Shown here in pieces: positions 1 through 64,000 of a stretch of 64,000 nt of DNA. Numbering within the stretch: position 1 is the stretch's first letter; every line of letters starts with the position of its first letter. The position numbers and the translations under genes were made by a program. Origin of the DNA: a virus; IMG/VR virus record IMGVR_UViG_3300011116_000834, positions 32,001-96,000 of that record; one strand, given 5' to 3'. The notes under the pieces are model-generated. The model saw only the letters and a list, made by a program, of their open reading frames with translations, had not been told where the DNA came from and did not search any database.

Positions 1-114
1 GGATAGTCCATGAGACATTATCACTTCATACAATCCCGATATCTGTGGTCCACCTCTAGAAAGCACATCAGATCTGAATTGATTTATCGTATTACTAATT
101 TTAGGAATTGCCAT
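1..114 (-). CDS. 5' fragment of a probable baseplate tail-tube initiator (gp54/gp19-like), running off the left edge
   Basis: Not in the ORF track. Manual translation from the ATG at 114: MAIPKISNTINQFRSDVLSRGGPQISGLYEVIMSHGLS, resembling the 'I.eF+s....GG.a.pnl%eV' N-terminus of tube-fold proteins. Overlaps the 3' end of gp4. Confidence 0.55.
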   Translation of the reverse strand, partial: MAIPKISNTINQFRSDVLSRGGPQISGLYEVIMSHGLS

Positions 115-547
115 CAAATAACTCTTTTTCTGTTAGAATTACAAATTTCCATGAATTAGATTCGCAAAATTTCTTTGCTGCTTCCCACTTACTAGTATTT
201 ATAGCATAAGTTATATTTTCATTCAAAAATGATCTTTTTGATTTTCTTTTGCCTAAAGTGGGTTCTTTTGTTTGTTTTGCTGGTTTGATTTCGATCACCA
301 TAGTTTCAATTTCCCCAGACTTGGTTTTTTTCTCCACTATGAAATCAGGAAGATATAGATGTGGTAGGTTGTCAACTGGGGAAAGATATGGAATCTTGAG
401 AGTTTCAAACGACCATCTGAGAATATTTTGGTTTTCGTCCAAAAATTTACAAAATTTTCGTTCCCACAACGAACGACATATTATGTTATTTGGATCGCCT
501 ATATATTTTGTAGTGTTTTTTGGTTTAAATCTGGTTTTATATGGCAT
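101..547 (-). CDS. gp4: Head completion protein (T4 gp4-like, TnsA-type endonuclease fold)
   Basis: Motifs YKTRFKPKNTTKYIGDP, RSLWERKF, YLPDF, IEIKP, KWEAA and ILTEKEL. Start moved to the ATG at 547 (MPYK). Confidence 0.9.
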   Translation of the reverse strand: MPYKTRFKPKNTTKYIGDPNNIICRSLWERKFCKFLDENQNILRWSFETLKIPYLSPVDNLPHLYLPDFIVEKKTKSGEIETMVIEIKPAKQTKEPTLGKRKSKRSFLNENITYAINTSKWEAAKKFCESNSWKFVILTEKELFDGNS

Positions 548-568
548 GAAAATATTTAGGAGAAGCAA

Positions 569-1531
569 ATGCCAGGTATTGGAAGTAATCCAGTAAGTTT
601 AGCCGAAGGAACAACCTCATATCTATTTCCAGGCGATCCAGATATGATTGATTCTATTCCTTTGTGGATGAAATTTTACTGCTTTGAATATTCTAGTTCT
701 GCTGCTAATCGTGTTGGAGCATATTTAAGAGCGCAAAATATGGCAAATGTGCCTTTGCTATCGAACATGAAAGCACAAATCTATGTTCCAGCACCCACAG
801 CATTTGAATCCTCGACTTCTCTTTCATATAATAGATCTGCGACTACTGCTGGAAATGCACTTCCAGGAATGTTGAATAAATTGGTCGATATTGCATCTGG
901 ATCCACGAATCCATGGGTTAAAATGGTGGCAAGTACGATCAAAGGCATCAAAGACGATGCAATGGATGCCCAAGAAGCAATTTCTAAATTGGTAGGCGGT
1001 GGATTTGGATATGGTCAGACCATTCCATTAGATCTGAATGATCTTACTTTTGTGGGAACTGGTTCTTATAGATCTTTCGATATTCGTCTATATCTGCCAT
1101 GCCTATCAGTAGAAGATTCCAAACGAGCAGGAGATCTCATCAGAGCATTTGAGGCATTATGTCTGCCTACTGCTTTGGGTGTTGGTGGTATATTTTCAAC
1201 TAGATATTATCATCCACCACTTTGGATCTTTGGAGTCGGACCTATTGATAGTATGAAATTTGATCCAGATTGGACTGGATATCCACAATTATCAGTATTG
1301 CAGGCAGTGAAGGTAAGAAAAACAGCAGTAGATGCAAATTCAATTGCTGCATTTTATCAGCAATCTTCATTTAAACCTGTTGCATATACTCTGAGTTTGC
1401 TTTTTAGAGAATTGGAACCAGCAATTAGAGTAACCTCAGTTGGTGGAGATTTAGGCACAACAATCACAAATCGCTCAGGTGCAATTATTGGAACTGGTAC
1501 AAATATAGCAGCAAAGGTAACCAACCAATAA
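569..1531 (+). CDS. gp48: Baseplate tail-tube cap (gp48-like)
   Basis: 'IYVPAP', 'RSFDIRLYLP..S.EDS.....LIRAF' and 'YHPP.W' patterns; lies between gp4 and gp53 as in environmental T4-like phages. Confidence 0.65.
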   Translation: MPGIGSNPVSLAEGTTSYLFPGDPDMIDSIPLWMKFYCFEYSSSAANRVGAYLRAQNMANVPLLSNMKAQIYVPAPTAFESSTSLSYNRSATTAGNALPGMLNKLVDIASGSTNPWVKMVASTIKGIKDDAMDAQEAISKLVGGGFGYGQTIPLDLNDLTFVGTGSYRSFDIRLYLPCLSVEDSKRAGDLIRAFEALCLPTALGVGGIFSTRYYHPPLWIFGVGPIDSMKFDPDWTGYPQLSVLQAVKVRKTAVDANSIAAFYQQSSFKPVAYTLSLLFRELEPAIRVTSVGGDLGTTITNRSGAIIGTGTNIAAKVTNQ

Positions 1532-1532
1532 T

Positions 1533-2483
1533 ATGTTATTTAAAAACTATCCAACCATTTCATACACTTTTGGAAGTAAAACCGTAACCTTGGTTGATAT
1601 CTTTAAAAATGTATCATTCACCAATACAGATAATAACAATGCATTTGATGATTATTACATTCAGGATGGCGAAACTCCTGAAATGATATCATCAAAACGA
1701 TATGGAACTACTGGATATGCTTGGTTAGTTTTATTGACAAACAATATACTTGATATAAAGAATGATTGGTTCATAAGTGCATTTGAATTCAATCAAAAAA
1801 CCGAAACAAACTTTGGTGGAGATGCTGTCTATATTCCCGCTCTTCCAGATCTACAAGAAAACGATATCATGGTGAAGGTGACTGCACACAATAGCACCAA
1901 TGCAACAGCAATAAACAATCAAGCATATCGACATGTGTCGAGTTTTGATCCATATTTCAGAGTTGTTAGGGGAATCTGCGGTGGTGGTACTTTTGCTAAT
2001 GGTGATTATATTCTATTTGCAAGAAAGAACAATGATGGATCTGTAACTCCATTGACTTTTGATAATCAGGATATTTCTCCGTCAAAAGTCGATTATACAA
2101 ATATTCTTTATATTGAAGAATATAAAAACAGCATCGATTATATCATCACTGGAAATGGTGTCATTCTCACCCCATATACAAATGTCACATATCCAGGTGG
2201 AACAGCAATAGAGTCCAAGACATCATATCTGGATACTGAAAATCTCGATGTGCAAATAGAGAAAAATTTTGCAAATACATTAATCTATTATTATGGAAGT
2301 CATCATGGTTCATTGCCATCAGGAATTTCCAAAGTTGCATTAGCTACGGGCAATTATAATAAATATATCAAGAAGCAAAAGATAAGATTGCTTAAACCAG
2401 AATTATTGATTTCTGTTGTATCTGCTATTCAAAATGCATTGAATGGTGACAATGTCGGTAAGATTTTTAAAGTTGAAATATAA
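1533..2483 (+). CDS. gp53: Baseplate wedge protein gp53
   Basis: 'FKNYPTISY', 'YYIQDGETPEMIS...YG....WLVLLTNNI' and C-terminal 'KQKIRLLKPE'. Confidence 0.88.
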   Translation: MLFKNYPTISYTFGSKTVTLVDIFKNVSFTNTDNNNAFDDYYIQDGETPEMISSKRYGTTGYAWLVLLTNNILDIKNDWFISAFEFNQKTETNFGGDAVYIPALPDLQENDIMVKVTAHNSTNATAINNQAYRHVSSFDPYFRVVRGICGGGTFANGDYILFARKNNDGSVTPLTFDNQDISPSKVDYTNILYIEEYKNSIDYIITGNGVILTPYTNVTYPGGTAIESKTSYLDTENLDVQIEKNFANTLIYYYGSHHGSLPSGISKVALATGNYNKYIKKQKIRLLKPELLISVVSAIQNALNGDNVGKIFKVEI

Positions 2484-5400
2484 TGGCAAAAGAATTTGAA
2501 ACAATAACAAATATTAACAATGCCCAGCAGGGATCAACGACTCCCTCTGATGATGCTTTATCATCAAATGGCAATTTCATCAAATCAACTGAATCTAAGA
2601 TCATTGAACTCACTCTCACAAAAACTAATAGTTCTGGAGATGAGATAAAGTTTCAAATTCTTCCATGGGATGCCCAGGTATCGGTAACGAGTCCATTATC
2701 AAGTATAGGATTTAAAGAATCTTTGTTCAATGGATGTATATTTGGAAGTCTAATCGTATTTGATATACGAAATTGGACAGATGAATTTTTATTCAATGGA
2801 AATGAAAAGGTAAATATTAAATTCAAGATTGGAAAATCTGATAAAACCATAGACCTTTCATTTCACATATATGATGCCAAGGATATAACAGATGCTGCCA
2901 ACCAAATGGAAACGATGGCAGGAAATGAAAGAACTTCCATATGGGAACTTCATTTCATCAGTTCTGAATTATTTCTTCCAAACTACAATCAAACATTCCT
3001 AGAAGTCGATGAAGACTTTGTCGGAAAGATGGCAACAAAGGAAAATACTAAATCGCCCGATAAATCTCTCATTAATGAAATTTTTGATAGATTTGGATTT
3101 AAAACACATAAGATAGATCCATCAAATACTGGTGTCTGGTTAAAATATGATAATATATCATATCCCTGGATGAAGAGAAAAGGGCAAATGAGAATATCTC
3201 AATTGCTCAAGTATCTTGCAAATTATGCTCAAGCAGATTTCAATTATAGTCCTGATTTTTATTGCTGGGAAGATAGAAATGGTTGGAACTTTCGTTCAAT
3301 CAATAGCATCATAAATGAACAAAGTTCAGATGGCAAAATCAAACCAGTCGATGGATTTGCTATAACAATAGATGAAGCAAATCCCAATAGAATTCTCACA
3401 TTGCAAGTAATTACTGAATATAATATTCAGAATCTACTAGAAAATGGTGCATTGTTCTCAAACTATACAAGATATGAACCAAGTTATGATGATCCATATA
3501 TTGATTTCATATCTGCAAATGCAAATGGTGGATATACCGCCACCAATCAGTCTTACGACTACACCAAAGATGGTCCAGTAATAAAGAAAATTGATGATTA
3601 TCCATTAGTTTCCAAATTCTTCAAGACTAGTGCTTTAACTGCAAATAACACTCCAAAACCATCTGCAAGAATAGATGATGAAATTTACGGCAATTTTAAT
3701 TCTAATTTTTTAAACAGTCCAACTCAACAGGACTGGGACATCTATGCAAATACCAATAGTGGAGTATGGTCTAATAAATCCTGGCAACCACAATTTGATA
3801 TAACAAGTTCTGGATTTACTGATTTTAAGAAAATCTATACAAAAATTAGAAAACCATTGAAAGACAAGCGCAAGGAATATGCGCTGAAAAAAGATATAAA
3901 AAGAAAATGGGAAGTATATCGTTGCACTGTCTGCTGTCATGAAAATGGCGCACTTGGATCAACTGCTGATATTGCTTTACTTCAGAATCCTGGACCAGTG
4001 GATGGTTACACATATAATGCGCTTTATGGTCCTACTGGAATATATGCACAAACAGATAAAGAATATAAAGTAATTGCTGCTGGATCTTTTACAGATCTTC
4101 TCAATTATCAATCTGGAAATACTTTTTATGAACGAGGATTGACTTATTCGTATGATCTGACCAAAGCACCATACAATGAATCTCTTGGACAATTCTTCAA
4201 TATAACTGGTCCAGAAGCACCAGAAGCATATACGAAGTATGTGATAAAAAGAGCAACTCAGCAATATCAGATTATAATTGATAAATTAAATTCAAGAATT
4301 GCCGATCTTACCAATTTTACAACTCAGCGTGTTTTGTCTTATAAGCAAAATGCAGATGCTGTATTTGCTCAAGTGCAGATTACTAAAATTGGTGAACCCC
4401 AGAGAGATCTAAAGGCATCGACTACACGACCAGTAGATCTATTATTGGGAATATCAAATAGATTCATTGGTGATGCTATTCCAGGTGAAGTATTAACTGA
4501 TTGGCCAATCACTTCATACGAATTCGGAATGGTACCACATTCCAGACTTGAACCAAATCATGGTCTTGCTCAAGTGGTATTTGGTAGTAATCCAAATGCA
4601 TTGACTTCTCCTTCTATAACCTTTAGATCTGTAAATGGAACATATGCAACAAAAGCAACATGTGGTCCATCATCATATACTCGTTGGTGTGGATGTTGTG
4701 TAAATGGAACAAAGGTGTATACTCAAGTATGCATTCCATTTGAACCGCTGGATACTCTTACCGATAGAATCAATCAAGCAACAATCGATTGTAAAAATCA
4801 AGATTTCTGCAATTGTGCATTGACAGAATTTGTCGCAGATCCACCATCTGGACAATCATGTGAAATGTATGAATTGGTCGGTGGTGCCTGTTCTGCTGTT
4901 ATTGGGGATAATGGGTGCAGAACCAATCATGTTCCATGTTGTAGATCATCAAATAGTTTCTGTGGATGCCTACCACCTTCAGAATGCGCTGCTATAGGTG
5001 GATCTGAAATATCGAATATTTCAAATTGCTCTACATGTGGACCTGATGCTGGCGGTGGCGGTGGCGGTGGTGGTGGCGGTGGTGGAGGCATTCAAGGTCC
5101 ACCAGGACCCCCAGGACCCCCAGGTCCAACTGGTCCTACTGGTCCTACTGGACCCACTGGTCCAAGTTCTCTTCCAACTCCAGCAGATGTCAAGTATATC
5201 GATCCATGTTCATATAAGAATTGCTCCAATGATCCTGTTGTTCGTGGTTATATCAAGCATACTACAGCATCTGCTGGAGCAATCAGTCCAATCTATGGAT
5301 ATGCTGCATCTTATCTCTGGGATGATAATGAAGTCAGTGATTGGTCATTCTACGAATATGGTACTGATTCTGGATTAATTCCAGGAGTCGTTGATCCAGA

Positions 5401-8029
5401 TATCAAAGCAAAAACTCAATCATGTTTGAATCAATGCAATTGCTATAATACCACATGCTTGAGTTCTGTAGCACTGGAAGTTCTTAGAAGAACATGTGTT
5501 GCTGAAATTCAACTTCTAAAGGTTGAAGTTGAATTGATGACTTCACTGATGAATAAGATTGCGGATGAATATGAGACAAAATGGAAGAATTCATACTATG
5601 AATGGTATTCCAGAAATTCATTCTTCTTCTCAAAGAAACCAGGATCATCTATTTTTAAAAATGATTCCAAGGATACAGTACAGTCTCCATTATCATTGCA
5701 AAACATCAAATCAATCACCAGAAAGGAAGTTCGTGGAAGTAGATATGAACTTCTTGCCAGAAAGGTAGGATTGACTGGAGCAGAGGTTGGTCCGTGGATG
5801 TATGACATTTATTTTGGAGGATTAACTGCATCCACTGCTCATCCATATTACGATCAGCAATATGCAACAGATTCATACATTACTTCAAGAAAACCACATG
5901 CATGGTTTGGGTATCAAGATGCCGATGCAACGGATGATCCCACATTCTTTGATGATTCTGGATTTGCATATACTGGTCAACAATTGAATTCGACTCCCGA
6001 TTATAAGGGATCTGAATATGTTGAAAATGCTGTATTGCATATAGGCACAAATGATATTCAGGATATAAGCAATGCAAGTGGTATGAATAATTACGGATAT
6101 GCACAATCTGATCTATCCAAACAAGATGGGAATGCATCCATATCATCGGTAAATGATATTACTAAATTTAGAAATACCTTTAATTTCTTTGATACCAATG
6201 GTAAGAAACCACCAAATATAAAAAAGGAAGAAATATCCTCTTATGTTCGCATAGAGTTTTCAACTCCAATTGGGTTGGATAGAGCAAAGGATTTTCCAAA
6301 TGGATTTATTCGAGATGCTGGAGTGGAGTATTTCCTTCCATATCTGGTGAATCTAACAACTGGTCCGTTTGGAAGACAAGGCGTTAAGTACAACTGCGCT
6401 GTCATTGGAATGGATCCATATGGATTTGATGTTGCTGTTAAGAAAATCAAAGATGATCTTCCAACCAATAGAAAACTACAGGGCATAGACAAGGGCAACT
6501 ATTACAACTGGTGGAATCATGATACAGGTTCTGTCTTATCGAAGACGACCTATTTGACTTCCGATTACAATGGAATGGATCTATGGCCTGAAGCAGGATT
6601 CGAAACAGAATTCCCATATTATTCATATGATGCAAGTCAGGAAGATCTCCATGGTGGTGGATATGACATGGATTTCCATATGGGTGGTGGATATTACTTT
6701 GAGAATGAATCTCAGAATTGGATGGAATCTCTCTATCATTATGGCATGAGCAGCAACAAGCAATTTGATCCATTATATCGAACTTCGGTGGTTGGATCAT
6801 ATGTTCTACCCAATAGTTACAGAAAACTCAAACCACATCGTTCTTGGTGGTCATTGTTTATTCCTAGAAATCTTTTTATACCAATTCGTTTTGCAAATAT
6901 GTTTAAGACACCAAATACCAAGGCAAGAGATTTATTTGGTGGAAAGGCAATATTTACAATATCTCCCAATTATTGGAGAACTTGGTATGGAAGTGAATTC
7001 TCAAATTGGATAAATCTATCCAAATCGGCAGTGACTCCAATTCTAGATTCACTGGCACCAGATCTTAATTTCCTTGTCGATGATCATGATGAAGTTGCTG
7101 GAAATACTCAAAAGACTTACATCTCCGCACATACGGAAGATTCTGCCGTAACTGGTTATTTCCGTGATTCATTGATGCATTATCTTGCTGGAAACTATAT
7201 TCTTTATAGACCATCTCTTGTAGTCACAGACATATGGAAATACGATCTTAGTGGAGAAACTGAATATGGATTGGTAACTCCACCAGTTGATACTGAATAT
7301 GATTTCTTTGATCGTAATTTTGCATTACAGTTCACGGTATTTGGAAGAAGCAGTAGAACATGTGAAGATCTTGGACTTAAGTGTGCAAATCCAAATGCAA
7401 TAAAGAATGGACCAATTGCCTCGTCATCTAGTTGCAATCAAGCACCATATTGCAATTGTCCAGCAAAATCTGTAATGCCTAAGGAAGCAGAACCAACATA
7501 TCTTGAACTGTATAGATTGAAGAATGAAATTAATGAATGTTCATTGATTGAGCAGAATCTAGGCAAAGAGTACCTTGGATGTGAATACGCAGATCCTTCG
7601 TCATCTTGTAGTTGCAATTGTCCAGAGCAAGGAAGCAAGTTCAAGGATTATCTTAAATACAATAGAACTTATGCTACATTCTGGGATGTTTCTGAAAATC
7701 TACCCCTACGAAGAATTGCTGCAACGAATCAGTTGCAAGCACAGAAGATAAAAATTAAAATTGCACCAAATGATAAGATTGAAATTGGTTCAATAGTTGA
7801 GATCATAAGTCAAAACGATCTGCCATCTGAAACTGCAAATCAATACAAGAAAATATCGGGTAGATGGATGATCGTAGAGATTGAACATCTCATGGCAGGA
7901 ACCATTGGATATGTAATGACTGTTACTCTTGTAAGAAATAGTCTACATTATGATCCCAATTTACCCCAACAACCATTGGCAGTATTTGGTAAATTAGATG
8001 AAAAGAAAAATAACGATACTACGGGATAA
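2483..8029 (+). CDS. Giant baseplate hub protein (gp27/VgrG-type N- and C-termini) with a large Cys-rich, poly-Gly and collagen insertion
   Basis: N-terminal 'ESLFNGCIFGSLIVFD...NGNEKVNI' and 'FYCWEDRNGWNFRSI' plus C-terminal 'KIEIGSIVEI...KISGRWMIVEIEH...TLVRNS' are hub motifs; sits after gp53; 1848 aa. Confidence 0.7.
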   Translation: MAKEFETITNINNAQQGSTTPSDDALSSNGNFIKSTESKIIELTLTKTNSSGDEIKFQILPWDAQVSVTSPLSSIGFKESLFNGCIFGSLIVFDIRNWTDEFLFNGNEKVNIKFKIGKSDKTIDLSFHIYDAKDITDAANQMETMAGNERTSIWELHFISSELFLPNYNQTFLEVDEDFVGKMATKENTKSPDKSLINEIFDRFGFKTHKIDPSNTGVWLKYDNISYPWMKRKGQMRISQLLKYLANYAQADFNYSPDFYCWEDRNGWNFRSINSIINEQSSDGKIKPVDGFAITIDEANPNRILTLQVITEYNIQNLLENGALFSNYTRYEPSYDDPYIDFISANANGGYTATNQSYDYTKDGPVIKKIDDYPLVSKFFKTSALTANNTPKPSARIDDEIYGNFNSNFLNSPTQQDWDIYANTNSGVWSNKSWQPQFDITSSGFTDFKKIYTKIRKPLKDKRKEYALKKDIKRKWEVYRCTVCCHENGALGSTADIALLQNPGPVDGYTYNALYGPTGIYAQTDKEYKVIAAGSFTDLLNYQSGNTFYERGLTYSYDLTKAPYNESLGQFFNITGPEAPEAYTKYVIKRATQQYQIIIDKLNSRIADLTNFTTQRVLSYKQNADAVFAQVQITKIGEPQRDLKASTTRPVDLLLGISNRFIGDAIPGEVLTDWPITSYEFGMVPHSRLEPNHGLAQVVFGSNPNALTSPSITFRSVNGTYATKATCGPSSYTRWCGCCVNGTKVYTQVCIPFEPLDTLTDRINQATIDCKNQDFCNCALTEFVADPPSGQSCEMYELVGGACSAVIGDNGCRTNHVPCCRSSNSFCGCLPPSECAAIGGSEISNISNCSTCGPDAGGGGGGGGGGGGGIQGPPGPPGPPGPTGPTGPTGPTGPSSLPTPADVKYIDPCSYKNCSNDPVVRGYIKHTTASAGAISPIYGYAASYLWDDNEVSDWSFYEYGTDSGLIPGVVDPDIKAKTQSCLNQCNCYNTTCLSSVALEVLRRTCVAEIQLLKVEVELMTSLMNKIADEYETKWKNSYYEWYSRNSFFFSKKPGSSIFKNDSKDTVQSPLSLQNIKSITRKEVRGSRYELLARKVGLTGAEVGPWMYDIYFGGLTASTAHPYYDQQYATDSYITSRKPHAWFGYQDADATDDPTFFDDSGFAYTGQQLNSTPDYKGSEYVENAVLHIGTNDIQDISNASGMNNYGYAQSDLSKQDGNASISSVNDITKFRNTFNFFDTNGKKPPNIKKEEISSYVRIEFSTPIGLDRAKDFPNGFIRDAGVEYFLPYLVNLTTGPFGRQGVKYNCAVIGMDPYGFDVAVKKIKDDLPTNRKLQGIDKGNYYNWWNHDTGSVLSKTTYLTSDYNGMDLWPEAGFETEFPYYSYDASQEDLHGGGYDMDFHMGGGYYFENESQNWMESLYHYGMSSNKQFDPLYRTSVVGSYVLPNSYRKLKPHRSWWSLFIPRNLFIPIRFANMFKTPNTKARDLFGGKAIFTISPNYWRTWYGSEFSNWINLSKSAVTPILDSLAPDLNFLVDDHDEVAGNTQKTYISAHTEDSAVTGYFRDSLMHYLAGNYILYRPSLVVTDIWKYDLSGETEYGLVTPPVDTEYDFFDRNFALQFTVFGRSSRTCEDLGLKCANPNAIKNGPIASSSSCNQAPYCNCPAKSVMPKEAEPTYLELYRLKNEINECSLIEQNLGKEYLGCEYADPSSSCSCNCPEQGSKFKDYLKYNRTYATFWDVSENLPLRRIAATNQLQAQKIKIKIAPNDKIEIGSIVEIISQNDLPSETANQYKKISGRWMIVEIEHLMAGTIGYVMTVTLVRNSLHYDPNLPQQPLAVFGKLDEKKNNDTTG
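5051..5165 (+). repeat. GGN repeat (13 Gly) followed by collagen-like GPP/GPT triplets inside the hub gene
   Basis: ggcggtggcggtggc... then ggtccaccaggaccccca...ggtcctact, encoding G13-IQ-GPPGPPGPPGPTGPTGPTGPTGP. Confidence 0.95.
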
Positions 8030-8032
8030 ATA
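8025..8032 (+). promoter_or_regulatory. T4 late promoter variant (gATAAATA) before gp25
   Basis: One mismatch to TATAAATA, 5 nt before the ATG. Confidence 0.5.
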
Positions 8033-8037
8033 CTAAT

Positions 8038-8433
8038 ATGCTAAAGAAACAAATCAGTTATATTGATATTCCATTCTTCATTAGCAAGAATTCATTTACA
8101 AATGATTTCAATGTCACCCGTGATTTGAATGCCATTCGTCAATCTTTGAAAAACATCATCTTAACAAATACTGGTGAGCGATCATTTGATTATAAATTTG
8201 GATGCAGCATCTATGATTTTCTTTTTGACAATTTTACAATGGATCTTGTTATTAAGGCGCAATCAACAATTGCTGGAAATATTCAAAGATATGAAGGCAA
8301 TAGAGTTGGAATAAACGATGTTCGTGTTCTTAATGTGCCTAAGGAAAATAAAATAAATATCGTAGTAGATTTTAATATTCCAGATGTGGGAATTTCAGAT
8401 ATCCTAACAGTTAGTATATTAAGGACAAGATAA
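8038..8433 (+). CDS. gp25: Baseplate wedge subunit gp25
   Basis: 'AIRQSLKNIILTNTGERSF...FG..IY..LF' and 'I..YE..V'; 131 aa; precedes gp6. Confidence 0.92.
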   Translation: MLKKQISYIDIPFFISKNSFTNDFNVTRDLNAIRQSLKNIILTNTGERSFDYKFGCSIYDFLFDNFTMDLVIKAQSTIAGNIQRYEGNRVGINDVRVLNVPKENKINIVVDFNIPDVGISDILTVSILRTR

Positions 8434-10205
8434 TGGCAAATACACCAACAACATTGGGCAATCTAGAATTTTCCCAAATAAAAACAAGTCTAACTAATTA
8501 TTTAAAAGATCAGTCAGTTTTTAGTGGTTATAATTTTGAAGGTAGTGCCATGCAGACGATCATAGATCTGATGGCATATAATACATTCTATTATGCCTAC
8601 TATGCTAATATGATAAATGCAGAAGCATTTTTGGATAGTGCTCAAAAAGAAGATTCAATCATATCTCTTTGCAAGCCACTTGGGTATACTGTTCCATCAA
8701 AATCTTCTTCTATTTCAAATATAACCATTAGTGGCACTTCAGTCACTGGTATTACTAGTGGAACTCTGTTTCTAACAAAGAATGCAGATGGACTTCCATA
8801 TAACTTTTACAATATAGATTATATTCCCGTTACTGATGGAGTTAGCGATTCATTTCCAATATATGAAGCAACAACTTATGTCCAGTTTGAAGCAATTCCG
8901 ACATTCAATTATGAAAATCAGACAATTTCAATTGCTGCTGAAGATTTTGATCTTGACACATTAAAGGTGACTATTACTGAACAAGTTGATGAGACCACAA
9001 CTCTTACTTCCGATTGGGTCAAGTTGAATAACATTGGATACACTTCTCAGATAAATGAAAACATCTATTTTGTAGAGAGAACATCAACTGGATTCATTAT
9101 TAGATTTGGTTCTGAAAATTCAGTTGGACGAACAATCGATACCACCATCACAAGCATAATTATTCGATATCTAAAGACCAGTGGAACTGCTGGAAACGGA
9201 TTATCAATATTCACATGCCCAAGTCTTTCAAGTGCGGTGATCACCACAAATTCAACCTCAACTGGAGGCAAAGATAAACCAAATCTAGATACAATAAGAT
9301 TTGTAGCACCCAAATATTTTGCTTCACAAGAACGAGCAGTTACGGTAAATGACTACAAAGCATTGTTGATTGAAGCGGGATATTTTACAGATGAAAGCGA
9401 ATTCAATGTTTTTGGTGGTCAAGATCTGTCTCCAGCAAGATTTGGTAGAGTATTTGTCACCACAAACAATCCATTGAATGATTCACAAATTGATCAATTT
9501 ATAAATTTCTTGAAGGAACGAAGTATTATAACGATTCTTCCAGAATATGTAACATCAAATAATTTAAGTATAATGGTTGATGTTACATATTCTTTGGGTG
9601 CAAATACTCAAAATACTGGAACAAATAGATTAACCAGTATGCAGTTAATACGATCAATATTTAATCAAAATTATTCACAGACAAACAAATATAATGTAGC
9701 ATTCAGTTCTACTGATTTTGTGGATTATATCAAACAAACAGATAATTCAATTCTTCAAGGACTGAAGATACAACCAGATAATTTTAACATATATGTTTCG
9801 CAGACATTAGCATCCGATAATGAATACATCTTTAATATTGGAAATGAACTTTATCTTCCTTTAGCAACTCCTGTTGCAATAACAGAACCTTTCGATTCAG
9901 AAGTTGATGGAATCAATAGCAGCACTACAGGTAAAAAAGCAATTCTTAAGATGTACGCCACTAGTATGGCATCTAAGAATAATCAATTAAATTTGCAATT
10001 ATGGTCTGTTGATTCTTATGGAACTGAACTTCAAGTCGCTGGAACCTCATATGGATCATTCATAGCATATAAAGGTGTAATAAAAATTCCATCAGGTTTA
10101 ATCAGTACCACCGCATCTTTGATCGTCTCATTCAAGAGTAAGAGCGTAAATATAGGATTGAATAACTTAGTTAATCTTTCCATAAACAATATAACGATAA
10201 TCTAA
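8433..10205 (+). CDS. gp6: Baseplate wedge subunit gp6
   Basis: 'LEFSQIKTSL', 'YNFEGS', 'LMAYNT.Y', 'EAFLDSA', 'LGY', 'APKYFASQERAVT..DY'. Confidence 0.93.
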   Translation: MANTPTTLGNLEFSQIKTSLTNYLKDQSVFSGYNFEGSAMQTIIDLMAYNTFYYAYYANMINAEAFLDSAQKEDSIISLCKPLGYTVPSKSSSISNITISGTSVTGITSGTLFLTKNADGLPYNFYNIDYIPVTDGVSDSFPIYEATTYVQFEAIPTFNYENQTISIAAEDFDLDTLKVTITEQVDETTTLTSDWVKLNNIGYTSQINENIYFVERTSTGFIIRFGSENSVGRTIDTTITSIIIRYLKTSGTAGNGLSIFTCPSLSSAVITTNSTSTGGKDKPNLDTIRFVAPKYFASQERAVTVNDYKALLIEAGYFTDESEFNVFGGQDLSPARFGRVFVTTNNPLNDSQIDQFINFLKERSIITILPEYVTSNNLSIMVDVTYSLGANTQNTGTNRLTSMQLIRSIFNQNYSQTNKYNVAFSSTDFVDYIKQTDNSILQGLKIQPDNFNIYVSQTLASDNEYIFNIGNELYLPLATPVAITEPFDSEVDGINSSTTGKKAILKMYATSMASKNNQLNLQLWSVDSYGTELQVAGTSYGSFIAYKGVIKIPSGLISTTASLIVSFKSKSVNIGLNNLVNLSINNITII

Positions 10206-11347
10206 TGTTATCCACAATATTAAACTCTCAGCAACCAACAGTAAGATCCAAACTTGCAGAACTTGCAAGTGTGATCGATGAATTGCAATTATTGGTATTT
10301 GATACAGGAACCTGTGGGGTTCAATACGATATAACTAATCAGATTCCTCTATGGGTCATATTTGAAAAACAAGATAGAGAAGCAGCAAATCAAGATGGAT
10401 TGTCCATCTTTGATTTTGTTCAGAAGTATTATGATTGGTTATATTGTGATAATACTACTGGTGCTGGGTATGAGTTGAGTTCAAATTTTTTAGATCTAAT
10501 TGATATCGAAAAAACAAGAACTACCTTTCTGGAAAGATTATCACAAACATATGTTGATGGGTTTGATCTGAAGGGTCTTGAACACAATGGTGGACTTATA
10601 ACTGCCGACAATCTGACCAAGTTCATGAAAGGCGTGCGAAGAACATTCTATCATAAAAAAACCACTGAAGATGGAATTCGATATTTTTTCAAGACTTTAT
10701 TTGGAATAGATGAAGAAGATGTGAAAATACAAGTTCCAAAGAAAATAATATTAAGACTCAATGGTGGTAGATTCTATGATGAGAATTTTAAATTCTCTGG
10801 AAGAACTGGTTCATATGATCTTATTGGAACTCTCAGTGGAAGTTATCTAAATGGTTCAAGAATACAGGATGGCAATTGGATTCAGGATTGGTCATATCTT
10901 CTAAGTGTCGGTATACTTGCCAACGAATATAAAAATTCATATCTAAATATTGCTCATCCAGCAGGCATGAAAGTCGTCTTCGAGAAGACTCTTGCAGATT
11001 ATCAAGGTCCAACATTTGATGAAACCATACCATTTGTATGCGAATTGCCACGCTTGGGCAATTATGCTCCATATGGAATTTCCTATGACTATAAAGGACG
11101 CACTGCTGGAATCTATGGACCTGCTGGATCTTGGTCTGGATCGGGAATAACATTTGTAGGAATTACAGCAAATACAGGATGCTGTGCAACCCTCTATAAT
11201 GGATTCACAGGACCAAGTTACTTATTTCCAAACTGGACTGATCAGCATGATGTTTATAATTTTAAAGATCTATATATTGGTACAATGTTGGAATTATGTT
11301 ATCCATCCGATATAGGATCACCCAATGCTGGTGCTGCATGTTCATAA
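10205..11347 (+). CDS. gp7: Baseplate wedge initiator (short gp7-like)
   Basis: 'FVQKYYDWL', 'FY..K.T..GIRYFFKTLFG', 'IQD....QDWSY', 'HPAGMKV'; lies between gp6 and gp8. Confidence 0.75.
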   Translation: MLSTILNSQQPTVRSKLAELASVIDELQLLVFDTGTCGVQYDITNQIPLWVIFEKQDREAANQDGLSIFDFVQKYYDWLYCDNTTGAGYELSSNFLDLIDIEKTRTTFLERLSQTYVDGFDLKGLEHNGGLITADNLTKFMKGVRRTFYHKKTTEDGIRYFFKTLFGIDEEDVKIQVPKKIILRLNGGRFYDENFKFSGRTGSYDLIGTLSGSYLNGSRIQDGNWIQDWSYLLSVGILANEYKNSYLNIAHPAGMKVVFEKTLADYQGPTFDETIPFVCELPRLGNYAPYGISYDYKGRTAGIYGPAGSWSGSGITFVGITANTGCCATLYNGFTGPSYLFPNWTDQHDVYNFKDLYIGTMLELCYPSDIGSPNAGAACS

Positions 11348-11358
11348 AGCGATAAAAG

Positions 11359-13107
11359 ATGAGTACAAAAAGTCAAAATACTAAAAACTTCATAAATCAA
11401 ACAGGTGTTCAAAAACAACTGTTTGTCTTTGTAGGATCCGATACCACAAATAGCACCTCAAATTCAACTCAAACAGCAATTGATATATGGAACCATTCAG
11501 ATTTTGCTTTGCGAGTTGGACAAAATAGTGTTTCGGCAGTTGTTCCAAATTACAAATGGATTGCTAAAAGAGCATATACTCCATGGTCTTCGGAAAATTC
11601 AAACACTGGCAATTTTTACGCATATAATGATCAAAATGGATATGTCTATGTCTGCATATCTGATAATGCCAGTAATATTGTCACAACTTATAAAAATATC
11701 TCCAACATCAGACCTACGCATATTTCTGGAATTGAAACATATTCAGATGGATATTCCTGGTTGTGTTTATATAAGATTACTCCATCTTACGAGAGATTCA
11801 TAACATCAAAATGGATTCCTGTATTTTCATTTGATACATTTGATGCCACGGAACAGCAAACTCAATTGCAACAAACTCAAACATTTTGCGATTCTTCTAC
11901 TGGAGAAATTGGAAAATGTGCGATCTATGCAAAACTTGCTTTAAGCACAGATGATGATGCTGGAACAATTGAATATCAATCTGGAGCATTGTTTACTATT
12001 GCAGAAAACATAACATGCAGTGATTGTTACTATTTGATGTATAACAATGATAAATTTACATCAGTATTCTATTCCATCTCCGATACTATACCATCAACCA
12101 TGGTTGTAAAGGATGCATATGAGCAAGTGGGAGATCTTATACTTGAAAATCAATTATCAAGCGCATCTCCATATTATTATCTGTATAACATCAATGAAAA
12201 TTCAAATCTAAATGATGGATGTATACTTTCTGCATTTCTAGATCTTAGATCATTCACAAATGATCAATTAATCGTCAATCAAGAAAATCCAGAATTTACA
12301 ATTTCTAGCAATACTGGTTCTGATGGCAGAATTAGATTACTTACAAATATAATTCAAGATTCATATGTTATAACTGGAATTGAAGTCATTTCTAGGGGAT
12401 CCAATTATAAAGAAATCATTCTTGATATGAATGATTCAATTTTCAATGGTATAAGTGCCTCCACATTGATTGATAAAATCAATGTCAATTTGGATAAAAT
12501 CGATCATATCGGAATAGATCCAGTTTCTGTTCTAGGTGCTGAACATGCGATGATTGATGCTAGAATAGAAAAGAAAACATTAACAGATGCGGGAATAGGA
12601 ATTCCTCAAGTTGTAAATTTCTTTGGTCTTATTGAAAATCCTATCGGAATATCTGGATCGATTGAAGTTATTTCGGGAAGTGATTTTAATAAAAAAGTAG
12701 ATATATTATATCGAACTACTATAAAGGCAGGAATTTCAGTTTTGGGATCAAGTAGTATTTTGCCAATTACTGATGAAGTATATGATACAACAACACCAAA
12801 AGGAGAACCAATTAGCGATTTGACTATAGGTGGAATTGATAATATCATCAGTGGTGTTACTTCTAGTTGTGTGGCAGAAATTAAAAATGTCCCATATCAA
12901 AATGCAACAGATTTAATCGATTCTGTATTGGTTGGTCCTATTGGAGGATTTCCAAAAACAGGTTCAACTATAGACACAATAGAAGAAATTCCAACATTTG
13001 TTCAATATACTGGAAGTATATTATCGACTACTAAGTTGACATCAGATCTTCCAATATCTGATGTAGATTCTATAATTATTCGTATAAATATGGTTAGAGG
13101 AATGTAA
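11359..13107 (+). CDS. gp8: Baseplate wedge subunit gp8
   Basis: 'VVP...W', 'FY......VYVCI.', 'PTH......SDGYSWLCLY', 'F.T..WIP', 'GIEVISRGSNY', 'G.DPV..LGA'. Confidence 0.82.
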   Translation: MSTKSQNTKNFINQTGVQKQLFVFVGSDTTNSTSNSTQTAIDIWNHSDFALRVGQNSVSAVVPNYKWIAKRAYTPWSSENSNTGNFYAYNDQNGYVYVCISDNASNIVTTYKNISNIRPTHISGIETYSDGYSWLCLYKITPSYERFITSKWIPVFSFDTFDATEQQTQLQQTQTFCDSSTGEIGKCAIYAKLALSTDDDAGTIEYQSGALFTIAENITCSDCYYLMYNNDKFTSVFYSISDTIPSTMVVKDAYEQVGDLILENQLSSASPYYYLYNINENSNLNDGCILSAFLDLRSFTNDQLIVNQENPEFTISSNTGSDGRIRLLTNIIQDSYVITGIEVISRGSNYKEIILDMNDSIFNGISASTLIDKINVNLDKIDHIGIDPVSVLGAEHAMIDARIEKKTLTDAGIGIPQVVNFFGLIENPIGISGSIEVISGSDFNKKVDILYRTTIKAGISVLGSSSILPITDEVYDTTTPKGEPISDLTIGGIDNIISGVTSSCVAEIKNVPYQNATDLIDSVLVGPIGGFPKTGSTIDTIEEIPTFVQYTGSILSTTKLTSDLPISDVDSIIIRINMVRGM

Positions 13108-13814
13108 TGAAAGCACCATTTGGAACACTACCGCTATCTGAAGCACCATTTTTAAGTAGAATATCTACTCAATATGATAATGGAAAAAACTATTATTTAA
13201 CAGGATTCAATCCTGGATATGCATTGCAGGCATCAGAATTGAATGAACTTCAAGAATCTTTTTTCTTAAATTCTAGTCTTATGCATAGATCTCATGCTTC
13301 TTGGGTGAATCAGGGATATAACATTCCAGTATGGGATGGATGTGTTCCATTTGATCCTACCAGCATTATTGTTACAGTAAATAGTGTTGGTGCTTCTACT
13401 GCTAATTTTACAGTTACAATTCCAAATGGATGGTTTCTATGGACAGAAAAAACTTCAGGATTGAATTTTTGGGTCTATAATAATCTCACAGATACGGAAT
13501 TTTCCTTTACAACTACATCTGGAATAGGTTCCACCGAATATGTGGGATTTATGATTTCAAATGATACCATCAATTGCTGTCAGGCAGGCAATTGCTTGGA
13601 AAATCAAGATGCTACTTTACGAGACAATTCATCAGGATTGACTGATACTTATTATACATGTGGTGCTTCTCGTAAGAAAGCAACCTTTGATGATGCTGTA
13701 ATACTCACAAGCACTACAGCATCTGATTTTTATCCATTGCTAAAGATAACAATAGACACGATATCCAGTGCGAGTTTTGCATTCATTGATGATCAATCCA
13801 TAACTGTAGGATAA
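13107..13814 (+). CDS. Short VrlC/DUF4815-like virion structural protein (N-terminal domain only)
   Basis: 'KNYY...FNPG.ALQASELNELQ' motif; follows gp8. Confidence 0.65.
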   Translation: MKAPFGTLPLSEAPFLSRISTQYDNGKNYYLTGFNPGYALQASELNELQESFFLNSSLMHRSHASWVNQGYNIPVWDGCVPFDPTSIIVTVNSVGASTANFTVTIPNGWFLWTEKTSGLNFWVYNNLTDTEFSFTTTSGIGSTEYVGFMISNDTINCCQAGNCLENQDATLRDNSSGLTDTYYTCGASRKKATFDDAVILTSTTASDFYPLLKITIDTISSASFAFIDDQSITVG

Positions 13815-13831
13815 CATAGTAGGAAATTGAA

Positions 13832-16144
13832 ATGGCTTTTAACACCACAATAAATCAATTAACAGGTACTTCGACATTCTATGATTGGTTCATAAAAGAG
13901 AACAATGAAATCATTGCTAAACTCAATCAGGCAACCGTATCTGGAGTTACTAGTGGAGATGGTGTTCTTGCATCGCTCAACTCTACCAGTGGATTGGTGA
14001 CAGTTTCAATAGGTGGAACTTCTGGTAATATTCAGTCTGGTCTTACTTTCTCTGGATCTGTAAATTTCTTAGGAGAGACCATTGTTCCAAATGCTTCCTT
14101 CAAGATATACGGAATTACATCTGGAACTTCTGGTTATAGTTTTGGTTCAGTAGTTCGTGTGACCAGCACTGGATATACTCTTGCACTTGCAAATAATCCA
14201 GATTCGGCAGAAATGATTGGTATTCTATCTGGAATCACAAATGCCTATTCAGTTGTCACTGTTTCTGGAAAAGTCTCTGGTAATTTTACCTCAGTTGCTG
14301 GATCTACTCTTTCAACTGGATGTGTATATTTCTTAAGTCCTTCATCTGCTGGACAAATAACCACAAGCGAACCAAGTACAATTGGATATGTCTCAAAACC
14401 AGTTCTTATTGGTCTGGGTGAAACAGCAGGAATGGTTGTCCAATATCGTGGCAATTACCTAAATTCAACAACAAGTGGTGGTCTCTCTGGAACAAATAAG
14501 ATCTATATAACTCTTCCTGCATCCTCGAATCCAGGATCATATGGATTTTCCGCTGGTAATTTCTTATCCTATGCCGCAGATCAAATGGTTGGAAATACCT
14601 ATTTTCACAAATATCTCATCGATACTGGAAGAACAGCAATAAATGGATGGTTCCTTTCGGGATCAAGCAATTTTACAAATACCACTCCTCTTACCATGGC
14701 AGAATATGGAATAAATGGTGAGGAGGATTTTGTTGTAGGAATGGTTGAAGGAGTCAGTACTAGTGGTGCCAATCTCATCTATCAATTGGTAACTCATGGC
14801 GCATCAACAGTAATTCCATATAGCATTAGTTCCACTGCAACCTCCAAGGTCGGAACCTGGTTGACAAAGGGTACCACATATAATATATCTGGAACTGGCA
14901 TAACTCAGATGGCAAAGGTCACATACAATCAATATAATCCAAGTCTCAGATTGGGATTTGTATTTGATGAGACCATTCCATATTGGTATATCGATATTGC
15001 CAAGGTCAATTTGAATTCAGCTGGATCTGTTCTATCTTCATTGACTGGAACCTCCTCAATGGCAAATGCTCAAAATTATGCCTTCAACGGTAATTTTGAA
15101 ATATGGCAAAGAAATGTTGGAAAATCTGCATATACTACAGCAGGTAATGTGTATTTTGCTGATAATTGGATTCGTCGTCAATCTGGTCTTGCTGGAGCAG
15201 TTCAAAGCATTCTTCGTCAAACCAATTCAACCACAAGTACTGATATAGAAGGAAATCCAACTTATTATGTTGATGTAAAGTGTGTTGCGGATCCAGGTGG
15301 CAGTACTCCTGCTTCGGATACCTACTCAATTGGACATGTAATTGAAAATATCAATACATTCAATGGTTCTAATATCACTGTAAGTTTCTACGCTAAATGT
15401 GCATTATCTGGTTATAGTGCGAATGTATATTTCGCTCGTTATTCTGGTGGTGTTCTTGTAAGCAAGTCCACAATAGAAACTATAGATCTTGCTACTTCAT
15501 GGACCAAATATACATCATCATATGAAGTTCCAACATTAACGGGAACTCCTCCATTTAGCGATGATTATGTTGAAATTGGAATTGATCTCATTCCGACAGT
15601 ACAACGAGCATATGACCTTTCATTATCAACGGGAACAAATTTAACTGTAAGTGTTGCATCATTTACAGTATATGATGGTATCTACAATTCACCATCTCAT
15701 ACCTTTGATAAGGTTGAAAATCAACTCAAAAAATGTCAAAAATTCTATTATTCGACATATTCCAATACGCAGACGATTGGAACACAAACTATGCTTGCCA
15801 ATGGTGAACCTGTTTTAAATTCCTATGTGTTCTCCTATCTTCCAAATACACCATTCTCTGTTGCAAAACTTCCAGTGGATATGCGTGCAGAACCTTCTGT
15901 GACAATCTATTCACCTCAAAGTGGCATTTCAACTGAAATGTATAACTACACATCAGGAAGAGATCTTCGTTATAGTGGAAGAACAGTTGGATATAACAAC
16001 CAAAGCAGAATTCCAACTCTTGGATCACCATCTGTAAGCACAGTCCAAGATACAACATCTATTCGAATTAATATTGGTGCGGGTGCGGTTCCTTATGATG
16101 TGTTAAATTGTCACATTGTCGCAGATGCCAGTTATCCCATCTAA
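13832..16144 (+). CDS. Tail fibre/baseplate-attached protein with a C-terminal carbohydrate-binding-like domain
   Basis: N-terminal 'TFYDW..K.N' anchor motif; 'NYAFNGNFEIWQR...ADNW', 'TVSFYAK' and 'LKKCQKFY' motifs common in phage fibre proteins; Ser/Thr/Gly-rich. Confidence 0.6.
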   Translation: MAFNTTINQLTGTSTFYDWFIKENNEIIAKLNQATVSGVTSGDGVLASLNSTSGLVTVSIGGTSGNIQSGLTFSGSVNFLGETIVPNASFKIYGITSGTSGYSFGSVVRVTSTGYTLALANNPDSAEMIGILSGITNAYSVVTVSGKVSGNFTSVAGSTLSTGCVYFLSPSSAGQITTSEPSTIGYVSKPVLIGLGETAGMVVQYRGNYLNSTTSGGLSGTNKIYITLPASSNPGSYGFSAGNFLSYAADQMVGNTYFHKYLIDTGRTAINGWFLSGSSNFTNTTPLTMAEYGINGEEDFVVGMVEGVSTSGANLIYQLVTHGASTVIPYSISSTATSKVGTWLTKGTTYNISGTGITQMAKVTYNQYNPSLRLGFVFDETIPYWYIDIAKVNLNSAGSVLSSLTGTSSMANAQNYAFNGNFEIWQRNVGKSAYTTAGNVYFADNWIRRQSGLAGAVQSILRQTNSTTSTDIEGNPTYYVDVKCVADPGGSTPASDTYSIGHVIENINTFNGSNITVSFYAKCALSGYSANVYFARYSGGVLVSKSTIETIDLATSWTKYTSSYEVPTLTGTPPFSDDYVEIGIDLIPTVQRAYDLSLSTGTNLTVSVASFTVYDGIYNSPSHTFDKVENQLKKCQKFYYSTYSNTQTIGTQTMLANGEPVLNSYVFSYLPNTPFSVAKLPVDMRAEPSVTIYSPQSGISTEMYNYTSGRDLRYSGRTVGYNNQSRIPTLGSPSVSTVQDTTSIRINIGAGAVPYDVLNCHIVADASYPI

Positions 16145-16155
16145 TGGAGTAAACC

Positions 16156-17286
16156 ATGCCTAGTTGCAGTAATAGTTCCAATATCCAATCATCGATCAAT
16201 TCTCTTAGCGTAGTGCAAGGAGGATCTAGACTTCTGGTATCTATTCCATATACCGCAGGTCTGACCACTGGAAGCGTGGTTCGTTATGATGTGCCAACTT
16301 CTGGATTCACTGCATCAAAAGCAAATCTAGCAGAAACCTCCGAAGTATTTGGAGTTATTGAAACCTATGACTCCACCACTTCATTGTTTGGCGTTGTTAT
16401 TTATGGATCTATTTCCTTGGATTCTTCCAAATTTGCAGATATGGGCAGTGGTGGTGGTTCTGGAGGAAATGACATCTACTTTTTAAGTGGATTGACCGCT
16501 GGCAAATTACAAAATCTAGCACCAACTGATCTTGAACATGTTGTAAAACCAGTATATCAAGTATCTCCACATGGTTCATATACTGGTGTGATTGTAAATT
16601 ACCTTGGTTACAAGATAGGTGGAGATATACAGGCAAGTTATAAAAATGCCGAAGTAATTGGTAATATTCAGATAGTTGTAGGAGATGCCACCTTTGAAGA
16701 AGGTTATGTGGATGCTTCCATAGCACATGCATTACCAGTTTCGGATTATCCTGAATATTATGAAAAATATGGAACTAAGTATGGATATATTGAAAAGGTA
16801 ACTACTACTGATTCTATCCCTGGATCTGTTGTTCCGAATCAGATTGCTTCGCAATCATCATCTTCATATAAAGGAACAGTTGTATCGATAGATTATGGGA
16901 ATAAAGACATCTATTTGTATAAAGAAGCATTGACCGATCTTGCCTCGACTACTAAACAATTAGCAGTTAATACAAGTGCATCTACTAGTTCAAAACTAAC
17001 GATAGATTCGCTTGAAATATATTCCGTATATACTCCAATTGTCACTCTTACCCAACCACTTTCCGTAACTGGAAAAAATGGTGAGAATGTATCTATAACT
17101 CAACAAATTAAAATTGGATTTAAAGTTAAACCAATTGGAGTTCAAGTGTCAATTCCAACCAATGTAACCACAGAATCTTTAGCAACTACAACATTAGCAC
17201 TTGGAACATCTGGAGATGATGTAGAAACCATATTGAATGACTTTGAATCAAGAATATCAGCTATTGAATCAAGATTGAGAATGTAA
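16156..17286 (+). CDS. Virion structural protein sharing a domain with the upstream gene
   Basis: 'GSVVR...A.AN....E..G.....YFLS....G......P.....KPV' occurs in both ORFs; short C-terminal coiled coil (FESRISAIESRL). Confidence 0.55.
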   Translation: MPSCSNSSNIQSSINSLSVVQGGSRLLVSIPYTAGLTTGSVVRYDVPTSGFTASKANLAETSEVFGVIETYDSTTSLFGVVIYGSISLDSSKFADMGSGGGSGGNDIYFLSGLTAGKLQNLAPTDLEHVVKPVYQVSPHGSYTGVIVNYLGYKIGGDIQASYKNAEVIGNIQIVVGDATFEEGYVDASIAHALPVSDYPEYYEKYGTKYGYIEKVTTTDSIPGSVVPNQIASQSSSSYKGTVVSIDYGNKDIYLYKEALTDLASTTKQLAVNTSASTSSKLTIDSLEIYSVYTPIVTLTQPLSVTGKNGENVSITQQIKIGFKVKPIGVQVSIPTNVTTESLATTTLALGTSGDDVETILNDFESRISAIESRLRM

Positions 17287-17287
17287 T

Positions 17288-20200
17288 ATGATTATAGGTA
17301 GTAGTCCATATCTTCAAAGAAAAATATTAGGAATAACTGGTCCAACTGGAGCAACTGGAATCACTGGTCCAGATGGTCATATTGGTGCCACTGGATATCA
17401 GGGAAACACTGGAAATACAGGTGGTAGTGTAGTTGGAATGACTTTGTCAAATTCAACTGTAATTACTACATTTTCCGATAATACTACATTTGTAGGAAGC
17501 AATATTCTAGGAGAAACTGGAAATTATTATATTTCAGTTGGTGCTGAAAATATTTCTGGAAATGGTATTGGAGTTGTTGCTGGAGTTTCATATTCAACAT
17601 TATCCAATGGAAATCTTCTAGGAAATGTCCGTATTCGTGGATTTACGACTTCGTCTTCCAGAACTGGAAATGCAGTTGTATCGATAAATGGTTCATTTGA
17701 TTCTCCAAATATTGGAATAACCTACAATTTAACAAATATTGCATATCTTGGTATATGTGGTGGTTCCAATGGTGAACTTATTGTTTATAAATCTGGTACA
17801 GAATTTTATGGATTGACTGGAACATATTACGATAGTACAGATAAAACTGTCGATATGCAAGTCATGAATTATGGTGAAAGAGTTCACTTTGTTCAACCAA
17901 TTAAAAAATCAATATATGATCCAGATACTGGAAATCAAACTGTTGGTAGATATTTCTATTGGCCTATTGATTGGGAAAAGGCAAATGTATTTGTATTGAA
18001 TTCCTTTGAAAGTAGTATAATTCCAGGTGAAAGAATCGATGGGCAAATTGTATTAGTACGCAATCCCCCATCTGGCGATGTTGCTAAAGGCATCACTATA
18101 GTAGTTCCTTCTGGCGTTACATCATCGAATAGTATCTTAACAAAATATGCAGTTACTGATACATTATCGACAGGAATTACTCTTGATATTGGAACATATT
18201 CCATTTCATGGCCATTATCCTATCCTCCATGTCTTACAACTGGAACTGATGTAATCAATATGATTTCATTGGATAATATCTGGTATGCAAATTTTGGTAA
18301 ATATAATAGTGGAACAGAACAAGTTCAATGGAACGCAGATTATTCTAATTGCTTAGGATCATTGAATCTTCAAGATGATCAAGTCACAAATCCAAATATT
18401 GGAACAGGAACACAGGGACCTCCACTTGATCCAATTTGTGGAACCAATCTCAATACCATAGGATTATGTTGCATTGCATGTTCATCTGGAGATTCCACCG
18501 TTACAACTTGTGAAGCGTGCAAACCACTTATTCAACAAGGTGTTGCTAGATTCTTCCCAGATCAAGGTGATGGATATCTAGGATGCACAGCAGAAACAGA
18601 TGTTAGAGGTATTTGCTGCTATAAAGATGTAAATGGCAATATAGTCAAGGATAGCGATCCACTTGGAATTCGTCTATGCGACTGCACAAGAAAAGCAAAT
18701 GCTTTTGTGGGACGACCTTGGTACAATTGGGAAGAATTCAGCGACTGTGTGCCCAACATTGATGCAATTAATTGTCAAAATTCATATGATAATGTAGGAG
18801 CATGTTGCGATGGATCTGGCAATTGCACATCCACAACTCAGGCAAACTGCACAAAATATTGGCAAGGAAAAGGTCGTGCTTGTTCATATTCTAATGGATT
18901 CAACACGATCTCTCCATGTCGTCAAGGTGCTGGTGGTTGCTGCAAGAATGGAATATGCAATGATGTAGTCGATGGTCAGACGAATTGCATTGATACTAAC
19001 GGTAAATTCTTTGGTTGTAATAATTACTGTGGTTCATTTGAATGTTCCATTGCATATAAGGGATGTTCTTGTGGCACCTCATTGACAGAAGATGCTTTCG
19101 TGGTTGAACAGCATTTATCATCTTCTAATGCTATATTACCAGATACCTGGGCATTCGAGCAACAAGGCAATCCAGCAGGAAGTGGAACTCTTACTCATCA
19201 ACTTAAGATTGGTGATGAATTTGCTGGAGGAATCGTCGCTGGTATTTTTAAACCAAAGGGAACTAGATGCTTTGGATCAACTGCAATGGGTGGTGTCCCT
19301 GCTGCTTATACTCCAGCAAAGAATGATGATAGTATTGCTTCTCACAATTTATTCAATTTTTTGAATACTTCATCTGAATCTAGTTGCGATTATTATTATA
19401 GTCAATACGATCCTTCTGGATATGGTTTCACTTTGCCAAGTGGACATAATGGCGATGAAGATGGTTGGTTATTGATTGTTAGTAAATTTCCAGTAATTAT
19501 AGATCAATATTATAATAATATACACAATACTGTAACATCTGGCGTAAATGGAAACCATCAGGCAGTTCCTTCTTCAGTTTTAAGTGGAACTGCTCCTGCA
19601 TTTCCTGCTACTACAAATTATGAAAATGGCACACCAACAACACTGAATGTCAATACAGGATCTCAATCAAATCAAGCAAGATATATCTATTCAAAGAATT
19701 TTAGATTAACTCATGGTGGAACTGCATTCTCATCCGTAGCATTTGATAAATTTACAGCTACAGCACCATCTACAACAGAACAATCAAGATCAAATTGGAA
19801 TCTTTGTGATTCACATCATCCAGGATCAAATATTCCACACGATGGTACATATGGAACAATAGGTGCTACTTATTGGGCAAATACCACCACATTCAATGAC
19901 TGTGCGGATACTCAATATACATGCAATGAATGCGCTGATTATCCGTTTGCCAGATCTAGAAGAGGTTGGGAATCTACTAAGGCAAGTCAGAATGGTAATT
20001 TCAGTAGAAATTGGGGATTATTTAATACAATAAGAATTATTAATTCTGATATATCTGAAATATATCTTCGACCTGGAAATGGTTTATATCCTGATTCTAA
20101 TAGAATTTTCTATGGCGGAAGACCATATACAGGTCTAGATCCAGATCCAGGATATACAGGACTATTTCAAATGGCAGGAACATTTGGATATACTCTTGCA

Positions 20201-21112
20201 TATCAATTAACTACTGCTGGAGAAGCATGTTCAATTTGGAATCGTTATTATTATCCATCTGATATTCCACCAAATCCAACATCTCCAACATTAACAAGTT
20301 TTGTTGCAGGAAAACAATTTGTTCCAAATGCAAATCGTCCAGATGGAACTCAATACAATAATGCAATCATTGGAAACACTCAATGGCTGGGAACTTTATA
20401 TCCTCAATTATCAAGATGGTATATTCCCAGCATTGATGAATTGGCATTCATTGCCGCACAATGCGTAGATCCTGTTGTGAATCTACAACAGAAAATTGCC
20501 GATGCTAAGGGAATAAGAATAGGAAATCTATTTGCAAATTCCACAACGCAAAATGCATTACCATCAACAGATGCAAATGCTGGATATGTATGGTCTTCTA
20601 CCATGACATTCAATGAAGTAGTGACTGCACAATATCTACAACCAGTAAATATAAGTCAACCTGGTGCAACTTCTGGTGGAGCATATACTGCGGCACAATT
20701 GACTAATGCTCATTTTACTAAAGCTTGGGCAATGAAATTCGATACTGGAACTGCTGCTGTTCTTCCAAATACTACTGCATTTAAAGTTGCAAAACGCAAT
20801 TCACAAAAATTATTAAATGATAATACAAATAATAGATTTGAATTGCGTTTAGTAAGACAGATAAGATGTGATCGTAAATTCTATTGGAATGGCGATAATA
20901 CAAGATATAGAAATACATTCTGGGCAGTTCCACGACTCACGCCATCAGATGTAGTCACTGGAATGCCTTTTGAAAATGCAGGACCTGTTGGATCTGCTGG
21001 ATTTACATTCCCAAATGCTACAAATCTTTCTTCATATATCAATGACCTAAATACTTTTATTGGAACTATTCATAAGAATAATATAAACAATACTGGTACT
21101 ATAACAGGATAA
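17288..21112 (+). CDS. Cys-rich tail fibre-like protein: collagen-like N-terminus, GxCC repeats, DUF1566/Lcl-like C-terminal domain
   Basis: GPTGATG repeats; GLCC, GICC, GACC and GGCC modules; 'LKIGDEFAGGIVAG', 'WYIPSIDEL', 'VWSST', 'RLVRQI'. Confidence 0.6.
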   Translation: MIIGSSPYLQRKILGITGPTGATGITGPDGHIGATGYQGNTGNTGGSVVGMTLSNSTVITTFSDNTTFVGSNILGETGNYYISVGAENISGNGIGVVAGVSYSTLSNGNLLGNVRIRGFTTSSSRTGNAVVSINGSFDSPNIGITYNLTNIAYLGICGGSNGELIVYKSGTEFYGLTGTYYDSTDKTVDMQVMNYGERVHFVQPIKKSIYDPDTGNQTVGRYFYWPIDWEKANVFVLNSFESSIIPGERIDGQIVLVRNPPSGDVAKGITIVVPSGVTSSNSILTKYAVTDTLSTGITLDIGTYSISWPLSYPPCLTTGTDVINMISLDNIWYANFGKYNSGTEQVQWNADYSNCLGSLNLQDDQVTNPNIGTGTQGPPLDPICGTNLNTIGLCCIACSSGDSTVTTCEACKPLIQQGVARFFPDQGDGYLGCTAETDVRGICCYKDVNGNIVKDSDPLGIRLCDCTRKANAFVGRPWYNWEEFSDCVPNIDAINCQNSYDNVGACCDGSGNCTSTTQANCTKYWQGKGRACSYSNGFNTISPCRQGAGGCCKNGICNDVVDGQTNCIDTNGKFFGCNNYCGSFECSIAYKGCSCGTSLTEDAFVVEQHLSSSNAILPDTWAFEQQGNPAGSGTLTHQLKIGDEFAGGIVAGIFKPKGTRCFGSTAMGGVPAAYTPAKNDDSIASHNLFNFLNTSSESSCDYYYSQYDPSGYGFTLPSGHNGDEDGWLLIVSKFPVIIDQYYNNIHNTVTSGVNGNHQAVPSSVLSGTAPAFPATTNYENGTPTTLNVNTGSQSNQARYIYSKNFRLTHGGTAFSSVAFDKFTATAPSTTEQSRSNWNLCDSHHPGSNIPHDGTYGTIGATYWANTTTFNDCADTQYTCNECADYPFARSRRGWESTKASQNGNFSRNWGLFNTIRIINSDISEIYLRPGNGLYPDSNRIFYGGRPYTGLDPDPGYTGLFQMAGTFGYTLAYQLTTAGEACSIWNRYYYPSDIPPNPTSPTLTSFVAGKQFVPNANRPDGTQYNNAIIGNTQWLGTLYPQLSRWYIPSIDELAFIAAQCVDPVVNLQQKIADAKGIRIGNLFANSTTQNALPSTDANAGYVWSSTMTFNEVVTAQYLQPVNISQPGATSGGAYTAAQLTNAHFTKAWAMKFDTGTAAVLPNTTAFKVAKRNSQKLLNDNTNNRFELRLVRQIRCDRKFYWNGDNTRYRNTFWAVPRLTPSDVVTGMPFENAGPVGSAGFTFPNATNLSSYINDLNTFIGTIHKNNINNTGTITG

Positions 21113-21126
21113 TTGGAAACAATAAA

Positions 21127-24100
21127 ATGATATATGGGTCATCTCGCATCAAACAAACCATAACAGGAACAGTTCCTGGTGCTGTACAAGGTTCAACTGG
21201 ACATATAGGTCCAACTGGCAATACTGGTCCAACTGGTCCTACAGGACCTATAGGTGCCACAGGTGCAACAGGAAATGGAATCACTGGAGCAACTGGAATT
21301 TCCACGGGAATTACATTTTATGGTAATGGGTTATCCTTTTCATTTTTAAATTTAAAGGGATCTGCGGGATCTGCTAATGGTAGCGAATATTATCAAGTAA
21401 TTGGACTTGGCATCGATTCAGCACAAATATCAACAAATATAGTTTATGGAGATGTTATACAAGTTGGTGCTGGACAGACAGCGTATTTCAAGAGTATATC
21501 GATTTCAGGGCAAGCACCAATTCCAAATGTATCTCCGTTTGTTGGTGTTAGTACTGATAATATCTCGGTAGTTTACATTTATGGTGCTACGGTATCAGAT
21601 GCAAATATGCCATTGGGTAATACTGGCGAATTGCTTTATGTAAATAGCAATGCTGGATTTGGATTAGGAACATTAAAGGCATCATCAGCACCTAGTACCA
21701 ATTGGATTCCATCTCAAAGACAACTTATAATAGATCAAAAAGCATTTAGGGAAGCAATATTCTCTAATAAAAATTGGTCTACAGTTGGATCTGATCCATT
21801 CTTATATTATACAACTCCTGTTGATTTTTCATATTATGGAACTCTAACTGGAGAAACATATGGAACATCCAATCTAGAAAACAATATAACTCCAAATTTT
21901 ATATACTATTCTGGATCTGGGTTGGATTCTTATGGATTAGTCAATGATCCAAACACATATCAAGACATATCAATTGGTCAGACAATAGTCCTTGGGTTGA
22001 CTAGTGGCGCAACAATGGAAAGAATAGATTTCATTAGTGCCACTGGGATTACATTTTCAAATACATATCTCCCCCAGAATATAGTCAGAAGTGATATTGG
22101 TTCCTGTTGTTTCTGCAATATGATCGATAAACAAAGAGTGTGCGTGGATTATGTCTCATCTTCATTCTGTTCAGCTCTTTCTGGAACCTTTGATACCAAT
22201 TCATGCAATGATAGAACTAGTGGATCTGATTGCTTCACTGAAGGTGCTTGCTGCATATATGATATTGAAACTGGATCAACTAGATGCATCAATACTACAA
22301 GAGAAAAATGCTCAACATACAATGGATATTTCAATGAATCAAAACAATGCGATAATGTTTGGGTAAATGGACAACTATTTTCATGCCCAACCAGTTTCTG
22401 CAATATAGGAACACGACAACTTGGCAAATGTTGCGTCCAAGGCAATTGCTTTAACTTAACAAAAGCAGATTGTGCTTCCGTATTTGGTTCTGTATTCTTT
22501 GCTGGTCAGACCTGCACATCCCAGACTAGTGATGCATCATGCTGCGGAACATTAGATCTTCGAGGATCATGCTGCGTACAAGGTAATTGTGTTGGCAATG
22601 TCACAGCACAACAATGTTCAACAACATATAATGGTATATTCCAAGGATCTGGAACCAAGTGCACAGAAGTCAATTGTTGCGGTTATTCATTCTCGGATGA
22701 TTATTTCAAAGGATCTTGTGCAGATTCATGCAAGGCATATGGATCACAACAGATCTATTCTTGCCTGAATATAGGCGATAAGATTGGTGGTGGATATTTT
22801 GCGGGATTTGTCGGTATGCCAAATCCGTGCAATAATTTTTCAACTCCAAATCTTGCATATGGTGAACCATTGGAATGCATGATATTCCCCCGAGGAGAAC
22901 TTGCAAATGTGCCTACATGGTATCTAAAGACATGCAATGGTACCGATGGTACAAATAATGAAGGGTGTATTGATTATTTTGCACGAACATATCCAATAAC
23001 ACTTCCAAAGAATTCATTGGATTCGCGGTGTATGCTCAAGGCAGGAGTTCCATTTGTTCAGCAAGCATACGCACTTGATGGAATCACATGGCCTTCTGAA
23101 ATGATGTTTAGTGGTGGATATCAATATAGCAGAAATCGTGGTGCATTCTCATACTCATTAGTTGGTTCTGGTCTTGCTGTTGAATACTTAGATGGCACAG
23201 AAACCAATCTATATCGTTATCTTGCATCAAAGGTTTATGGAAATAATGACATTCAAATCTTATGGGCATTGATTATTGCTCCTGAAGATGTTGAATTGGG
23301 AAGCGGTGAAAGGTCCTTATCATGGGGCATGATGCAAGGATGTCATAATCCTGATTCTTCTGGAATTCCGCAACAATTGGTTATTGAAGAAATTCCAACA
23401 TATCCAACTGATGGATTATTAACTACAAGATTGCACGATTCATCTTCCAAAAACAATGCAGATTATTGGTTCAGGGGAACAACTGATTCAAATGCATATA
23501 ATAGATTTAATTTTGGAAATGGACCAGCATGGGATATTGGAACAGATAAGACTACTATAACCACAAATAAGACTGAATTTTTAACTGCTTACAGCAAGAT
23601 GTGGGATAAAAAGAATCCTTTGGATTCTGCACTTCGCCAGATCTCCAATATAAATGAGAATTCAACATATGGATATAATGATTGGTATATTCCAAGCATA
23701 ATTGAATTGAATTATATTCAAGCAAACTCTGCTACATTAAATGCAGCTTTGGCGGTAAATGGGGATCAGATAATTGGTGGTTATGAATATTGGTCATCCA
23801 CCAGTGTAAGTAGACTTGCATCATGGGATGCTACCGATCCTCTCAACAAAGATTTATATCGGTTGGAAAATATTAGTTCTCAAATTGAACCATATCTAAG
23901 CGATCATAGAATAACCAGCAGTGATTCATTTGGACTCACTGAAGATGAAGCATATAAATTTACGCTTGCTGTATCCAATGGTCAAAAAATGCTTACTCAG
24001 GTATTTAATTCATTGCAAAACGATCAAATTGGTAGAATGATTTCTAGAAGTAGAGATAGCAAGATTGCCAATCTTCGTCCAGTTAGAAGAATACCACTTG

Positions 24101-24213
24101 TGGTAACTTGCAATGGATTCTATTATAGCAATAGAATTCTAAATAATTATTGGAGTTCAGGTAGCACAGGATGTGCTTCTTGCCTGGATGTCGCGGAAGG
24201 AATGTGTTCGTGA
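21127..24213 (+). CDS. Cys-rich tail fibre-like protein, paralog of the upstream gene, with a DUF1566/Lcl-like domain
   Basis: GPT repeats; GSCC, GACC and GKCC modules; 'LNIGDKIGGGYFAG', 'GYNDWYIPSIIEL', 'YWSST', 'RPVRRI'. Confidence 0.62.
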   Translation: MIYGSSRIKQTITGTVPGAVQGSTGHIGPTGNTGPTGPTGPIGATGATGNGITGATGISTGITFYGNGLSFSFLNLKGSAGSANGSEYYQVIGLGIDSAQISTNIVYGDVIQVGAGQTAYFKSISISGQAPIPNVSPFVGVSTDNISVVYIYGATVSDANMPLGNTGELLYVNSNAGFGLGTLKASSAPSTNWIPSQRQLIIDQKAFREAIFSNKNWSTVGSDPFLYYTTPVDFSYYGTLTGETYGTSNLENNITPNFIYYSGSGLDSYGLVNDPNTYQDISIGQTIVLGLTSGATMERIDFISATGITFSNTYLPQNIVRSDIGSCCFCNMIDKQRVCVDYVSSSFCSALSGTFDTNSCNDRTSGSDCFTEGACCIYDIETGSTRCINTTREKCSTYNGYFNESKQCDNVWVNGQLFSCPTSFCNIGTRQLGKCCVQGNCFNLTKADCASVFGSVFFAGQTCTSQTSDASCCGTLDLRGSCCVQGNCVGNVTAQQCSTTYNGIFQGSGTKCTEVNCCGYSFSDDYFKGSCADSCKAYGSQQIYSCLNIGDKIGGGYFAGFVGMPNPCNNFSTPNLAYGEPLECMIFPRGELANVPTWYLKTCNGTDGTNNEGCIDYFARTYPITLPKNSLDSRCMLKAGVPFVQQAYALDGITWPSEMMFSGGYQYSRNRGAFSYSLVGSGLAVEYLDGTETNLYRYLASKVYGNNDIQILWALIIAPEDVELGSGERSLSWGMMQGCHNPDSSGIPQQLVIEEIPTYPTDGLLTTRLHDSSSKNNADYWFRGTTDSNAYNRFNFGNGPAWDIGTDKTTITTNKTEFLTAYSKMWDKKNPLDSALRQISNINENSTYGYNDWYIPSIIELNYIQANSATLNAALAVNGDQIIGGYEYWSSTSVSRLASWDATDPLNKDLYRLENISSQIEPYLSDHRITSSDSFGLTEDEAYKFTLAVSNGQKMLTQVFNSLQNDQIGRMISRSRDSKIANLRPVRRIPLVVTCNGFYYSNRILNNYWSSGSTGCASCLDVAEGMCS

Positions 24214-26762
24214 GTAGTAGCGCAATAATCAATTTTATTGTATCTGGTTTATCTGGAAATGATGGTGCTGCTGGTCCAACTGGACCCACAGGATCAACAG
24301 GATCGACTGGTCCAACTGGTCCAACTGGTCCTCTTGGACGATATTTTGTATCGTCTGTTGCATCAGGTAATTCATTGATTCTTACATTTTCCGATGGAAC
24401 AACTGCTTCATTAGTAGGAAGTTTCAAGGGAGCAACTACTGCTGATAAATCTGCTGGAATTGTTCGTGGAGGAAATACAGGAACAAATACAACCAATGGT
24501 GGATTGCTGTACAGTGTCTCTGGAGGAACATTTAGTTTTAAAGGTGTATGTGCTTATGGTTCTTTACGAGCATCTTTGACTGGTGCCAATTCAGAATATA
24601 TTTCAATCGATAGCATTTATTATGGCAAGGATGTTCTTGGAAATTATACACCCGCGACTCTTGTAGCGCGCGATCTATTGTATATTGGTGAAAAAACTAG
24701 TGCATATGGTGCAAATCTAAAACATAGAAGCGATATAGGATTTGCAGGTCTATGCGGTGCATTTGATTTTTCATACACACAATACAATGCGGGAGCAAGT
24801 GCAGATACCAGCACACATTTAAACGCTGGTTCCAAGATATATTCATATGGTCCATTACGCAGAGGAAGCGTGATTGATGGAAGCACTCTGGGAATTATTG
24901 TTGATGCACAAAAAGGTGGTGTATTCAATCTAAGAACACCAATTGGCATACAAGGAATAACAGGAAACTTCAAAGTAAATGAAGTTGCTTCGATCACTCT
25001 TGTCATTGATTCTGATAATGTCTGGCATTTCCCAGAAAACATATACTTTGGACCAGATGAAAATTATCTTTCTTGTGGTAAGAACATAATAGGTCTTCTT
25101 ACATATGATGGAGGAAAGACCTGGTTGGCAACCCCATCTCATCGTGGTCATGGAATAGAAAACATTGGAAGACAATGCATTCCTGGTGCTTTATATGGAT
25201 CATGTTGCTATACAAAAGCAGATGGCACGCTCAATTGCAAGGATTATACCACTTCCGAGGAATGTGATAAATTTTTTGGAACATTCCATGCAGCACAATC
25301 ATGTGAACAAACATGTGGCGATGTCAATAGTATTTGTTGTGCAAATGGAAATTGTATTTCTGGAGTATCAGTTACTGAATGTGAAAAATTCGGTGGCGAT
25401 TACTGGTCGAATGTAACATGCGATGATTATAATCCAAATGGTTCCAATATACCAGATCAGGTTCTTTATATCAGTCCAGAGGATGTAAAGGCACAAGGAA
25501 GATTCTGCTATGATCCTTGCGGTGAACCAACAGTATGCTGCAAAGATGGTAGATGTCTTGGCAACTACACTAGAATTCAATGTGAATTTTTTCTTGGTGG
25601 AAAATCCTTAACTGGTGCTAGCTGCAATGATGTTGATTGCTGCAACCATACTTCAATACCAGGAGCATGCTGTACCTGTACAACAAATCCAGATTCCACA
25701 ATTACTTCTTCGTGTGCATCCAACCTAACTTACACACAATGCAAGGAAACTGGTGGAGTATTCATGGGTCCAGGAAAACAATGTAATGAAGTAAGTTGTG
25801 GGTGTGTATGCAGTGGAAGCAGTGGCGGAACTCCAACAGATACAGGTGCATGTTGCAATGCATCTCTTGGCATATGCAATGATGGAGTGACTATAAATCA
25901 ATGCACTGCTGCTGGATTTATTTTCACACAAGGAGCAGCATGTTCTGATGTGTGTTCATCGTCTACTAATGGAATTTGCTGTAAAGATGGAACATGTCTT
26001 TCTACTGCAACAAATAGTGCTTCTTGCATTAGTGCTGGTGGCAATTGGTTGGGTCCAGTTCAATTTGCATATAATGGCACAGTTAAAAATTATGTTTTTG
26101 GTTCAAATGAAAACGATTGTGAACTATGTGCATTATCTAGACCATATTTTAGCATAATCGATCCTGGTAGTTGTTATCCAAATATAGAATTTGGAAGAAT
26201 TCCTACAGATATATCATTTATCGATGCAACCTATAGTTCCGATATACTTTATAGCGGGTTATTGAATATTTATGGTACTGTGTACACCAATACAAGAGAT
26301 CAACTGATTGAGATCTTAACATGTCCAAGTACTGATGCAATTGATGCTGCCATATATTCTGCGGCAACACTTATTTTTAATAATTCTGGGTGGTCTGTGG
26401 GAATGGGATGTCCAAAATCGTGCTGTCAATGCAATGGAGCAAGTGCTGTAAATTGCGGACCATATGGAACAGCAACATCACTTGATCAGATATGCAATAG
26501 TCAAGACTTGTGTTCACCTGGATATTTAGCAATTGCACCTGGAGAATCATGTGGTGGACTTGGGCAAGCTGGTGGTGGAGGAGGAGGCGGTGGTCATTCT
26601 CCATGCTCACCATCCTCATCGTGTGCGAATGAATATATTCCTCCGCCAAATTCTGGATTCCTTGATGCGTATGTGAAGAATGTAAAAGTAACCATAAATA
26701 ATGAAGTACTTTGTCTTCCAATTATTTGCGATGATTGCACTGGTTACGAATTCTGCGAGTAA
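24210..26762 (+). CDS. Cys-rich tail fibre-like protein with collagen-like N-terminus and about six CC modules
   Basis: Likely GTG start at 24210 (GTGA overlap with the upstream stop); GPTGSTG repeats; 'W.FP......LS....IIGLLTYDGGKTW' fibre domain; GSCC, SICC, TVCC, GACC (x2) and GICC modules; poly-Gly near the C-terminus. Confidence 0.6.
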   Translation: MSSSAIINFIVSGLSGNDGAAGPTGPTGSTGSTGPTGPTGPLGRYFVSSVASGNSLILTFSDGTTASLVGSFKGATTADKSAGIVRGGNTGTNTTNGGLLYSVSGGTFSFKGVCAYGSLRASLTGANSEYISIDSIYYGKDVLGNYTPATLVARDLLYIGEKTSAYGANLKHRSDIGFAGLCGAFDFSYTQYNAGASADTSTHLNAGSKIYSYGPLRRGSVIDGSTLGIIVDAQKGGVFNLRTPIGIQGITGNFKVNEVASITLVIDSDNVWHFPENIYFGPDENYLSCGKNIIGLLTYDGGKTWLATPSHRGHGIENIGRQCIPGALYGSCCYTKADGTLNCKDYTTSEECDKFFGTFHAAQSCEQTCGDVNSICCANGNCISGVSVTECEKFGGDYWSNVTCDDYNPNGSNIPDQVLYISPEDVKAQGRFCYDPCGEPTVCCKDGRCLGNYTRIQCEFFLGGKSLTGASCNDVDCCNHTSIPGACCTCTTNPDSTITSSCASNLTYTQCKETGGVFMGPGKQCNEVSCGCVCSGSSGGTPTDTGACCNASLGICNDGVTINQCTAAGFIFTQGAACSDVCSSSTNGICCKDGTCLSTATNSASCISAGGNWLGPVQFAYNGTVKNYVFGSNENDCELCALSRPYFSIIDPGSCYPNIEFGRIPTDISFIDATYSSDILYSGLLNIYGTVYTNTRDQLIEILTCPSTDAIDAAIYSAATLIFNNSGWSVGMGCPKSCCQCNGASAVNCGPYGTATSLDQICNSQDLCSPGYLAIAPGESCGGLGQAGGGGGGGGHSPCSPSSSCANEYIPPPNSGFLDAYVKNVKVTINNEVLCLPIICDDCTGYEFCE

Positions 26763-26765
26763 AAC

Positions 26766-28283
26766 ATGTCAATTCAATTTCGATCAAGAATCACTCCAGC
26801 AATAGATTATTCAACTATCTTGACAAACTATGGATGGTGTTGCAGCACTACGCAACCTGGTCTTCCAATTCAAAAAACTTATGTTGAATGCATCACTGAA
26901 GGTGGTTATTTCATGCAAGGAGCATCTGGTCAGCAAGTAGTATGTCCAGATGCCGATACGGAACTTGGATGCTGCTGTGCGTGTTCATATGTTGATCCAA
27001 ATGATTATGATCAAATCGAAGCATATCCTCCAACCACACCATATCTTTCATCAGGAACAAGAAGTCAAACAACTAGATGCGAATGCAATAGACTTGGTGG
27101 AATCTGGTCTCCAACAAGTGATGGAAATTGTGAAGCATTGACTTCTTCAAATTGGGAGACTTTTTGTGTAAGACCAGATGCAACAAATCCCACAGTAAAC
27201 ATAGATGTAAGATCTCCAAGATCGTGCTGTCATCTTGTATTCGATACAGTCACTGGATTCCCAACTGGTGTTTCTTGTAAGGATGTCTGCACTTCTGGCG
27301 ATTGTGCTTTACTTTCCACCGAAACATACCCATCAGTATTTGATTCGACAAAAAGATGTTCAGTTGCACTGAATTCTGCACATCAAAATACTGCAAATTG
27401 CGCTTCACCAACCAATCTTGCATTCCTTGCAAATGCTCCTATGTACCAGGATTTTGATATGGGATCTTGCTATACATTGGAGGATATCAATGGAACTCTT
27501 GAGTATACTTGTCAGATAACGCCACAATCACTCTGTTCTGGACATTGGATAATTCAACAAGATTCAGATAATGCATTTTGTCTAAATGCACTTCAACCAA
27601 CAAATCCAGTCAAATCAAATAATGTATATCAACCTCAGACCATGAATCTAGAAGATTTCAATGCACTAGGATTGACTGCTGGAGATGAATATCTGGGTGG
27701 AATATACATTGGTACTTTCAATTCTGGATTGGATGGAAGAAGTAGCATAGTCTATGGAAATCTTAGTTTTGGAACTCCAACTGAAACTAGATTTGTAAAT
27801 GATCAAAATGGTGGAACTGCGTCAACCTGGGCATTGATTGTAGATCCAACACCATATACAGTTTCATTCCTACTAAGTGATGAGATAGATGCAGACTGTG
27901 CAACATCATTATGGGATGGTTATTATAACATATACGGAAACGGATCACAGTTTGATGGTATAAAGACAGCACTTGCAACCACAATCAAATATACGGATAG
28001 AAATGCATTTATCGATTATTACCTTCCATCCATATATGAACTCCAATTCTATGCACACTATTTGAATAGAAACAATATAAAAACAATTGGAAATCTGATA
28101 TCTTCATCCATATTCAATACTAAATACCTGAATAACAGATCATCTAGAGCAAAGATAAATGGCAATTCGTTTGTATATGGATTGGGCATAAATGAAAATT
28201 ATAGTGTTAATTACAAGACATTACTAATTGATAAAAAGACTACAGAAACTGCTTTATTCTTTAGACGAATAATCCTTACTTAA
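26766..28283 (+). CDS. Cys-rich protein with a degenerate DUF1566/Lcl-like C-terminal domain
   Basis: GWCC, GCCC and RSCC modules; 'LTAGDEYLGGIYIG', 'WALIV', 'DYYLPSIYEL', 'FRRI'. Confidence 0.55.
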   Translation: MSIQFRSRITPAIDYSTILTNYGWCCSTTQPGLPIQKTYVECITEGGYFMQGASGQQVVCPDADTELGCCCACSYVDPNDYDQIEAYPPTTPYLSSGTRSQTTRCECNRLGGIWSPTSDGNCEALTSSNWETFCVRPDATNPTVNIDVRSPRSCCHLVFDTVTGFPTGVSCKDVCTSGDCALLSTETYPSVFDSTKRCSVALNSAHQNTANCASPTNLAFLANAPMYQDFDMGSCYTLEDINGTLEYTCQITPQSLCSGHWIIQQDSDNAFCLNALQPTNPVKSNNVYQPQTMNLEDFNALGLTAGDEYLGGIYIGTFNSGLDGRSSIVYGNLSFGTPTETRFVNDQNGGTASTWALIVDPTPYTVSFLLSDEIDADCATSLWDGYYNIYGNGSQFDGIKTALATTIKYTDRNAFIDYYLPSIYELQFYAHYLNRNNIKTIGNLISSSIFNTKYLNNRSSRAKINGNSFVYGLGINENYSVNYKTLLIDKKTTETALFFRRIILT

Positions 28284-28302
28284 TTTAAATTAGGAATTTA
28301 TT

Positions 28303-28872
28303 ATGGGTTGCAATTGCAATAAAAACAAAAAAAGTGAACCTCCTGCATCAGAACCAAAAGCATCACCAGCAGAGGCATCTCCTACAACCTTTAGAAAAGA
28401 AGAAATAGTCAAAGAAGGTGGTATCAAGGAAAAATTGACGATGATGCAAAGTTTTGCTTCTGCAATTACTTCCCGTGGATTTAATAATGAGAAAGTGACT
28501 ATTCCGATGAAGCAACTTCGAGTAATCAGTTGCTTTGGAAATAAGGATCAAGGTGGAGTTCTCCCACCATGCGAACATCTGAAGGAAAGCAGCACTCCAG
28601 GTAAGTTTTTCTGTGGTGGATGCGGATGTGGTGATCGAAAAGCAACTTGGTTAATTGCCGATGACACTGAGTATGGTAAATTGGATTACCCTCGCCTAAA
28701 CTGCCCTCTACAGATGCCTGGATTTTCCAATTATACTAAATCCAAACCAGATGAGGCAAATATGCCTATAACTAGAAGATATTATATCGAACAACTTCCG
28801 TATACGGAAATTGAAAAATTCAAGGTTTCCACGAATGAACCACCAGTGAACCCAACGAATCCAGAAAAATAA
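28303..28872 (+). CDS. Small Cys-cluster (probable metal-binding) protein
   Basis: MGCNCNK N-terminus; 'R...C....PPCEHL.....FCGGCGC....KL.YP.L.CP'. Confidence 0.5.
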   Translation: MGCNCNKNKKSEPPASEPKASPAEASPTTFRKEEIVKEGGIKEKLTMMQSFASAITSRGFNNEKVTIPMKQLRVISCFGNKDQGGVLPPCEHLKESSTPGKFFCGGCGCGDRKATWLIADDTEYGKLDYPRLNCPLQMPGFSNYTKSKPDEANMPITRRYYIEQLPYTEIEKFKVSTNEPPVNPTNPEK

Positions 28873-28875
28873 TAA

Positions 28876-28910
28876 AAAACTCTCCTTATAAATAACATAA
28901 GGAGAGTTTT
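28876..28910 (+). promoter_or_regulatory. Perfect 14-bp hairpin containing late promoter TATAAATA (28887-28894) and the gp13 Shine-Dalgarno
   Basis: aaaactctccttat-aaataac-ataaggagagtttt; ATG at 28914. Confidence 0.85.
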
Positions 28911-28913
28911 CAT

Positions 28914-29726
28914 ATGTCAATGTCTTCAGCAGCACCCAACTCACGACAAACACTCATCGATTATTGCCTTAGAACTCTAGGCGCACCAGTCATTGAAATA
29001 AATGTGGACCAGCAACAATGCCAAGACCGTTTGGATGAAGCATTGCAATATTTTGTTACGCGACATTTCGATGGTGTGCAGAAAGTCTATTTTAAATATC
29101 TTTTGAATTCTACGGATCTAGATCGTGGATTTATTCATACTGGAGATATAGGAACTCCTTCTGGAGATCCTGATGGACCCACAGGAAATGACATCGTCTC
29201 AGTGATCAAAGTTTTTAGATTTGGAACTCTTTCTGGTGTTAATATGTTTGATGTTAGATATCAACTGGCATTGACAGATTACTTCGGCATCAATCGTGGA
29301 TTGAATGGAAGTCAATCAACGCCTCTTGCTGGTTATCAAACAACCATGCAATATATTAGTCTTCTTGAACAATTCTTCAGTCCTGAAAAATCAATTAGAT
29401 TCAGTCAAGTGACTGACAAAATCTATGTTGATGCATTTTCTCAAGATATAGATCCAGGAAACTATCTTGTAATAGAAGCATATGCAATATTGGATCCCGA
29501 TCTTCACACAAAAATCTATAATGACCGAATGCTTAAGAAATATGTCACCGCTCTCATTAAAAGGCAATGGGGAGCAAATATGCTTAAATACGATGGTGTG
29601 CAACTTCCAGGTGGAATCACATTCAAAGGTCAACAAATATATGATCAGGCAAATCAAGAAATAGCACTGATAGAGCAAGAATTTGAACGAGCATATGAAC
29701 TTCCAATTGATTTCATGATCGGATAA
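28914..29726 (+). CDS. gp13: Neck protein gp13
   Basis: 'PNSRQTLIDYCLRTLGAPVIEINV', 'HFDG', 'TALIKRQWGAN..KY.G.QLPGGIT..G'. Confidence 0.95.
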   Translation: MSMSSAAPNSRQTLIDYCLRTLGAPVIEINVDQQQCQDRLDEALQYFVTRHFDGVQKVYFKYLLNSTDLDRGFIHTGDIGTPSGDPDGPTGNDIVSVIKVFRFGTLSGVNMFDVRYQLALTDYFGINRGLNGSQSTPLAGYQTTMQYISLLEQFFSPEKSIRFSQVTDKIYVDAFSQDIDPGNYLVIEAYAILDPDLHTKIYNDRMLKKYVTALIKRQWGANMLKYDGVQLPGGITFKGQQIYDQANQEIALIEQEFERAYELPIDFMIG

Positions 29727-29729
29727 TCC

Positions 29730-30650
29730 ATGGCAACAAATCCATACTTCAAAGAATATATCGGAGAACAAAATCTATTGGATAGTCTGGTCGTGGAAAC
29801 GATCAAGACCATGGGTCGTGACATGATCTATATTCCAAGAGAATACTACAATAAAGACATCATCTTTGGAGAGGATGTGACTTCTAAATTCAATACTGGA
29901 TATACGATTGAAATGTACATTCAGAATGTGACTTCATTTGGCGGACAGATGAATATTATCAATAAATTTGGTATTAACATAACCGATAGAATCACACTTC
30001 AGGTTGCAAAAACCAGATTTAATACCGAAGTGGTTGGAAAGACCAGTTTAAAAACACCAAGAGAAGGCGATTTAATTTATTTTCCATTTAATAAAAATTT
30101 ATTTGAAATAAATTATGTTGAAGACAAGATTCCCTTCTTCCAATTTGGGCAATTATACACATATACGCTCACCTGCGAACTGTTCACATATACACAAGAA
30201 ACCATCAATACTGGTATTAGTGAAATCGATGAGGTGGAAGAACTCAGAAAAAACAATATTCTTTCATTGACATTATCTGGATCTCCAGTCACTGGATCTA
30301 CAGTACTCAAGCGAGGCGAAAAGGTATATCAGGTAAATGGAGTAACTGGCACAACTGCATCATATGCAAATGCAACTGCTGAAGGTACTATAATTGAATA
30401 TACTGGAAATACCACATATCTCAAGGGAGCAAGTGGATCGTTCCACTATGGCAGTGCTGGTACTCAATCAATAAAGGGTGTGGAAAGCGGAACAGAATAT
30501 TATGTTCTTGGTGTTACATCTACAAATATCAATATATCAATTGACCCAATTTCTGGTGTTGATGAATTAGAAAATGATGTATATGGTGAAAAAGCAGACA
30601 CAGAGATTAATTTCTCTCGCGATAATCCATTTTCCGAGGAGTGTAATTAA
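29730..30650 (+). CDS. gp14: Neck protein gp14
   Basis: 'NPYF', 'EQNLLD.LV.E.I...G.D..YIPR', 'KFG', 'PREGDLIYFP', 'LFEI..VE...PFFQ.G', 'NPF'. Confidence 0.95.
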   Translation: MATNPYFKEYIGEQNLLDSLVVETIKTMGRDMIYIPREYYNKDIIFGEDVTSKFNTGYTIEMYIQNVTSFGGQMNIINKFGINITDRITLQVAKTRFNTEVVGKTSLKTPREGDLIYFPFNKNLFEINYVEDKIPFFQFGQLYTYTLTCELFTYTQETINTGISEIDEVEELRKNNILSLTLSGSPVTGSTVLKRGEKVYQVNGVTGTTASYANATAEGTIIEYTGNTTYLKGASGSFHYGSAGTQSIKGVESGTEYYVLGVTSTNINISIDPISGVDELENDVYGEKADTEINFSRDNPFSEECN

Positions 30651-31399
30651 TGTTTAGCGTTAATCAATCATACTATAATGAATCAATACGAAAAATAGTA
30701 ATTGCATTTGGATCGTTATTTGAATCAATATATGTGACTCGTCTAGACGAAAATGGAAATGAAAAAGAAAAACTTAGAGTTCCAATTGCATATGGAAGCA
30801 AGGAAAAATATATCTGGAGACTTTCTCAGGAAAGCAGTCTATCCAAGAATACTAAAGTTCAAATCACCTTACCAAAAATTGGATTTGAGATAACCACAAT
30901 GCTATACGATCCAAGTCGTAAGCTAAACAGAACATTGCAGAGAAGCGAACTAGTAAATGGAACTGTTAAAAAAGCATATTCTGAAGTTCCATATGTGATA
31001 AATTTTTCCATGTATTGTTTCACTAGAACCATGGATGACATGTTGCAAATAATTGAACAAATAGTTCCTTATTTTGCTCCAGATTACACTGTCACAATTA
31101 AAATGAATGATTTAAATCCTACTGTCGATATACCATTTGTATTGAATACAGTTTCTCTTAATGAGAACTATGAAGGAACATTCGACACTCGAAGAGCATT
31201 AATCAGTACTTTTGATTTTAGCGTCAAGACTTACATCTATCCAAATATTTGTGGTTCTGCTGGAAATATAATCGAAAGAACTGATCTAAATTTTTATGAT
31301 GATCTTGGTGCTACTGCGGCAAATTATGTTGGAGATGTAGGATACACTGGTGATGTATACACTGGTTCTATAACTGAAGTGAATGGAAATTGGCCATGA
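30650..31399 (+). CDS. gp15: Tail sheath stabilizer/terminator gp15
   Basis: 'YNESIRK....FG.LF', 'VPIAYG.KEK', 'LPKIGFE', 'YD..RKLN', 'QIIEQI.PYF.P'. Confidence 0.95.
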   Translation: MFSVNQSYYNESIRKIVIAFGSLFESIYVTRLDENGNEKEKLRVPIAYGSKEKYIWRLSQESSLSKNTKVQITLPKIGFEITTMLYDPSRKLNRTLQRSELVNGTVKKAYSEVPYVINFSMYCFTRTMDDMLQIIEQIVPYFAPDYTVTIKMNDLNPTVDIPFVLNTVSLNENYEGTFDTRRALISTFDFSVKTYIYPNICGSAGNIIERTDLNFYDDLGATAANYVGDVGYTGDVYTGSITEVNGNWP

Positions 31400-31878
31400 A
31401 TACACATAAAACTGCGGAAGAAAAATTATCTGAAGTTCTTGATATTGAATTATCAAAGACACCAGATTCTCCTCCAGAACTAAAACAAGTTGATTCCTTT
31501 ATCAAGGAAGTCAAGATTAAAAGAAAAGCACAAGTAAAGCAGGATTTTGATTCTGCAAGAAAGAACATGAAAGAATTGATTAATATTGGGTTTGAAGCAA
31601 TCGATGGAATCATGAGGGTTGCGGAGGCAGGAGATTCTCCCAGAGCATATGAAGTTGCTTCTGTGCTTATAAAGACCGTTAGTGAAATAAATACAGATAT
31701 GATGACAATGCATAAGACGAATGCAGAAGCACTTGGGGTGAACAAGGTCATCAAGAGCAATACTACAAATAATTCTATTTTTGTTGGTTCTACTCGGGAT
31801 TTGCAAAATATTATAAATCAATCCAGAAGTCAATTGAAAGTTATTAAGAATGATGATGTGACCAATGACGAAAGCTAA
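31396..31878 (+). CDS. gp16: Terminase small subunit gp16
   Basis: 'DF..AR.N', 'SPRAYEVA..LIK', 'NNSIFVGST.DLQ'; ATGA overlap with the gp15 stop. Confidence 0.92.
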   Translation: MNTHKTAEEKLSEVLDIELSKTPDSPPELKQVDSFIKEVKIKRKAQVKQDFDSARKNMKELINIGFEAIDGIMRVAEAGDSPRAYEVASVLIKTVSEINTDMMTMHKTNAEALGVNKVIKSNTTNNSIFVGSTRDLQNIINQSRSQLKVIKNDDVTNDES

Positions 31879-33610
31879 AGACGGATATTTAGGCAATCCA
31901 AATCTTAAACCTGTTGGTGTACAGCAACAATTTACACCACATCAGGTTGAGGAATATATAAAATGTTCCAATGATCCAGGATATTTTGTAAAAAACTATG
32001 TCAAGATCGTTGCTGTTGATAAAGGTCTTGTTCCATTTGAGATGTACGATTATCAAGAAGAGTTAATCGATACTCTTCATAATAATAGATTCGTAATTGG
32101 AAAACTTCCAAGACAGACTGGAAAGACCACTACAGTAGGTTCATATCTACTACATTATGTTTTATTCAATCAAAATGTAAATATTGCCATTCTTGCAAAT
32201 AAACAGACAACAGCAATAGAAATCTTGAGTAGAATCAAGATGGCATATGAATATCTTCCAAAATGGTTACAGCAGGGGGTTATTGAATGGAATAAGGGTT
32301 CAATTGTTCTGGAAAATGGATCCCGTATCATTGCATCGGCAACATCATCGTCTGCTATCCGTGGTGGATCATTTAATTGCATTTTGCTGGACGAGTTTGC
32401 TCACATTCCAACGCAGATTGCTGAAGAGTTCTTTACTTCAGTATATCCAACCATTACTTCTGGTCAATCTACCAAGATGTTCATCATATCAACTCCTAAT
32501 GGATTGAATATGTTTTATTATTATTGGAAGGGTGCGATCAATAAGCAAAATGGTTATGTTCCATTTGAAGTCCATTGGAGTCAGGTTCCCAAATATCCAG
32601 GTGGACCACTTCGTGATGAAAAATGGAAACAGGATATGATCAGTAAGACTTCTGAAAAGCAATTCGAGCAGGAGTTCGAATGCGACTTCTTGGGAAGTTC
32701 CAATACATTAATATCCTCTGCCAGACTTCATACTTTAGTATATTCTAAACCCATATTAAGAACCAAGGATGGAATGAATATCTATCAGGAACCCATTCGA
32801 AAGGATTTGGATATTCCAAAATCTCAGGATCATTTATATTTCATTACCGCAGATGTTGCTGAAGGGCAAGGTAAAGACTATACCGCTGCGGTAGTACTAG
32901 ATGTAACTGAATTTCCCTATAAGGTCGTAGCGACATATAGAAATAATACGGTATCACCTTTGTTATTTGCTTCGGTTCTAAAAACCATTGCTAGAAAATA
33001 TAATAATGCTCATGTTCTCATAGAAGTTAATAGTATTGGTATAGAAGTAGCGAATGTTCTTCATACAGATCTAGAATATGAAAATATAGTTAAGACTGCT
33101 ATGATGGGCAGAAAAGGTCAAATCATTACAGAAGGTTATGGACCTGTTAAGAAAATTCAAATGGGCGTAAAAACTTCGGTATTGACTAAAAAAGTCGGAT
33201 GTCAGGTTTTAAAAAACTTAATTGAAGAAGATAAACTTATCGTCGAAGATGCCGACATTATTTCCGAATTTACGACATTTATATCAAAAAAGCAAAGTTT
33301 TGAAGCAGAAGATGGACACAATGATGACTTGGTCATGTGTCTTGTATTATTTGCATGGGCAACCAGACAACAATATTTTAAAAATCTAACCGATATGGAT
33401 GTTCGTCTGGCAATGTATCAGAAGGATATTGAGGAAATTGAAGATCAAATGTTGCCTTTTGGTTACTATTCCGATGGGGTATCTGATGCTGAAGAAGCAG
33501 AAGAAGATATGAAATGGTCTTCTGGAAATGATCATTGGTTGATATTTGATCGTAAAGATGTCAAGACTCCTTGGGACGACCTTATGCCCAAAAAGAATAG
33601 ACGGTCATGA
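31865..33610 (+). CDS. gp17: Terminase large subunit gp17
   Basis: 'YLGNPNLK', Walker A 'PRQTGKTT', Walker B 'LLDEFA', 'STPNG.N', nuclease 'DVAEG.G.DY' and 'HNDDLVM'. Confidence 0.97.
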   Translation: MTKAKDGYLGNPNLKPVGVQQQFTPHQVEEYIKCSNDPGYFVKNYVKIVAVDKGLVPFEMYDYQEELIDTLHNNRFVIGKLPRQTGKTTTVGSYLLHYVLFNQNVNIAILANKQTTAIEILSRIKMAYEYLPKWLQQGVIEWNKGSIVLENGSRIIASATSSSAIRGGSFNCILLDEFAHIPTQIAEEFFTSVYPTITSGQSTKMFIISTPNGLNMFYYYWKGAINKQNGYVPFEVHWSQVPKYPGGPLRDEKWKQDMISKTSEKQFEQEFECDFLGSSNTLISSARLHTLVYSKPILRTKDGMNIYQEPIRKDLDIPKSQDHLYFITADVAEGQGKDYTAAVVLDVTEFPYKVVATYRNNTVSPLLFASVLKTIARKYNNAHVLIEVNSIGIEVANVLHTDLEYENIVKTAMMGRKGQIITEGYGPVKKIQMGVKTSVLTKKVGCQVLKNLIEEDKLIVEDADIISEFTTFISKKQSFEAEDGHNDDLVMCLVLFAWATRQQYFKNLTDMDVRLAMYQKDIEEIEDQMLPFGYYSDGVSDAEEAEEDMKWSSGNDHWLIFDRKDVKTPWDDLMPKKNRRS

Positions 33611-33637
33611 TAATATTAAGATATCAAAAAAACTACA

Positions 33638-33645
33638 TATAAATA
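33638..33645 (+). promoter_or_regulatory. T4 late promoter before gp18
   Basis: Exact TATAAATA in the intergenic gap, followed by SD aaggagag. Confidence 0.85.
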
Positions 33646-33669
33646 GCAATTTTATTCAAGGAGAGAAAA

Positions 33670-34914
33670 ATGGCTAGACCAAATGTAACTTTTACCCTTA
33701 TCGATGAGTCTTTGGTGGTTCCAGTTACCGAAGAATTTTCATCAACTATTGGTGCTGTATATAATCCTACAAATTTTTTAAAGGTTTTAGGTACAACATC
33801 AGAAAAATCAGATGGATATTTTTATGTAAATAATTCGTCAGAATGGTACGCTCGTCTAAACGACTATGTTACCGCTCTTGCTGGTGGTGTAGATGCCATT
33901 GCTGGCATTACTGCATATAGTGTTGGATCGTGTGCAGGAACCTATTTGAATGGTCTGTACAGCGGATCAGGCATTTCTCACGGATTCTCTGGTGAATGGT
34001 GGCCAATTAATAATTTCCTCCAATATGGAGGAGGATGTTATGTTGGATTCGGGTCATCATCGACTCCATCAAGTGGATTTATTAATCTGGGATATGATGT
34101 CATTTTTCAAGGTGGAGCACCTGGAATCACTGGATATGGTGATGGTAGCGGATATGCTACTCCAGTTGTAACTGTTGTAGAAGCAAGAGCATCGGGAAAT
34201 GAACCAGTCATTGGCATTGTCAATGTTAAATCCATCACTGCTACTCTAGACAATTCTCTCACTGGTGTAACCTTACCCTCTGGAACTAACAGTTACAATT
34301 ATGTAAGAGTATTTGGTGAAAAGATTCATCTTGATACTACAGGAATCTATTCTGTTCAGACTCCACTTGCAGCAGATATTGCAGGATGCATTGTTCGCAC
34401 CGATAGAGATTTTTATCCTTGGTTCTCTCCTGCTGGATCTCGTAGAGGAAGAATTCTCAATGTTCTTCGTCTAAACAGAACCCTCACCAATACTGAACAA
34501 GATAATCTTTATGCAAATGCTGTCAATCCAGTAGTCACCTTTGCTGGAGATGGAACTCTTCTTTATGGAGATAAGACAGGCGGAACAAGTACCTCAACCT
34601 TGTCTAGAATCAATGTTTCTAGACTTTTCATGTATATCAAAAAGGCACTTGCTCCTGTTGCTCGTTCGATTCTTTTTGAACAAAACGATGCAAATACTCG
34701 TTCAAGATTTAAGATCGCAGCAGAAGGATTCCTTGATCGAATTGTTGGTCAAAGAGGTATAACTGAATACAAGGTAATATGTGATGAAAGTAACAATACT
34801 GCTGAAATAATTGAAGCAAATTACTTTGTTGCTGATATTTTAATTAAACCAATTACATCCATCAATTATGTCAAGATTACATTGACTAACAAAGATTTAT
34901 CGGCAACTCTTTGA
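33670..34914 (+). CDS. gp18: Tail sheath protein gp18 (short form, 414 aa)
   Basis: 'PWFSPAG..RG', 'LY...VNPV', 'LYGDKT', 'RINV.RLF', 'LFEQND..TR', 'CDESNNT', 'IKP..SINY'. Confidence 0.93.
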   Translation: MARPNVTFTLIDESLVVPVTEEFSSTIGAVYNPTNFLKVLGTTSEKSDGYFYVNNSSEWYARLNDYVTALAGGVDAIAGITAYSVGSCAGTYLNGLYSGSGISHGFSGEWWPINNFLQYGGGCYVGFGSSSTPSSGFINLGYDVIFQGGAPGITGYGDGSGYATPVVTVVEARASGNEPVIGIVNVKSITATLDNSLTGVTLPSGTNSYNYVRVFGEKIHLDTTGIYSVQTPLAADIAGCIVRTDRDFYPWFSPAGSRRGRILNVLRLNRTLTNTEQDNLYANAVNPVVTFAGDGTLLYGDKTGGTSTSTLSRINVSRLFMYIKKALAPVARSILFEQNDANTRSRFKIAAEGFLDRIVGQRGITEYKVICDESNNTAEIIEANYFVADILIKPITSINYVKITLTNKDLSATL

Positions 34915-34920
34915 TAAATA
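34913..34920 (+). promoter_or_regulatory. Late promoter variant (gATAAATA) before gp19
   Basis: One mismatch to TATAAATA, upstream of SD gagg. Confidence 0.55.
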
Positions 34921-34937
34921 AAGGAAGAGGTTATTAA

Positions 34938-35486
34938 ATGGCAACATTAAACGAATTTAGAAATAATTTTTTTGGAGTAAGACCCAATCGATTCATGGTC
35001 GAAACACGCTGGCCATCGACGGTTACTTCTCCAGATTTAAGTGACCTCAACATTTATGTCAAGGCAGCAGATCTTCCAGGTTCAACAATTGGTACAATTC
35101 CAATTGCATGGCAAGGAAGAGTAGTTAAGTTTTCTGGTGAACGAGTTTACGCGGATTGGGTCATTTCAGTATATGATTCCAGTATTCCTGCAAAGGATCT
35201 TCGTAATGGATTTGAGCGTTGGATGGAAGCAATGGATGGTAGAGATACCCATGCAATTAATTATAATCTGACCGCCGACTGGGTTGTTAGATATAGTGAT
35301 GTCTCTCCAGGCACTTCAACTACCCCAACACCAACTCAAAATCCAAATAATTTCAACAAATCAGTTAAACTTAAAAACTGTTTTCCAGTAGACATTGGCG
35401 CAATTACTTTAAATTATGATCTTTCGGATTCTTTTACCGAATTTACCGTGCAAATTGCTTACGATTACTGGGAACCATACAACTAA
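34938..35486 (+). CDS. gp19: Tail tube protein gp19
   Basis: 'RPNRF.V', 'KAA.LPGSTIG.I', 'GR.VK..GER.Y.DW', 'FP..IG.I.L.YD', 'EFTV...YDYW'. Confidence 0.95.
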   Translation: MATLNEFRNNFFGVRPNRFMVETRWPSTVTSPDLSDLNIYVKAADLPGSTIGTIPIAWQGRVVKFSGERVYADWVISVYDSSIPAKDLRNGFERWMEAMDGRDTHAINYNLTADWVVRYSDVSPGTSTTPTPTQNPNNFNKSVKLKNCFPVDIGAITLNYDLSDSFTEFTVQIAYDYWEPYN

Positions 35487-35501
35487 GGATTGAAATAACA
35501 C

Positions 35502-37064
35502 ATGGCATTTGAACTTTTTGGTTTTTCTTTAGGTAAGAAATCTGAATTTCGTGATTATGGTCTCACGGGCGATACACTAAAAACAGCATCATTCGTAGCA
35601 CCAGAAAATTATGATGGAACTCAGGTCATTGAAACGGGAGGCTTTATGTCTTCCGTTTATGACTTTGGCGGTTCTTTCATGGATGAAAATTCCCTAATCA
35701 GGCAATATAGAAGCATGTCTCTTTATCCTGAAGTTGATATGGCAATTGAAGATATTGTCACTCAAGCAATAGTTTATGATACTCAAAATGTTTCCATTAG
35801 ACTAGCATTAGATACTGTCGATTTATCGGATAATATTAAATCTAAACTTCAAAATGAATTTGACAACATATTAAGAATGATGGACTTTTCAAATAAGGGA
35901 CATGATATATTTCGCAGATGGTATGTCGATGGTCGAATATATTTTCAAAATATAATCGATGTTGAACATCCAGAAAAAGGAATATCTGAACTTAGATCAA
36001 TTGATCCAATCAAGATTCGAAAAATTAGAAAAGTTCAAAAAGAAGTAAAGAGAATCAATAATACGACTGTACCTGTTGTAAAAAAGGTAGAGGAATATTA
36101 TGTCTATAGTGATTATGAAGTCAGTAATGTATCTTCTACAACTAGTGCGGCAGGAGTAAAGATTGCTCCAGATTCAATAACATATTGCCATTCTGGATAT
36201 GTTGATCATACCTCAAAAAGGGTTGTAGGACATCTCCATAAGGCAATCAGACCATTGAACATGCTTCGTCAAACCGAAGATGCAATGGTTGTATATCGTA
36301 TTGCCCGTGCTCCAGAACGAAGAGTATTCTATATCGATGTTGGAAATCTTCCAAAAAATAAAGCGGAAGAATATATGAAAACCCTGATGAATCGATATAG
36401 AAATAAATTGACATATGATTCATCCACTGGAGATATAAAAGATCAAAGAAATCATATGTCCATGTTGGAAGATTATTGGCTTCCAAGACGAGAGGGTGGC
36501 AAGGGAACTGAAATTCAGACTCTTCCTGGTGGTCAAAGTCTGGGTGAAATGGAAGATGTTGAATATCTGCTTCGAAAGGTATATCGTGCTCTGAATGTTC
36601 CTTTAACTCGAATGGAAGTTCAGACTGGATTTAATCTCGGTCGAAGCACTGAAATAACCAGAGATGAAGTCAAGTTCTATAAATTCATAGAAAGACTTCA
36701 GAAGAAATTTTCCTATATCTTTATCGATACTTTAAAGAAACAAGCAATTCTTAGAGGTATCTTGACAGAGGAGGATTGGACTAGAATATATCAGGATATC
36801 AATATTGTATTCAGCAAAGATTCATATTTCAATGAATTGAAGGAAAATGAAATTCTCAGAGAACGAGTAGACATGTTGAATACTCTAGGAAATTATAATG
36901 GTCTATTCTTTTCTACGAATTATATTCGCAAGAATATCCTCAAGCAAAATGATGAAGAAATTGCAAAGATGAATTTGGAAATGGAACAAGACAAGCAAAA
37001 ACAAATTCAACAGCAACTTCAAATGCAGCAATTAGGACTTTTAGATCAAGAAAATCAGCAATAA
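35502..37064 (+). CDS. gp20: Portal protein gp20
   Basis: 'ELFGF', 'FRRWYVDGR', 'YRIARAPERRVFYIDVGNLPK.KAE', 'MLEDYWLPRREGGKGTEI.TLPGG', 'ITRDEVKF'. Confidence 0.97.
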   Translation: MAFELFGFSLGKKSEFRDYGLTGDTLKTASFVAPENYDGTQVIETGGFMSSVYDFGGSFMDENSLIRQYRSMSLYPEVDMAIEDIVTQAIVYDTQNVSIRLALDTVDLSDNIKSKLQNEFDNILRMMDFSNKGHDIFRRWYVDGRIYFQNIIDVEHPEKGISELRSIDPIKIRKIRKVQKEVKRINNTTVPVVKKVEEYYVYSDYEVSNVSSTTSAAGVKIAPDSITYCHSGYVDHTSKRVVGHLHKAIRPLNMLRQTEDAMVVYRIARAPERRVFYIDVGNLPKNKAEEYMKTLMNRYRNKLTYDSSTGDIKDQRNHMSMLEDYWLPRREGGKGTEIQTLPGGQSLGEMEDVEYLLRKVYRALNVPLTRMEVQTGFNLGRSTEITRDEVKFYKFIERLQKKFSYIFIDTLKKQAILRGILTEEDWTRIYQDINIVFSKDSYFNELKENEILRERVDMLNTLGNYNGLFFSTNYIRKNILKQNDEEIAKMNLEMEQDKQKQIQQQLQMQQLGLLDQENQQ

Positions 37065-37087
37065 TATATAATAAATAGGAGACCGAT

Positions 37088-37636
37088 ATGTCTAGTTCAA
37101 AACAAATTGTTAACGCACTTCTCAAAGAAGATCTTATCGAAGCAAAGAAACTCATTAATCATTCTCTTTTGGAGAAACTTGGAAATGCTCTTGAGGATAA
37201 ATTAGTCGAATTTGCTCCAACAATCTTTGAAGGTTCAAAGAAAACAGGACCAAATAACAAGGGTCATCTTGTTACCAACCAATCATCTGCTGGTGGTTCC
37301 AAGGCAAAAACCAAAAAACCAAATAAAATGAAGACCGAAAGTGTCATCGACAATGATGATCTGGAAGAATTAGTTGAAGATTTCGAAAATGAAATCATGA
37401 CTATTATTTCTGATATTCAAGAAGAACTAGGAGAGAATCTCACCGAAGAGGAAATCATGGAGATCTCAGAAGAATATCTTGATGTTCTTCTTGGAGAATC
37501 TAAATCCAAAAAGCATAAACCAGATGCAGATGGTGATGGTGTTCCAGACTGGGCAGATAAACACCCAGGAGAAGATGATGAGGAAGAGGAAAAAGAATCT
37601 CCAAGTAAAGAGAAAAAAGAACATCGTAGAAAATAA
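37088..37636 (+). CDS. Prohead core protein (gp67/gp68-like position) with an acidic tail and a DxDxDG motif
   Basis: Between gp20 and gp21; helical N-terminus 'IVNALLKEDLIEAK'; very acidic; 'DADGDGVPDWADKHP'. Confidence 0.55.
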   Translation: MSSSKQIVNALLKEDLIEAKKLINHSLLEKLGNALEDKLVEFAPTIFEGSKKTGPNNKGHLVTNQSSAGGSKAKTKKPNKMKTESVIDNDDLEELVEDFENEIMTIISDIQEELGENLTEEEIMEISEEYLDVLLGESKSKKHKPDADGDGVPDWADKHPGEDDEEEEKESPSKEKKEHRRK

Positions 37637-37656
37637 ACAATAAAATAGAGAATCCC

Positions 37657-38301
37657 ATGAAATTAATCACAGAAACAACAGAAGATATTAAACCCATAAT
37701 CGAATCAGCAGAAGGTGGGGCAAAAACCTATTATCTCACTGGTGTGATGATGGAATCGAATGTGGTGAATCGCAATCAGCGCATGTATACTGAAAGTGTT
37801 CTTAAGAAGGAGACTACCAGATACATTAAAGAATATGTTAATAAAAATAGAGCACTTGGAGAACTAAACCATCCAGATGGTCCAACTGTGAATCTTGACA
37901 GAGTTTCACATATGGTTAGTAATCTAAAAGAATCTGGAAATCAAATCATCGGTAAGATGAAAATTCTTGATACCCCAATGGGTAAGATTGTAAAATCATT
38001 GATCGATGAAGGAGCACAACTTGGTGTTTCTTCCCGTGGAATGGGTTCCCTTAAGAAAATTAATGGAGTCAACCATGTTCAGGAAGATTTTACTCTTTCT
38101 GCAATCGACATTGTTGCAGATCCATCTGCTCCCAATGCCTTTGTAAATGGCATTCTTGAAGGTAAGGAATGGATTTGGGACAATGGACTTCTTGTCGAAC
38201 AAGAGATTTCTGCCTATGAAAGGCAATTAAAAAATACTCCAGTTCGTAAATTAGAAGAAAATGCAATTAAATTATTTTCAGACTTTTTAAGAAAATTATG
38301 A
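37657..38301 (+). CDS. gp21: Prohead protease gp21
   Basis: 'MKLITE', 'NRN.R.Y', 'ALGELNHP', 'LGVSSRGMGSL', 'DIVADPSAP.AFV.GI.E..EW'. Confidence 0.96.
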   Translation: MKLITETTEDIKPIIESAEGGAKTYYLTGVMMESNVVNRNQRMYTESVLKKETTRYIKEYVNKNRALGELNHPDGPTVNLDRVSHMVSNLKESGNQIIGKMKILDTPMGKIVKSLIDEGAQLGVSSRGMGSLKKINGVNHVQEDFTLSAIDIVADPSAPNAFVNGILEGKEWIWDNGLLVEQEISAYERQLKNTPVRKLEENAIKLFSDFLRKL

Positions 38302-38834
38302 ATAATAATCAGTCCAAGATTTTATCAGAAAAAGCAGAGTTTACTCTGCGATATGCTATTCCTTATATAGCTCAAAATATACATGAAGCAAATAAAATTA
38401 AGAATGCGGTAGCAAAAACCAGTTTATTTGCCAGAGAAATGGGAAATCGGGCATTAGAAGCTGCTCATGATTTAAATATTGCAGCAAAGACTGAAAGTGC
38501 CGCAGAAGTGGCAAGAATTAGAGATACCTTATTGACTGCTCATTATTCCCATGCGTTAGGTATGAAGGCATCTCATATTAATAATATTTTAAATCATCTT
38601 CCACCTAATGATCCTCAAAGACAAGCATTAGAAGCACAAATTCATACAATTGGAAGAACAAATCCATCTATTGGATCCCTTCAGCGAGCAGCAGATACAA
38701 CTCATAAAAACTTAACAGGATCTATGGTACAGTCCTTTCAAACTTTGGTAGGTCCAAATTCACCTGCTAGAAGAGCAGATATTTTACGATATGCTCGAAA
38801 AAATTACCCTAATATCAATAAGGTCATTCCGTAA
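38298..38834 (+). CDS. Hypothetical protein inserted between gp21 and gp22
   Basis: 178-aa ORF coupled to gp21 by an ATGA overlap; no family recognised. Confidence 0.6.
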   Translation: MNNNQSKILSEKAEFTLRYAIPYIAQNIHEANKIKNAVAKTSLFAREMGNRALEAAHDLNIAAKTESAAEVARIRDTLLTAHYSHALGMKASHINNILNHLPPNDPQRQALEAQIHTIGRTNPSIGSLQRAADTTHKNLTGSMVQSFQTLVGPNSPARRADILRYARKNYPNINKVIP

Positions 38835-38884
38835 GTCTAAATATAAAATATTCTAAATAGTTTTTAGAAAAAGTGGAGAAAAAC

Positions 38885-39919
38885 ATGCCAGAATCAAATC
38901 CTTATACAGAATACTCATCGACCGATCTTTATAATGACGGAACTGGAAAAGGCGCAGTAATTGCTCCTCCAATTTCAGATCCAAACACTGCCCTAACTAA
39001 TCAAACGACCCGTGATGCGAGCCCATCTAATGCTGTTGCTAGCAAGGGAAAAAAGAAAAAAGCAGAACCAGCACAAGAAAGCATTGATTATCTTGCAAGT
39101 CTTTTTGACGGTGAGGATCTCAGCGAGGACTTCAAGTTTAAAGCAAAAACTATCTTTGAAGCAGCAATTGCCGAGAAGGTTGAACTTATTGAAGCACATA
39201 TTCTTCAAGCAGCAAAAGAACTAATTGAGGAACAAGTGACCACTAATGGTGAACACATTGTCGAACAAGTTGATACTTATCTTGATTATGTCATCACTGA
39301 ATGGATGCAGGACAATAAAGTTGCTGTTGAACGAGGTCTTCGTACCGAAATTGCAGAAAACTTCATCGGTGGTCTGAAGAATCTTTTTGAATCTTCATTC
39401 ATTGATGTTCCTGAGGAAAAATATGATGTTCTTGATGACATCTTTGAAGCAAATGAAGAACTTCAAGAGAATGTAAATACTCTCATCAAGCAAAATATTG
39501 AACTTAAGAATGAGATCAAGGCACATCTTTGTGCTGAAGCATTCATGGAACAAACCAATGGTCTTGCAGCTACTCAAGTTGAGAAACTTGCCAAGTTGTC
39601 AGAAGGTCTAGAATTTGATTCAGTTGAACAATATGCTCATAAAGTTGCTCTTCTAAGAGAATCTTATTTCAACAGATCAGTTGTTTCTCCAAACACACAA
39701 TCACAGTATAATAATACTCAAGTTTCACTAACTGAAGATCAATCTTCCTCATTCGTTGGTTCCGCTGAAAGCGTTGATCCAATGATGGAAAGCATTGTAA
39801 ATACAATTAGTTTAATGAATAAGAATAACCCAAAAGTTGAAAAAGTTCATTCAACTCCAGCAGCGTCTCGTCTAGCAAGCGTAATTAATCCAGGTATAGT
39901 TCAGGACAACTTTATCTGA
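38885..39919 (+). CDS. gp22: Prohead scaffold/core protein gp22
   Basis: 'LSEDFK.KAKTIFEAA', 'VD.YL.YV..EW...N..A.E.G.R.EIAE.FI.GLK.LF', 'LRESYF'. ATG 38885 has SD ggag; GTG 38873 is an alternative. Confidence 0.93.
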   Translation: MPESNPYTEYSSTDLYNDGTGKGAVIAPPISDPNTALTNQTTRDASPSNAVASKGKKKKAEPAQESIDYLASLFDGEDLSEDFKFKAKTIFEAAIAEKVELIEAHILQAAKELIEEQVTTNGEHIVEQVDTYLDYVITEWMQDNKVAVERGLRTEIAENFIGGLKNLFESSFIDVPEEKYDVLDDIFEANEELQENVNTLIKQNIELKNEIKAHLCAEAFMEQTNGLAATQVEKLAKLSEGLEFDSVEQYAHKVALLRESYFNRSVVSPNTQSQYNNTQVSLTEDQSSSFVGSAESVDPMMESIVNTISLMNKNNPKVEKVHSTPAASRLASVINPGIVQDNFI

Positions 39920-39931
39920 AAATTTTAAAAT

Positions 39932-39939
39932 ACTAAATA
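39932..39939 (+). promoter_or_regulatory. Late promoter variant (acTAAATA) before gp23
   Basis: TAAATA core in the intergenic gap before SD aaggagag; similar cores precede the 37088 ORF (37070-37077), gp22 (38852-38859) and regA (50753-50760). Confidence 0.55.
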
Positions 39940-39967
39940 TAACAGAATCTTAAGGAGAGAAAAATAA

Positions 39968-41452
39968 ATGTCACTCGATTTTAATCAAAGTTCGCCATAT
40001 GATACCCTCGTAGAAAAGTGGTCACCTGTTCTTAATCACGGTGATCTTCCCAATATCCAAGACCTTCACAAGAAGCGTGTAACCGCAGTTCTTCTTGAGA
40101 ATCAAGTCAATGCAATGAGAGAAGAAAGATCCGCAGGAAACCTTTTTGAGAACTCAATGGGTCCTGTAGGTATGGGTGGAAACTTCATCGCTGGTCAAGT
40201 CGGCAATGCAGGTAACTTCGCAGGTTACGATCCCGTTCTGATCTCACTCGTTCGTCGCGCAATGCCCAATGTCGTTGCATACGACATTGCAGGCGTTCAA
40301 CCAATGAGTGCTCCAACTGGTCTTATCTTTGCAATGCGCGCTCGTTATGGCGCAGATAACAGCGGATATACCCTCGGAACCGAAGCACTCTTCGATGAAC
40401 CATGGGCTAAGTTATCTGGTGTTTGCGGTGCTTCTGGTCCTGGTGCTGAAAATTACACAGCAATTCTAAACGGTTCAACTCTTGGCGTATTCAGTGCCAA
40501 GGGTCTAGGTGATTTTGCTGCTGGTGCAACCTACCTGTCTCGTCCCGATACCTTCACTGCATTCCGTGGAATGTTGACTTCAACTGCCGAATCTCTCGGT
40601 AAGACTCCAGCAAATGCTGACTTCCGTGAAATGGCATTCAGCATTGAGCGTGTCGCAGTTCAAGCTCGTTCACGCGCTCTCAAGGCAGAATACACCACCG
40701 AACTTGCACAAGACCTTCGTGCAGTTCACGGTCTTGACGCAGAGGCAGAACTTGCCAACATTCTCTCAGTTGAAATCATGAACGAAATCAACCGCGAGAT
40801 TCTCCGCGCCATGTATTATGTCGCTAAGACTGGTTGCCGTCAAAACGATCTTAGCAGCTACGGTACTGACATCAGCCAGGGTGGTGTTTACGACCTCATC
40901 CTCGACTCCGATGGTCGTTGGTCAGCAGAACGCTTCCGTGGACTCATGTTCCAAATTGAGCGCGAAGCAAATCAAATTGCCAAGGAAACACGCCGTGGTA
41001 AGGGTAACTTCATCGTATGCAGCGCAGATGTCGCTTCTGCACTTGCAATGGGTGGATTCCTCAATCTCTCTCCAGCACTCAATGTCGATCTCCAAGTAGA
41101 TGATACTGGTAACATCTTTGCTGGTGTTCTCAACAACAAGTTCAAGGTTTACATCGATCCCTTCGTTGCAAACAATGTCAACTTCGTTACCGTTGGTTAC
41201 AAGGGAACCTCACCATACGATGCTGGTTTCTTCTACTGCCCATATGTTCCTCTACAAATGGTCCGCGCAGTTGGTCAAGACACCTTCCAACCCAAGATCG
41301 GTTTCAAGACTCGTTACGGTCTCGTTGCCAATCCATTCGCAGGTGGTCGCGATAGCACCTTCAGCCAATCAAATGATGATGGTTTGACTTCTAACAGCAA
41401 TGCATACTACCGTCTCTTCGCAGTCAAGAATCTCCACGGTAACACCGTCTGA
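39968..41452 (+). CDS. gp23: Major capsid protein gp23
   Basis: 'EKWSPVL', 'LLENQ', 'DPVLISLVRRAMP', 'GVQPM..PTGLIFAMR', 'SRALKAEYT.ELAQDL.AVHGLDAE.EL', 'FYCPYVPL', 'FQPKIGFKTRYG'. Confidence 0.98.
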   Translation: MSLDFNQSSPYDTLVEKWSPVLNHGDLPNIQDLHKKRVTAVLLENQVNAMREERSAGNLFENSMGPVGMGGNFIAGQVGNAGNFAGYDPVLISLVRRAMPNVVAYDIAGVQPMSAPTGLIFAMRARYGADNSGYTLGTEALFDEPWAKLSGVCGASGPGAENYTAILNGSTLGVFSAKGLGDFAAGATYLSRPDTFTAFRGMLTSTAESLGKTPANADFREMAFSIERVAVQARSRALKAEYTTELAQDLRAVHGLDAEAELANILSVEIMNEINREILRAMYYVAKTGCRQNDLSSYGTDISQGGVYDLILDSDGRWSAERFRGLMFQIEREANQIAKETRRGKGNFIVCSADVASALAMGGFLNLSPALNVDLQVDDTGNIFAGVLNNKFKVYIDPFVANNVNFVTVGYKGTSPYDAGFFYCPYVPLQMVRAVGQDTFQPKIGFKTRYGLVANPFAGGRDSTFSQSNDDGLTSNSNAYYRLFAVKNLHGNTV

Positions 41453-41474
41453 TAGATTCGGACAATACTAACCG

Positions 41475-41509
41475 AGAACCCAGGATCGAAAGGTCCTGGG
41501 TTTTCTTTT
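41475..41509 (+). terminator. Rho-independent terminator after gp23
   Basis: aacccaggatc-GAAA-ggtcctgggtt stem with a GNRA loop, followed by ttctttt. Confidence 0.9.
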
Positions 41510-41516
41510 ATAAATA
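41509..41516 (+). promoter_or_regulatory. T4 late promoter before gp3
   Basis: Exact TATAAATA directly after the terminator, 5 nt before the ATG. Confidence 0.8.
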
Positions 41517-41521
41517 CTGAT

Positions 41522-42112
41522 ATGCCTAACAATAGTCAACAGATAATAATTGACAATAGTTCATCGAATATTCTTCGTGATCTTCCAGGAGATTTCTTAT
41601 TTGAGAACAATTTTCAACCAGATACGAATAATAATCTAACAAACAATAAATTTAGATTTACATTGACTCGTTGTCCAACAATGACTTATTTCTGTCAGAG
41701 GGCAAATATTCCATCCTTAAGTTTTGGAACTTCAATTCAATCAAATCCAACTGGAGTAAGCATGAGAAGACCTGGAACTTCCTATGTCTATGAAGACCTT
41801 CAGGTTGGATTTGCTGTGGATGAAGAGATGAAGAATTGGTTGGAACTTCACAATTGGATACGAGATCTTGGAGTCTCATATCAAAGCGCATCGGAAGTTC
41901 TTCGAGAATCTCAAAAGATATGCAGTGCCTTTCTTATGGTATTGAATAGTGCATATCGTCCAATTCTTTGCGTAAAATATAAAAATGTCTATCCAACATT
42001 TGTTAGTGGAATAGACTTTGATTCTTCGTTGACTGATACAAATGCAGTGATTGCAACTGCAACATTTGCATATACTCATTATGAGATAGAAAGATTTGCA
42101 AATAATCCATAA
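41522..42112 (+). CDS. gp3: Tail completion/tube terminator gp3
   Basis: 'N.L....FRF.L.R.P...YFCQ.ANIP..S.G', 'Y.DL...F.VDE.M.NW.E..NW', 'ATF.Y..Y'. Confidence 0.88.
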   Translation: MPNNSQQIIIDNSSSNILRDLPGDFLFENNFQPDTNNNLTNNKFRFTLTRCPTMTYFCQRANIPSLSFGTSIQSNPTGVSMRRPGTSYVYEDLQVGFAVDEEMKNWLELHNWIRDLGVSYQSASEVLRESQKICSAFLMVLNSAYRPILCVKYKNVYPTFVSGIDFDSSLTDTNAVIATATFAYTHYEIERFANNP

Positions 42113-42123
42113 TAAGGTATACT
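42096..42123 (+). promoter_or_regulatory. Candidate sigma70-type promoter for uvsY (likely leaderless mRNA)
   Basis: TTGCAA-16 nt-TATACT ending 7 nt before the ATG; no SD present. Confidence 0.45.
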
Positions 42124-42130
42124 CTTTATC

Positions 42131-42565
42131 ATGAATATTGATCAAATTAAAGCACAAGCAGAAGTAGATACGGTAATCGATAACAATCATCTTGATGATG
42201 AAGCATCTCGCATTCCACAACTCCACAACAAGTATCTGTGTATTCTCATGGATGAGAAACTGATACTGGAAAATTTGGAATCAAAATTAAGAATTCTTCG
42301 TCGCGATAAATGGTTATATTATTCGGGCAAGATGTCTGAAGATGAACTCAAGAAGAAGAACTGGGAACCATTTGAACTTTCAATTCTCAAGCAAGATCTT
42401 GATCGGTTCATTGAAAGCGATATTGATGTGATCACAGCGTCGAACAAAGTATTTCTTCAAAAAGAAAAAGTAACTTATATCGAAAATGTTGCAAAAATCA
42501 TATCAAATAAGATCTGGAGTATCAGATCATCGATTGATTGGGTCAAGTTTACCCAAGGATTATGA
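42131..42565 (+). CDS. uvsY: Recombination mediator UvsY
   Basis: 'ID...LD.E...IPQLH.KY', 'KWLYYSGK', 'I...IDW.KF..G'. Confidence 0.93.
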   Translation: MNIDQIKAQAEVDTVIDNNHLDDEASRIPQLHNKYLCILMDEKLILENLESKLRILRRDKWLYYSGKMSEDELKKKNWEPFELSILKQDLDRFIESDIDVITASNKVFLQKEKVTYIENVAKIISNKIWSIRSSIDWVKFTQGL

Positions 42566-44034
42566 TAAAAATCAAACCAGTTGACTCGGTATACATTGAG
42601 TTGGAATGCGAAAAGGGCATTGCAAAGGAACTCTCATCGTTCTTCACATTCAATGTTCCAAACTCCCAATATAATCCTGCGTTTAGAAAAAAAAGATGGG
42701 ATGGAAAGATTCGTCTATTCAACATCCTTACTCATAAACTATATGCTGGACTGGTGGATTATGTCCTACTATTTGCATCAGAACGAGGATATAAGATCGA
42801 ATATGAATCATCCTTAAAAAAGGATCTTACACCATTTACAATACCTACCGTATATTCTGGTGGAAAGAAAATAGAACCACATGATTATCAATTGGACGCA
42901 GTGAAGCATGCTCTTGAGAATAGAAGAACTTTGCTGATATCTCCAACTGGTAGTGGTAAAAGTCTGATCATTTATCTGATCATGTTGGAATTGCTTAAAA
43001 GAACAAATAAAAAAATATTAATAGTTGTTCCCACCACAGGACTTGTCACTCAATTAAATTCAGATTTTCAAGACTATGCAAATGCAAAAAGCATATCAAA
43101 ACATATTCATATGATCTATAGTGGCAAGGAAAAAAACACTGATTGTCGCGTAGTAATATCAACATGGCAAAGTCTTCATACTCAATCAGAGGACTTTTTT
43201 AGTCAATTTGATGCCATTATCGGAGATGAATCTCATTTATTTAAGGCAAAATCATTGACACGAATCATGACCAAACTAAAAAAATGCGACTATAGAATTG
43301 GAACAACAGGAACACTGGATGGAACCGAGGTGCATAAATTGGTACTTGAAGGACTATTTGGAACTGTCCATAGGGTGACATCCACTAAAGACCTCATAGA
43401 CCGTGAAGTTCTTGCTCAACTAAATATTGAATGTCTGGTACTTAAATATCCAGATATCTCTGTGCAGGAAATTAAGCGTGCAAAGTACGCAGATGAAATC
43501 GAATGGTTGGTTTTAAATGAAAAACGAAATCAATTTATTTCAAATCTTGCAAATAGTCTTCATGGGAATGTGCTTGTTCTTTTTAATTTTGTTGACAAGC
43601 ATGGAATACCTCTCCATAAGAAGATTTCAGAAGGAAGTAAGAAACAGTCGTATCTTATCTGTGGTAAAACGGAAATCGAACAAAGAGAACAAATAAGAAA
43701 AATTGTTGATGGCAATGATAATAGCGTTCTTGTTGCTTCATTTGGAACATGCAGCACAGGCATAAACATCAAAAACATCAATTCGATAATCTTTGCTTCT
43801 CCTTCCAAATCGGTCATTCGTGTGCTACAATCCATAGGTAGAGGTCTGCGTAAGTCGGATACCAAGGATAAGGTCACCGTATATGATATCGGGGATGACC
43901 TGAGCGTTGGTAAGTATAGAAACCATGCCTTGAGGCATCTGGATGAACGCATTACCATATATACTAATGAAGAGTTTTCATATAGGACGATTAAAATCAA
44001 ACTAGGAGATTCGAATGAACTTAAAGATTCTTAA
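42562..44034 (+). CDS. uvsW: SF2 DNA helicase UvsW
   Basis: 'WDGKIRLF', 'SPTGSGKS', 'STWQS', 'GDESH.FKAKS', 'GTTGT', 'LQSIGRGLR'. Start at ATG 42562 (ATGA overlap). Confidence 0.96.
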   Translation: MIKIKPVDSVYIELECEKGIAKELSSFFTFNVPNSQYNPAFRKKRWDGKIRLFNILTHKLYAGLVDYVLLFASERGYKIEYESSLKKDLTPFTIPTVYSGGKKIEPHDYQLDAVKHALENRRTLLISPTGSGKSLIIYLIMLELLKRTNKKILIVVPTTGLVTQLNSDFQDYANAKSISKHIHMIYSGKEKNTDCRVVISTWQSLHTQSEDFFSQFDAIIGDESHLFKAKSLTRIMTKLKKCDYRIGTTGTLDGTEVHKLVLEGLFGTVHRVTSTKDLIDREVLAQLNIECLVLKYPDISVQEIKRAKYADEIEWLVLNEKRNQFISNLANSLHGNVLVLFNFVDKHGIPLHKKISEGSKKQSYLICGKTEIEQREQIRKIVDGNDNSVLVASFGTCSTGINIKNINSIIFASPSKSVIRVLQSIGRGLRKSDTKDKVTVYDIGDDLSVGKYRNHALRHLDERITIYTNEEFSYRTIKIKLGDSNELKDS

Positions 44035-44716
44035 GTTGCGCAGCGGTGAAGAGATTGCATGTCAGATCATCGAACAAAATGATGTGAATGTCAAGGTCAT
44101 CAAACCAATGATATTTCGATATTCTGCGACAACCGATAGCAAAGGTAGAACGATTGATATCACCACTCTACATGATTGGCTGATCAATAGCGAGACTAAG
44201 AGCGTGGACATTCCAACCAATCACATTGCCTTCGTGAGTGAACCTAACAAGGATACCATGAAGTTATATGAGATGGAAAGCACCAAGGAATTTGAACCAG
44301 ATGCTTACAAGACAAGCATCACTGCAAATGATCCTTTGGATTCAATGGACGAATCTACATTGAATAATGAACTATTTGGAACATTTCTAAGCGATCTGCT
44401 TGGATCTACATCCAGCATGATGGAACCAAAGGAACCTCGTCGTCGCAAGAAACGCCGTAAACCAGTTCTTCCACCAGACATGGTCGATGAGAATGAACTC
44501 GACCGTCACATGATCATGATGCAATTATATATTCCATCTGAAGCGATCATGAACATGATTACTTCGGGAATCATCAAACCAGAGACCTTGTTGGATATGA
44601 TTGAGGAAGTCAAGAAGCGCAACAGATTCACTGGTGATGAGAAGAATCGCCAGGACTTCGGGAATAAGTTGAGTGATTGGAATCCAGATCCTAATTCGAA
44701 TGATTACAATAATTAA
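44015..44716 (+). CDS. Conserved T4-like hypothetical protein with an Sm-like N-terminus
   Basis: 'ILKLRSGEEIAC' motif in the usual slot between uvsW and gp55. Confidence 0.6.
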   Translation: MNLKILKLRSGEEIACQIIEQNDVNVKVIKPMIFRYSATTDSKGRTIDITTLHDWLINSETKSVDIPTNHIAFVSEPNKDTMKLYEMESTKEFEPDAYKTSITANDPLDSMDESTLNNELFGTFLSDLLGSTSSMMEPKEPRRRKKRRKPVLPPDMVDENELDRHMIMMQLYIPSEAIMNMITSGIIKPETLLDMIEEVKKRNRFTGDEKNRQDFGNKLSDWNPDPNSNDYNN

Positions 44717-44760
44717 TTCTCAATCAAGATTACTTCTTTTCTTCTGAATCCCACACAGCT

Positions 44761-44789
44761 AGTATAGCAACCCATCAAAGGCATGTCAA
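44761..44789 (-). promoter_or_regulatory. Near-consensus sigma70 promoter on the minus strand (antisense to the upstream genes)
   Basis: Minus strand reads TTGACA-tgcctttgatgggttgc (17 nt)-TATACT, with an extended -10 TG. Confidence 0.75.
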
Positions 44790-44827
44790 GTGAAACTTTT
44801 GAATTTCTTGAAATTTCTTCTAATATA

Positions 44828-44856
44828 TTTGGAGAATCAAGTTATCATGCTATACT
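44828..44856 (+). promoter_or_regulatory. Extended -10 promoter candidate for gp55
   Basis: TGcTATACT at 44848-44856 with a weak -35; same -10 element as the divergent promoter. Confidence 0.55.
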
Positions 44857-44877
44857 TGCATCAAGTAGAGGATGATC

Positions 44878-45447
44878 ATGACTCAAGAAAATAAACCAGA
44901 AGAGAAAATAATAGAAGAAGAAGTCAAGAAATTAAAACATTATATCAATAATGTTGAATTCTGCAAGGCAATGGTGGAATGGAAGAAACTAGTGAAGGAA
45001 GCAGAGGAATGTGGTGATAATAGACCACCTGCAACGCATTACATTGCCGAATCTTTTCTAAAGATTGCAGAACATCTTTCACATAGACCAAACTTCATCA
45101 ACTATCCTTTTCGTGAAGACATGATAGGAGATGGTGTAGAGAACTGTCTTCTTTATGCGCATAACTTCGATCCAGATAAATCCTCGAATCCTTTCTCGTA
45201 TTTTACTCAGATAATATATTATGCCTTTCTGCGTAGAATAGAGAAGGAAAAGAAACAAGCATTCATCAAGTATAAATGCATGCAGATGAAGGATATGGAT
45301 GGTAAATTTATCGAATGGATGAAGAAAGATTCTGATACTGGAACCTATACGGAATTCCTACAGAAACATTTTTCATTGACAGAAACTGATGTCGAGAAAC
45401 TTGAACCAAAATCAAAAAAGAAAAGAAAGAAAAGGAAAGATAAGTGA
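44878..45447 (+). CDS. gp55: Late transcription sigma factor gp55
   Basis: 'HYINN..F', 'YI.E.FLKIAE.LS..PNF.NY..REDMI.DG.ENC', 'NPF.YFTQI.YYAFLRRI..EKKQ'. Start 44878 fits SD gagg; 44872 is an alternative. Confidence 0.96.
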   Translation: MTQENKPEEKIIEEEVKKLKHYINNVEFCKAMVEWKKLVKEAEECGDNRPPATHYIAESFLKIAEHLSHRPNFINYPFREDMIGDGVENCLLYAHNFDPDKSSNPFSYFTQIIYYAFLRRIEKEKKQAFIKYKCMQMKDMDGKFIEWMKKDSDTGTYTEFLQKHFSLTETDVEKLEPKSKKKRKKRKDK

Positions 45448-46502
45448 AAATAGCATTTTTATGCGATACTCATTTTGGAGTACGAAATGATTCTCCCTTT
45501 TTTCTCGAAAACGCAATATCATTCTTTGAAACAGTATTTTTTCCATATTTGAAATCCAATGGAATAACAGAAGTCATCCATCTTGGAGATTTCTTCGACA
45601 GGAGAAAGTTTGTAAATTTCAACACACTTTCTTCCGTTAGAAAACGCATTCTCAATAGATTTCATAATGAAGGAATAAATCTTCACATTACGATTGGAAA
45701 TCATGATACTTACTTCAAGAATACCAATGAATTGAATTCATTGCGAGAACTTCTTACTGATCGTTATTCCAACATAACGATATATGAAGATCCAACCACG
45801 ATCCATTTTGATGATTTTTGCTTTGGTATAGTTCCTTGGGTGACCAAGGAGAATGAAAGCAGAGTGGTTGAGTTTCTTAAGAACTGCAAATGCAGAATGA
45901 TCGGTGGTCATTTTGAAATCATTGGATTTGAAGTGATTGCAGGAGTCAAGCAACATGAAGGATTTACCTCAGCGTTATTCTCACGCTTCGATAGGGTCCT
46001 TTCTGGACATTTTCACATAAAACAATCTCAAGGCAACATTCATTATCTCGGTACTCAGTATCAAATGAATTTTTCCGATATCTCTTCCAAGAAGGGATTT
46101 CATGTGTATGATACCAACATGGATATCTTTGAATTTATTGAAAATGAAAACAATATATTTCATGTATTTACATACGATGATTCGAATCAAGATGAGATTC
46201 GAAAGATTGCCATGTTCATCAGCGAGCGCAATCTCAAGAATGCATTTGTTCGACTCACTGTTCGCAATAAGACAAAGCAGAATATATTCGATAAATTTAT
46301 CGATGCTTTGTGGGAAAAAGGCATTCAGGATCTATCTGTAAATGAGGATCCCTTGGATAAGACCACAACTGTGGAATTCAATGAATCCGAGGATACGATC
46401 AGCATCATTGGTCGAGAAATCGACGCAATTGAACGCGATATCGATAAGGTCAAGTTGAAGACATTGATCAGCGATCTCTATATGGAAAGTCTCAGCATAT
46501 GA
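45444..46502 (+). CDS. gp47: Recombination endonuclease subunit gp47 (Mre11/SbcD-like)
   Basis: 'DTHFG.RND', 'HLGDFFDRR', 'GNHD', 'GHFE', 'SGHFH'. Confidence 0.96.
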   Translation: MKIAFLCDTHFGVRNDSPFFLENAISFFETVFFPYLKSNGITEVIHLGDFFDRRKFVNFNTLSSVRKRILNRFHNEGINLHITIGNHDTYFKNTNELNSLRELLTDRYSNITIYEDPTTIHFDDFCFGIVPWVTKENESRVVEFLKNCKCRMIGGHFEIIGFEVIAGVKQHEGFTSALFSRFDRVLSGHFHIKQSQGNIHYLGTQYQMNFSDISSKKGFHVYDTNMDIFEFIENENNIFHVFTYDDSNQDEIRKIAMFISERNLKNAFVRLTVRNKTKQNIFDKFIDALWEKGIQDLSVNEDPLDKTTTVEFNESEDTISIIGREIDAIERDIDKVKLKTLISDLYMESLSI

Positions 46503-48220
46503 TTAAATTTGAAAAAGTAAGATTCAAGAATTTTGGATCATTCGGCAATACCATGTCCGAGATTATTCTTGATAAGAATAGCACTACTCTTATCTGTGGA
46601 AACAATGGAAGTGGAAAATCATTTGCATTTCTTGATTCTATCACATTTGCATTGTTTGGAAAACCATTTCGCAAGATCAATATTCCACAACTTGCAAATT
46701 CTATCAATCAAAAAGGATGCATTGTCGAGATAGAATTCAGTCGTGGATCTGATAAATTTCTTGTTCGGCGTGGAATGTCTCCACGCCTCTTTGAAATTCA
46801 CAAAAATGGAACTTTAATCGATCAGGAAGCAAGCAGTACGGATTATCAGGACATTCTTGAGCAGCAGATTCTCAAGATGAACTATAAGACATTCACTCAG
46901 GTAGTTATTCTGGGAAGTTCATCCTTTGTTCCATTCATGCAATTAAGTTCTGCTGATAGACGAGCAGTGATTGAGAACATCCTGGATATTGATATCTTTA
47001 GTACCATGAATGTCGTGCTGAAGGGGAAGATTCTTGCCATCAAAGAATCAATAAAGGATTTGAATTCCAAGATTGAACTGGAGAAAAATAAGATTTCCAT
47101 TCAGAAAAATTATATCTTCACTCTTGAAAAGAAAAATATCGAAGACAGCGACGACAAGGAAATTCGAATCGCTGAAATTGATAAACGAATTGCAGAATTA
47201 TGGGATTCAATCATTGCGGAAACAAGTACTGAAGAAACGGATATTTCCACAGCAGAAACTGCAATACATGATATATTGGAAAGCATCAAGGAACAACATG
47301 CGCAACTTGCAGTATTCGATTCGAATAAAAAAAGAATAGAAGGTGAAGCAAAGTTCTTCAAAACAAACGAGATATGTCCAGTTTGTTCTCAGAAGATAAG
47401 CGATAAACTGAAAAAAGACAAGATCCTATCTTCAATGATAGGGATATCCGATGCACAAAATCAATTAAGTGAAACAAAGAATATCATTTCCACTCTGGAA
47501 GGTGATGTTCTTGCAAAGAAGCTTTCTCTTAAGAAAATCAGAGAAACTAATTCTGAACTCAAGGCAAAAAGAACAGAGATCAATAATCTTGAAAGTGAGA
47601 AGTCAAGAATTCAAGATACATTGGACAAATCATCCATTCTTAATGAACTTAATAAAGAACGCGAAAAACTAATCAAATTGGAAGCGTCACTTCAGATTCT
47701 TATGGATGAAAAACTATCCCAGTCAAATGACATGATGTATCATGAATTGGCAAATGAATTGCTTAAGGATGGTGGAGTAAAGGGAAAAATTATAAAATAT
47801 TATCTTCCCCATATGAACAGTCACATCAATCGATTTCTATCTGCAATGGATTTTTTCGTTCAATTCAACATGGATGAGGAATTCAACGAACAGATCAAGT
47901 CTCGTCATCGTGATGAATTTTCATACATGAACTTCAGCGAAGGAGAGAAGATGAGGATCGATCTCGCATTGCTATTGGCATGGCGAGAGATCGCACGAAT
48001 GAAAAATAGTGTTAATTGTAATCTATTGATCCTTGACGAAGTATTTGATTCATCCTTGGATTCCGTTGGAATGGATGAGTTGATGAAATTGCTGAAGATC
48101 GTCAGCGATAAAGCAAATGTATATGTTATTTCCCATAAGGCAGATCAACTTGTTGACAAGTTTTCAAACATAATTACATTTGAAAAGAAGAATAATTTTA
48201 GCAAGATCATATATAACTAA
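46499..48220 (+). CDS. gp46: Recombination ATPase subunit gp46 (Rad50/SbcC-like)
   Basis: Walker A 'GNNGSGKS', zinc hook 'CPVC', signature 'FSEGEK', 'LDEVFDSSLD', 'ISH'. Confidence 0.96.
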   Translation: MIKFEKVRFKNFGSFGNTMSEIILDKNSTTLICGNNGSGKSFAFLDSITFALFGKPFRKINIPQLANSINQKGCIVEIEFSRGSDKFLVRRGMSPRLFEIHKNGTLIDQEASSTDYQDILEQQILKMNYKTFTQVVILGSSSFVPFMQLSSADRRAVIENILDIDIFSTMNVVLKGKILAIKESIKDLNSKIELEKNKISIQKNYIFTLEKKNIEDSDDKEIRIAEIDKRIAELWDSIIAETSTEETDISTAETAIHDILESIKEQHAQLAVFDSNKKRIEGEAKFFKTNEICPVCSQKISDKLKKDKILSSMIGISDAQNQLSETKNIISTLEGDVLAKKLSLKKIRETNSELKAKRTEINNLESEKSRIQDTLDKSSILNELNKEREKLIKLEASLQILMDEKLSQSNDMMYHELANELLKDGGVKGKIIKYYLPHMNSHINRFLSAMDFFVQFNMDEEFNEQIKSRHRDEFSYMNFSEGEKMRIDLALLLAWREIARMKNSVNCNLLILDEVFDSSLDSVGMDELMKLLKIVSDKANVYVISHKADQLVDKFSNIITFEKKNNFSKIIYN

Positions 48221-48221
48221 A

Positions 48222-48542
48222 ATGAATGTAACTGATCGAATCAATTTTCGAGGTAGATTTCGACAATATGATGTCGATGGCAATCCTTATCTCTATAAGA
48301 TAGGCGATTCTGTCGAGTATAATGGGAAAAAATATGTCGCAGTTATTCCCACTACATTGAAAATTCCTGGAACCCAGGAGGGTAATCCCTATTGGAAGTC
48401 AATAGGGGGCGACAATGTCTTCTATATGTCAGAGAATGCACCGATAACTGTAAATGTTGGAGATAGATGGTATGTTCCATCTACTTCAATATTATATACT
48501 TATATTCAAGAGGAAACTAATAGATTTTGGGTTGAATTGTAA
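48222..48542 (+). CDS. Small protein with a CBM5/12 (ChtBD3)-like module and a 'P..GD.W' fibre module
   Basis: 'YKIGDSVEYNGKKYVA....PG....YW' and 'SENAP...VGDRWY.......YTY......WV'; start at ATG 48222. Confidence 0.5.
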   Translation: MNVTDRINFRGRFRQYDVDGNPYLYKIGDSVEYNGKKYVAVIPTTLKIPGTQEGNPYWKSIGGDNVFYMSENAPITVNVGDRWYVPSTSILYTYIQEETNRFWVEL

Positions 48543-48559
48543 TTCAACCGTGCTATAGT
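48530..48559 (+). promoter_or_regulatory. Sigma70-type promoter candidate with a palindrome over the -35 box
   Basis: TTGAAT-16 nt-TATAGT with extended TG; inverted repeat ggttgaatt-gt-aattcaacc at 48530-48549. Confidence 0.55.
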
Positions 48560-48569
48560 AGAGCGTGCC

Positions 48570-48740
48570 ATGAAAAACGAAGATAATTACAAAGATAAGA
48601 AACCACCGCAACCTAAGCCTCTCAAGTCTATTTCAAAGAAAGAACTAAACTCAGAGAGAAACCGTTCAAAGAATCAACTTAAAAATTATTGGGAAAGTGG
48701 TTTTGAAGACGACGATTTTGAAGATAACTACAGAAAGTAA
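48570..48740 (+). CDS. Small charged hypothetical protein (56 aa)
   Basis: Not in the ORF track. MKNEDNYKDKKPPQPKPLKSISKKELNSERNRSKNQLKNYWESGFEDDDFEDNYRK; fills the gap before gp45. Confidence 0.6.
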   Translation: MKNEDNYKDKKPPQPKPLKSISKKELNSERNRSKNQLKNYWESGFEDDDFEDNYRK

Positions 48741-48745
48741 ATACA

Positions 48746-49429
48746 ATGAGTTCCGTGACTTTTTCAAAAAATACACTAACAATCCTAAAGAATTTCTCGA
48801 CCTTGAATTCCAATCTCCTGGTTAAGCCAGGTAAGGTGATCAAGACAATCACGCCTTCCAAGAATGGCATGGCAGTTGCAACTGTTGACGAAGATTTTGA
48901 TGTTGAATTTGGAATCTGGGATCTAAACAAATTTCTTGGAGTGATCAGTCTTTTCAATTCTCCATCTTTCTCGTTTGGAGAGAAGAGTGTAAAGATCCAA
49001 AATGGTGGAGATTCGATTGTGAATTTCTTCTATTCGGAACCAAGACTTCTATCTGTACCCACAAAGGATGTCGTCATGCCAACGGTAACAACGACTATTC
49101 TTCTTACAGAAAAGAATTTCTCTGAACTGCAAAAAGCAGCATCGGTAATGCAACTTCCAGATCTTTCCTTCATTTCCGAAGGCAGCAAGATTGTTGCAAT
49201 GGTTTCAGATCTTGCAGATCCAACATCGAATAGTTACAAGGTAATTGTCAAGGAAAACTATAGCGGTCCTGAGTTTCTCTTCCATTTCAAGATGGAAAAC
49301 ATCAAGATTGTTCCAGGCGATTACACCGTAAACTTTGCAAAGAACATTGTAGGCGAATTTGTTCATAAGAGCATTTCGCTGAAGTACTGGTTTGCCATGG
49401 AAGCGAACACCTCCAATTATGGATCTTAA
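48746..49429 (+). CDS. gp45: Sliding clamp gp45
   Basis: 'S..TL.ILKNFS..NSNL', 'FGIWDLN.FL', 'KAA.V.QLPDL', 'FK.EN.K..PGDY.V', 'YW.A.E'. Confidence 0.95.
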   Translation: MSSVTFSKNTLTILKNFSTLNSNLLVKPGKVIKTITPSKNGMAVATVDEDFDVEFGIWDLNKFLGVISLFNSPSFSFGEKSVKIQNGGDSIVNFFYSEPRLLSVPTKDVVMPTVTTTILLTEKNFSELQKAASVMQLPDLSFISEGSKIVAMVSDLADPTSNSYKVIVKENYSGPEFLFHFKMENIKIVPGDYTVNFAKNIVGEFVHKSISLKYWFAMEANTSNYGS

Positions 49430-49431
49430 TT

Positions 49432-50376
49432 ATGAATCCTGATACTTTTTTGTGGGTGGAGAAATACCGCCCTAAGACCATTGAGGAATGTGTTCTCCCC
49501 GTATCCCTGAAGGCAACCTTCGGGGATATGGTTCGTAAGGGGGAACCACAGAATCTTCTTCTTTCGGGAACTGCTGGAGTTGGAAAGACTACAGTTGCCA
49601 AGGCACTTTGCAATGAAATGGGATCCGATTGGATCATCATCAATTGCTCTGAAGAAGGCAACATTGATACACTCCGAACCAAGATTCGGCAGTTTGCCAG
49701 CACTATCTCCTTGAGTGGAGATACCAAGAAAGTGGTGATTTTGGATGAGTTTGATTATTCAAATGCTAACAGCATTCAACCCGCTCTTCGCGGTGCTATT
49801 GAAGAGTTTGCAAACAATTGTCGGTTTATCCTTACTTGTAACTATAAATCAAGAATTATTGAACCTATTCATTCTCGCTGCACTTGTATTGATTTCGTAC
49901 TTCCTCCAGGAGAGAAACCTGCAATTGCCGCAAGAATGATGGAACGATGCATTCATGTCTTGACGCAAGAAGGGATCAAATTTGACAAGAAGGTGCTTGG
50001 TCAGTTGATCATGAAGCACTTTCCCGACATGCGGAGAATTCTCAATGAACTTCAGAGGTATTCAGTATCTGGAACCATCGATGTAGGGATTTTATCCTCC
50101 ATTGCGGAATCAGAGATCAAGAATCTGATGATTGCATTGCGCAATAAGGACTTTGGGGCGGTTCGTCGCTGGGCGGCACTCAATGCCGAGTCCTCCCCTC
50201 AGGAGGTCTATAGGAAGATCTACGATGCCTTATCAGACCATCTGGAGAACCAAAGCATTCCAGAGGCGATCCTGATCATTGGAGAAGCGCAGTATCGCAG
50301 TGCGTTCGCAGCAGACCAGGAAATCAATATGGTGGCATTTTTGGTTCAATTGATGATGTCTTGTGCTTTTAAATAA
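49432..50376 (+). CDS. gp44: Clamp loader large subunit gp44
   Basis: 'LWVEKYRP', 'GTAGVGKTT', 'ILDEFD', 'FILTCN', 'SRC', 'FPDMRR..NELQRY'. Confidence 0.97.
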   Translation: MNPDTFLWVEKYRPKTIEECVLPVSLKATFGDMVRKGEPQNLLLSGTAGVGKTTVAKALCNEMGSDWIIINCSEEGNIDTLRTKIRQFASTISLSGDTKKVVILDEFDYSNANSIQPALRGAIEEFANNCRFILTCNYKSRIIEPIHSRCTCIDFVLPPGEKPAIAARMMERCIHVLTQEGIKFDKKVLGQLIMKHFPDMRRILNELQRYSVSGTIDVGILSSIAESEIKNLMIALRNKDFGAVRRWAALNAESSPQEVYRKIYDALSDHLENQSIPEAILIIGEAQYRSAFAADQEINMVAFLVQLMMSCAFK

Positions 50377-50377
50377 T

Positions 50378-50749
50378 ATGCTTTCAGATATTCTTAATTC
50401 CATCAATCAATCCAAGGAAAATATCCTATCCAAAGATTCGCGTTTGGAGAAAGATTATGTTCCTTTTGTGATTAATAAGTGTTTTTCTTATTTTCCAGAT
50501 ACTGTTTTTTATGCCAATAAAATGAATCAAATGGCATTTTTGGATAAAAAAATGCAATATGATTACCTATTGCATTCAATTTCCAAGAGAAAACGGTTTT
50601 CTAAATGGATAAAACCCGAAGAAAACGAAAATTTGGCAATAATTAAGGAAGTATTTGGATATTCGGATCAAAAAGCAAGGGAAGTCATGGATCTTTTACC
50701 CATGAAGGAACTTCAAAAATTAGTACAAAAAGGTGGTCAAAAAAGGTAA
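50378..50749 (+). CDS. gp62: Clamp loader small subunit gp62
   Basis: 'LNSIN..K', 'Y.PF..N...S...D....AN.MN', 'KRKRFSKW.K', 'GYS..KA'. Confidence 0.93.
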   Translation: MLSDILNSINQSKENILSKDSRLEKDYVPFVINKCFSYFPDTVFYANKMNQMAFLDKKMQYDYLLHSISKRKRFSKWIKPEENENLAIIKEVFGYSDQKAREVMDLLPMKELQKLVQKGGQKR

Positions 50750-50785
50750 AACCATAAATATTTTCTGTTAATAATGGAGTTTATT

Positions 50786-51184
50786 ATGACAGAAGATATT
50801 TTTGAGGGATTGGGTGTTGAAGTTAGACTTAAGGGGGAAGAAGATTTTCTTAAAGTTAAAGAAACTCTCACCCGAATTGGAGTATCCTCCAAGTCTGAAA
50901 AAAAACTATATCAATCCTGCCACATACTGCACAAAAGAGGTAGATATGCTATCATGCATTTTAAGGAAATGTTTGTTCTTGATGGTCTGGATTCAGACAT
51001 GTCTACGGACGACCTTGGAAGACGAAACACAATCGTCAAACTCCTAGTGGAGTGGGGTTTGGTAGAAGCGGTAGATTCCGTCAAGTATGCTGAACCACAA
51101 CTTTCGCTTGCAAGACTAAAGATCATTCCTCACAAGGAAAAGAAGGAATGGACTTTGATTCCAAAGTATCACATCGGTAAGTAG
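50786..51184 (+). CDS. regA: Translational repressor RegA
   Basis: 'DFLKVKETLTRIGV.S', 'LYQSCHILHK.GRY.I.HFKE.F.LDG', 'RRNTI..LL.EWGL', 'W.L.PKY.IG'. Confidence 0.96.
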   Translation: MTEDIFEGLGVEVRLKGEEDFLKVKETLTRIGVSSKSEKKLYQSCHILHKRGRYAIMHFKEMFVLDGLDSDMSTDDLGRRNTIVKLLVEWGLVEAVDSVKYAEPQLSLARLKIIPHKEKKEWTLIPKYHIGK

Positions 51185-51211
51185 AATACATACTGGTGGA
51201 GATTCTTTATA

Positions 51212-52054
51212 ATGAAGCAAATGCAACTCATTGGCGGTGGTTTTGTTCCTCAATATTCATCATGTTCCGATCTCAAACCAAAGCAATTTGAATGGACATC
51301 TGAAGATCATCCTGTAAAGGTATTTGTCGATTCTGCAATAGTCCCAGGTATGGGATATCAGAAGAAACCAGGAGAGCGTAAAATAGCATGGGTATGCGAA
51401 TCCCGTGCTATTTTTCATTCATGGTGCATTCCTCCTGATGTTTGGGAGGCAAATATTATAAAAATTGCAGAAGCATATGACTTATTATTTGTATCAGATA
51501 AAATATGGGTCGGTAAAGCACCAAATATTCGATATTGTCCAGCAGGAAGCAATCTTCCTTGGATAAAGAATCAACAGGTTCATTCCAAGACCAAACTTGT
51601 ATCGATGGTTGCTTCTGGAAAGAAGATAACATTTGGTCATCATATTCGTCATGAAATTGCAGAAAAATTCAAAGATAAGGTTGATATCTTTGGCGGTGCT
51701 GCCAACTCAAATAGAATTGGCGGAAATTCAGCACCATGGACAGATAAAGAAGATCTAATACTTCCATATATGTTCTCAATCGTCATTGAGAATGACAAAT
51801 ATAACACATACTATACAGAGAAGGTAACCGATTGCTTTGCAACGGGAACTATACCGATCTATTGGGGAACATCTGAGATTAATGAAATCTTCAATTCTGA
51901 TGGAATAATACAATTAACTCCAGATTTTGATCCAAGTCTCTTGACAAAAGAACTTTATGAAAGTAAATTGAATGCAGTAAATGATAACTTTACTAGGGTA
52001 AAGAATCTTGTATCTGCTGATGATCAATTATATACCTTAATCCATGAAAACTGA
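51212..52054 (+). CDS. GT10-family (alpha-1,3-fucosyltransferase-like) glycosyltransferase
   Basis: 'YMFSIVIEN....YYTEK..DCF..GTIPIYWG'. Confidence 0.8.
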   Translation: MKQMQLIGGGFVPQYSSCSDLKPKQFEWTSEDHPVKVFVDSAIVPGMGYQKKPGERKIAWVCESRAIFHSWCIPPDVWEANIIKIAEAYDLLFVSDKIWVGKAPNIRYCPAGSNLPWIKNQQVHSKTKLVSMVASGKKITFGHHIRHEIAEKFKDKVDIFGGAANSNRIGGNSAPWTDKEDLILPYMFSIVIENDKYNTYYTEKVTDCFATGTIPIYWGTSEINEIFNSDGIIQLTPDFDPSLLTKELYESKLNAVNDNFTRVKNLVSADDQLYTLIHEN

Positions 52055-52706
52055 AATTGTATCATTCTATTGCGATATCGATAATCGCACATATTATAGC
52101 GATCACGCAAGAAGATTGCGTATTAATTGCAATGAAAATAATATTCCACACGATATTCGCGAATTATCATCCCGTGGAGAATATCGTTTGAATTGCCTAG
52201 CGAAACCAAATTTTATTCTTTCTATTTTGGAAGAAAAGAAGAAACCATTTGTATGGTTGGATGTCGATTCCATCATTCATAATGAACTTTCCATTTTTGA
52301 TGATCTAGATGAAAAATGTGATATAGCATTTGCATATCAAGGATTTCCTCCAAACACAAATGTAAATTTGCCAAAGGCATCTCCGATATATTTGTCATAC
52401 AAACCAATAGTATTGGAATTTATAAAATACTGGGTTGAAAGGTGCAAGGCAAATGAAAGCAATCCATCAGTAAAAGTATTTGATCATGAAATTCTACTTG
52501 GTGAAGTTTTTCCAACTTTCCTTCCAAAAATGAAAGTAGGTATGCTAGGAATGCCATATGCAATATGGCCTGGCACGCAAATACCAGAAAATTGCAGACC
52601 AATGATCACCATGGGAATTGCAGATGGGGTTTCTAAAGAAAAATCCTTAAAGGAAATGGGAATGAATGATGATATGATTCGTTTTAACTTGGTGGGAAAT
52701 CAATGA
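52044..52706 (+). CDS. Putative nucleotide-diphospho-sugar transferase (GT-A, DxD)
   Basis: 'KP.FIL..L', 'VWLDVD', 'F...W', 'DHE'. Confidence 0.6.
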   Translation: MKTEIVSFYCDIDNRTYYSDHARRLRINCNENNIPHDIRELSSRGEYRLNCLAKPNFILSILEEKKKPFVWLDVDSIIHNELSIFDDLDEKCDIAFAYQGFPPNTNVNLPKASPIYLSYKPIVLEFIKYWVERCKANESNPSVKVFDHEILLGEVFPTFLPKMKVGMLGMPYAIWPGTQIPENCRPMITMGIADGVSKEKSLKEMGMNDDMIRFNLVGNQ

Positions 52707-53296
52707 AATTCATTAATTATTATTATGATAAGGATCCAAGCAAATCCTCATTTTATGAGGATTGTTATTTGAATCTAAAAAAGCAATTGAATTCATTCGG
52801 ACACGAACTAATTGCAGATAACATTGACTTTGAAAGAATGGGATTGTCCGCTTATGATAAATTGAATTTATATAAACCAACATTTATATTGGAAAAACTT
52901 GATCAATTGCAAGAATCTGTTGCATGGATAGATGCAGATACAAATGTATATGGTGCTATAACAGAATTTCAAAATCTTGATTGTGATATTGCCTTTGCAA
53001 CACGCGAACATGATGGAAAAACACCACATGCTGCATTGATCTATTTTGGAAATACCAAAAAATCAAGAGAATTTTTAACGAGATGGAAAGAATTATGCGA
53101 TGACAAGAGATTGGATCTTGACTGGAAATGTACAGAACATTGTATTCTTGTCGATCTATTCAATGAATTAACCGATTCATTTAAAATTATAAATTTTTAT
53201 AATCTTGCAAGTATATCAAGAAATACCAAAGTAAAAATAGGTATCAGTCCTGCTGGATGGGAGTACGAAAGAAATAAAAATGCTACTAGAAGTTAA
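52703..53296 (+). CDS. Putative nucleotide-diphospho-sugar transferase, related to the upstream gene
   Basis: 'KPTFIL..L', 'AWIDAD', 'CDIAFA', 'FL..W...C'; same motif layout as 52044-52706. Confidence 0.6.
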   Translation: MKFINYYYDKDPSKSSFYEDCYLNLKKQLNSFGHELIADNIDFERMGLSAYDKLNLYKPTFILEKLDQLQESVAWIDADTNVYGAITEFQNLDCDIAFATREHDGKTPHAALIYFGNTKKSREFLTRWKELCDDKRLDLDWKCTEHCILVDLFNELTDSFKIINFYNLASISRNTKVKIGISPAGWEYERNKNATRS

Positions 53297-53396
53297 TAAC
53301 TTACTTGATGAGTATGATGTTTTTATAACATCATCTATTAAATAAGAACCAGTTGTTATAAAAATGAAATCAAATTAAATAAAAAATGAGGGTAAT

Positions 53397-54062
53397 ATGA
53401 GATATAAAGTATCAAATACTTGTCAAGTTAAAGATTTATCACTTATTTACGAAAAATATTTTAATAATGATATCGATAAAACATTCATAGAGGTTGGTGC
53501 ATTGGATGGAGAAAGTTTTAGCAATACATCATGCTTGGCGGATATTGGATGGAATGGATATTATATTGAACCATATCCACCAGCTGTACATGCTTGTTCG
53601 CAAAGACATTCTAAAAATAATGTTAAAGTGTTCAATTTAGGAATTTCAGCAACCGAAGGTGTTGTTGAATTTTTTTTTGGTGGAGCATTAACAACTAGCA
53701 ATCCAGAAATGTTAGATGCTTATAAGCAAATAAATTGGTCTTCTGGATCTTTTGCAAATGGACAAACATTTAAATGTGAATGTGTAACATTAGATTCATT
53801 TATATCTCAACAAAATATAGAAAAATTTGATTTACTTGTCGTAGATGTTGAAGGAAATGAATATGATGTGTTCAGTTCTTACTCCTTTGCGGTTAAGCCA
53901 AAGATGATTATTGCAGAATTAGAATACAATCATCCAGATTTTAAAGATAGAGATCATATTAGAAATAAAATGCTAGAAACTAGAACTAAAATTCTCAATA
54001 ATGGATATATTGAAATTTATGTTGATGATATCAATTCTATTTTTGTAATGGAGAATGATTGA
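53397..54062 (+). CDS. FkbM-family SAM methyltransferase
   Basis: 'FIEVGALDG...SNT', 'GW.G..IEP', 'TLD', 'DLLVVDVEG.E'. Confidence 0.88.
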   Translation: MRYKVSNTCQVKDLSLIYEKYFNNDIDKTFIEVGALDGESFSNTSCLADIGWNGYYIEPYPPAVHACSQRHSKNNVKVFNLGISATEGVVEFFFGGALTTSNPEMLDAYKQINWSSGSFANGQTFKCECVTLDSFISQQNIEKFDLLVVDVEGNEYDVFSSYSFAVKPKMIIAELEYNHPDFKDRDHIRNKMLETRTKILNNGYIEIYVDDINSIFVMEND

Positions 54063-54856
54063 TGATTAGTGTAATTTTGATGGGTAGAATGGGAAACAAT
54101 TTATTTCAAATTGCTGCTGCTCTTGCTCTTGCAAAAAAACACAATACGGTATTGCATATTCCGATTCCTTCATGGAATAATACTACATATTCATATTTAA
54201 ATTGTTTTAAGATGATGGATGTCCATTTTGGAAATCCTGCAAGTATGGTTTACAAGGAACAGCATTTTTTCTACAATGAACTATTTGATATCTTGCCAGA
54301 TAATGTCCATTTATATGGATATTATCAATCAGAAAAATATTTTAAATCCTATGAATCATTGATACGATCAAACTTTGAATTTAATGATACTGTTGTTCAG
54401 TCAACTAAAGCAAAATTGGATACTTATGATATTGATTACAAAGAAGCAACAGCAATTCATTTAAGAAGAACAGATTATCTTACAATTCAACATGCGCATC
54501 CTATTCCATCTTTGGATTATTATAAAGATGGATTGAAATTGATGAATGCAAAAAATGTTATTGTATTTTCTGATGACATCGAATGGTGTCGTGCTAATAT
54601 AAAGATCGAAGGTATTAATTTTATTTTTAGCGATATGCCACAAGAAGAAACCATATGCGCAATGACAATGGTAAAAAATCTAGTCATTGCAAATAGCACA
54701 TTTTCATGGTGGGGTGCCTGGTTAAATAAACATCCTGAAAAACAAGTAGTATATCCAAAACAATGGTTTGGAAATACATTACCATATAGAGAACTTGATA
54801 TAAATCATGAGGTATGCACTAAAGACATACCATGTGCTGGTTGGATAGGATTATGA
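54062..54856 (+). CDS. GT11-family alpha-1,2-fucosyltransferase-like protein
   Basis: 'GRMGNNLFQ', 'GYYQSEKYF', 'HLRRTDY', 'FSDDIEWC', 'IANSTFSWWGAWL'. Confidence 0.9.
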   Translation: MISVILMGRMGNNLFQIAAALALAKKHNTVLHIPIPSWNNTTYSYLNCFKMMDVHFGNPASMVYKEQHFFYNELFDILPDNVHLYGYYQSEKYFKSYESLIRSNFEFNDTVVQSTKAKLDTYDIDYKEATAIHLRRTDYLTIQHAHPIPSLDYYKDGLKLMNAKNVIVFSDDIEWCRANIKIEGINFIFSDMPQEETICAMTMVKNLVIANSTFSWWGAWLNKHPEKQVVYPKQWFGNTLPYRELDINHEVCTKDIPCAGWIGL

Positions 54857-55596
54857 AAAAATATCTGATTAATTATGCAGCAAAGGGGACTCATAATTGG
54901 GGAGTAAATTCTCCACCAAATGCAGGATATGTCATTGCACAAAAAATAAATAGTGAAACAGGAATACATGTTGCTGGATTTGATGAAGTTATAAATTTCA
55001 ATAGAGATTCATTACCTACATCATTTTTTCAAACCCATAGCGAGCATTTCAAGCACACCCGTGGTGCTGGATATTGGATATGGAAATCTTTTATTATAAA
55101 AACTCAATTGGAAAAAATAAATGATGGTGATTTATTGATGTATTCGGATTCTGGATGTCATTTTGTCAAAAATATGAAACCAATATTTGACATTATGATT
55201 GAAAGTAAAAATAAAAATCTAGTATTTAATTTGACAAATCCAATTTGTACTGAAAAAACATGGACAAAAAGAGATTGCCTTGTTGAATTGACTATGGATA
55301 CTCCAGAAATTCATTGCTCTCAACAAATAATGAGCACCTTTTTCATTTGCATTAAAAATGAATTCAATAAATGGTTCATAGATGAGTGGTATAAATATAG
55401 TTCAAATTTTCATTTAATTGCAGATGAAATCATATCTCCATCTACAAATCCAAATTACCCTGAATTTTCAGAACATAGACACGATCAATCGATTTTTAGT
55501 TTGCTTTCTAAAAAACATGATGTATTATCAATGAACGATATAACCCAACATGGTATGCAGGATTATTATATCGAACATTCAAGAAGAAGCAATTAA
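54853..55596 (+). CDS. Putative glycosyltransferase-like protein
   Basis: 'RGAGYW.WK..II', 'Y.DSG', 'E..WTK.D' and 'EHRHDQS..SLL', a motif set typical of glycan-locus hypothetical proteins; ATG at 54853. Confidence 0.55.
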   Translation: MKKYLINYAAKGTHNWGVNSPPNAGYVIAQKINSETGIHVAGFDEVINFNRDSLPTSFFQTHSEHFKHTRGAGYWIWKSFIIKTQLEKINDGDLLMYSDSGCHFVKNMKPIFDIMIESKNKNLVFNLTNPICTEKTWTKRDCLVELTMDTPEIHCSQQIMSTFFICIKNEFNKWFIDEWYKYSSNFHLIADEIISPSTNPNYPEFSEHRHDQSIFSLLSKKHDVLSMNDITQHGMQDYYIEHSRRSN

Positions 55597-56363
55597 TGCA
55601 AATACAAAAAGTTATTCACTCAAGTGATGATAAAGATTATTACTTGGATTTCTGGCCAATTGTATCCAAGATATGGAAATTAAAATTCAAAATTGAACCA
55701 GTACTGATTCATTTTGGAATCAAAGAAGTTTCAACTGAATATGGAACTGTCATTAGACCTGGTATTCTTCCAAATGTACCAATAAATGTACAATGTCAAT
55801 TATCAAGATATTGGTTGCCTTTAACGGAACCAGATACCATCTGGATGACCTCCGATATAGACATGCTTCCTATTTCTAAAAAATATTTTATCGATGCCAT
55901 TTCAAGCATATCTGATGATAAATTTATTTCCATGAATCATGATATACATGAACATCATCCAAATATAAACTATTCATGTTGCTATAATGTAGCAAAAGGA
56001 TCAACCTTCATGGAGATACTAAAATCTTCCCATATATGGATCGAATTCATGAAAGGTGATTTTTGGAAAAACGACAATACAAATCACAGTCCAAATGGAT
56101 TAACGGAAAAATTTCCTCATTGGTCTATTGATGAAAAATGGTCAAGTCAATTCATAAATCAATTTGATCGTTCACGGATAGTGCATCTAGCACGCGATTG
56201 CGGCAAGCATATGTGCCGTCGAATAGATAGAGATAGATGGGAATGGAATAAAGAATCAATCTTATCTGAATATTATTTCGATTGTCATTGCATTCGTCCT
56301 TATGCGAATCATAAACAAGAAATAGATGCAATTGTGGAGCATATTTTACATGATTCTATATGA
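55596..56363 (+). CDS. Putative glycosyltransferase-like protein (DxD)
   Basis: 'YLDFWP', 'SDIDMLP', 'W..DE', 'RIDR', 'D.H..RPY'; glycan-island context. Confidence 0.5.
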   Translation: MQIQKVIHSSDDKDYYLDFWPIVSKIWKLKFKIEPVLIHFGIKEVSTEYGTVIRPGILPNVPINVQCQLSRYWLPLTEPDTIWMTSDIDMLPISKKYFIDAISSISDDKFISMNHDIHEHHPNINYSCCYNVAKGSTFMEILKSSHIWIEFMKGDFWKNDNTNHSPNGLTEKFPHWSIDEKWSSQFINQFDRSRIVHLARDCGKHMCRRIDRDRWEWNKESILSEYYFDCHCIRPYANHKQEIDAIVEHILHDSI

Positions 56364-57072
56364 TGATTTTATTACTGGAGATAAATTTCTTGATATTGAA
56401 TTTTTTGGATGCAAATCTAAAATTGATTATATCTCCAGACTGCCTTCATCTTGTAGTCGTATATTGACCCATAATGGAGATCTTCCAGTAACCGACGATG
56501 CATTGAGATTATTCCATAATTTGACATCATGGTTTGGTCAAAATATAATGACTATTGATTCTAGATGCATTGCATTGCCAATTGGATTGGAAAACGATTA
56601 TGTCGAGGGTTCAATCGATAAGAAAAAATTATTATTTGCCTATATGCAAAAACATCAGGTTCCTTCAAGACTTGCTTATCTGAATTGCAATACAAAAACA
56701 TATAAAACAGATAGAGAAGATGCCTATAGTAAAATTAAAAATTGTACTAAAGTTATGCATCGTACCATCTCTAATGAGCAATACTATTCTGATATACTGG
56801 ATCACGATTTCATCATATGCCCACGCGGTAATGGATTGGATTGCCATAGAAACTGGGAAGTTCTCTATCTTAATAGATATCCAGTCATGAAACGATATCA
56901 TGGTCTTGAACTTGTATATAAAGATCTTCCTGTGGTGTTTGTAGATGACTGGGAAGAAGTCACAGAGGATTTATTGAATAAAAAGAAAAATGAATTCTTT
57001 TCTACTACTTTTAATAAAGAAAAATTAAAATTTTCCTGGTGGAAAGATTTAATTATTAATCAAATAATATAG
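56350..57072 (+). CDS. Exostosin/GT47-like glycosyltransferase
   Basis: 'THNGD', 'LPIGLEN', 'F.ICPRGNG.DCHR.WE.LYL...P', 'LP...V.DW'. Confidence 0.7.
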   Translation: MILYDDFITGDKFLDIEFFGCKSKIDYISRLPSSCSRILTHNGDLPVTDDALRLFHNLTSWFGQNIMTIDSRCIALPIGLENDYVEGSIDKKKLLFAYMQKHQVPSRLAYLNCNTKTYKTDREDAYSKIKNCTKVMHRTISNEQYYSDILDHDFIICPRGNGLDCHRNWEVLYLNRYPVMKRYHGLELVYKDLPVVFVDDWEEVTEDLLNKKKNEFFSTTFNKEKLKFSWWKDLIINQII

Positions 57073-57081
57073 GAATATAAT

Positions 57082-57672
57082 ATGAAAACTTATATGCAAA
57101 TAGGTGCAAATATTGGGACTGACGATTTTTATAATGTTTGCAATCAGGAATCAAATAAATGTAATATTTATTTGATTGAAGCTAATTCAAAATTGATACC
57201 AACTTTAAAAAAAAACTATGAATCTTTAACTTCACGCCACACTATTCATTTCCATGAATGTGGCATAGTTCCTGATAAAATCAAAAATTGTAATAAATTA
57301 TATTTGTATGATAATAATATGGATTTAAGTTCTGTAATAAATAGAAATTCTTTTCAACAAATATCAGAAATAATAAATTTTATTCCAATAACATTTAATG
57401 ATTTTTGCATTACCAATAATATAACAGAAATTGATTATCTATCAATAGATACTGAAGGATTAGATTATGAAATTCTTTTAAGTATTGATTTGAATTCAAT
57501 TAATATTAAAAAAATTGTATTTGAAAAATGGAGTTATGTGAATGATGATTTGGATGGAAAGGTCCAAACAGGAAATATTCTTATTGCTGCTATTATAGAA
57601 AAATTTAAAAATTATAATTTAAATGAATTGATAATTGATAATATGTCATCTTTTAGTTTGACACAAAAATGA
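57082..57672 (+). CDS. FkbM-family SAM methyltransferase
   Basis: 'QIGAN.G', 'LIEAN', 'IDYLSIDTEGLD..IL'. Confidence 0.82.
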   Translation: MKTYMQIGANIGTDDFYNVCNQESNKCNIYLIEANSKLIPTLKKNYESLTSRHTIHFHECGIVPDKIKNCNKLYLYDNNMDLSSVINRNSFQQISEIINFIPITFNDFCITNNITEIDYLSIDTEGLDYEILLSIDLNSINIKKIVFEKWSYVNDDLDGKVQTGNILIAAIIEKFKNYNLNELIIDNMSSFSLTQK

Positions 57673-58355
57673 AAACTATACTAGTATTAGTTCAATCTAG
57701 CAATCAATCACCATATGATGCAATGCTAGAAAAACAAAAAAATACATGGAATTTGATTTCTATTGATGGAGTATCCACAATATTTTATTATGGATCACTT
57801 GATATAGAAAATAACACACTCAATGATGATGTTTTGATTTTAAAAACTTCAGATATAAATTATAATAGAACATTTAAATTGAAACTTGCTTTAGATTTTA
57901 TCTGGAATATGAAATGGGATTATGTAATTAGAACAAATTCATCTTCTTATATTGACAAGAAACGACTATTGAATAAAATTCAAGCATTGCCTGAGAATAA
58001 ATGTTTTTTTGGAAAAACAGTTGCTGATTGTATATCAGGAATTGGAATGATTTTTAGTAGAGATGTTGTGGATATTTTAAGAAAAAACATAGATTCTAGT
58101 TTAGAAAACAATAGCGATCATGATGATGTAATGGTTGCACATATACTAAAATCAAATGGTATTCCAATTATTGGAGATGGATCATTGGTATTTTATAACC
58201 ATGATTGTAATTTTACAGATTTTATTAATTCAATTTCTCTAACAGATACAGATCCATATTGCTATAGGTGTAGACCTAATTGTGCAATAGATCAAAATAG
58301 ACATAAAGATCTAGAAGCGTTTGAAAATTTATTTAATTTTTTAAAGAACACCTAA
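57669..58355 (+). CDS. Putative GT31-like glycosyltransferase
   Basis: 'DYVIRTN.SSY', 'SG.G...SRDVV', 'DDV'. Confidence 0.5.
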   Translation: MKTILVLVQSSNQSPYDAMLEKQKNTWNLISIDGVSTIFYYGSLDIENNTLNDDVLILKTSDINYNRTFKLKLALDFIWNMKWDYVIRTNSSSYIDKKRLLNKIQALPENKCFFGKTVADCISGIGMIFSRDVVDILRKNIDSSLENNSDHDDVMVAHILKSNGIPIIGDGSLVFYNHDCNFTDFINSISLTDTDPYCYRCRPNCAIDQNRHKDLEAFENLFNFLKNT

Positions 58356-59632
58356 TGAATTCTAATTATAATATTAAAACCGAATGCAGATGTTGCAAAT
58401 CCAAGAATTTAAATGAAGTATTGGATCTCGGAGAACATCCTCTTGCAAATTCATATCATTTTGGAACGAATGATCTTGCAAGATATCCATTAAAATTAAA
58501 TGTATGCACTGATTGCTTTCATTGTCAATTAAGCATTGTTGTCAATCCAGATGAAATGTTTAAACACTATTCATATCAAAGTGGAATTCCAAAAACATTT
58601 AACAAATATTGTGAATGGTTTAGTGAATATGTTGAAGATAATATTTCCAAAATTGGTAGTGTTCTTGATATTGCATGCAATGATGGTACTCAACTAGAAA
58701 AGTTTAAAAAAAGAGGATGGAGAACATTTGGAATCGATCCTGCAACAAACTTGAAGGAAAAATCAAAACAACATGCAGAGCAAATTATTGATGATTATTT
58801 CAATATAGATTCAATCGACAAACTCTCAATAAAACAATTTGATGCAATTACTGCGCAAAATGTATTTGCTCATTTAGATGATGTTGATCAGTTTCTACAA
58901 GATTGTAAAATTATAATGACTGATAATAGTAGATTATACATTCAAACTTCTCAAGCAAATATGATAGATGATCGTCAATTTGATACGATATATCATGAGC
59001 ATTTATCATATTTCTCTGTAAGATCAATGAAGACACTTTGTGAGAGAAATAATCTTCTATTGCTTGATGTTAGTATAAATCCTATCCATGGAGAAAGTTA
59101 TATTTTTGTTATTGGAAAAACAGGCAAGATAAACCAATCTGTGAATTCCATGATTGATGTGGAATCAAAAAATGGAAGATACTTGATAGAAACATATAAA
59201 ATATATGCTAAAGCTGTATATGCAATAATAGAAAATGCTAATGCAATAATCAACCAATATATGAAAAATGGTTATTTGATTGTTGGATATGGTGCTGCTG
59301 CAAAAGCAAATACATTTTTAAATTTTTCAAAAATTAAACCACATTTTATCATCGATGATACTCCAACTAAGCAAGAAAAATTGACACCAGGCACTAATTG
59401 CATGATCATGAATAGAAAATTCATAGAAAAACTAACAAATAATGTATTGTTCATAACATTAGCATGGAATTTTCATGATGAACTGAAGAGCAATATCGAA
59501 GAATCATTGTCATATACAAAATTTGCAAAAAGATTTTCATATAAGATAATGAGATATTACCCAGACATCGAAGTATCCTCACTAAATATACGAAGCAATC
59601 CAAATTCTGAAGTATTGCATCATCCAGTATAA
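58355..59632 (+). CDS. NDP-hexose C-methyltransferase (zinc-binding N-terminus, C-methyltransferase C-terminus)
   Basis: 'CRCC...LDLG..PLAN', 'C..C...QL', 'DIACNDG', 'NVFAH', 'DTIYHEH.SYFS', 'GYGAAAK', 'LAWNF'. Confidence 0.88.
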
Positions 59633-59645
59633 TAAGGTTTATATA

Positions 59646-60686
59646 ATGAAAAAAGTGGCATTAATTACAGGCATTTCTGGTCAAGACGGATCATATCTAG
59701 TGGATCTCCTCATATCCAAGGGATATGAAGTTCATGGTATCATTCGTAGATCATCATCTTTTAACACTGCAAGACTTGAACATCATATTCAAAATCCAGA
59801 GGTATATAACAAATCTTTCTTTTTGCATTATGGCGATCTAACTGATTATACTACAATAGAGAAGTTGATTGCTAGATGCAATCCAGATGAGATATACAAT
59901 CTTGGAGCACAGAGTCATGTTCGTGTTTCATTTGATGCTCCAGTATATACGGGAGAAACCGTAGGTATTGGAACATTGAATATGCTTGAAGCGATTCGTT
60001 CCTATGAACAAATCTCTGGTAAAAAAGTAAGGTATTATCAGGCATCCTCAAGCGAGATGTTTGGAAAGGTACAAGAGGTTCCTCAAAAGGAAACTACTCC
60101 ATTCTATCCTCGTTCACCATATGGTTGCGCAAAGGTATATGCACATCATCTTACGGTGAACTATCGCGAATCGTATGGTCTGCACGCATCGTGTGGCATT
60201 TTATTCAACCATGAAAGTCCAAGACGCGGAGAGACATTCGTAACTCGTAAAATCACCAGAGCGGTTGGTAGAATTTATCAGGGACTTCAGAAGAAACTCT
60301 ATCTTGGTAATCTGGATGCTCTGCGAGACTGGGGATTTGCTGGCGATTATGTCGAGGCGATGTGGTCGATGCTACAGCAAGAAACACCAGATGATTATGT
60401 AATTGCAACTGGCAAGATGATCACAGTTCGTGAATTCTGTGAAAAGGCATTTGCAAGATATAGCATGGATTACCGCGACTATGTCGAAGTGGATGAGCGA
60501 TACTACCGTCCAGCAGAAGTAGATCAACTGCTTGGAGATCCAACAAAGGCGAAGGAAAAACTTGGTTGGGAACCAAAGGTAAACATCGATGAACTCATCA
60601 ATATGATGGCAGATCACGATTTTCAATTAGCAAGAAGAGATTTCGTGCTTCATGTACATGACAACAAACTCAATCCCATTCTCTGA
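59646..60686 (+). CDS. gmd: GDP-mannose 4,6-dehydratase
   Basis: '[14 protein letters not shown]', '[12 protein letters not shown]', '[10 protein letters not shown]', 'PRSPYG.AK', '[18 protein letters not shown]', 'RDWG.A.DYV', 'RPAEVD.LLGD'. Confidence 0.97.
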
Positions 60687-60694
60687 TATAAATA
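60687..60694 (+). promoter_or_regulatory. T4 late promoter before the GT2-TPR gene
   Basis: Exact TATAAATA immediately after the gmd stop, followed by SD aagga. Confidence 0.8.
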
Positions 60695-60712
60695 CAATAA
60701 AGGATCTATAAG

Positions 60713-61930
60713 ATGAAGAAAACCGTTGCCTTGTGCATGATCGTAAAGAATGAGTCTCATATCATTCATGAATGCTTGAATTCGATTTATCAGTATGTCG
60801 ATTACTGGGTCATTTCCGACACAGGATCAACTGACGGTACTCAAGATATCATTAAGAAGTTCTTTGAAGAGAAGGGCATTCCTGGTGAACTTCATCAGGA
60901 TGAATGGAAGAACTTCGGTCATAACCGATCATTAGCACTTCGTCATGTAGATGGCAAGGCGGATTATGCATGGATGATCGATGCCGATGATAAGGTAGAA
61001 GGATCATTCAAACTTCCAGAAAACATGGAAGCAGATGGATATGTTGTTAGAATGGGAAGAGAAGAATTCTCATGGTGGAGAACTCAGATTTTTAAGACCG
61101 AGGCAAAATGGGAATATCGTGGAGTTCTCCATGAATATCCATTCTGCACTACAAAGGAACAAGCAATTCTGACTAAAGTGGAAGGAAAATATAATATAAA
61201 TGCTCGTACTCTTGGTGCAAGAAATGTCGGTATCAGTATAATTGAAAAATATACAAGAGATGCAGAACTATTGGAAAAAGCACTGATTGATGAACCAACC
61301 AATACACGATATCAGTTCTATCTTGCTCAATCATATTTTGATTCTCAACAATATGAAAAGGCAATTGAGGCATATCTGAAAAGAGCATCTATGGGTGGAT
61401 GGCAGGAAGAAGTATTTTACTCTCTGTATAGAGTTGCCATATCGCGCGCAATGTTGGATAAACCATGGGCGGAAATTCAAGCATCATTTTTAGATGCATA
61501 TAATTATAGACCAATTCGTGCAGAACCATTGATTCATATTGCTCAGGTTCTAAGAACTAAATTTGATCAACCAGCGGCAGCATTTGTCTTTGCACGCATT
61601 GCTGCGGAGATTCCATATCCTCAGAATGAAATTTTGTTTGTACCCGATCATCTTTATAAATTTGCCGCTTTAGATGAATTGGGTGCCACGGCGCATTCTG
61701 CTGGTAGACCAGAATTGGGATATCTGGCATGCAAGAAATTACTTGAAGAGGGGCGTTGTCCAACTGATCAAATTGAAAGAGTTCAGAATAATTTTAATCA
61801 TTATCGCATGATCATGGAAAAGATCGGTGAGCAACAAGCATTGATGCAAAAACAAATAGAGGCACAATCAGTAGTAAAACCACAAGAAAAGACAAAAAAG
61901 TTCAAAGAGCGAAAGAAAGTTAAAAGTTGA
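60713..61930 (+). CDS. GT2-family glycosyltransferase with C-terminal TPR repeats
   Basis: 'LCMIVKNE', 'DTGSTDGT', 'FG.NR..AL', 'IDAD', 'GVLHE'; TPR-like 'RYQFYLAQSY.D....EKAI..Y' and 'RAEPL'. Confidence 0.88.
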   Translation: MKKTVALCMIVKNESHIIHECLNSIYQYVDYWVISDTGSTDGTQDIIKKFFEEKGIPGELHQDEWKNFGHNRSLALRHVDGKADYAWMIDADDKVEGSFKLPENMEADGYVVRMGREEFSWWRTQIFKTEAKWEYRGVLHEYPFCTTKEQAILTKVEGKYNINARTLGARNVGISIIEKYTRDAELLEKALIDEPTNTRYQFYLAQSYFDSQQYEKAIEAYLKRASMGGWQEEVFYSLYRVAISRAMLDKPWAEIQASFLDAYNYRPIRAEPLIHIAQVLRTKFDQPAAAFVFARIAAEIPYPQNEILFVPDHLYKFAALDELGATAHSAGRPELGYLACKKLLEEGRCPTDQIERVQNNFNHYRMIMEKIGEQQALMQKQIEAQSVVKPQEKTKKFKERKKVKS

Positions 61931-61938
61931 TATAAATA
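61931..61938 (+). promoter_or_regulatory. T4 late promoter before the right-hand structural cluster
   Basis: Exact TATAAATA directly after the GT2 stop codon. Confidence 0.8.
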
Positions 61939-61953
61939 ATGCTATAGACTACT

Positions 61954-62148
61954 ATGGCATTTCCATCTAATCCAATTCAAGGAACCACATACGACAATAA
62001 CGGTCGTATGTGGTCTTTTAATGGATATGCATGGGATAAAATACAGGTGACTGGTGGAGGTGGCATTGTTGGTAATTATGTTTCCACATTCAATGGGTTG
62101 ACAGGAGATGTTGTTTTTGGTATAAATATCGATGGTGGAACTTATTAG
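61954..62148 (+). CDS. Small virion/fibre-associated protein
   Basis: 'FPSNP..G..Y...G..W.F.G..W', 'VSTFNGLTG.V' and 'IDGGTY' motifs common in phage fibre proteins. Confidence 0.6.
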   Translation: MAFPSNPIQGTTYDNNGRMWSFNGYAWDKIQVTGGGGIVGNYVSTFNGLTGDVVFGINIDGGTY

Positions 62149-62156
62149 GAGAAACT

Positions 62157-62588
62157 ATGCCAGCTTCAAGATACGACATATATGCAGAACAAGGGAGTAC
62201 TTGGAAATTTCATTTAACTTACAAATATTCGGGTGGCACAGGAATTGATCTTTCAAATTTTCATGGTGCCATGCAGGTTCGTAGATCCTCTAAAGATGAC
62301 AAGGTTTTGCTTTATCTGACCGATTATGGAGTTACTGGTGGTGGAATAACTGGTGATTTTACTCCTAATATCGATGGAATTGCTGGTATTGGTGGTATAA
62401 GTTTCAATACTTCGATTGCAGGTGCTACTGGATTTACTGGTGGTATATTTTTTAGAACAGACAAGACAACAATGAAAAATATACCACCAGGAAAGCATTT
62501 CTATGATTTTGAATTAACCAATACTTTGGGAGAAGTTCAACGACTCATAGAAGGAACATTTGAAGTTCCAAGAGAAATTACGAGATAA
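62157..62588 (+). CDS. Virion structural adaptor protein (BppU-N-like Ig fold)
   Basis: 'EQGST', 'DLS....MQVR', 'YD.EL......V.RLIEG...V..EITR'. Confidence 0.6.
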
Positions 62589-62590
62589 TA

Positions 62591-64000
62591 ATGTCAAATT
62601 CGAATGATCAGGTAATACTTGTTGTTACCACATTCAAAGAGACCAATACTGTAGATACAAATAATAATGTATCCAATATCGTCGTTTCAAAAAATCAACC
62701 CGAAACAACTCTGGTTGTAACTAATAATCCTCCTACAGTAAATAATATAACAGTTAGCAATATCAATGCTTCTGAGTTGATAATTCAACCCCCAACAAGC
62801 ATAAATGTAATTGCTTCTACGATAACATCCAGCACAATACTTACTGCAACTCCATTAGGTGTTGCTTCTTCTGGTCCACAAGGTATTCAAGGAGTTACAG
62901 GACCCACTGGTGGCACTGGATCTACTGGACCTACTGGTGGCACTGGTGCTACAGGATCTGGTTATACTGGAATTAATATTTCTAATGGATATCTTTGGAT
63001 ATCGCCAGTAGATAATACTGGTATTAAAGGTGCATCATTCTCTCTTGGTTATGTGATTGGATCTACTGGTTCTACTGGACCTACTGGTGGTACTGGTTCT
63101 ACTGGACCTACTGGTGGCACGGGTTCTACAGGATCTGGTTATACTGGAATTAATATTTCTAATGGATATCTTTGGATATCGCCAGTTGGAAATGATGGAA
63201 TTAAAGGTACATCATTTTCTTTGGGTTATGTGATTGGATCTACTGGATCTACTGGACCTACTGGTGGTACTGGTTCTACTGGACCTACTGGTGCTACGGG
63301 ATCTGGATATACTGGAATTAATATTTCTAATGGATATCTTTGGATATCTCCAGTTGGAAATGATGGAATTAAAGGTGCATCATTTTCTATTGGTTATGTG
63401 ATTGGTTCAACTGGTGCTACTGGACCTACTGGTGGCACTGGTGGCACTGGTGCCACTGGACCTACTGGTGGCACTGGTGCAACTGGATCTGGTTATACTG
63501 GAATTAATATTTCTAATGGATATCTTTGGATATCTCCAGTTGGAAATGATGGAATTAAAGGTACATCATTTTCTTTGGGTTATATCATTGGATCTACTGG
63601 AAATACTGGAAATACAGGTAATACAGGAAACACAGGCAATACAGGAAATACTGGATCTGGTTATACTGGAATTAATATTTCTAATGGATATCTTTGGATA
63701 TCTCCAGTTGGAAATGATGGAATTAAAGGTGCATCATTTTCTATTGGTTATGTGATTGGTTCAACTGGCAATACTGGTAATACTGGCAATACTGGTAATA
63801 CAGGTAATACTGGAAACATAGGAAATACTGGTGCTACGGGATCTGGATATACTGGAATTAATATTTCTAATGGATATCTTTGGATATCGCCAGTAGATAA
63901 TACTGGTATTAAAGGTGCATCATTTTCTATTGGTTATGTGATTGGATCTACTGGTTCTACAGGCAACACTGGTAATACGGGCAATACTGGAAATACTGGA
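62591..64000 (+). CDS. Collagen-like fibre protein, partial (runs off the right edge)
   Basis: Not in the ORF track because it has no stop. ATG 62591 gives [14 protein letters not shown]..., then [19 protein letters not shown] and repeated [19 protein letters not shown] modules; frame open to the end. Confidence 0.85.
62875..64000 (+). repeat. Tandem repeat: ~35-aa conserved module alternating with G-x-T triplet runs (6 copies visible)
   Basis: ggatctgg(t/a)tatactggaattaatatttctaatggatatctttggatatc starts at 62954, 63131, 63299, 63485, 63653 and 63839 (periods 177, 168, 186, 168, 186). Confidence 0.95.

Follow-up and report, generated by a model that had tools for sequence, protein, structure and literature searches.

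A candidate phage-encoded system for O-glycosylation of virion proteins in a T4-like phage

Downstream of regA, a T4-like phage carries a set of genes that we interpret, at a probability of roughly 0.6, as a phage-encoded protein O-glycosylation system for its own virion; judging from the sequence, it is probably the particle, rather than the host surface, that the phage coats with sugar. We hypothesize that a glycosyltransferase combining a GT2 domain with TPRs (GT2-TPR) is made late, alongside the structural proteins, and places the first sugar on Thr in G-x-T contexts of collagen-like fibres, like SgtA on BclA3. The enzyme might also act on G-x-T-G/A sites scattered over other outer proteins of the virion. 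The adjoining low-GC island would be a swappable cassette encoding soluble glycosyltransferases, enzymes that methylate sugars and a deoxy-sugar pathway that starts from GDP-mannose; these would supply activated sugars and build and cap the glycan. Such a cassette would vary between phages in the way O-antigen clusters vary between strains, with the priming enzyme and its place beside the fibre module kept. We found no published account of such a system for T4-like phages.

The phage is uncultured and aquatic, and is represented by a 108-kb record (IMGVR_UViG_3300011116_000834), of which a window of 64,000 nucleotides, the whole stretch of DNA analyzed, is described here (Table 1). No sign of lysogeny was seen. 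Directly after regA lie 12 tightly packed plus-strand ORFs (51212-60686), most of which overlap or are separated by a few bases, with a GC content of 0.28–0.31 compared to 0.36–0.39 in the flanks. The GT2-TPR gene comes next, and after it further late promoters together with genes for a small Ig-like protein and a G-x-T collagen fibre of 940 aa. The sequence-only reading had described 12 contiguous glycan-related genes. Contiguity holds, whereas Pfam places seven of the 12 in sugar-pathway families, two more (52044, 55596) probably belong there on weaker glycosyltransferase leads from ESM Atlas, and three (52703, 54832, 57669) have no assigned family. Pfam recovered the predicted GT10, GT11 and methyltransferase genes (PF00852, PF01531, PF05050, PF08484); a proposed GT47-like enzyme corresponds to the exostosin/GT47-like match at 56326 (PF24785), barely above its cut-off, and no GT31-like enzyme was found. 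The ORF at 52044..52706, without a Pfam or NCBIfam match, has ~70% identical copies in the islands of relatives. For 55596..56363, one matching viral cluster is auto-named glycosyltransferase, and GT8 and Nucleotid_trans are the nearest named families (0.94). The C-methyltransferase-type enzyme combines a zinc-binding N-terminus, a SAM domain and a Methyltransf_14 C-terminus (Methyltransf_13/14). A PF01370 search of the whole 108-kb record had one match, leaving the dehydratase at 59646..60686 as its sole SDR epimerase/dehydratase; a GDP-fucose synthase was not found. Membrane spans are absent from all island proteins.

Table 1. Annotated features of the glycosylation island, the adjoining fibre module and candidate acceptor genes
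Feature	Position	Strand	Evidence or remark
Virion protein, 1848 aa, further possible acceptor	2483..8029	+	GPP/GPT collagen-like segment
Three large paralogous fibre genes, further possible acceptors	17288-21112, 21127-24213, 24171-26762	+	
Late-promoter-like CATAAATA	50753..50760	+	14 nt before regA
GT10 (fucosyltransferase-family) glycosyltransferase, island gene 1	51212..52054	+	PF00852 E 3.2e-09, 37 bits, cut-off 23.9
Probable GT-A nucleotide-sugar transferase (lead only)	52044..52706	+	ESM Atlas 0.98, Nucleotid_trans/GT34-like clusters
Island ORF without assigned family	52703..53296	+	No match in Pfam, PHROGs, NCBIfam, PDB sequences
FkbM-type methyltransferase	53397..54062	+	PF05050 E 1.2e-20
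GT11 (alpha-1,2-fucosyltransferase family) glycosyltransferase	54059..54856	+	PF01531 E 2.6e-22
Island ORF without assigned family	54832..55596	+	No match
Probable viral GT-A glycosyltransferase (lead only)	55596..56363	+	ESM Atlas 0.99 to viral clusters
Putative glycosyltransferase, RXYLT1 C-terminal-like (exostosin/GT47-like)	56326..57072	+	PF24785 E 1.3e-06, 28.4 bits, cut-off 27
FkbM-type methyltransferase, second copy	57082..57672	+	PF05050 E 4.4e-13
Island ORF without assigned family	57669..58355	+	No significant match
NDP-sugar C-methyltransferase type enzyme	58355..59632	+	PF08484 4.6e-24, PF08421 3.3e-17, PF13489 7.5e-17
GDP-mannose 4,6-dehydratase	59646..60686	+	PF16363 E 8.6e-146
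Exact T4-type late promoter TATAAATA	60687..60694	+	19 nt before GT2-TPR ATG
GT2-TPR protein-type glycosyltransferase (SgtA/GmaR/SunS class)	60713..61930	+	PF00535 1.9e-12 and several TPR models
Second exact late promoter TATAAATA	61931..61938	+	16 nt before ATG of 64-aa gene (61954)
Fibre-like miniprotein, 64 aa	61954..62148	+	FNGxTG motif and C-terminal IDGGTY in common with collagen fibre
Third exact TATAAATA	62121..62128	+	29 nt before 143-aa gene, within end of 64-aa gene
Ig-like beta-sandwich virion protein, 143 aa	62157..62588	+	phrog_1084, Gly/Thr-rich loop
'Beads-on-a-string' collagen-like fibre, 940 aa (start)	62591..64000	+	Continues 1,413 nt past window end

Pfam and TPR models confirm the GT2-TPR identity earlier assigned to the gene at 60713. 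Its product is predicted to be soluble, and the motifs DTGSTD and DxD (D90-A-D92-D93) are invariant across 25 homologues. The best matches in a PDB sequence search were GmaR (E 3.5e-10), a flagellin O-GlcNAc transferase, SunS, itself phage-borne (SPbeta), and ThuS; the best NCBIfam model was the SunS family at 48.9 bits, far under its 350-bit cut-off. The AF2 model (pLDDT 90) aligned with SunS and ThuS over ~400 columns (E 3e-18 to 3e-15) at a structural-alignment identity of 12–19%, and led the next fold, TarS (6e-08), by about ten orders of magnitude. On this model and by sequence, the enzyme resembles protein glycosyltransferases, with SunS, ThuS and GmaR closest. All three likewise combine a GT-A domain with TPRs, and they modify proteins or peptides in the cytoplasm. 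Unlike SunS and ThuS, the phage enzyme has no Cys-rich glycocin-like peptide encoded nearby, and the anti-repressor role of GmaR has no counterpart in this phage. The 64-aa neighbour, which has homologues in several related loci, lacks cysteine.

A close parallel is SgtA of Clostridioides difficile, a 358-aa protein with a GT-A domain and four TPRs, encoded just upstream of bclA3, that in vitro transfers beta-O-GlcNAc onto Thr of collagen-repeat peptides (PMC7157674). Both enzymes are soluble GT-A (GT2-type) proteins with TPRs, ~360–400 aa long, beside a G-x-T-rich collagen-like gene. We place the phage enzyme provisionally in the SgtA subfamily on the basis of its architecture, of shared relatives and of the nine N-terminal residues that a published primer implies for SgtA; that N-terminus, M-I-T-I-S-L-C-M-I, fits the conserved start of the GT2-TPR family, (I/V)-(S/A)-L-C-M-I-V-K-N-E. 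The phage enzyme differs in its longer TPR region and basic C-terminal tail. BclA3 is a collagen-like glycoprotein of the exosporium, whereas the putative substrates here are virion fibres. In this phage, which is lytic and T4-like, the pair is preceded by a late promoter and adjoins a variable sugar cassette of 12 genes.

Cellular homologues of GT2-TPR number more than 590 and are 38–46% identical to it over residues 2–360. Only one kind of neighbour recurs beside them, a collagen-like gene (36/80 loci), Thr-dominated in ~23 of those loci and often less than 1 kb away. A Collagen HMM confirmed the adjacent gene in 13 of 16 genomes checked, and in several genomes of 3–5 Mb it is the sole or main collagen gene. 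The contexts are chromosomal, not prophage, and bacteria from several phyla have the pair of GT2-TPR and Thr-rich collagen-like gene, in an arrangement that matches that of sgtA and bclA3. At some loci (L209), extra glycosyltransferases adjoin the pair.

Exact late promoters had been proposed before the GT2-TPR gene (60687) and before the structural genes (61931); both sites carry TATAAATA, and the former is kept in relatives, most of the 34 having TATAAATA or (N)ATAAATA at the same distance. The raw octamer count in the window is not above chance (9 observed, 7.0 expected), but the placement is, with 11 of 18 plus-strand ATAAATA sites falling 9–45 nt before ORF starts, a zone covering 3.2% of the window (P ~1e-12). 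The remaining late-motif sites lie ahead of genes for baseplate, neck, sheath and tube. Because the motif is kept in relatives and marks virion genes in the window, the sequence supports GT2-TPR as a late gene, made together with structural proteins. No clear intergenic late promoter was found inside the island in this window; transcripts starting at CATAAATA before regA could run through into it. Comparable motifs precede regA in two relatives (L009, L027), with weaker forms in three others (L020, L023, L025).

The G-x-T collagen fibre expected 3' of the second promoter is the ORF at 62591, with Thr third in 79 of its 94 G-x-y triplets. The Ig-like gene is co-conserved directly 3' of GT2-TPR and directly 5' of collagen fibres; the best fold matches of its product are 139–140-aa tail-tip/baseplate proteins of T5 and DT57C (TM 0.60–0.62, E 3e-06), and a role as a fibre-docking collar-type protein is probable. 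G-x-T collagen segments are present in at least five virion proteins of this phage, including an N-terminal one in each of the three paralogous fibres (17288..26762). Outside collagen runs, G-x-T-[GA] occurs 75 times in virion proteins against 23.0 expected, a 3.3-fold, Thr-specific enrichment that could in part stem from Gly/Thr-rich structural motifs in fibre proteins, compared to 6 against 4.5 in non-virion proteins. A check of whether GT2-TPR and G-x-T fibres co-occur across related phages came out against it: among the 29 loci where GT2-TPR adjoins the Ig-like gene, a Thr-rich collagen lies just 3' in only 10, another collagen type in 7 and none in 12, and therefore the adjacent fibre is not the only or obligatory acceptor. 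Collagens elsewhere in five long relatives are mainly charged G-E-R/K, and more distant phages have the Ig-like gene and collagen fibres with no GT2-TPR within 6 kb. The earlier proposal that GT2-TPR glycosylates G-x-T virion proteins is favoured by the enzyme class, the kept late motif, the bacterial pairing and the SgtA-BclA3 precedent.

Across 36 related phage contigs, island content is mosaic, whereas GT2-TPR (48–79% identical, syntenic) is retained along with its position and late motif. None of the ~300 ORFs called on the GT2-TPR loci of these relatives appears to encode an integral membrane protein. The 25 commonest Pfam families among 144 island ORFs from 13 relatives include NDP-sugar enzymes, glycosyltransferases and methyltransferases, and no flippase, polymerase or ligase. 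The position of the island, the lack of membrane proteins and analogy suggest that its enzymes could extend and cap the glycan begun by GT2-TPR.

The same genes could instead remodel the host surface, with island and GT2-TPR altering LPS, capsule or a surface glycoprotein, for example to block superinfection. LPS and O-antigen work is the best-known setting of GT10 and GT11 enzymes, which, like GDP-mannose dehydratase and FkbM methyltransferases, are often part of O-antigen clusters. A clear late promoter is missing from the island itself, and soluble glycosyltransferases could act on host undecaprenyl-linked intermediates and borrow the host export machinery. However, this island and those of the relatives encode no flippase, polymerase, ligase, priming phosphoglycosyl transferase or Gtr-type membrane protein, the conserved enzyme is of a protein/peptide glycosyltransferase class whose bacterial homologues pair with collagen-like proteins and not LPS clusters, and its conserved late promoter would act late for altering a cell near lysis. 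We therefore consider host-surface modification unlikely, and less likely than virion glycosylation. It is nevertheless the published reading, as host O-chain modification, of comparable gene sets in T4-like phages from aquatic habitats, namely the 'LPS / cell-wall' clusters of P-SSM2, S-SCSM1 and S-SCSM2R and the pelagimyophage host-recognition cluster, whose hypervariable regions likewise mix tail-fibre genes, glycosyltransferases (GT10, GT11, GT2) and NDP-sugar enzymes; the portions of these papers available to us describe neither a conserved late GT2-TPR nor a collagen pairing (PMC7029224, PMC12801897). Capsid identity between the present phage and those phages is only ~55%, and psbA was not found in it.

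Function might also be split, with GT2-TPR adding a single sugar to fibres and the island an unrelated auxiliary cassette, modifying host glycans or metabolites, that shares an insertion hot-spot. Between regA and gp43, T4-like genomes have a general hot-spot for insertions, which holds many unrelated inserts (a dUTPase-like gene, a DNA methylase, a DUF1599 gene, fibres), and the GT2-TPR promoter is separate from the island. SgtA in vitro adds the first GlcNAc only, and enzymes extending the BclA3 glycan were not found beside sgtA (PMC7157674). Yet an island adjoins GT2-TPR in every relative with a visible upstream side, all these islands are glycan-related, and some bacteria have extra glycosyltransferases beside the pair. 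We regard a split as doubtful; position argues for a functional link. Far less probable is that the enzymes glycosylate modified phage bases, as T4 glucosyltransferases do. DNA hypermodification is a frequent role of phage glycosyltransferases (available text of PMC12801897), and a few kb further downstream come the DUF1599 'nucleotide modification associated' gene and the DNA methylase. Against it, no thymidylate-synthase-family hydroxymethylase was found in the record or in a 100%-complete and an 83%-complete relative; GT2-TPR is a GT-A-TPR enzyme of a protein-modifying class, not a T4-type GT-B; its promoter is late, not early; and its homologues pair with collagen genes.

Virion glycosylation by the phage itself has one established case among tailed phages. 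According to Freeman et al. (2023), as cited in later papers, mycobacteriophage glycosyltransferases, with methyltransferases, decorate virion proteins, the acceptors being capsid and tail-tube subunit C-termini and the gene sets small. The present phage differs in enzyme class, in its aquatic host group, in its putative collagen-type acceptor and in its large variable cassette.

What had been read from the sequence was confirmed at the locus: the 12 contiguous ORFs, with Pfam families for seven of them, the GT2-TPR gene, the exact late motifs and the G-x-T collagen fibre. The linear IMG/VR record (108,402 bp, estimated 60% complete), of which the window spans bases 32001-96000, represents a T4-like myovirus with recognisable portal, sheath, tube, baseplate wedge, neck, scaffold, large terminase and major capsid proteins, and gp45, gp44, gp62 and regA were recognised in the window. 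Its capsid protein shares no more than 56% identity with the capsid proteins of cyanophages and of one pelagiphage, and the phage collection contained neither near-identical DNA nor a close cultured relative. As psbA is missing from both this record and a complete 147-kb relative, identification as a cyanophage was dropped as unsupported. Downstream of the collagen fibre lie further fibre-like genes, followed by a dUTPase-like gene, a DNA methylase, DUF1599 and gp43. With regA before the sugar island and gp43 after the fibres, the entire block therefore occupies the regA–gp43 junction. The DNA polymerase gp43 itself appears split or truncated here (495 aa, with the exonuclease but just the first part of the polymerase domain, and a SpoU methylase next), compared with versions of 642–882 aa in relatives.

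Coordinates of features at the locus and in compared loci (window positions unless a locus handle is given)
Feature	Position	Observation
Counterpart of the island-proximal late motif of L009	51185-51211	Degenerate
Sugar island	51212-60686	12 plus-strand ORFs
GDP-mannose 4,6-dehydratase	within 58355-60686	
Late octamer TATAAATA	60687	Exact; 19 nt before the GT2-TPR start codon
GT2-TPR	60713-61930	GT2 domain, then TPR repeats (Pfam)
Late octamer TATAAATA	61931	Exact; 16 nt before the next start
64-aa ORF	61954-62148	
Late octamer TATAAATA	62121	Exact
143-aa gene	62157-62588	Ig-like, phrog_1084
Collagen fibre	from 62591	Runs past the window end; contains the stretch GNTGNTGNTG
Full collagen fibre	L002:2592-5414	940 aa
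gp43 ORF	L002:14186-15673	
Late octamer of a close relative	L009:~2290-2325	Exact; between regA and the first island gene
Bacterial collagen-like protein beside GT2-TPR	L146:2289-7263	Burkholderiales-type genome
G-x-C-[G/A] examples	39968-41452; 24171-26762; 10205-11347	First is the capsid protein, residue 151
Bacterial loci with clusters of GT2-TPR paralogues	L145, L155, L158, L169, L170, L175, L177, L178, L182, L185, L198, L200	

The GT2-TPR gene, which encodes the sole GT2 enzyme of the 108-kb record, is the centre of the argument. Its N-terminal domain matches PF00535 (E 1.9e-12), several TPR Pfam matches cover residues 182–225, and helices extend over residues 176–386 in the predicted structure. 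The nucleotide-sugar and DxD metal-binding motifs of a GT-A fold are present, with D90-A-D92-D93 and D36-T-G-S-x-D41 (DTGSTD) invariant in 25 sequences. Among proteins of solved structure, its nearest sequence matches are Listeria GmaR (E 3.5e-10), SunS (4e-08) and ThuS (3e-05). The top NCBIfam model is that of the SunS family (TIGR04195, an equivalog), but because the score is 48.9 bits against a cut-off of 350, GT2-TPR is a distant SunS relative and not a family member. An AlphaFold2 model built from 25 homologues (mean pLDDT 90) superposed over the whole chain, C-terminal helical-repeat domain included, on solved GT-A-TPR members. Compared with solved structures in Foldseek, it matched SunS (7msn, E 3e-18) and ThuS (7msk, E 3e-15) over about 400 columns, the next fold being TarS (6e-08). 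The closest relatives are cytoplasmic enzymes, all of which glycosylate proteins or peptides. GT2-TPR has the Kyte–Doolittle profile of a soluble enzyme, and no 19-residue window in it indicates a membrane span at a threshold of 1.6. Sequence and model together place it in the GT-A(GT2)-TPR protein glycosyltransferase class of SgtA, GmaR, SunS and ThuS, with predicted sugar transfer to Ser, Thr or Cys. The C-terminal 20 residues of the phage enzymes form a conserved basic tail (K-F-K-E/D-R-K-K) behind a low-confidence linker, which could bind nucleic acid, membrane or the assembling virion.

A collagen-like candidate acceptor lies close to the phage enzyme, the G-x-T fibre beginning 661 nt downstream of it in the window, and collagen-like genes also accompany its bacterial homologues. 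Homologues are present in metagenomes in the thousands and in bacterial genomes in more than 590 cases (38–46% identity over residues 2–360), from taxa including Mycobacterium, Thiothrix, Methylococcales, Burkholderiales, Myxococcota, Planctomycetota and Chlamydiota. When all genes within 8 kb were clustered across 80 bacterial loci, the single recurrent neighbour was a collagen-like protein. Of the 80 loci, 36 contained an ORF with 12 or more G-x-y triplets, in many cases less than 1 kb from the enzyme, and threonine dominated the third position (G-A-T, G-P-T, G-S-T) in about 23 of those 36. Because high-GC genomes can yield false Gly-rich frames, 16 genomes were checked with the Collagen HMM, which confirmed the adjacent gene in 13; in several genomes of 3–5 Mb it is the only or main collagen-like gene. 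Given one to five collagen-like genes per genome, chance adjacency is expected in well under 1% of loci. One myxobacterial genome carries two enzyme–collagen pairs. The contexts are chromosomal (HypF, prolyl-tRNA synthetase, pyruvate kinase), and one locus has additional GT2 and GT4 genes. In the Burkholderiales-type genome, a 1,100-aa G-A-T collagen-like protein stands beside GT2-TPR and behind an ShlB/FhaC-type transporter, which suggests a two-partner-secreted exoprotein, possibly glycosylated. Many Mycobacterium and other genomes contain two to four tandem or clustered GT2-TPR paralogues.

This pairing has a characterised counterpart in Clostridioides difficile. SgtA (358 aa, a GT-A domain with four TPRs) is encoded immediately upstream of bclA3 and in vitro transfers an initiating beta-O-GlcNAc onto Thr of BclA3 collagen-repeat peptides (PMC7157674), the same mechanism as proposed for the phage enzyme and fibre. 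Our comparison of SgtA (CD3350) with GT2-TPR used published architecture and primer-encoded termini; the nine N-terminal residues encoded by a published primer (MITISLCMI) match the conserved start of the GT2-TPR family.

The placement of late promoter motifs points to expression of GT2-TPR together with structural genes. By its sequence it qualifies as a T4-type late gene, with the promoter motif a short distance 5' of the start codon. The count of the exact octamer in the window shows no excess over chance; of the 18 plus-strand ATAAATA cores, 11 sit 9–45 nt upstream of ORF starts, a zone making up 3.2% of the sequence (P about 1e-12). Sites so placed elsewhere in the window lie in front of genes for baseplate, neck, sheath and tube. 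Most relatives carry the octamer or (N)ATAAATA ~20 nt ahead of the GT2-TPR start. In several of them regA, too, has a late-like motif in front of it, and one close relative has the exact octamer ahead of its island where the window's counterpart is degenerate; the islands could therefore be transcribed late, and island timing may differ between relatives.

The island is packed nearly gap-free and has a GC content of 28–31%, compared with 36–39% in its surroundings. It had been read as 12 glycan-related genes, of which the 12 contiguous ORFs stand: Pfam assigns seven (GT10, GT11, two FkbM methyltransferases, an RXYLT1_C-like domain just over the Pfam cut-off, a C-methyltransferase of the Methyltransf_13/14 type, and GDP-mannose 4,6-dehydratase at E 9e-146), and language-model leads point to GT-A transferases for two more. 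For the other three, permissive-threshold Pfam, NCBIfam, PHROGs and PDB sequence searches returned nothing usable, and for that reason we do not endorse the label of a GT31-like enzyme. The C-methyltransferase gene lies directly upstream of that for the dehydratase, the record's sole SDR-type sugar enzyme; no GDP-fucose synthase was found in the 108 kb, though two fucosyltransferase-family genes are present. One possibility is that the activated sugar is an unusual GDP-6-deoxyhexose, with a C-methyl group or some other change; another is that the host provides the reductase. No multi-span membrane protein is encoded in this island or in those of 36 related loci, and the membrane parts of phage seroconversion or O-antigen modification systems, whether GtrABC-type or Wzx/Wzy-dependent (flippase, bactoprenol-linked transferase, polymerase, ligase), are absent here.

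These 36 IMG/VR loci carry GT2-TPR relatives of 34–79% identity. In loci with visible flanks, regA is followed by a variable island, then by GT2-TPR and the 143-aa gene; next come either fibres or immediately the dUTPase-like gene, DUF1599 and gp43. The islands are all glycan-related, yet few of their genes are common even to phages with 76–79% identical GT2-TPR. Across the 144 island ORFs taken from 13 relatives, the most frequent Pfam families were NDP-sugar epimerases/dehydratases (25), FkbM methyltransferases (11), GT2 (10), DegT aminotransferases (7), GT10 (6) and C-methyltransferases (5); the top 25 families included no flippase, polymerase or ligase, and the relatives' islands contained no integral-membrane-like ORFs. 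The expected co-occurrence of GT2-TPR with G-x-T fibres held only in part. Neighbouring collagens are Thr-dominated in closer relatives (GT2-TPR identity at least 63%), whereas in more distant ones they are of the charged G-E-R/K/Q type or located elsewhere. A second set of 80 loci, collected via the 143-aa gene, yielded 29 dereplicated loci with GT2-TPR directly upstream; just downstream, 17 had a collagen (Thr-rich in 10, other in 7) and 12 had none. Strict pairing with a Thr-rich fibre was thus not found among related phages, and the adjacent fibre is a frequent, not obligatory, partner. In relatives without fibres at this position (L015, L017, L018, L021, L024, L027, L032), a conserved basic, Lys-rich protein of 71–80 aa with a KxKPxxxG motif follows the Ig-like gene and precedes the dUTPase-like gene.

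Several products of the fibre module and beyond are candidate acceptors. The full fibre consists of eight or so globular modules with G-x-T linkers between them, Thr being third in 79 of 94 triplets. The 64-aa ORF, with homologues in several related loci, shares an IDGGTY ending and an FNGxTG motif with the fibre C-terminus; it resembles a stand-alone copy of the fibre end and might serve in docking or capping. The idea of a glycocin-like peptide as substrate was dropped, as the small neighbouring ORF lacks cysteine and resembles a fibre fragment. The 143-aa protein, for which tblastn against phages gave no match, is predicted to be a beta-sandwich (pLDDT 82); its top structural matches are 139–140-aa tail-tip/baseplate proteins of T5 and DT57C (TM 0.60–0.62, E 3e-06), before generic Ig domains, and we take the T5 chain to be the p132 collar protein. 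Its gene is a steadier companion of GT2-TPR than the adjacent fibre and, where a collagen gene is present, directly precedes it; the product is probably a small virion protein docking collagen fibres.

An 1848-aa virion protein likewise carries G-x-T collagen segments, as do three large paralogous fibres. Outside collagen runs, virion proteins contain G-x-T-[G/A] 75 times, 3.3-fold the 23.0 expected when each protein is shuffled, and non-virion proteins contain it 6 times against 4.5; 60 of the 75 sites lack periodic Gly context. The 143-aa protein alone has 5 (0.38 expected). Other residues at the Thr place gave 0.4–1.9-fold, save Cys. The excess fits wider virion glycosylation, as supporting rather than decisive evidence, because structural Gly/Thr motifs of fibre proteins could also explain it. 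The major capsid protein has no such site (0.48 expected), and this count gave no support for it as a main acceptor. Virion proteins also show an excess of G-x-C-[G/A] (12 vs 4.0, small numbers); SunS and ThuS glycosylate cysteine.

We consider glycosylation of virion proteins primed by GT2-TPR the leading explanation, with a probability of about 0.6. The step from enzyme to collagen, as the sequence-only reading had it, is well supported; strict co-occurrence in phages failed, and we infer the role of the island. Aquatic T4-like phages have long been seen to carry sugar-pathway and 'LPS' genes, and published accounts usually interpret them, including cyano- and pelagimyophage sets similar to the present island, as tools for modifying the host surface (PMC7029224, PMC12801897). 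For this locus we regard that interpretation as improbable. It retains some weight, since soluble transferases could draw on lipid carriers and exporters of the host, but it does not account for the class of the enzyme, its conserved late promoter, the missing membrane components or the bacterial collagen pairing. The link between island and enzyme is positional, and the regA–gp43 junction collects many inserts, so that GT2-TPR might modify fibres while the island has another target, a division of function that we also think unlikely. Glycosylation of DNA, as by the T4 alpha/beta-glucosyltransferases, was rejected as highly improbable: PF00303 (thymidylate synthase family) is missing from this ~60%-complete record and from relatives that are 100% and 83% complete, leaving no hydroxymethylase, and GT2-TPR has the fold of a protein-modifying class and a late promoter.

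The locus thus suggests an alternative to the host-surface reading, in which the phage glycosylates its own fibres and perhaps the whole particle. More speculatively, and with considerable doubt, a large, abundant aquatic T4-like clade might coat much of the virion, beyond the collagen fibres, with complex methylated deoxy-sugar glycans primed at G-x-T-G/A by a conserved SgtA-like enzyme; 'LPS islands' would then be virion-serotype cassettes, like bacterial O-antigen clusters, swapped under selection on the particle surface. To our knowledge, mycobacteriophages are the sole established case of virion glycosylation among tailed phages, and its biological setting is similar to the one proposed here. 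If glycosylation primed by GT2-TPR is confirmed, the phenomenon would reach from mycobacteriophages to abundant environmental myoviruses, island hypervariability would amount to surface-glycan diversification, and the SgtA–BclA3-type pair would be a widespread module in bacteria of several phyla, in phages and, by fold, in giant viruses. It would also bear on host recognition, particle stability, losses to grazing and adsorption, and the reading of viral 'auxiliary metabolic genes' in metagenomes. The literature searched describes neither a conserved late GT-A-TPR gene ending a hypervariable sugar cassette beside a T4-like fibre module, nor the breadth of the enzyme–collagen pair over bacterial phyla, nor the fold-level relatives in giant viruses. 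In BFVD, Indivirus, Harvfovirus and several Pithovirus-like viruses carry GT2-TPR-like domains within longer proteins (34–39% identity, TM 0.82–0.84), so that members of the family occur in bacteria, in tailed phages and in Nucleocytoviricota.
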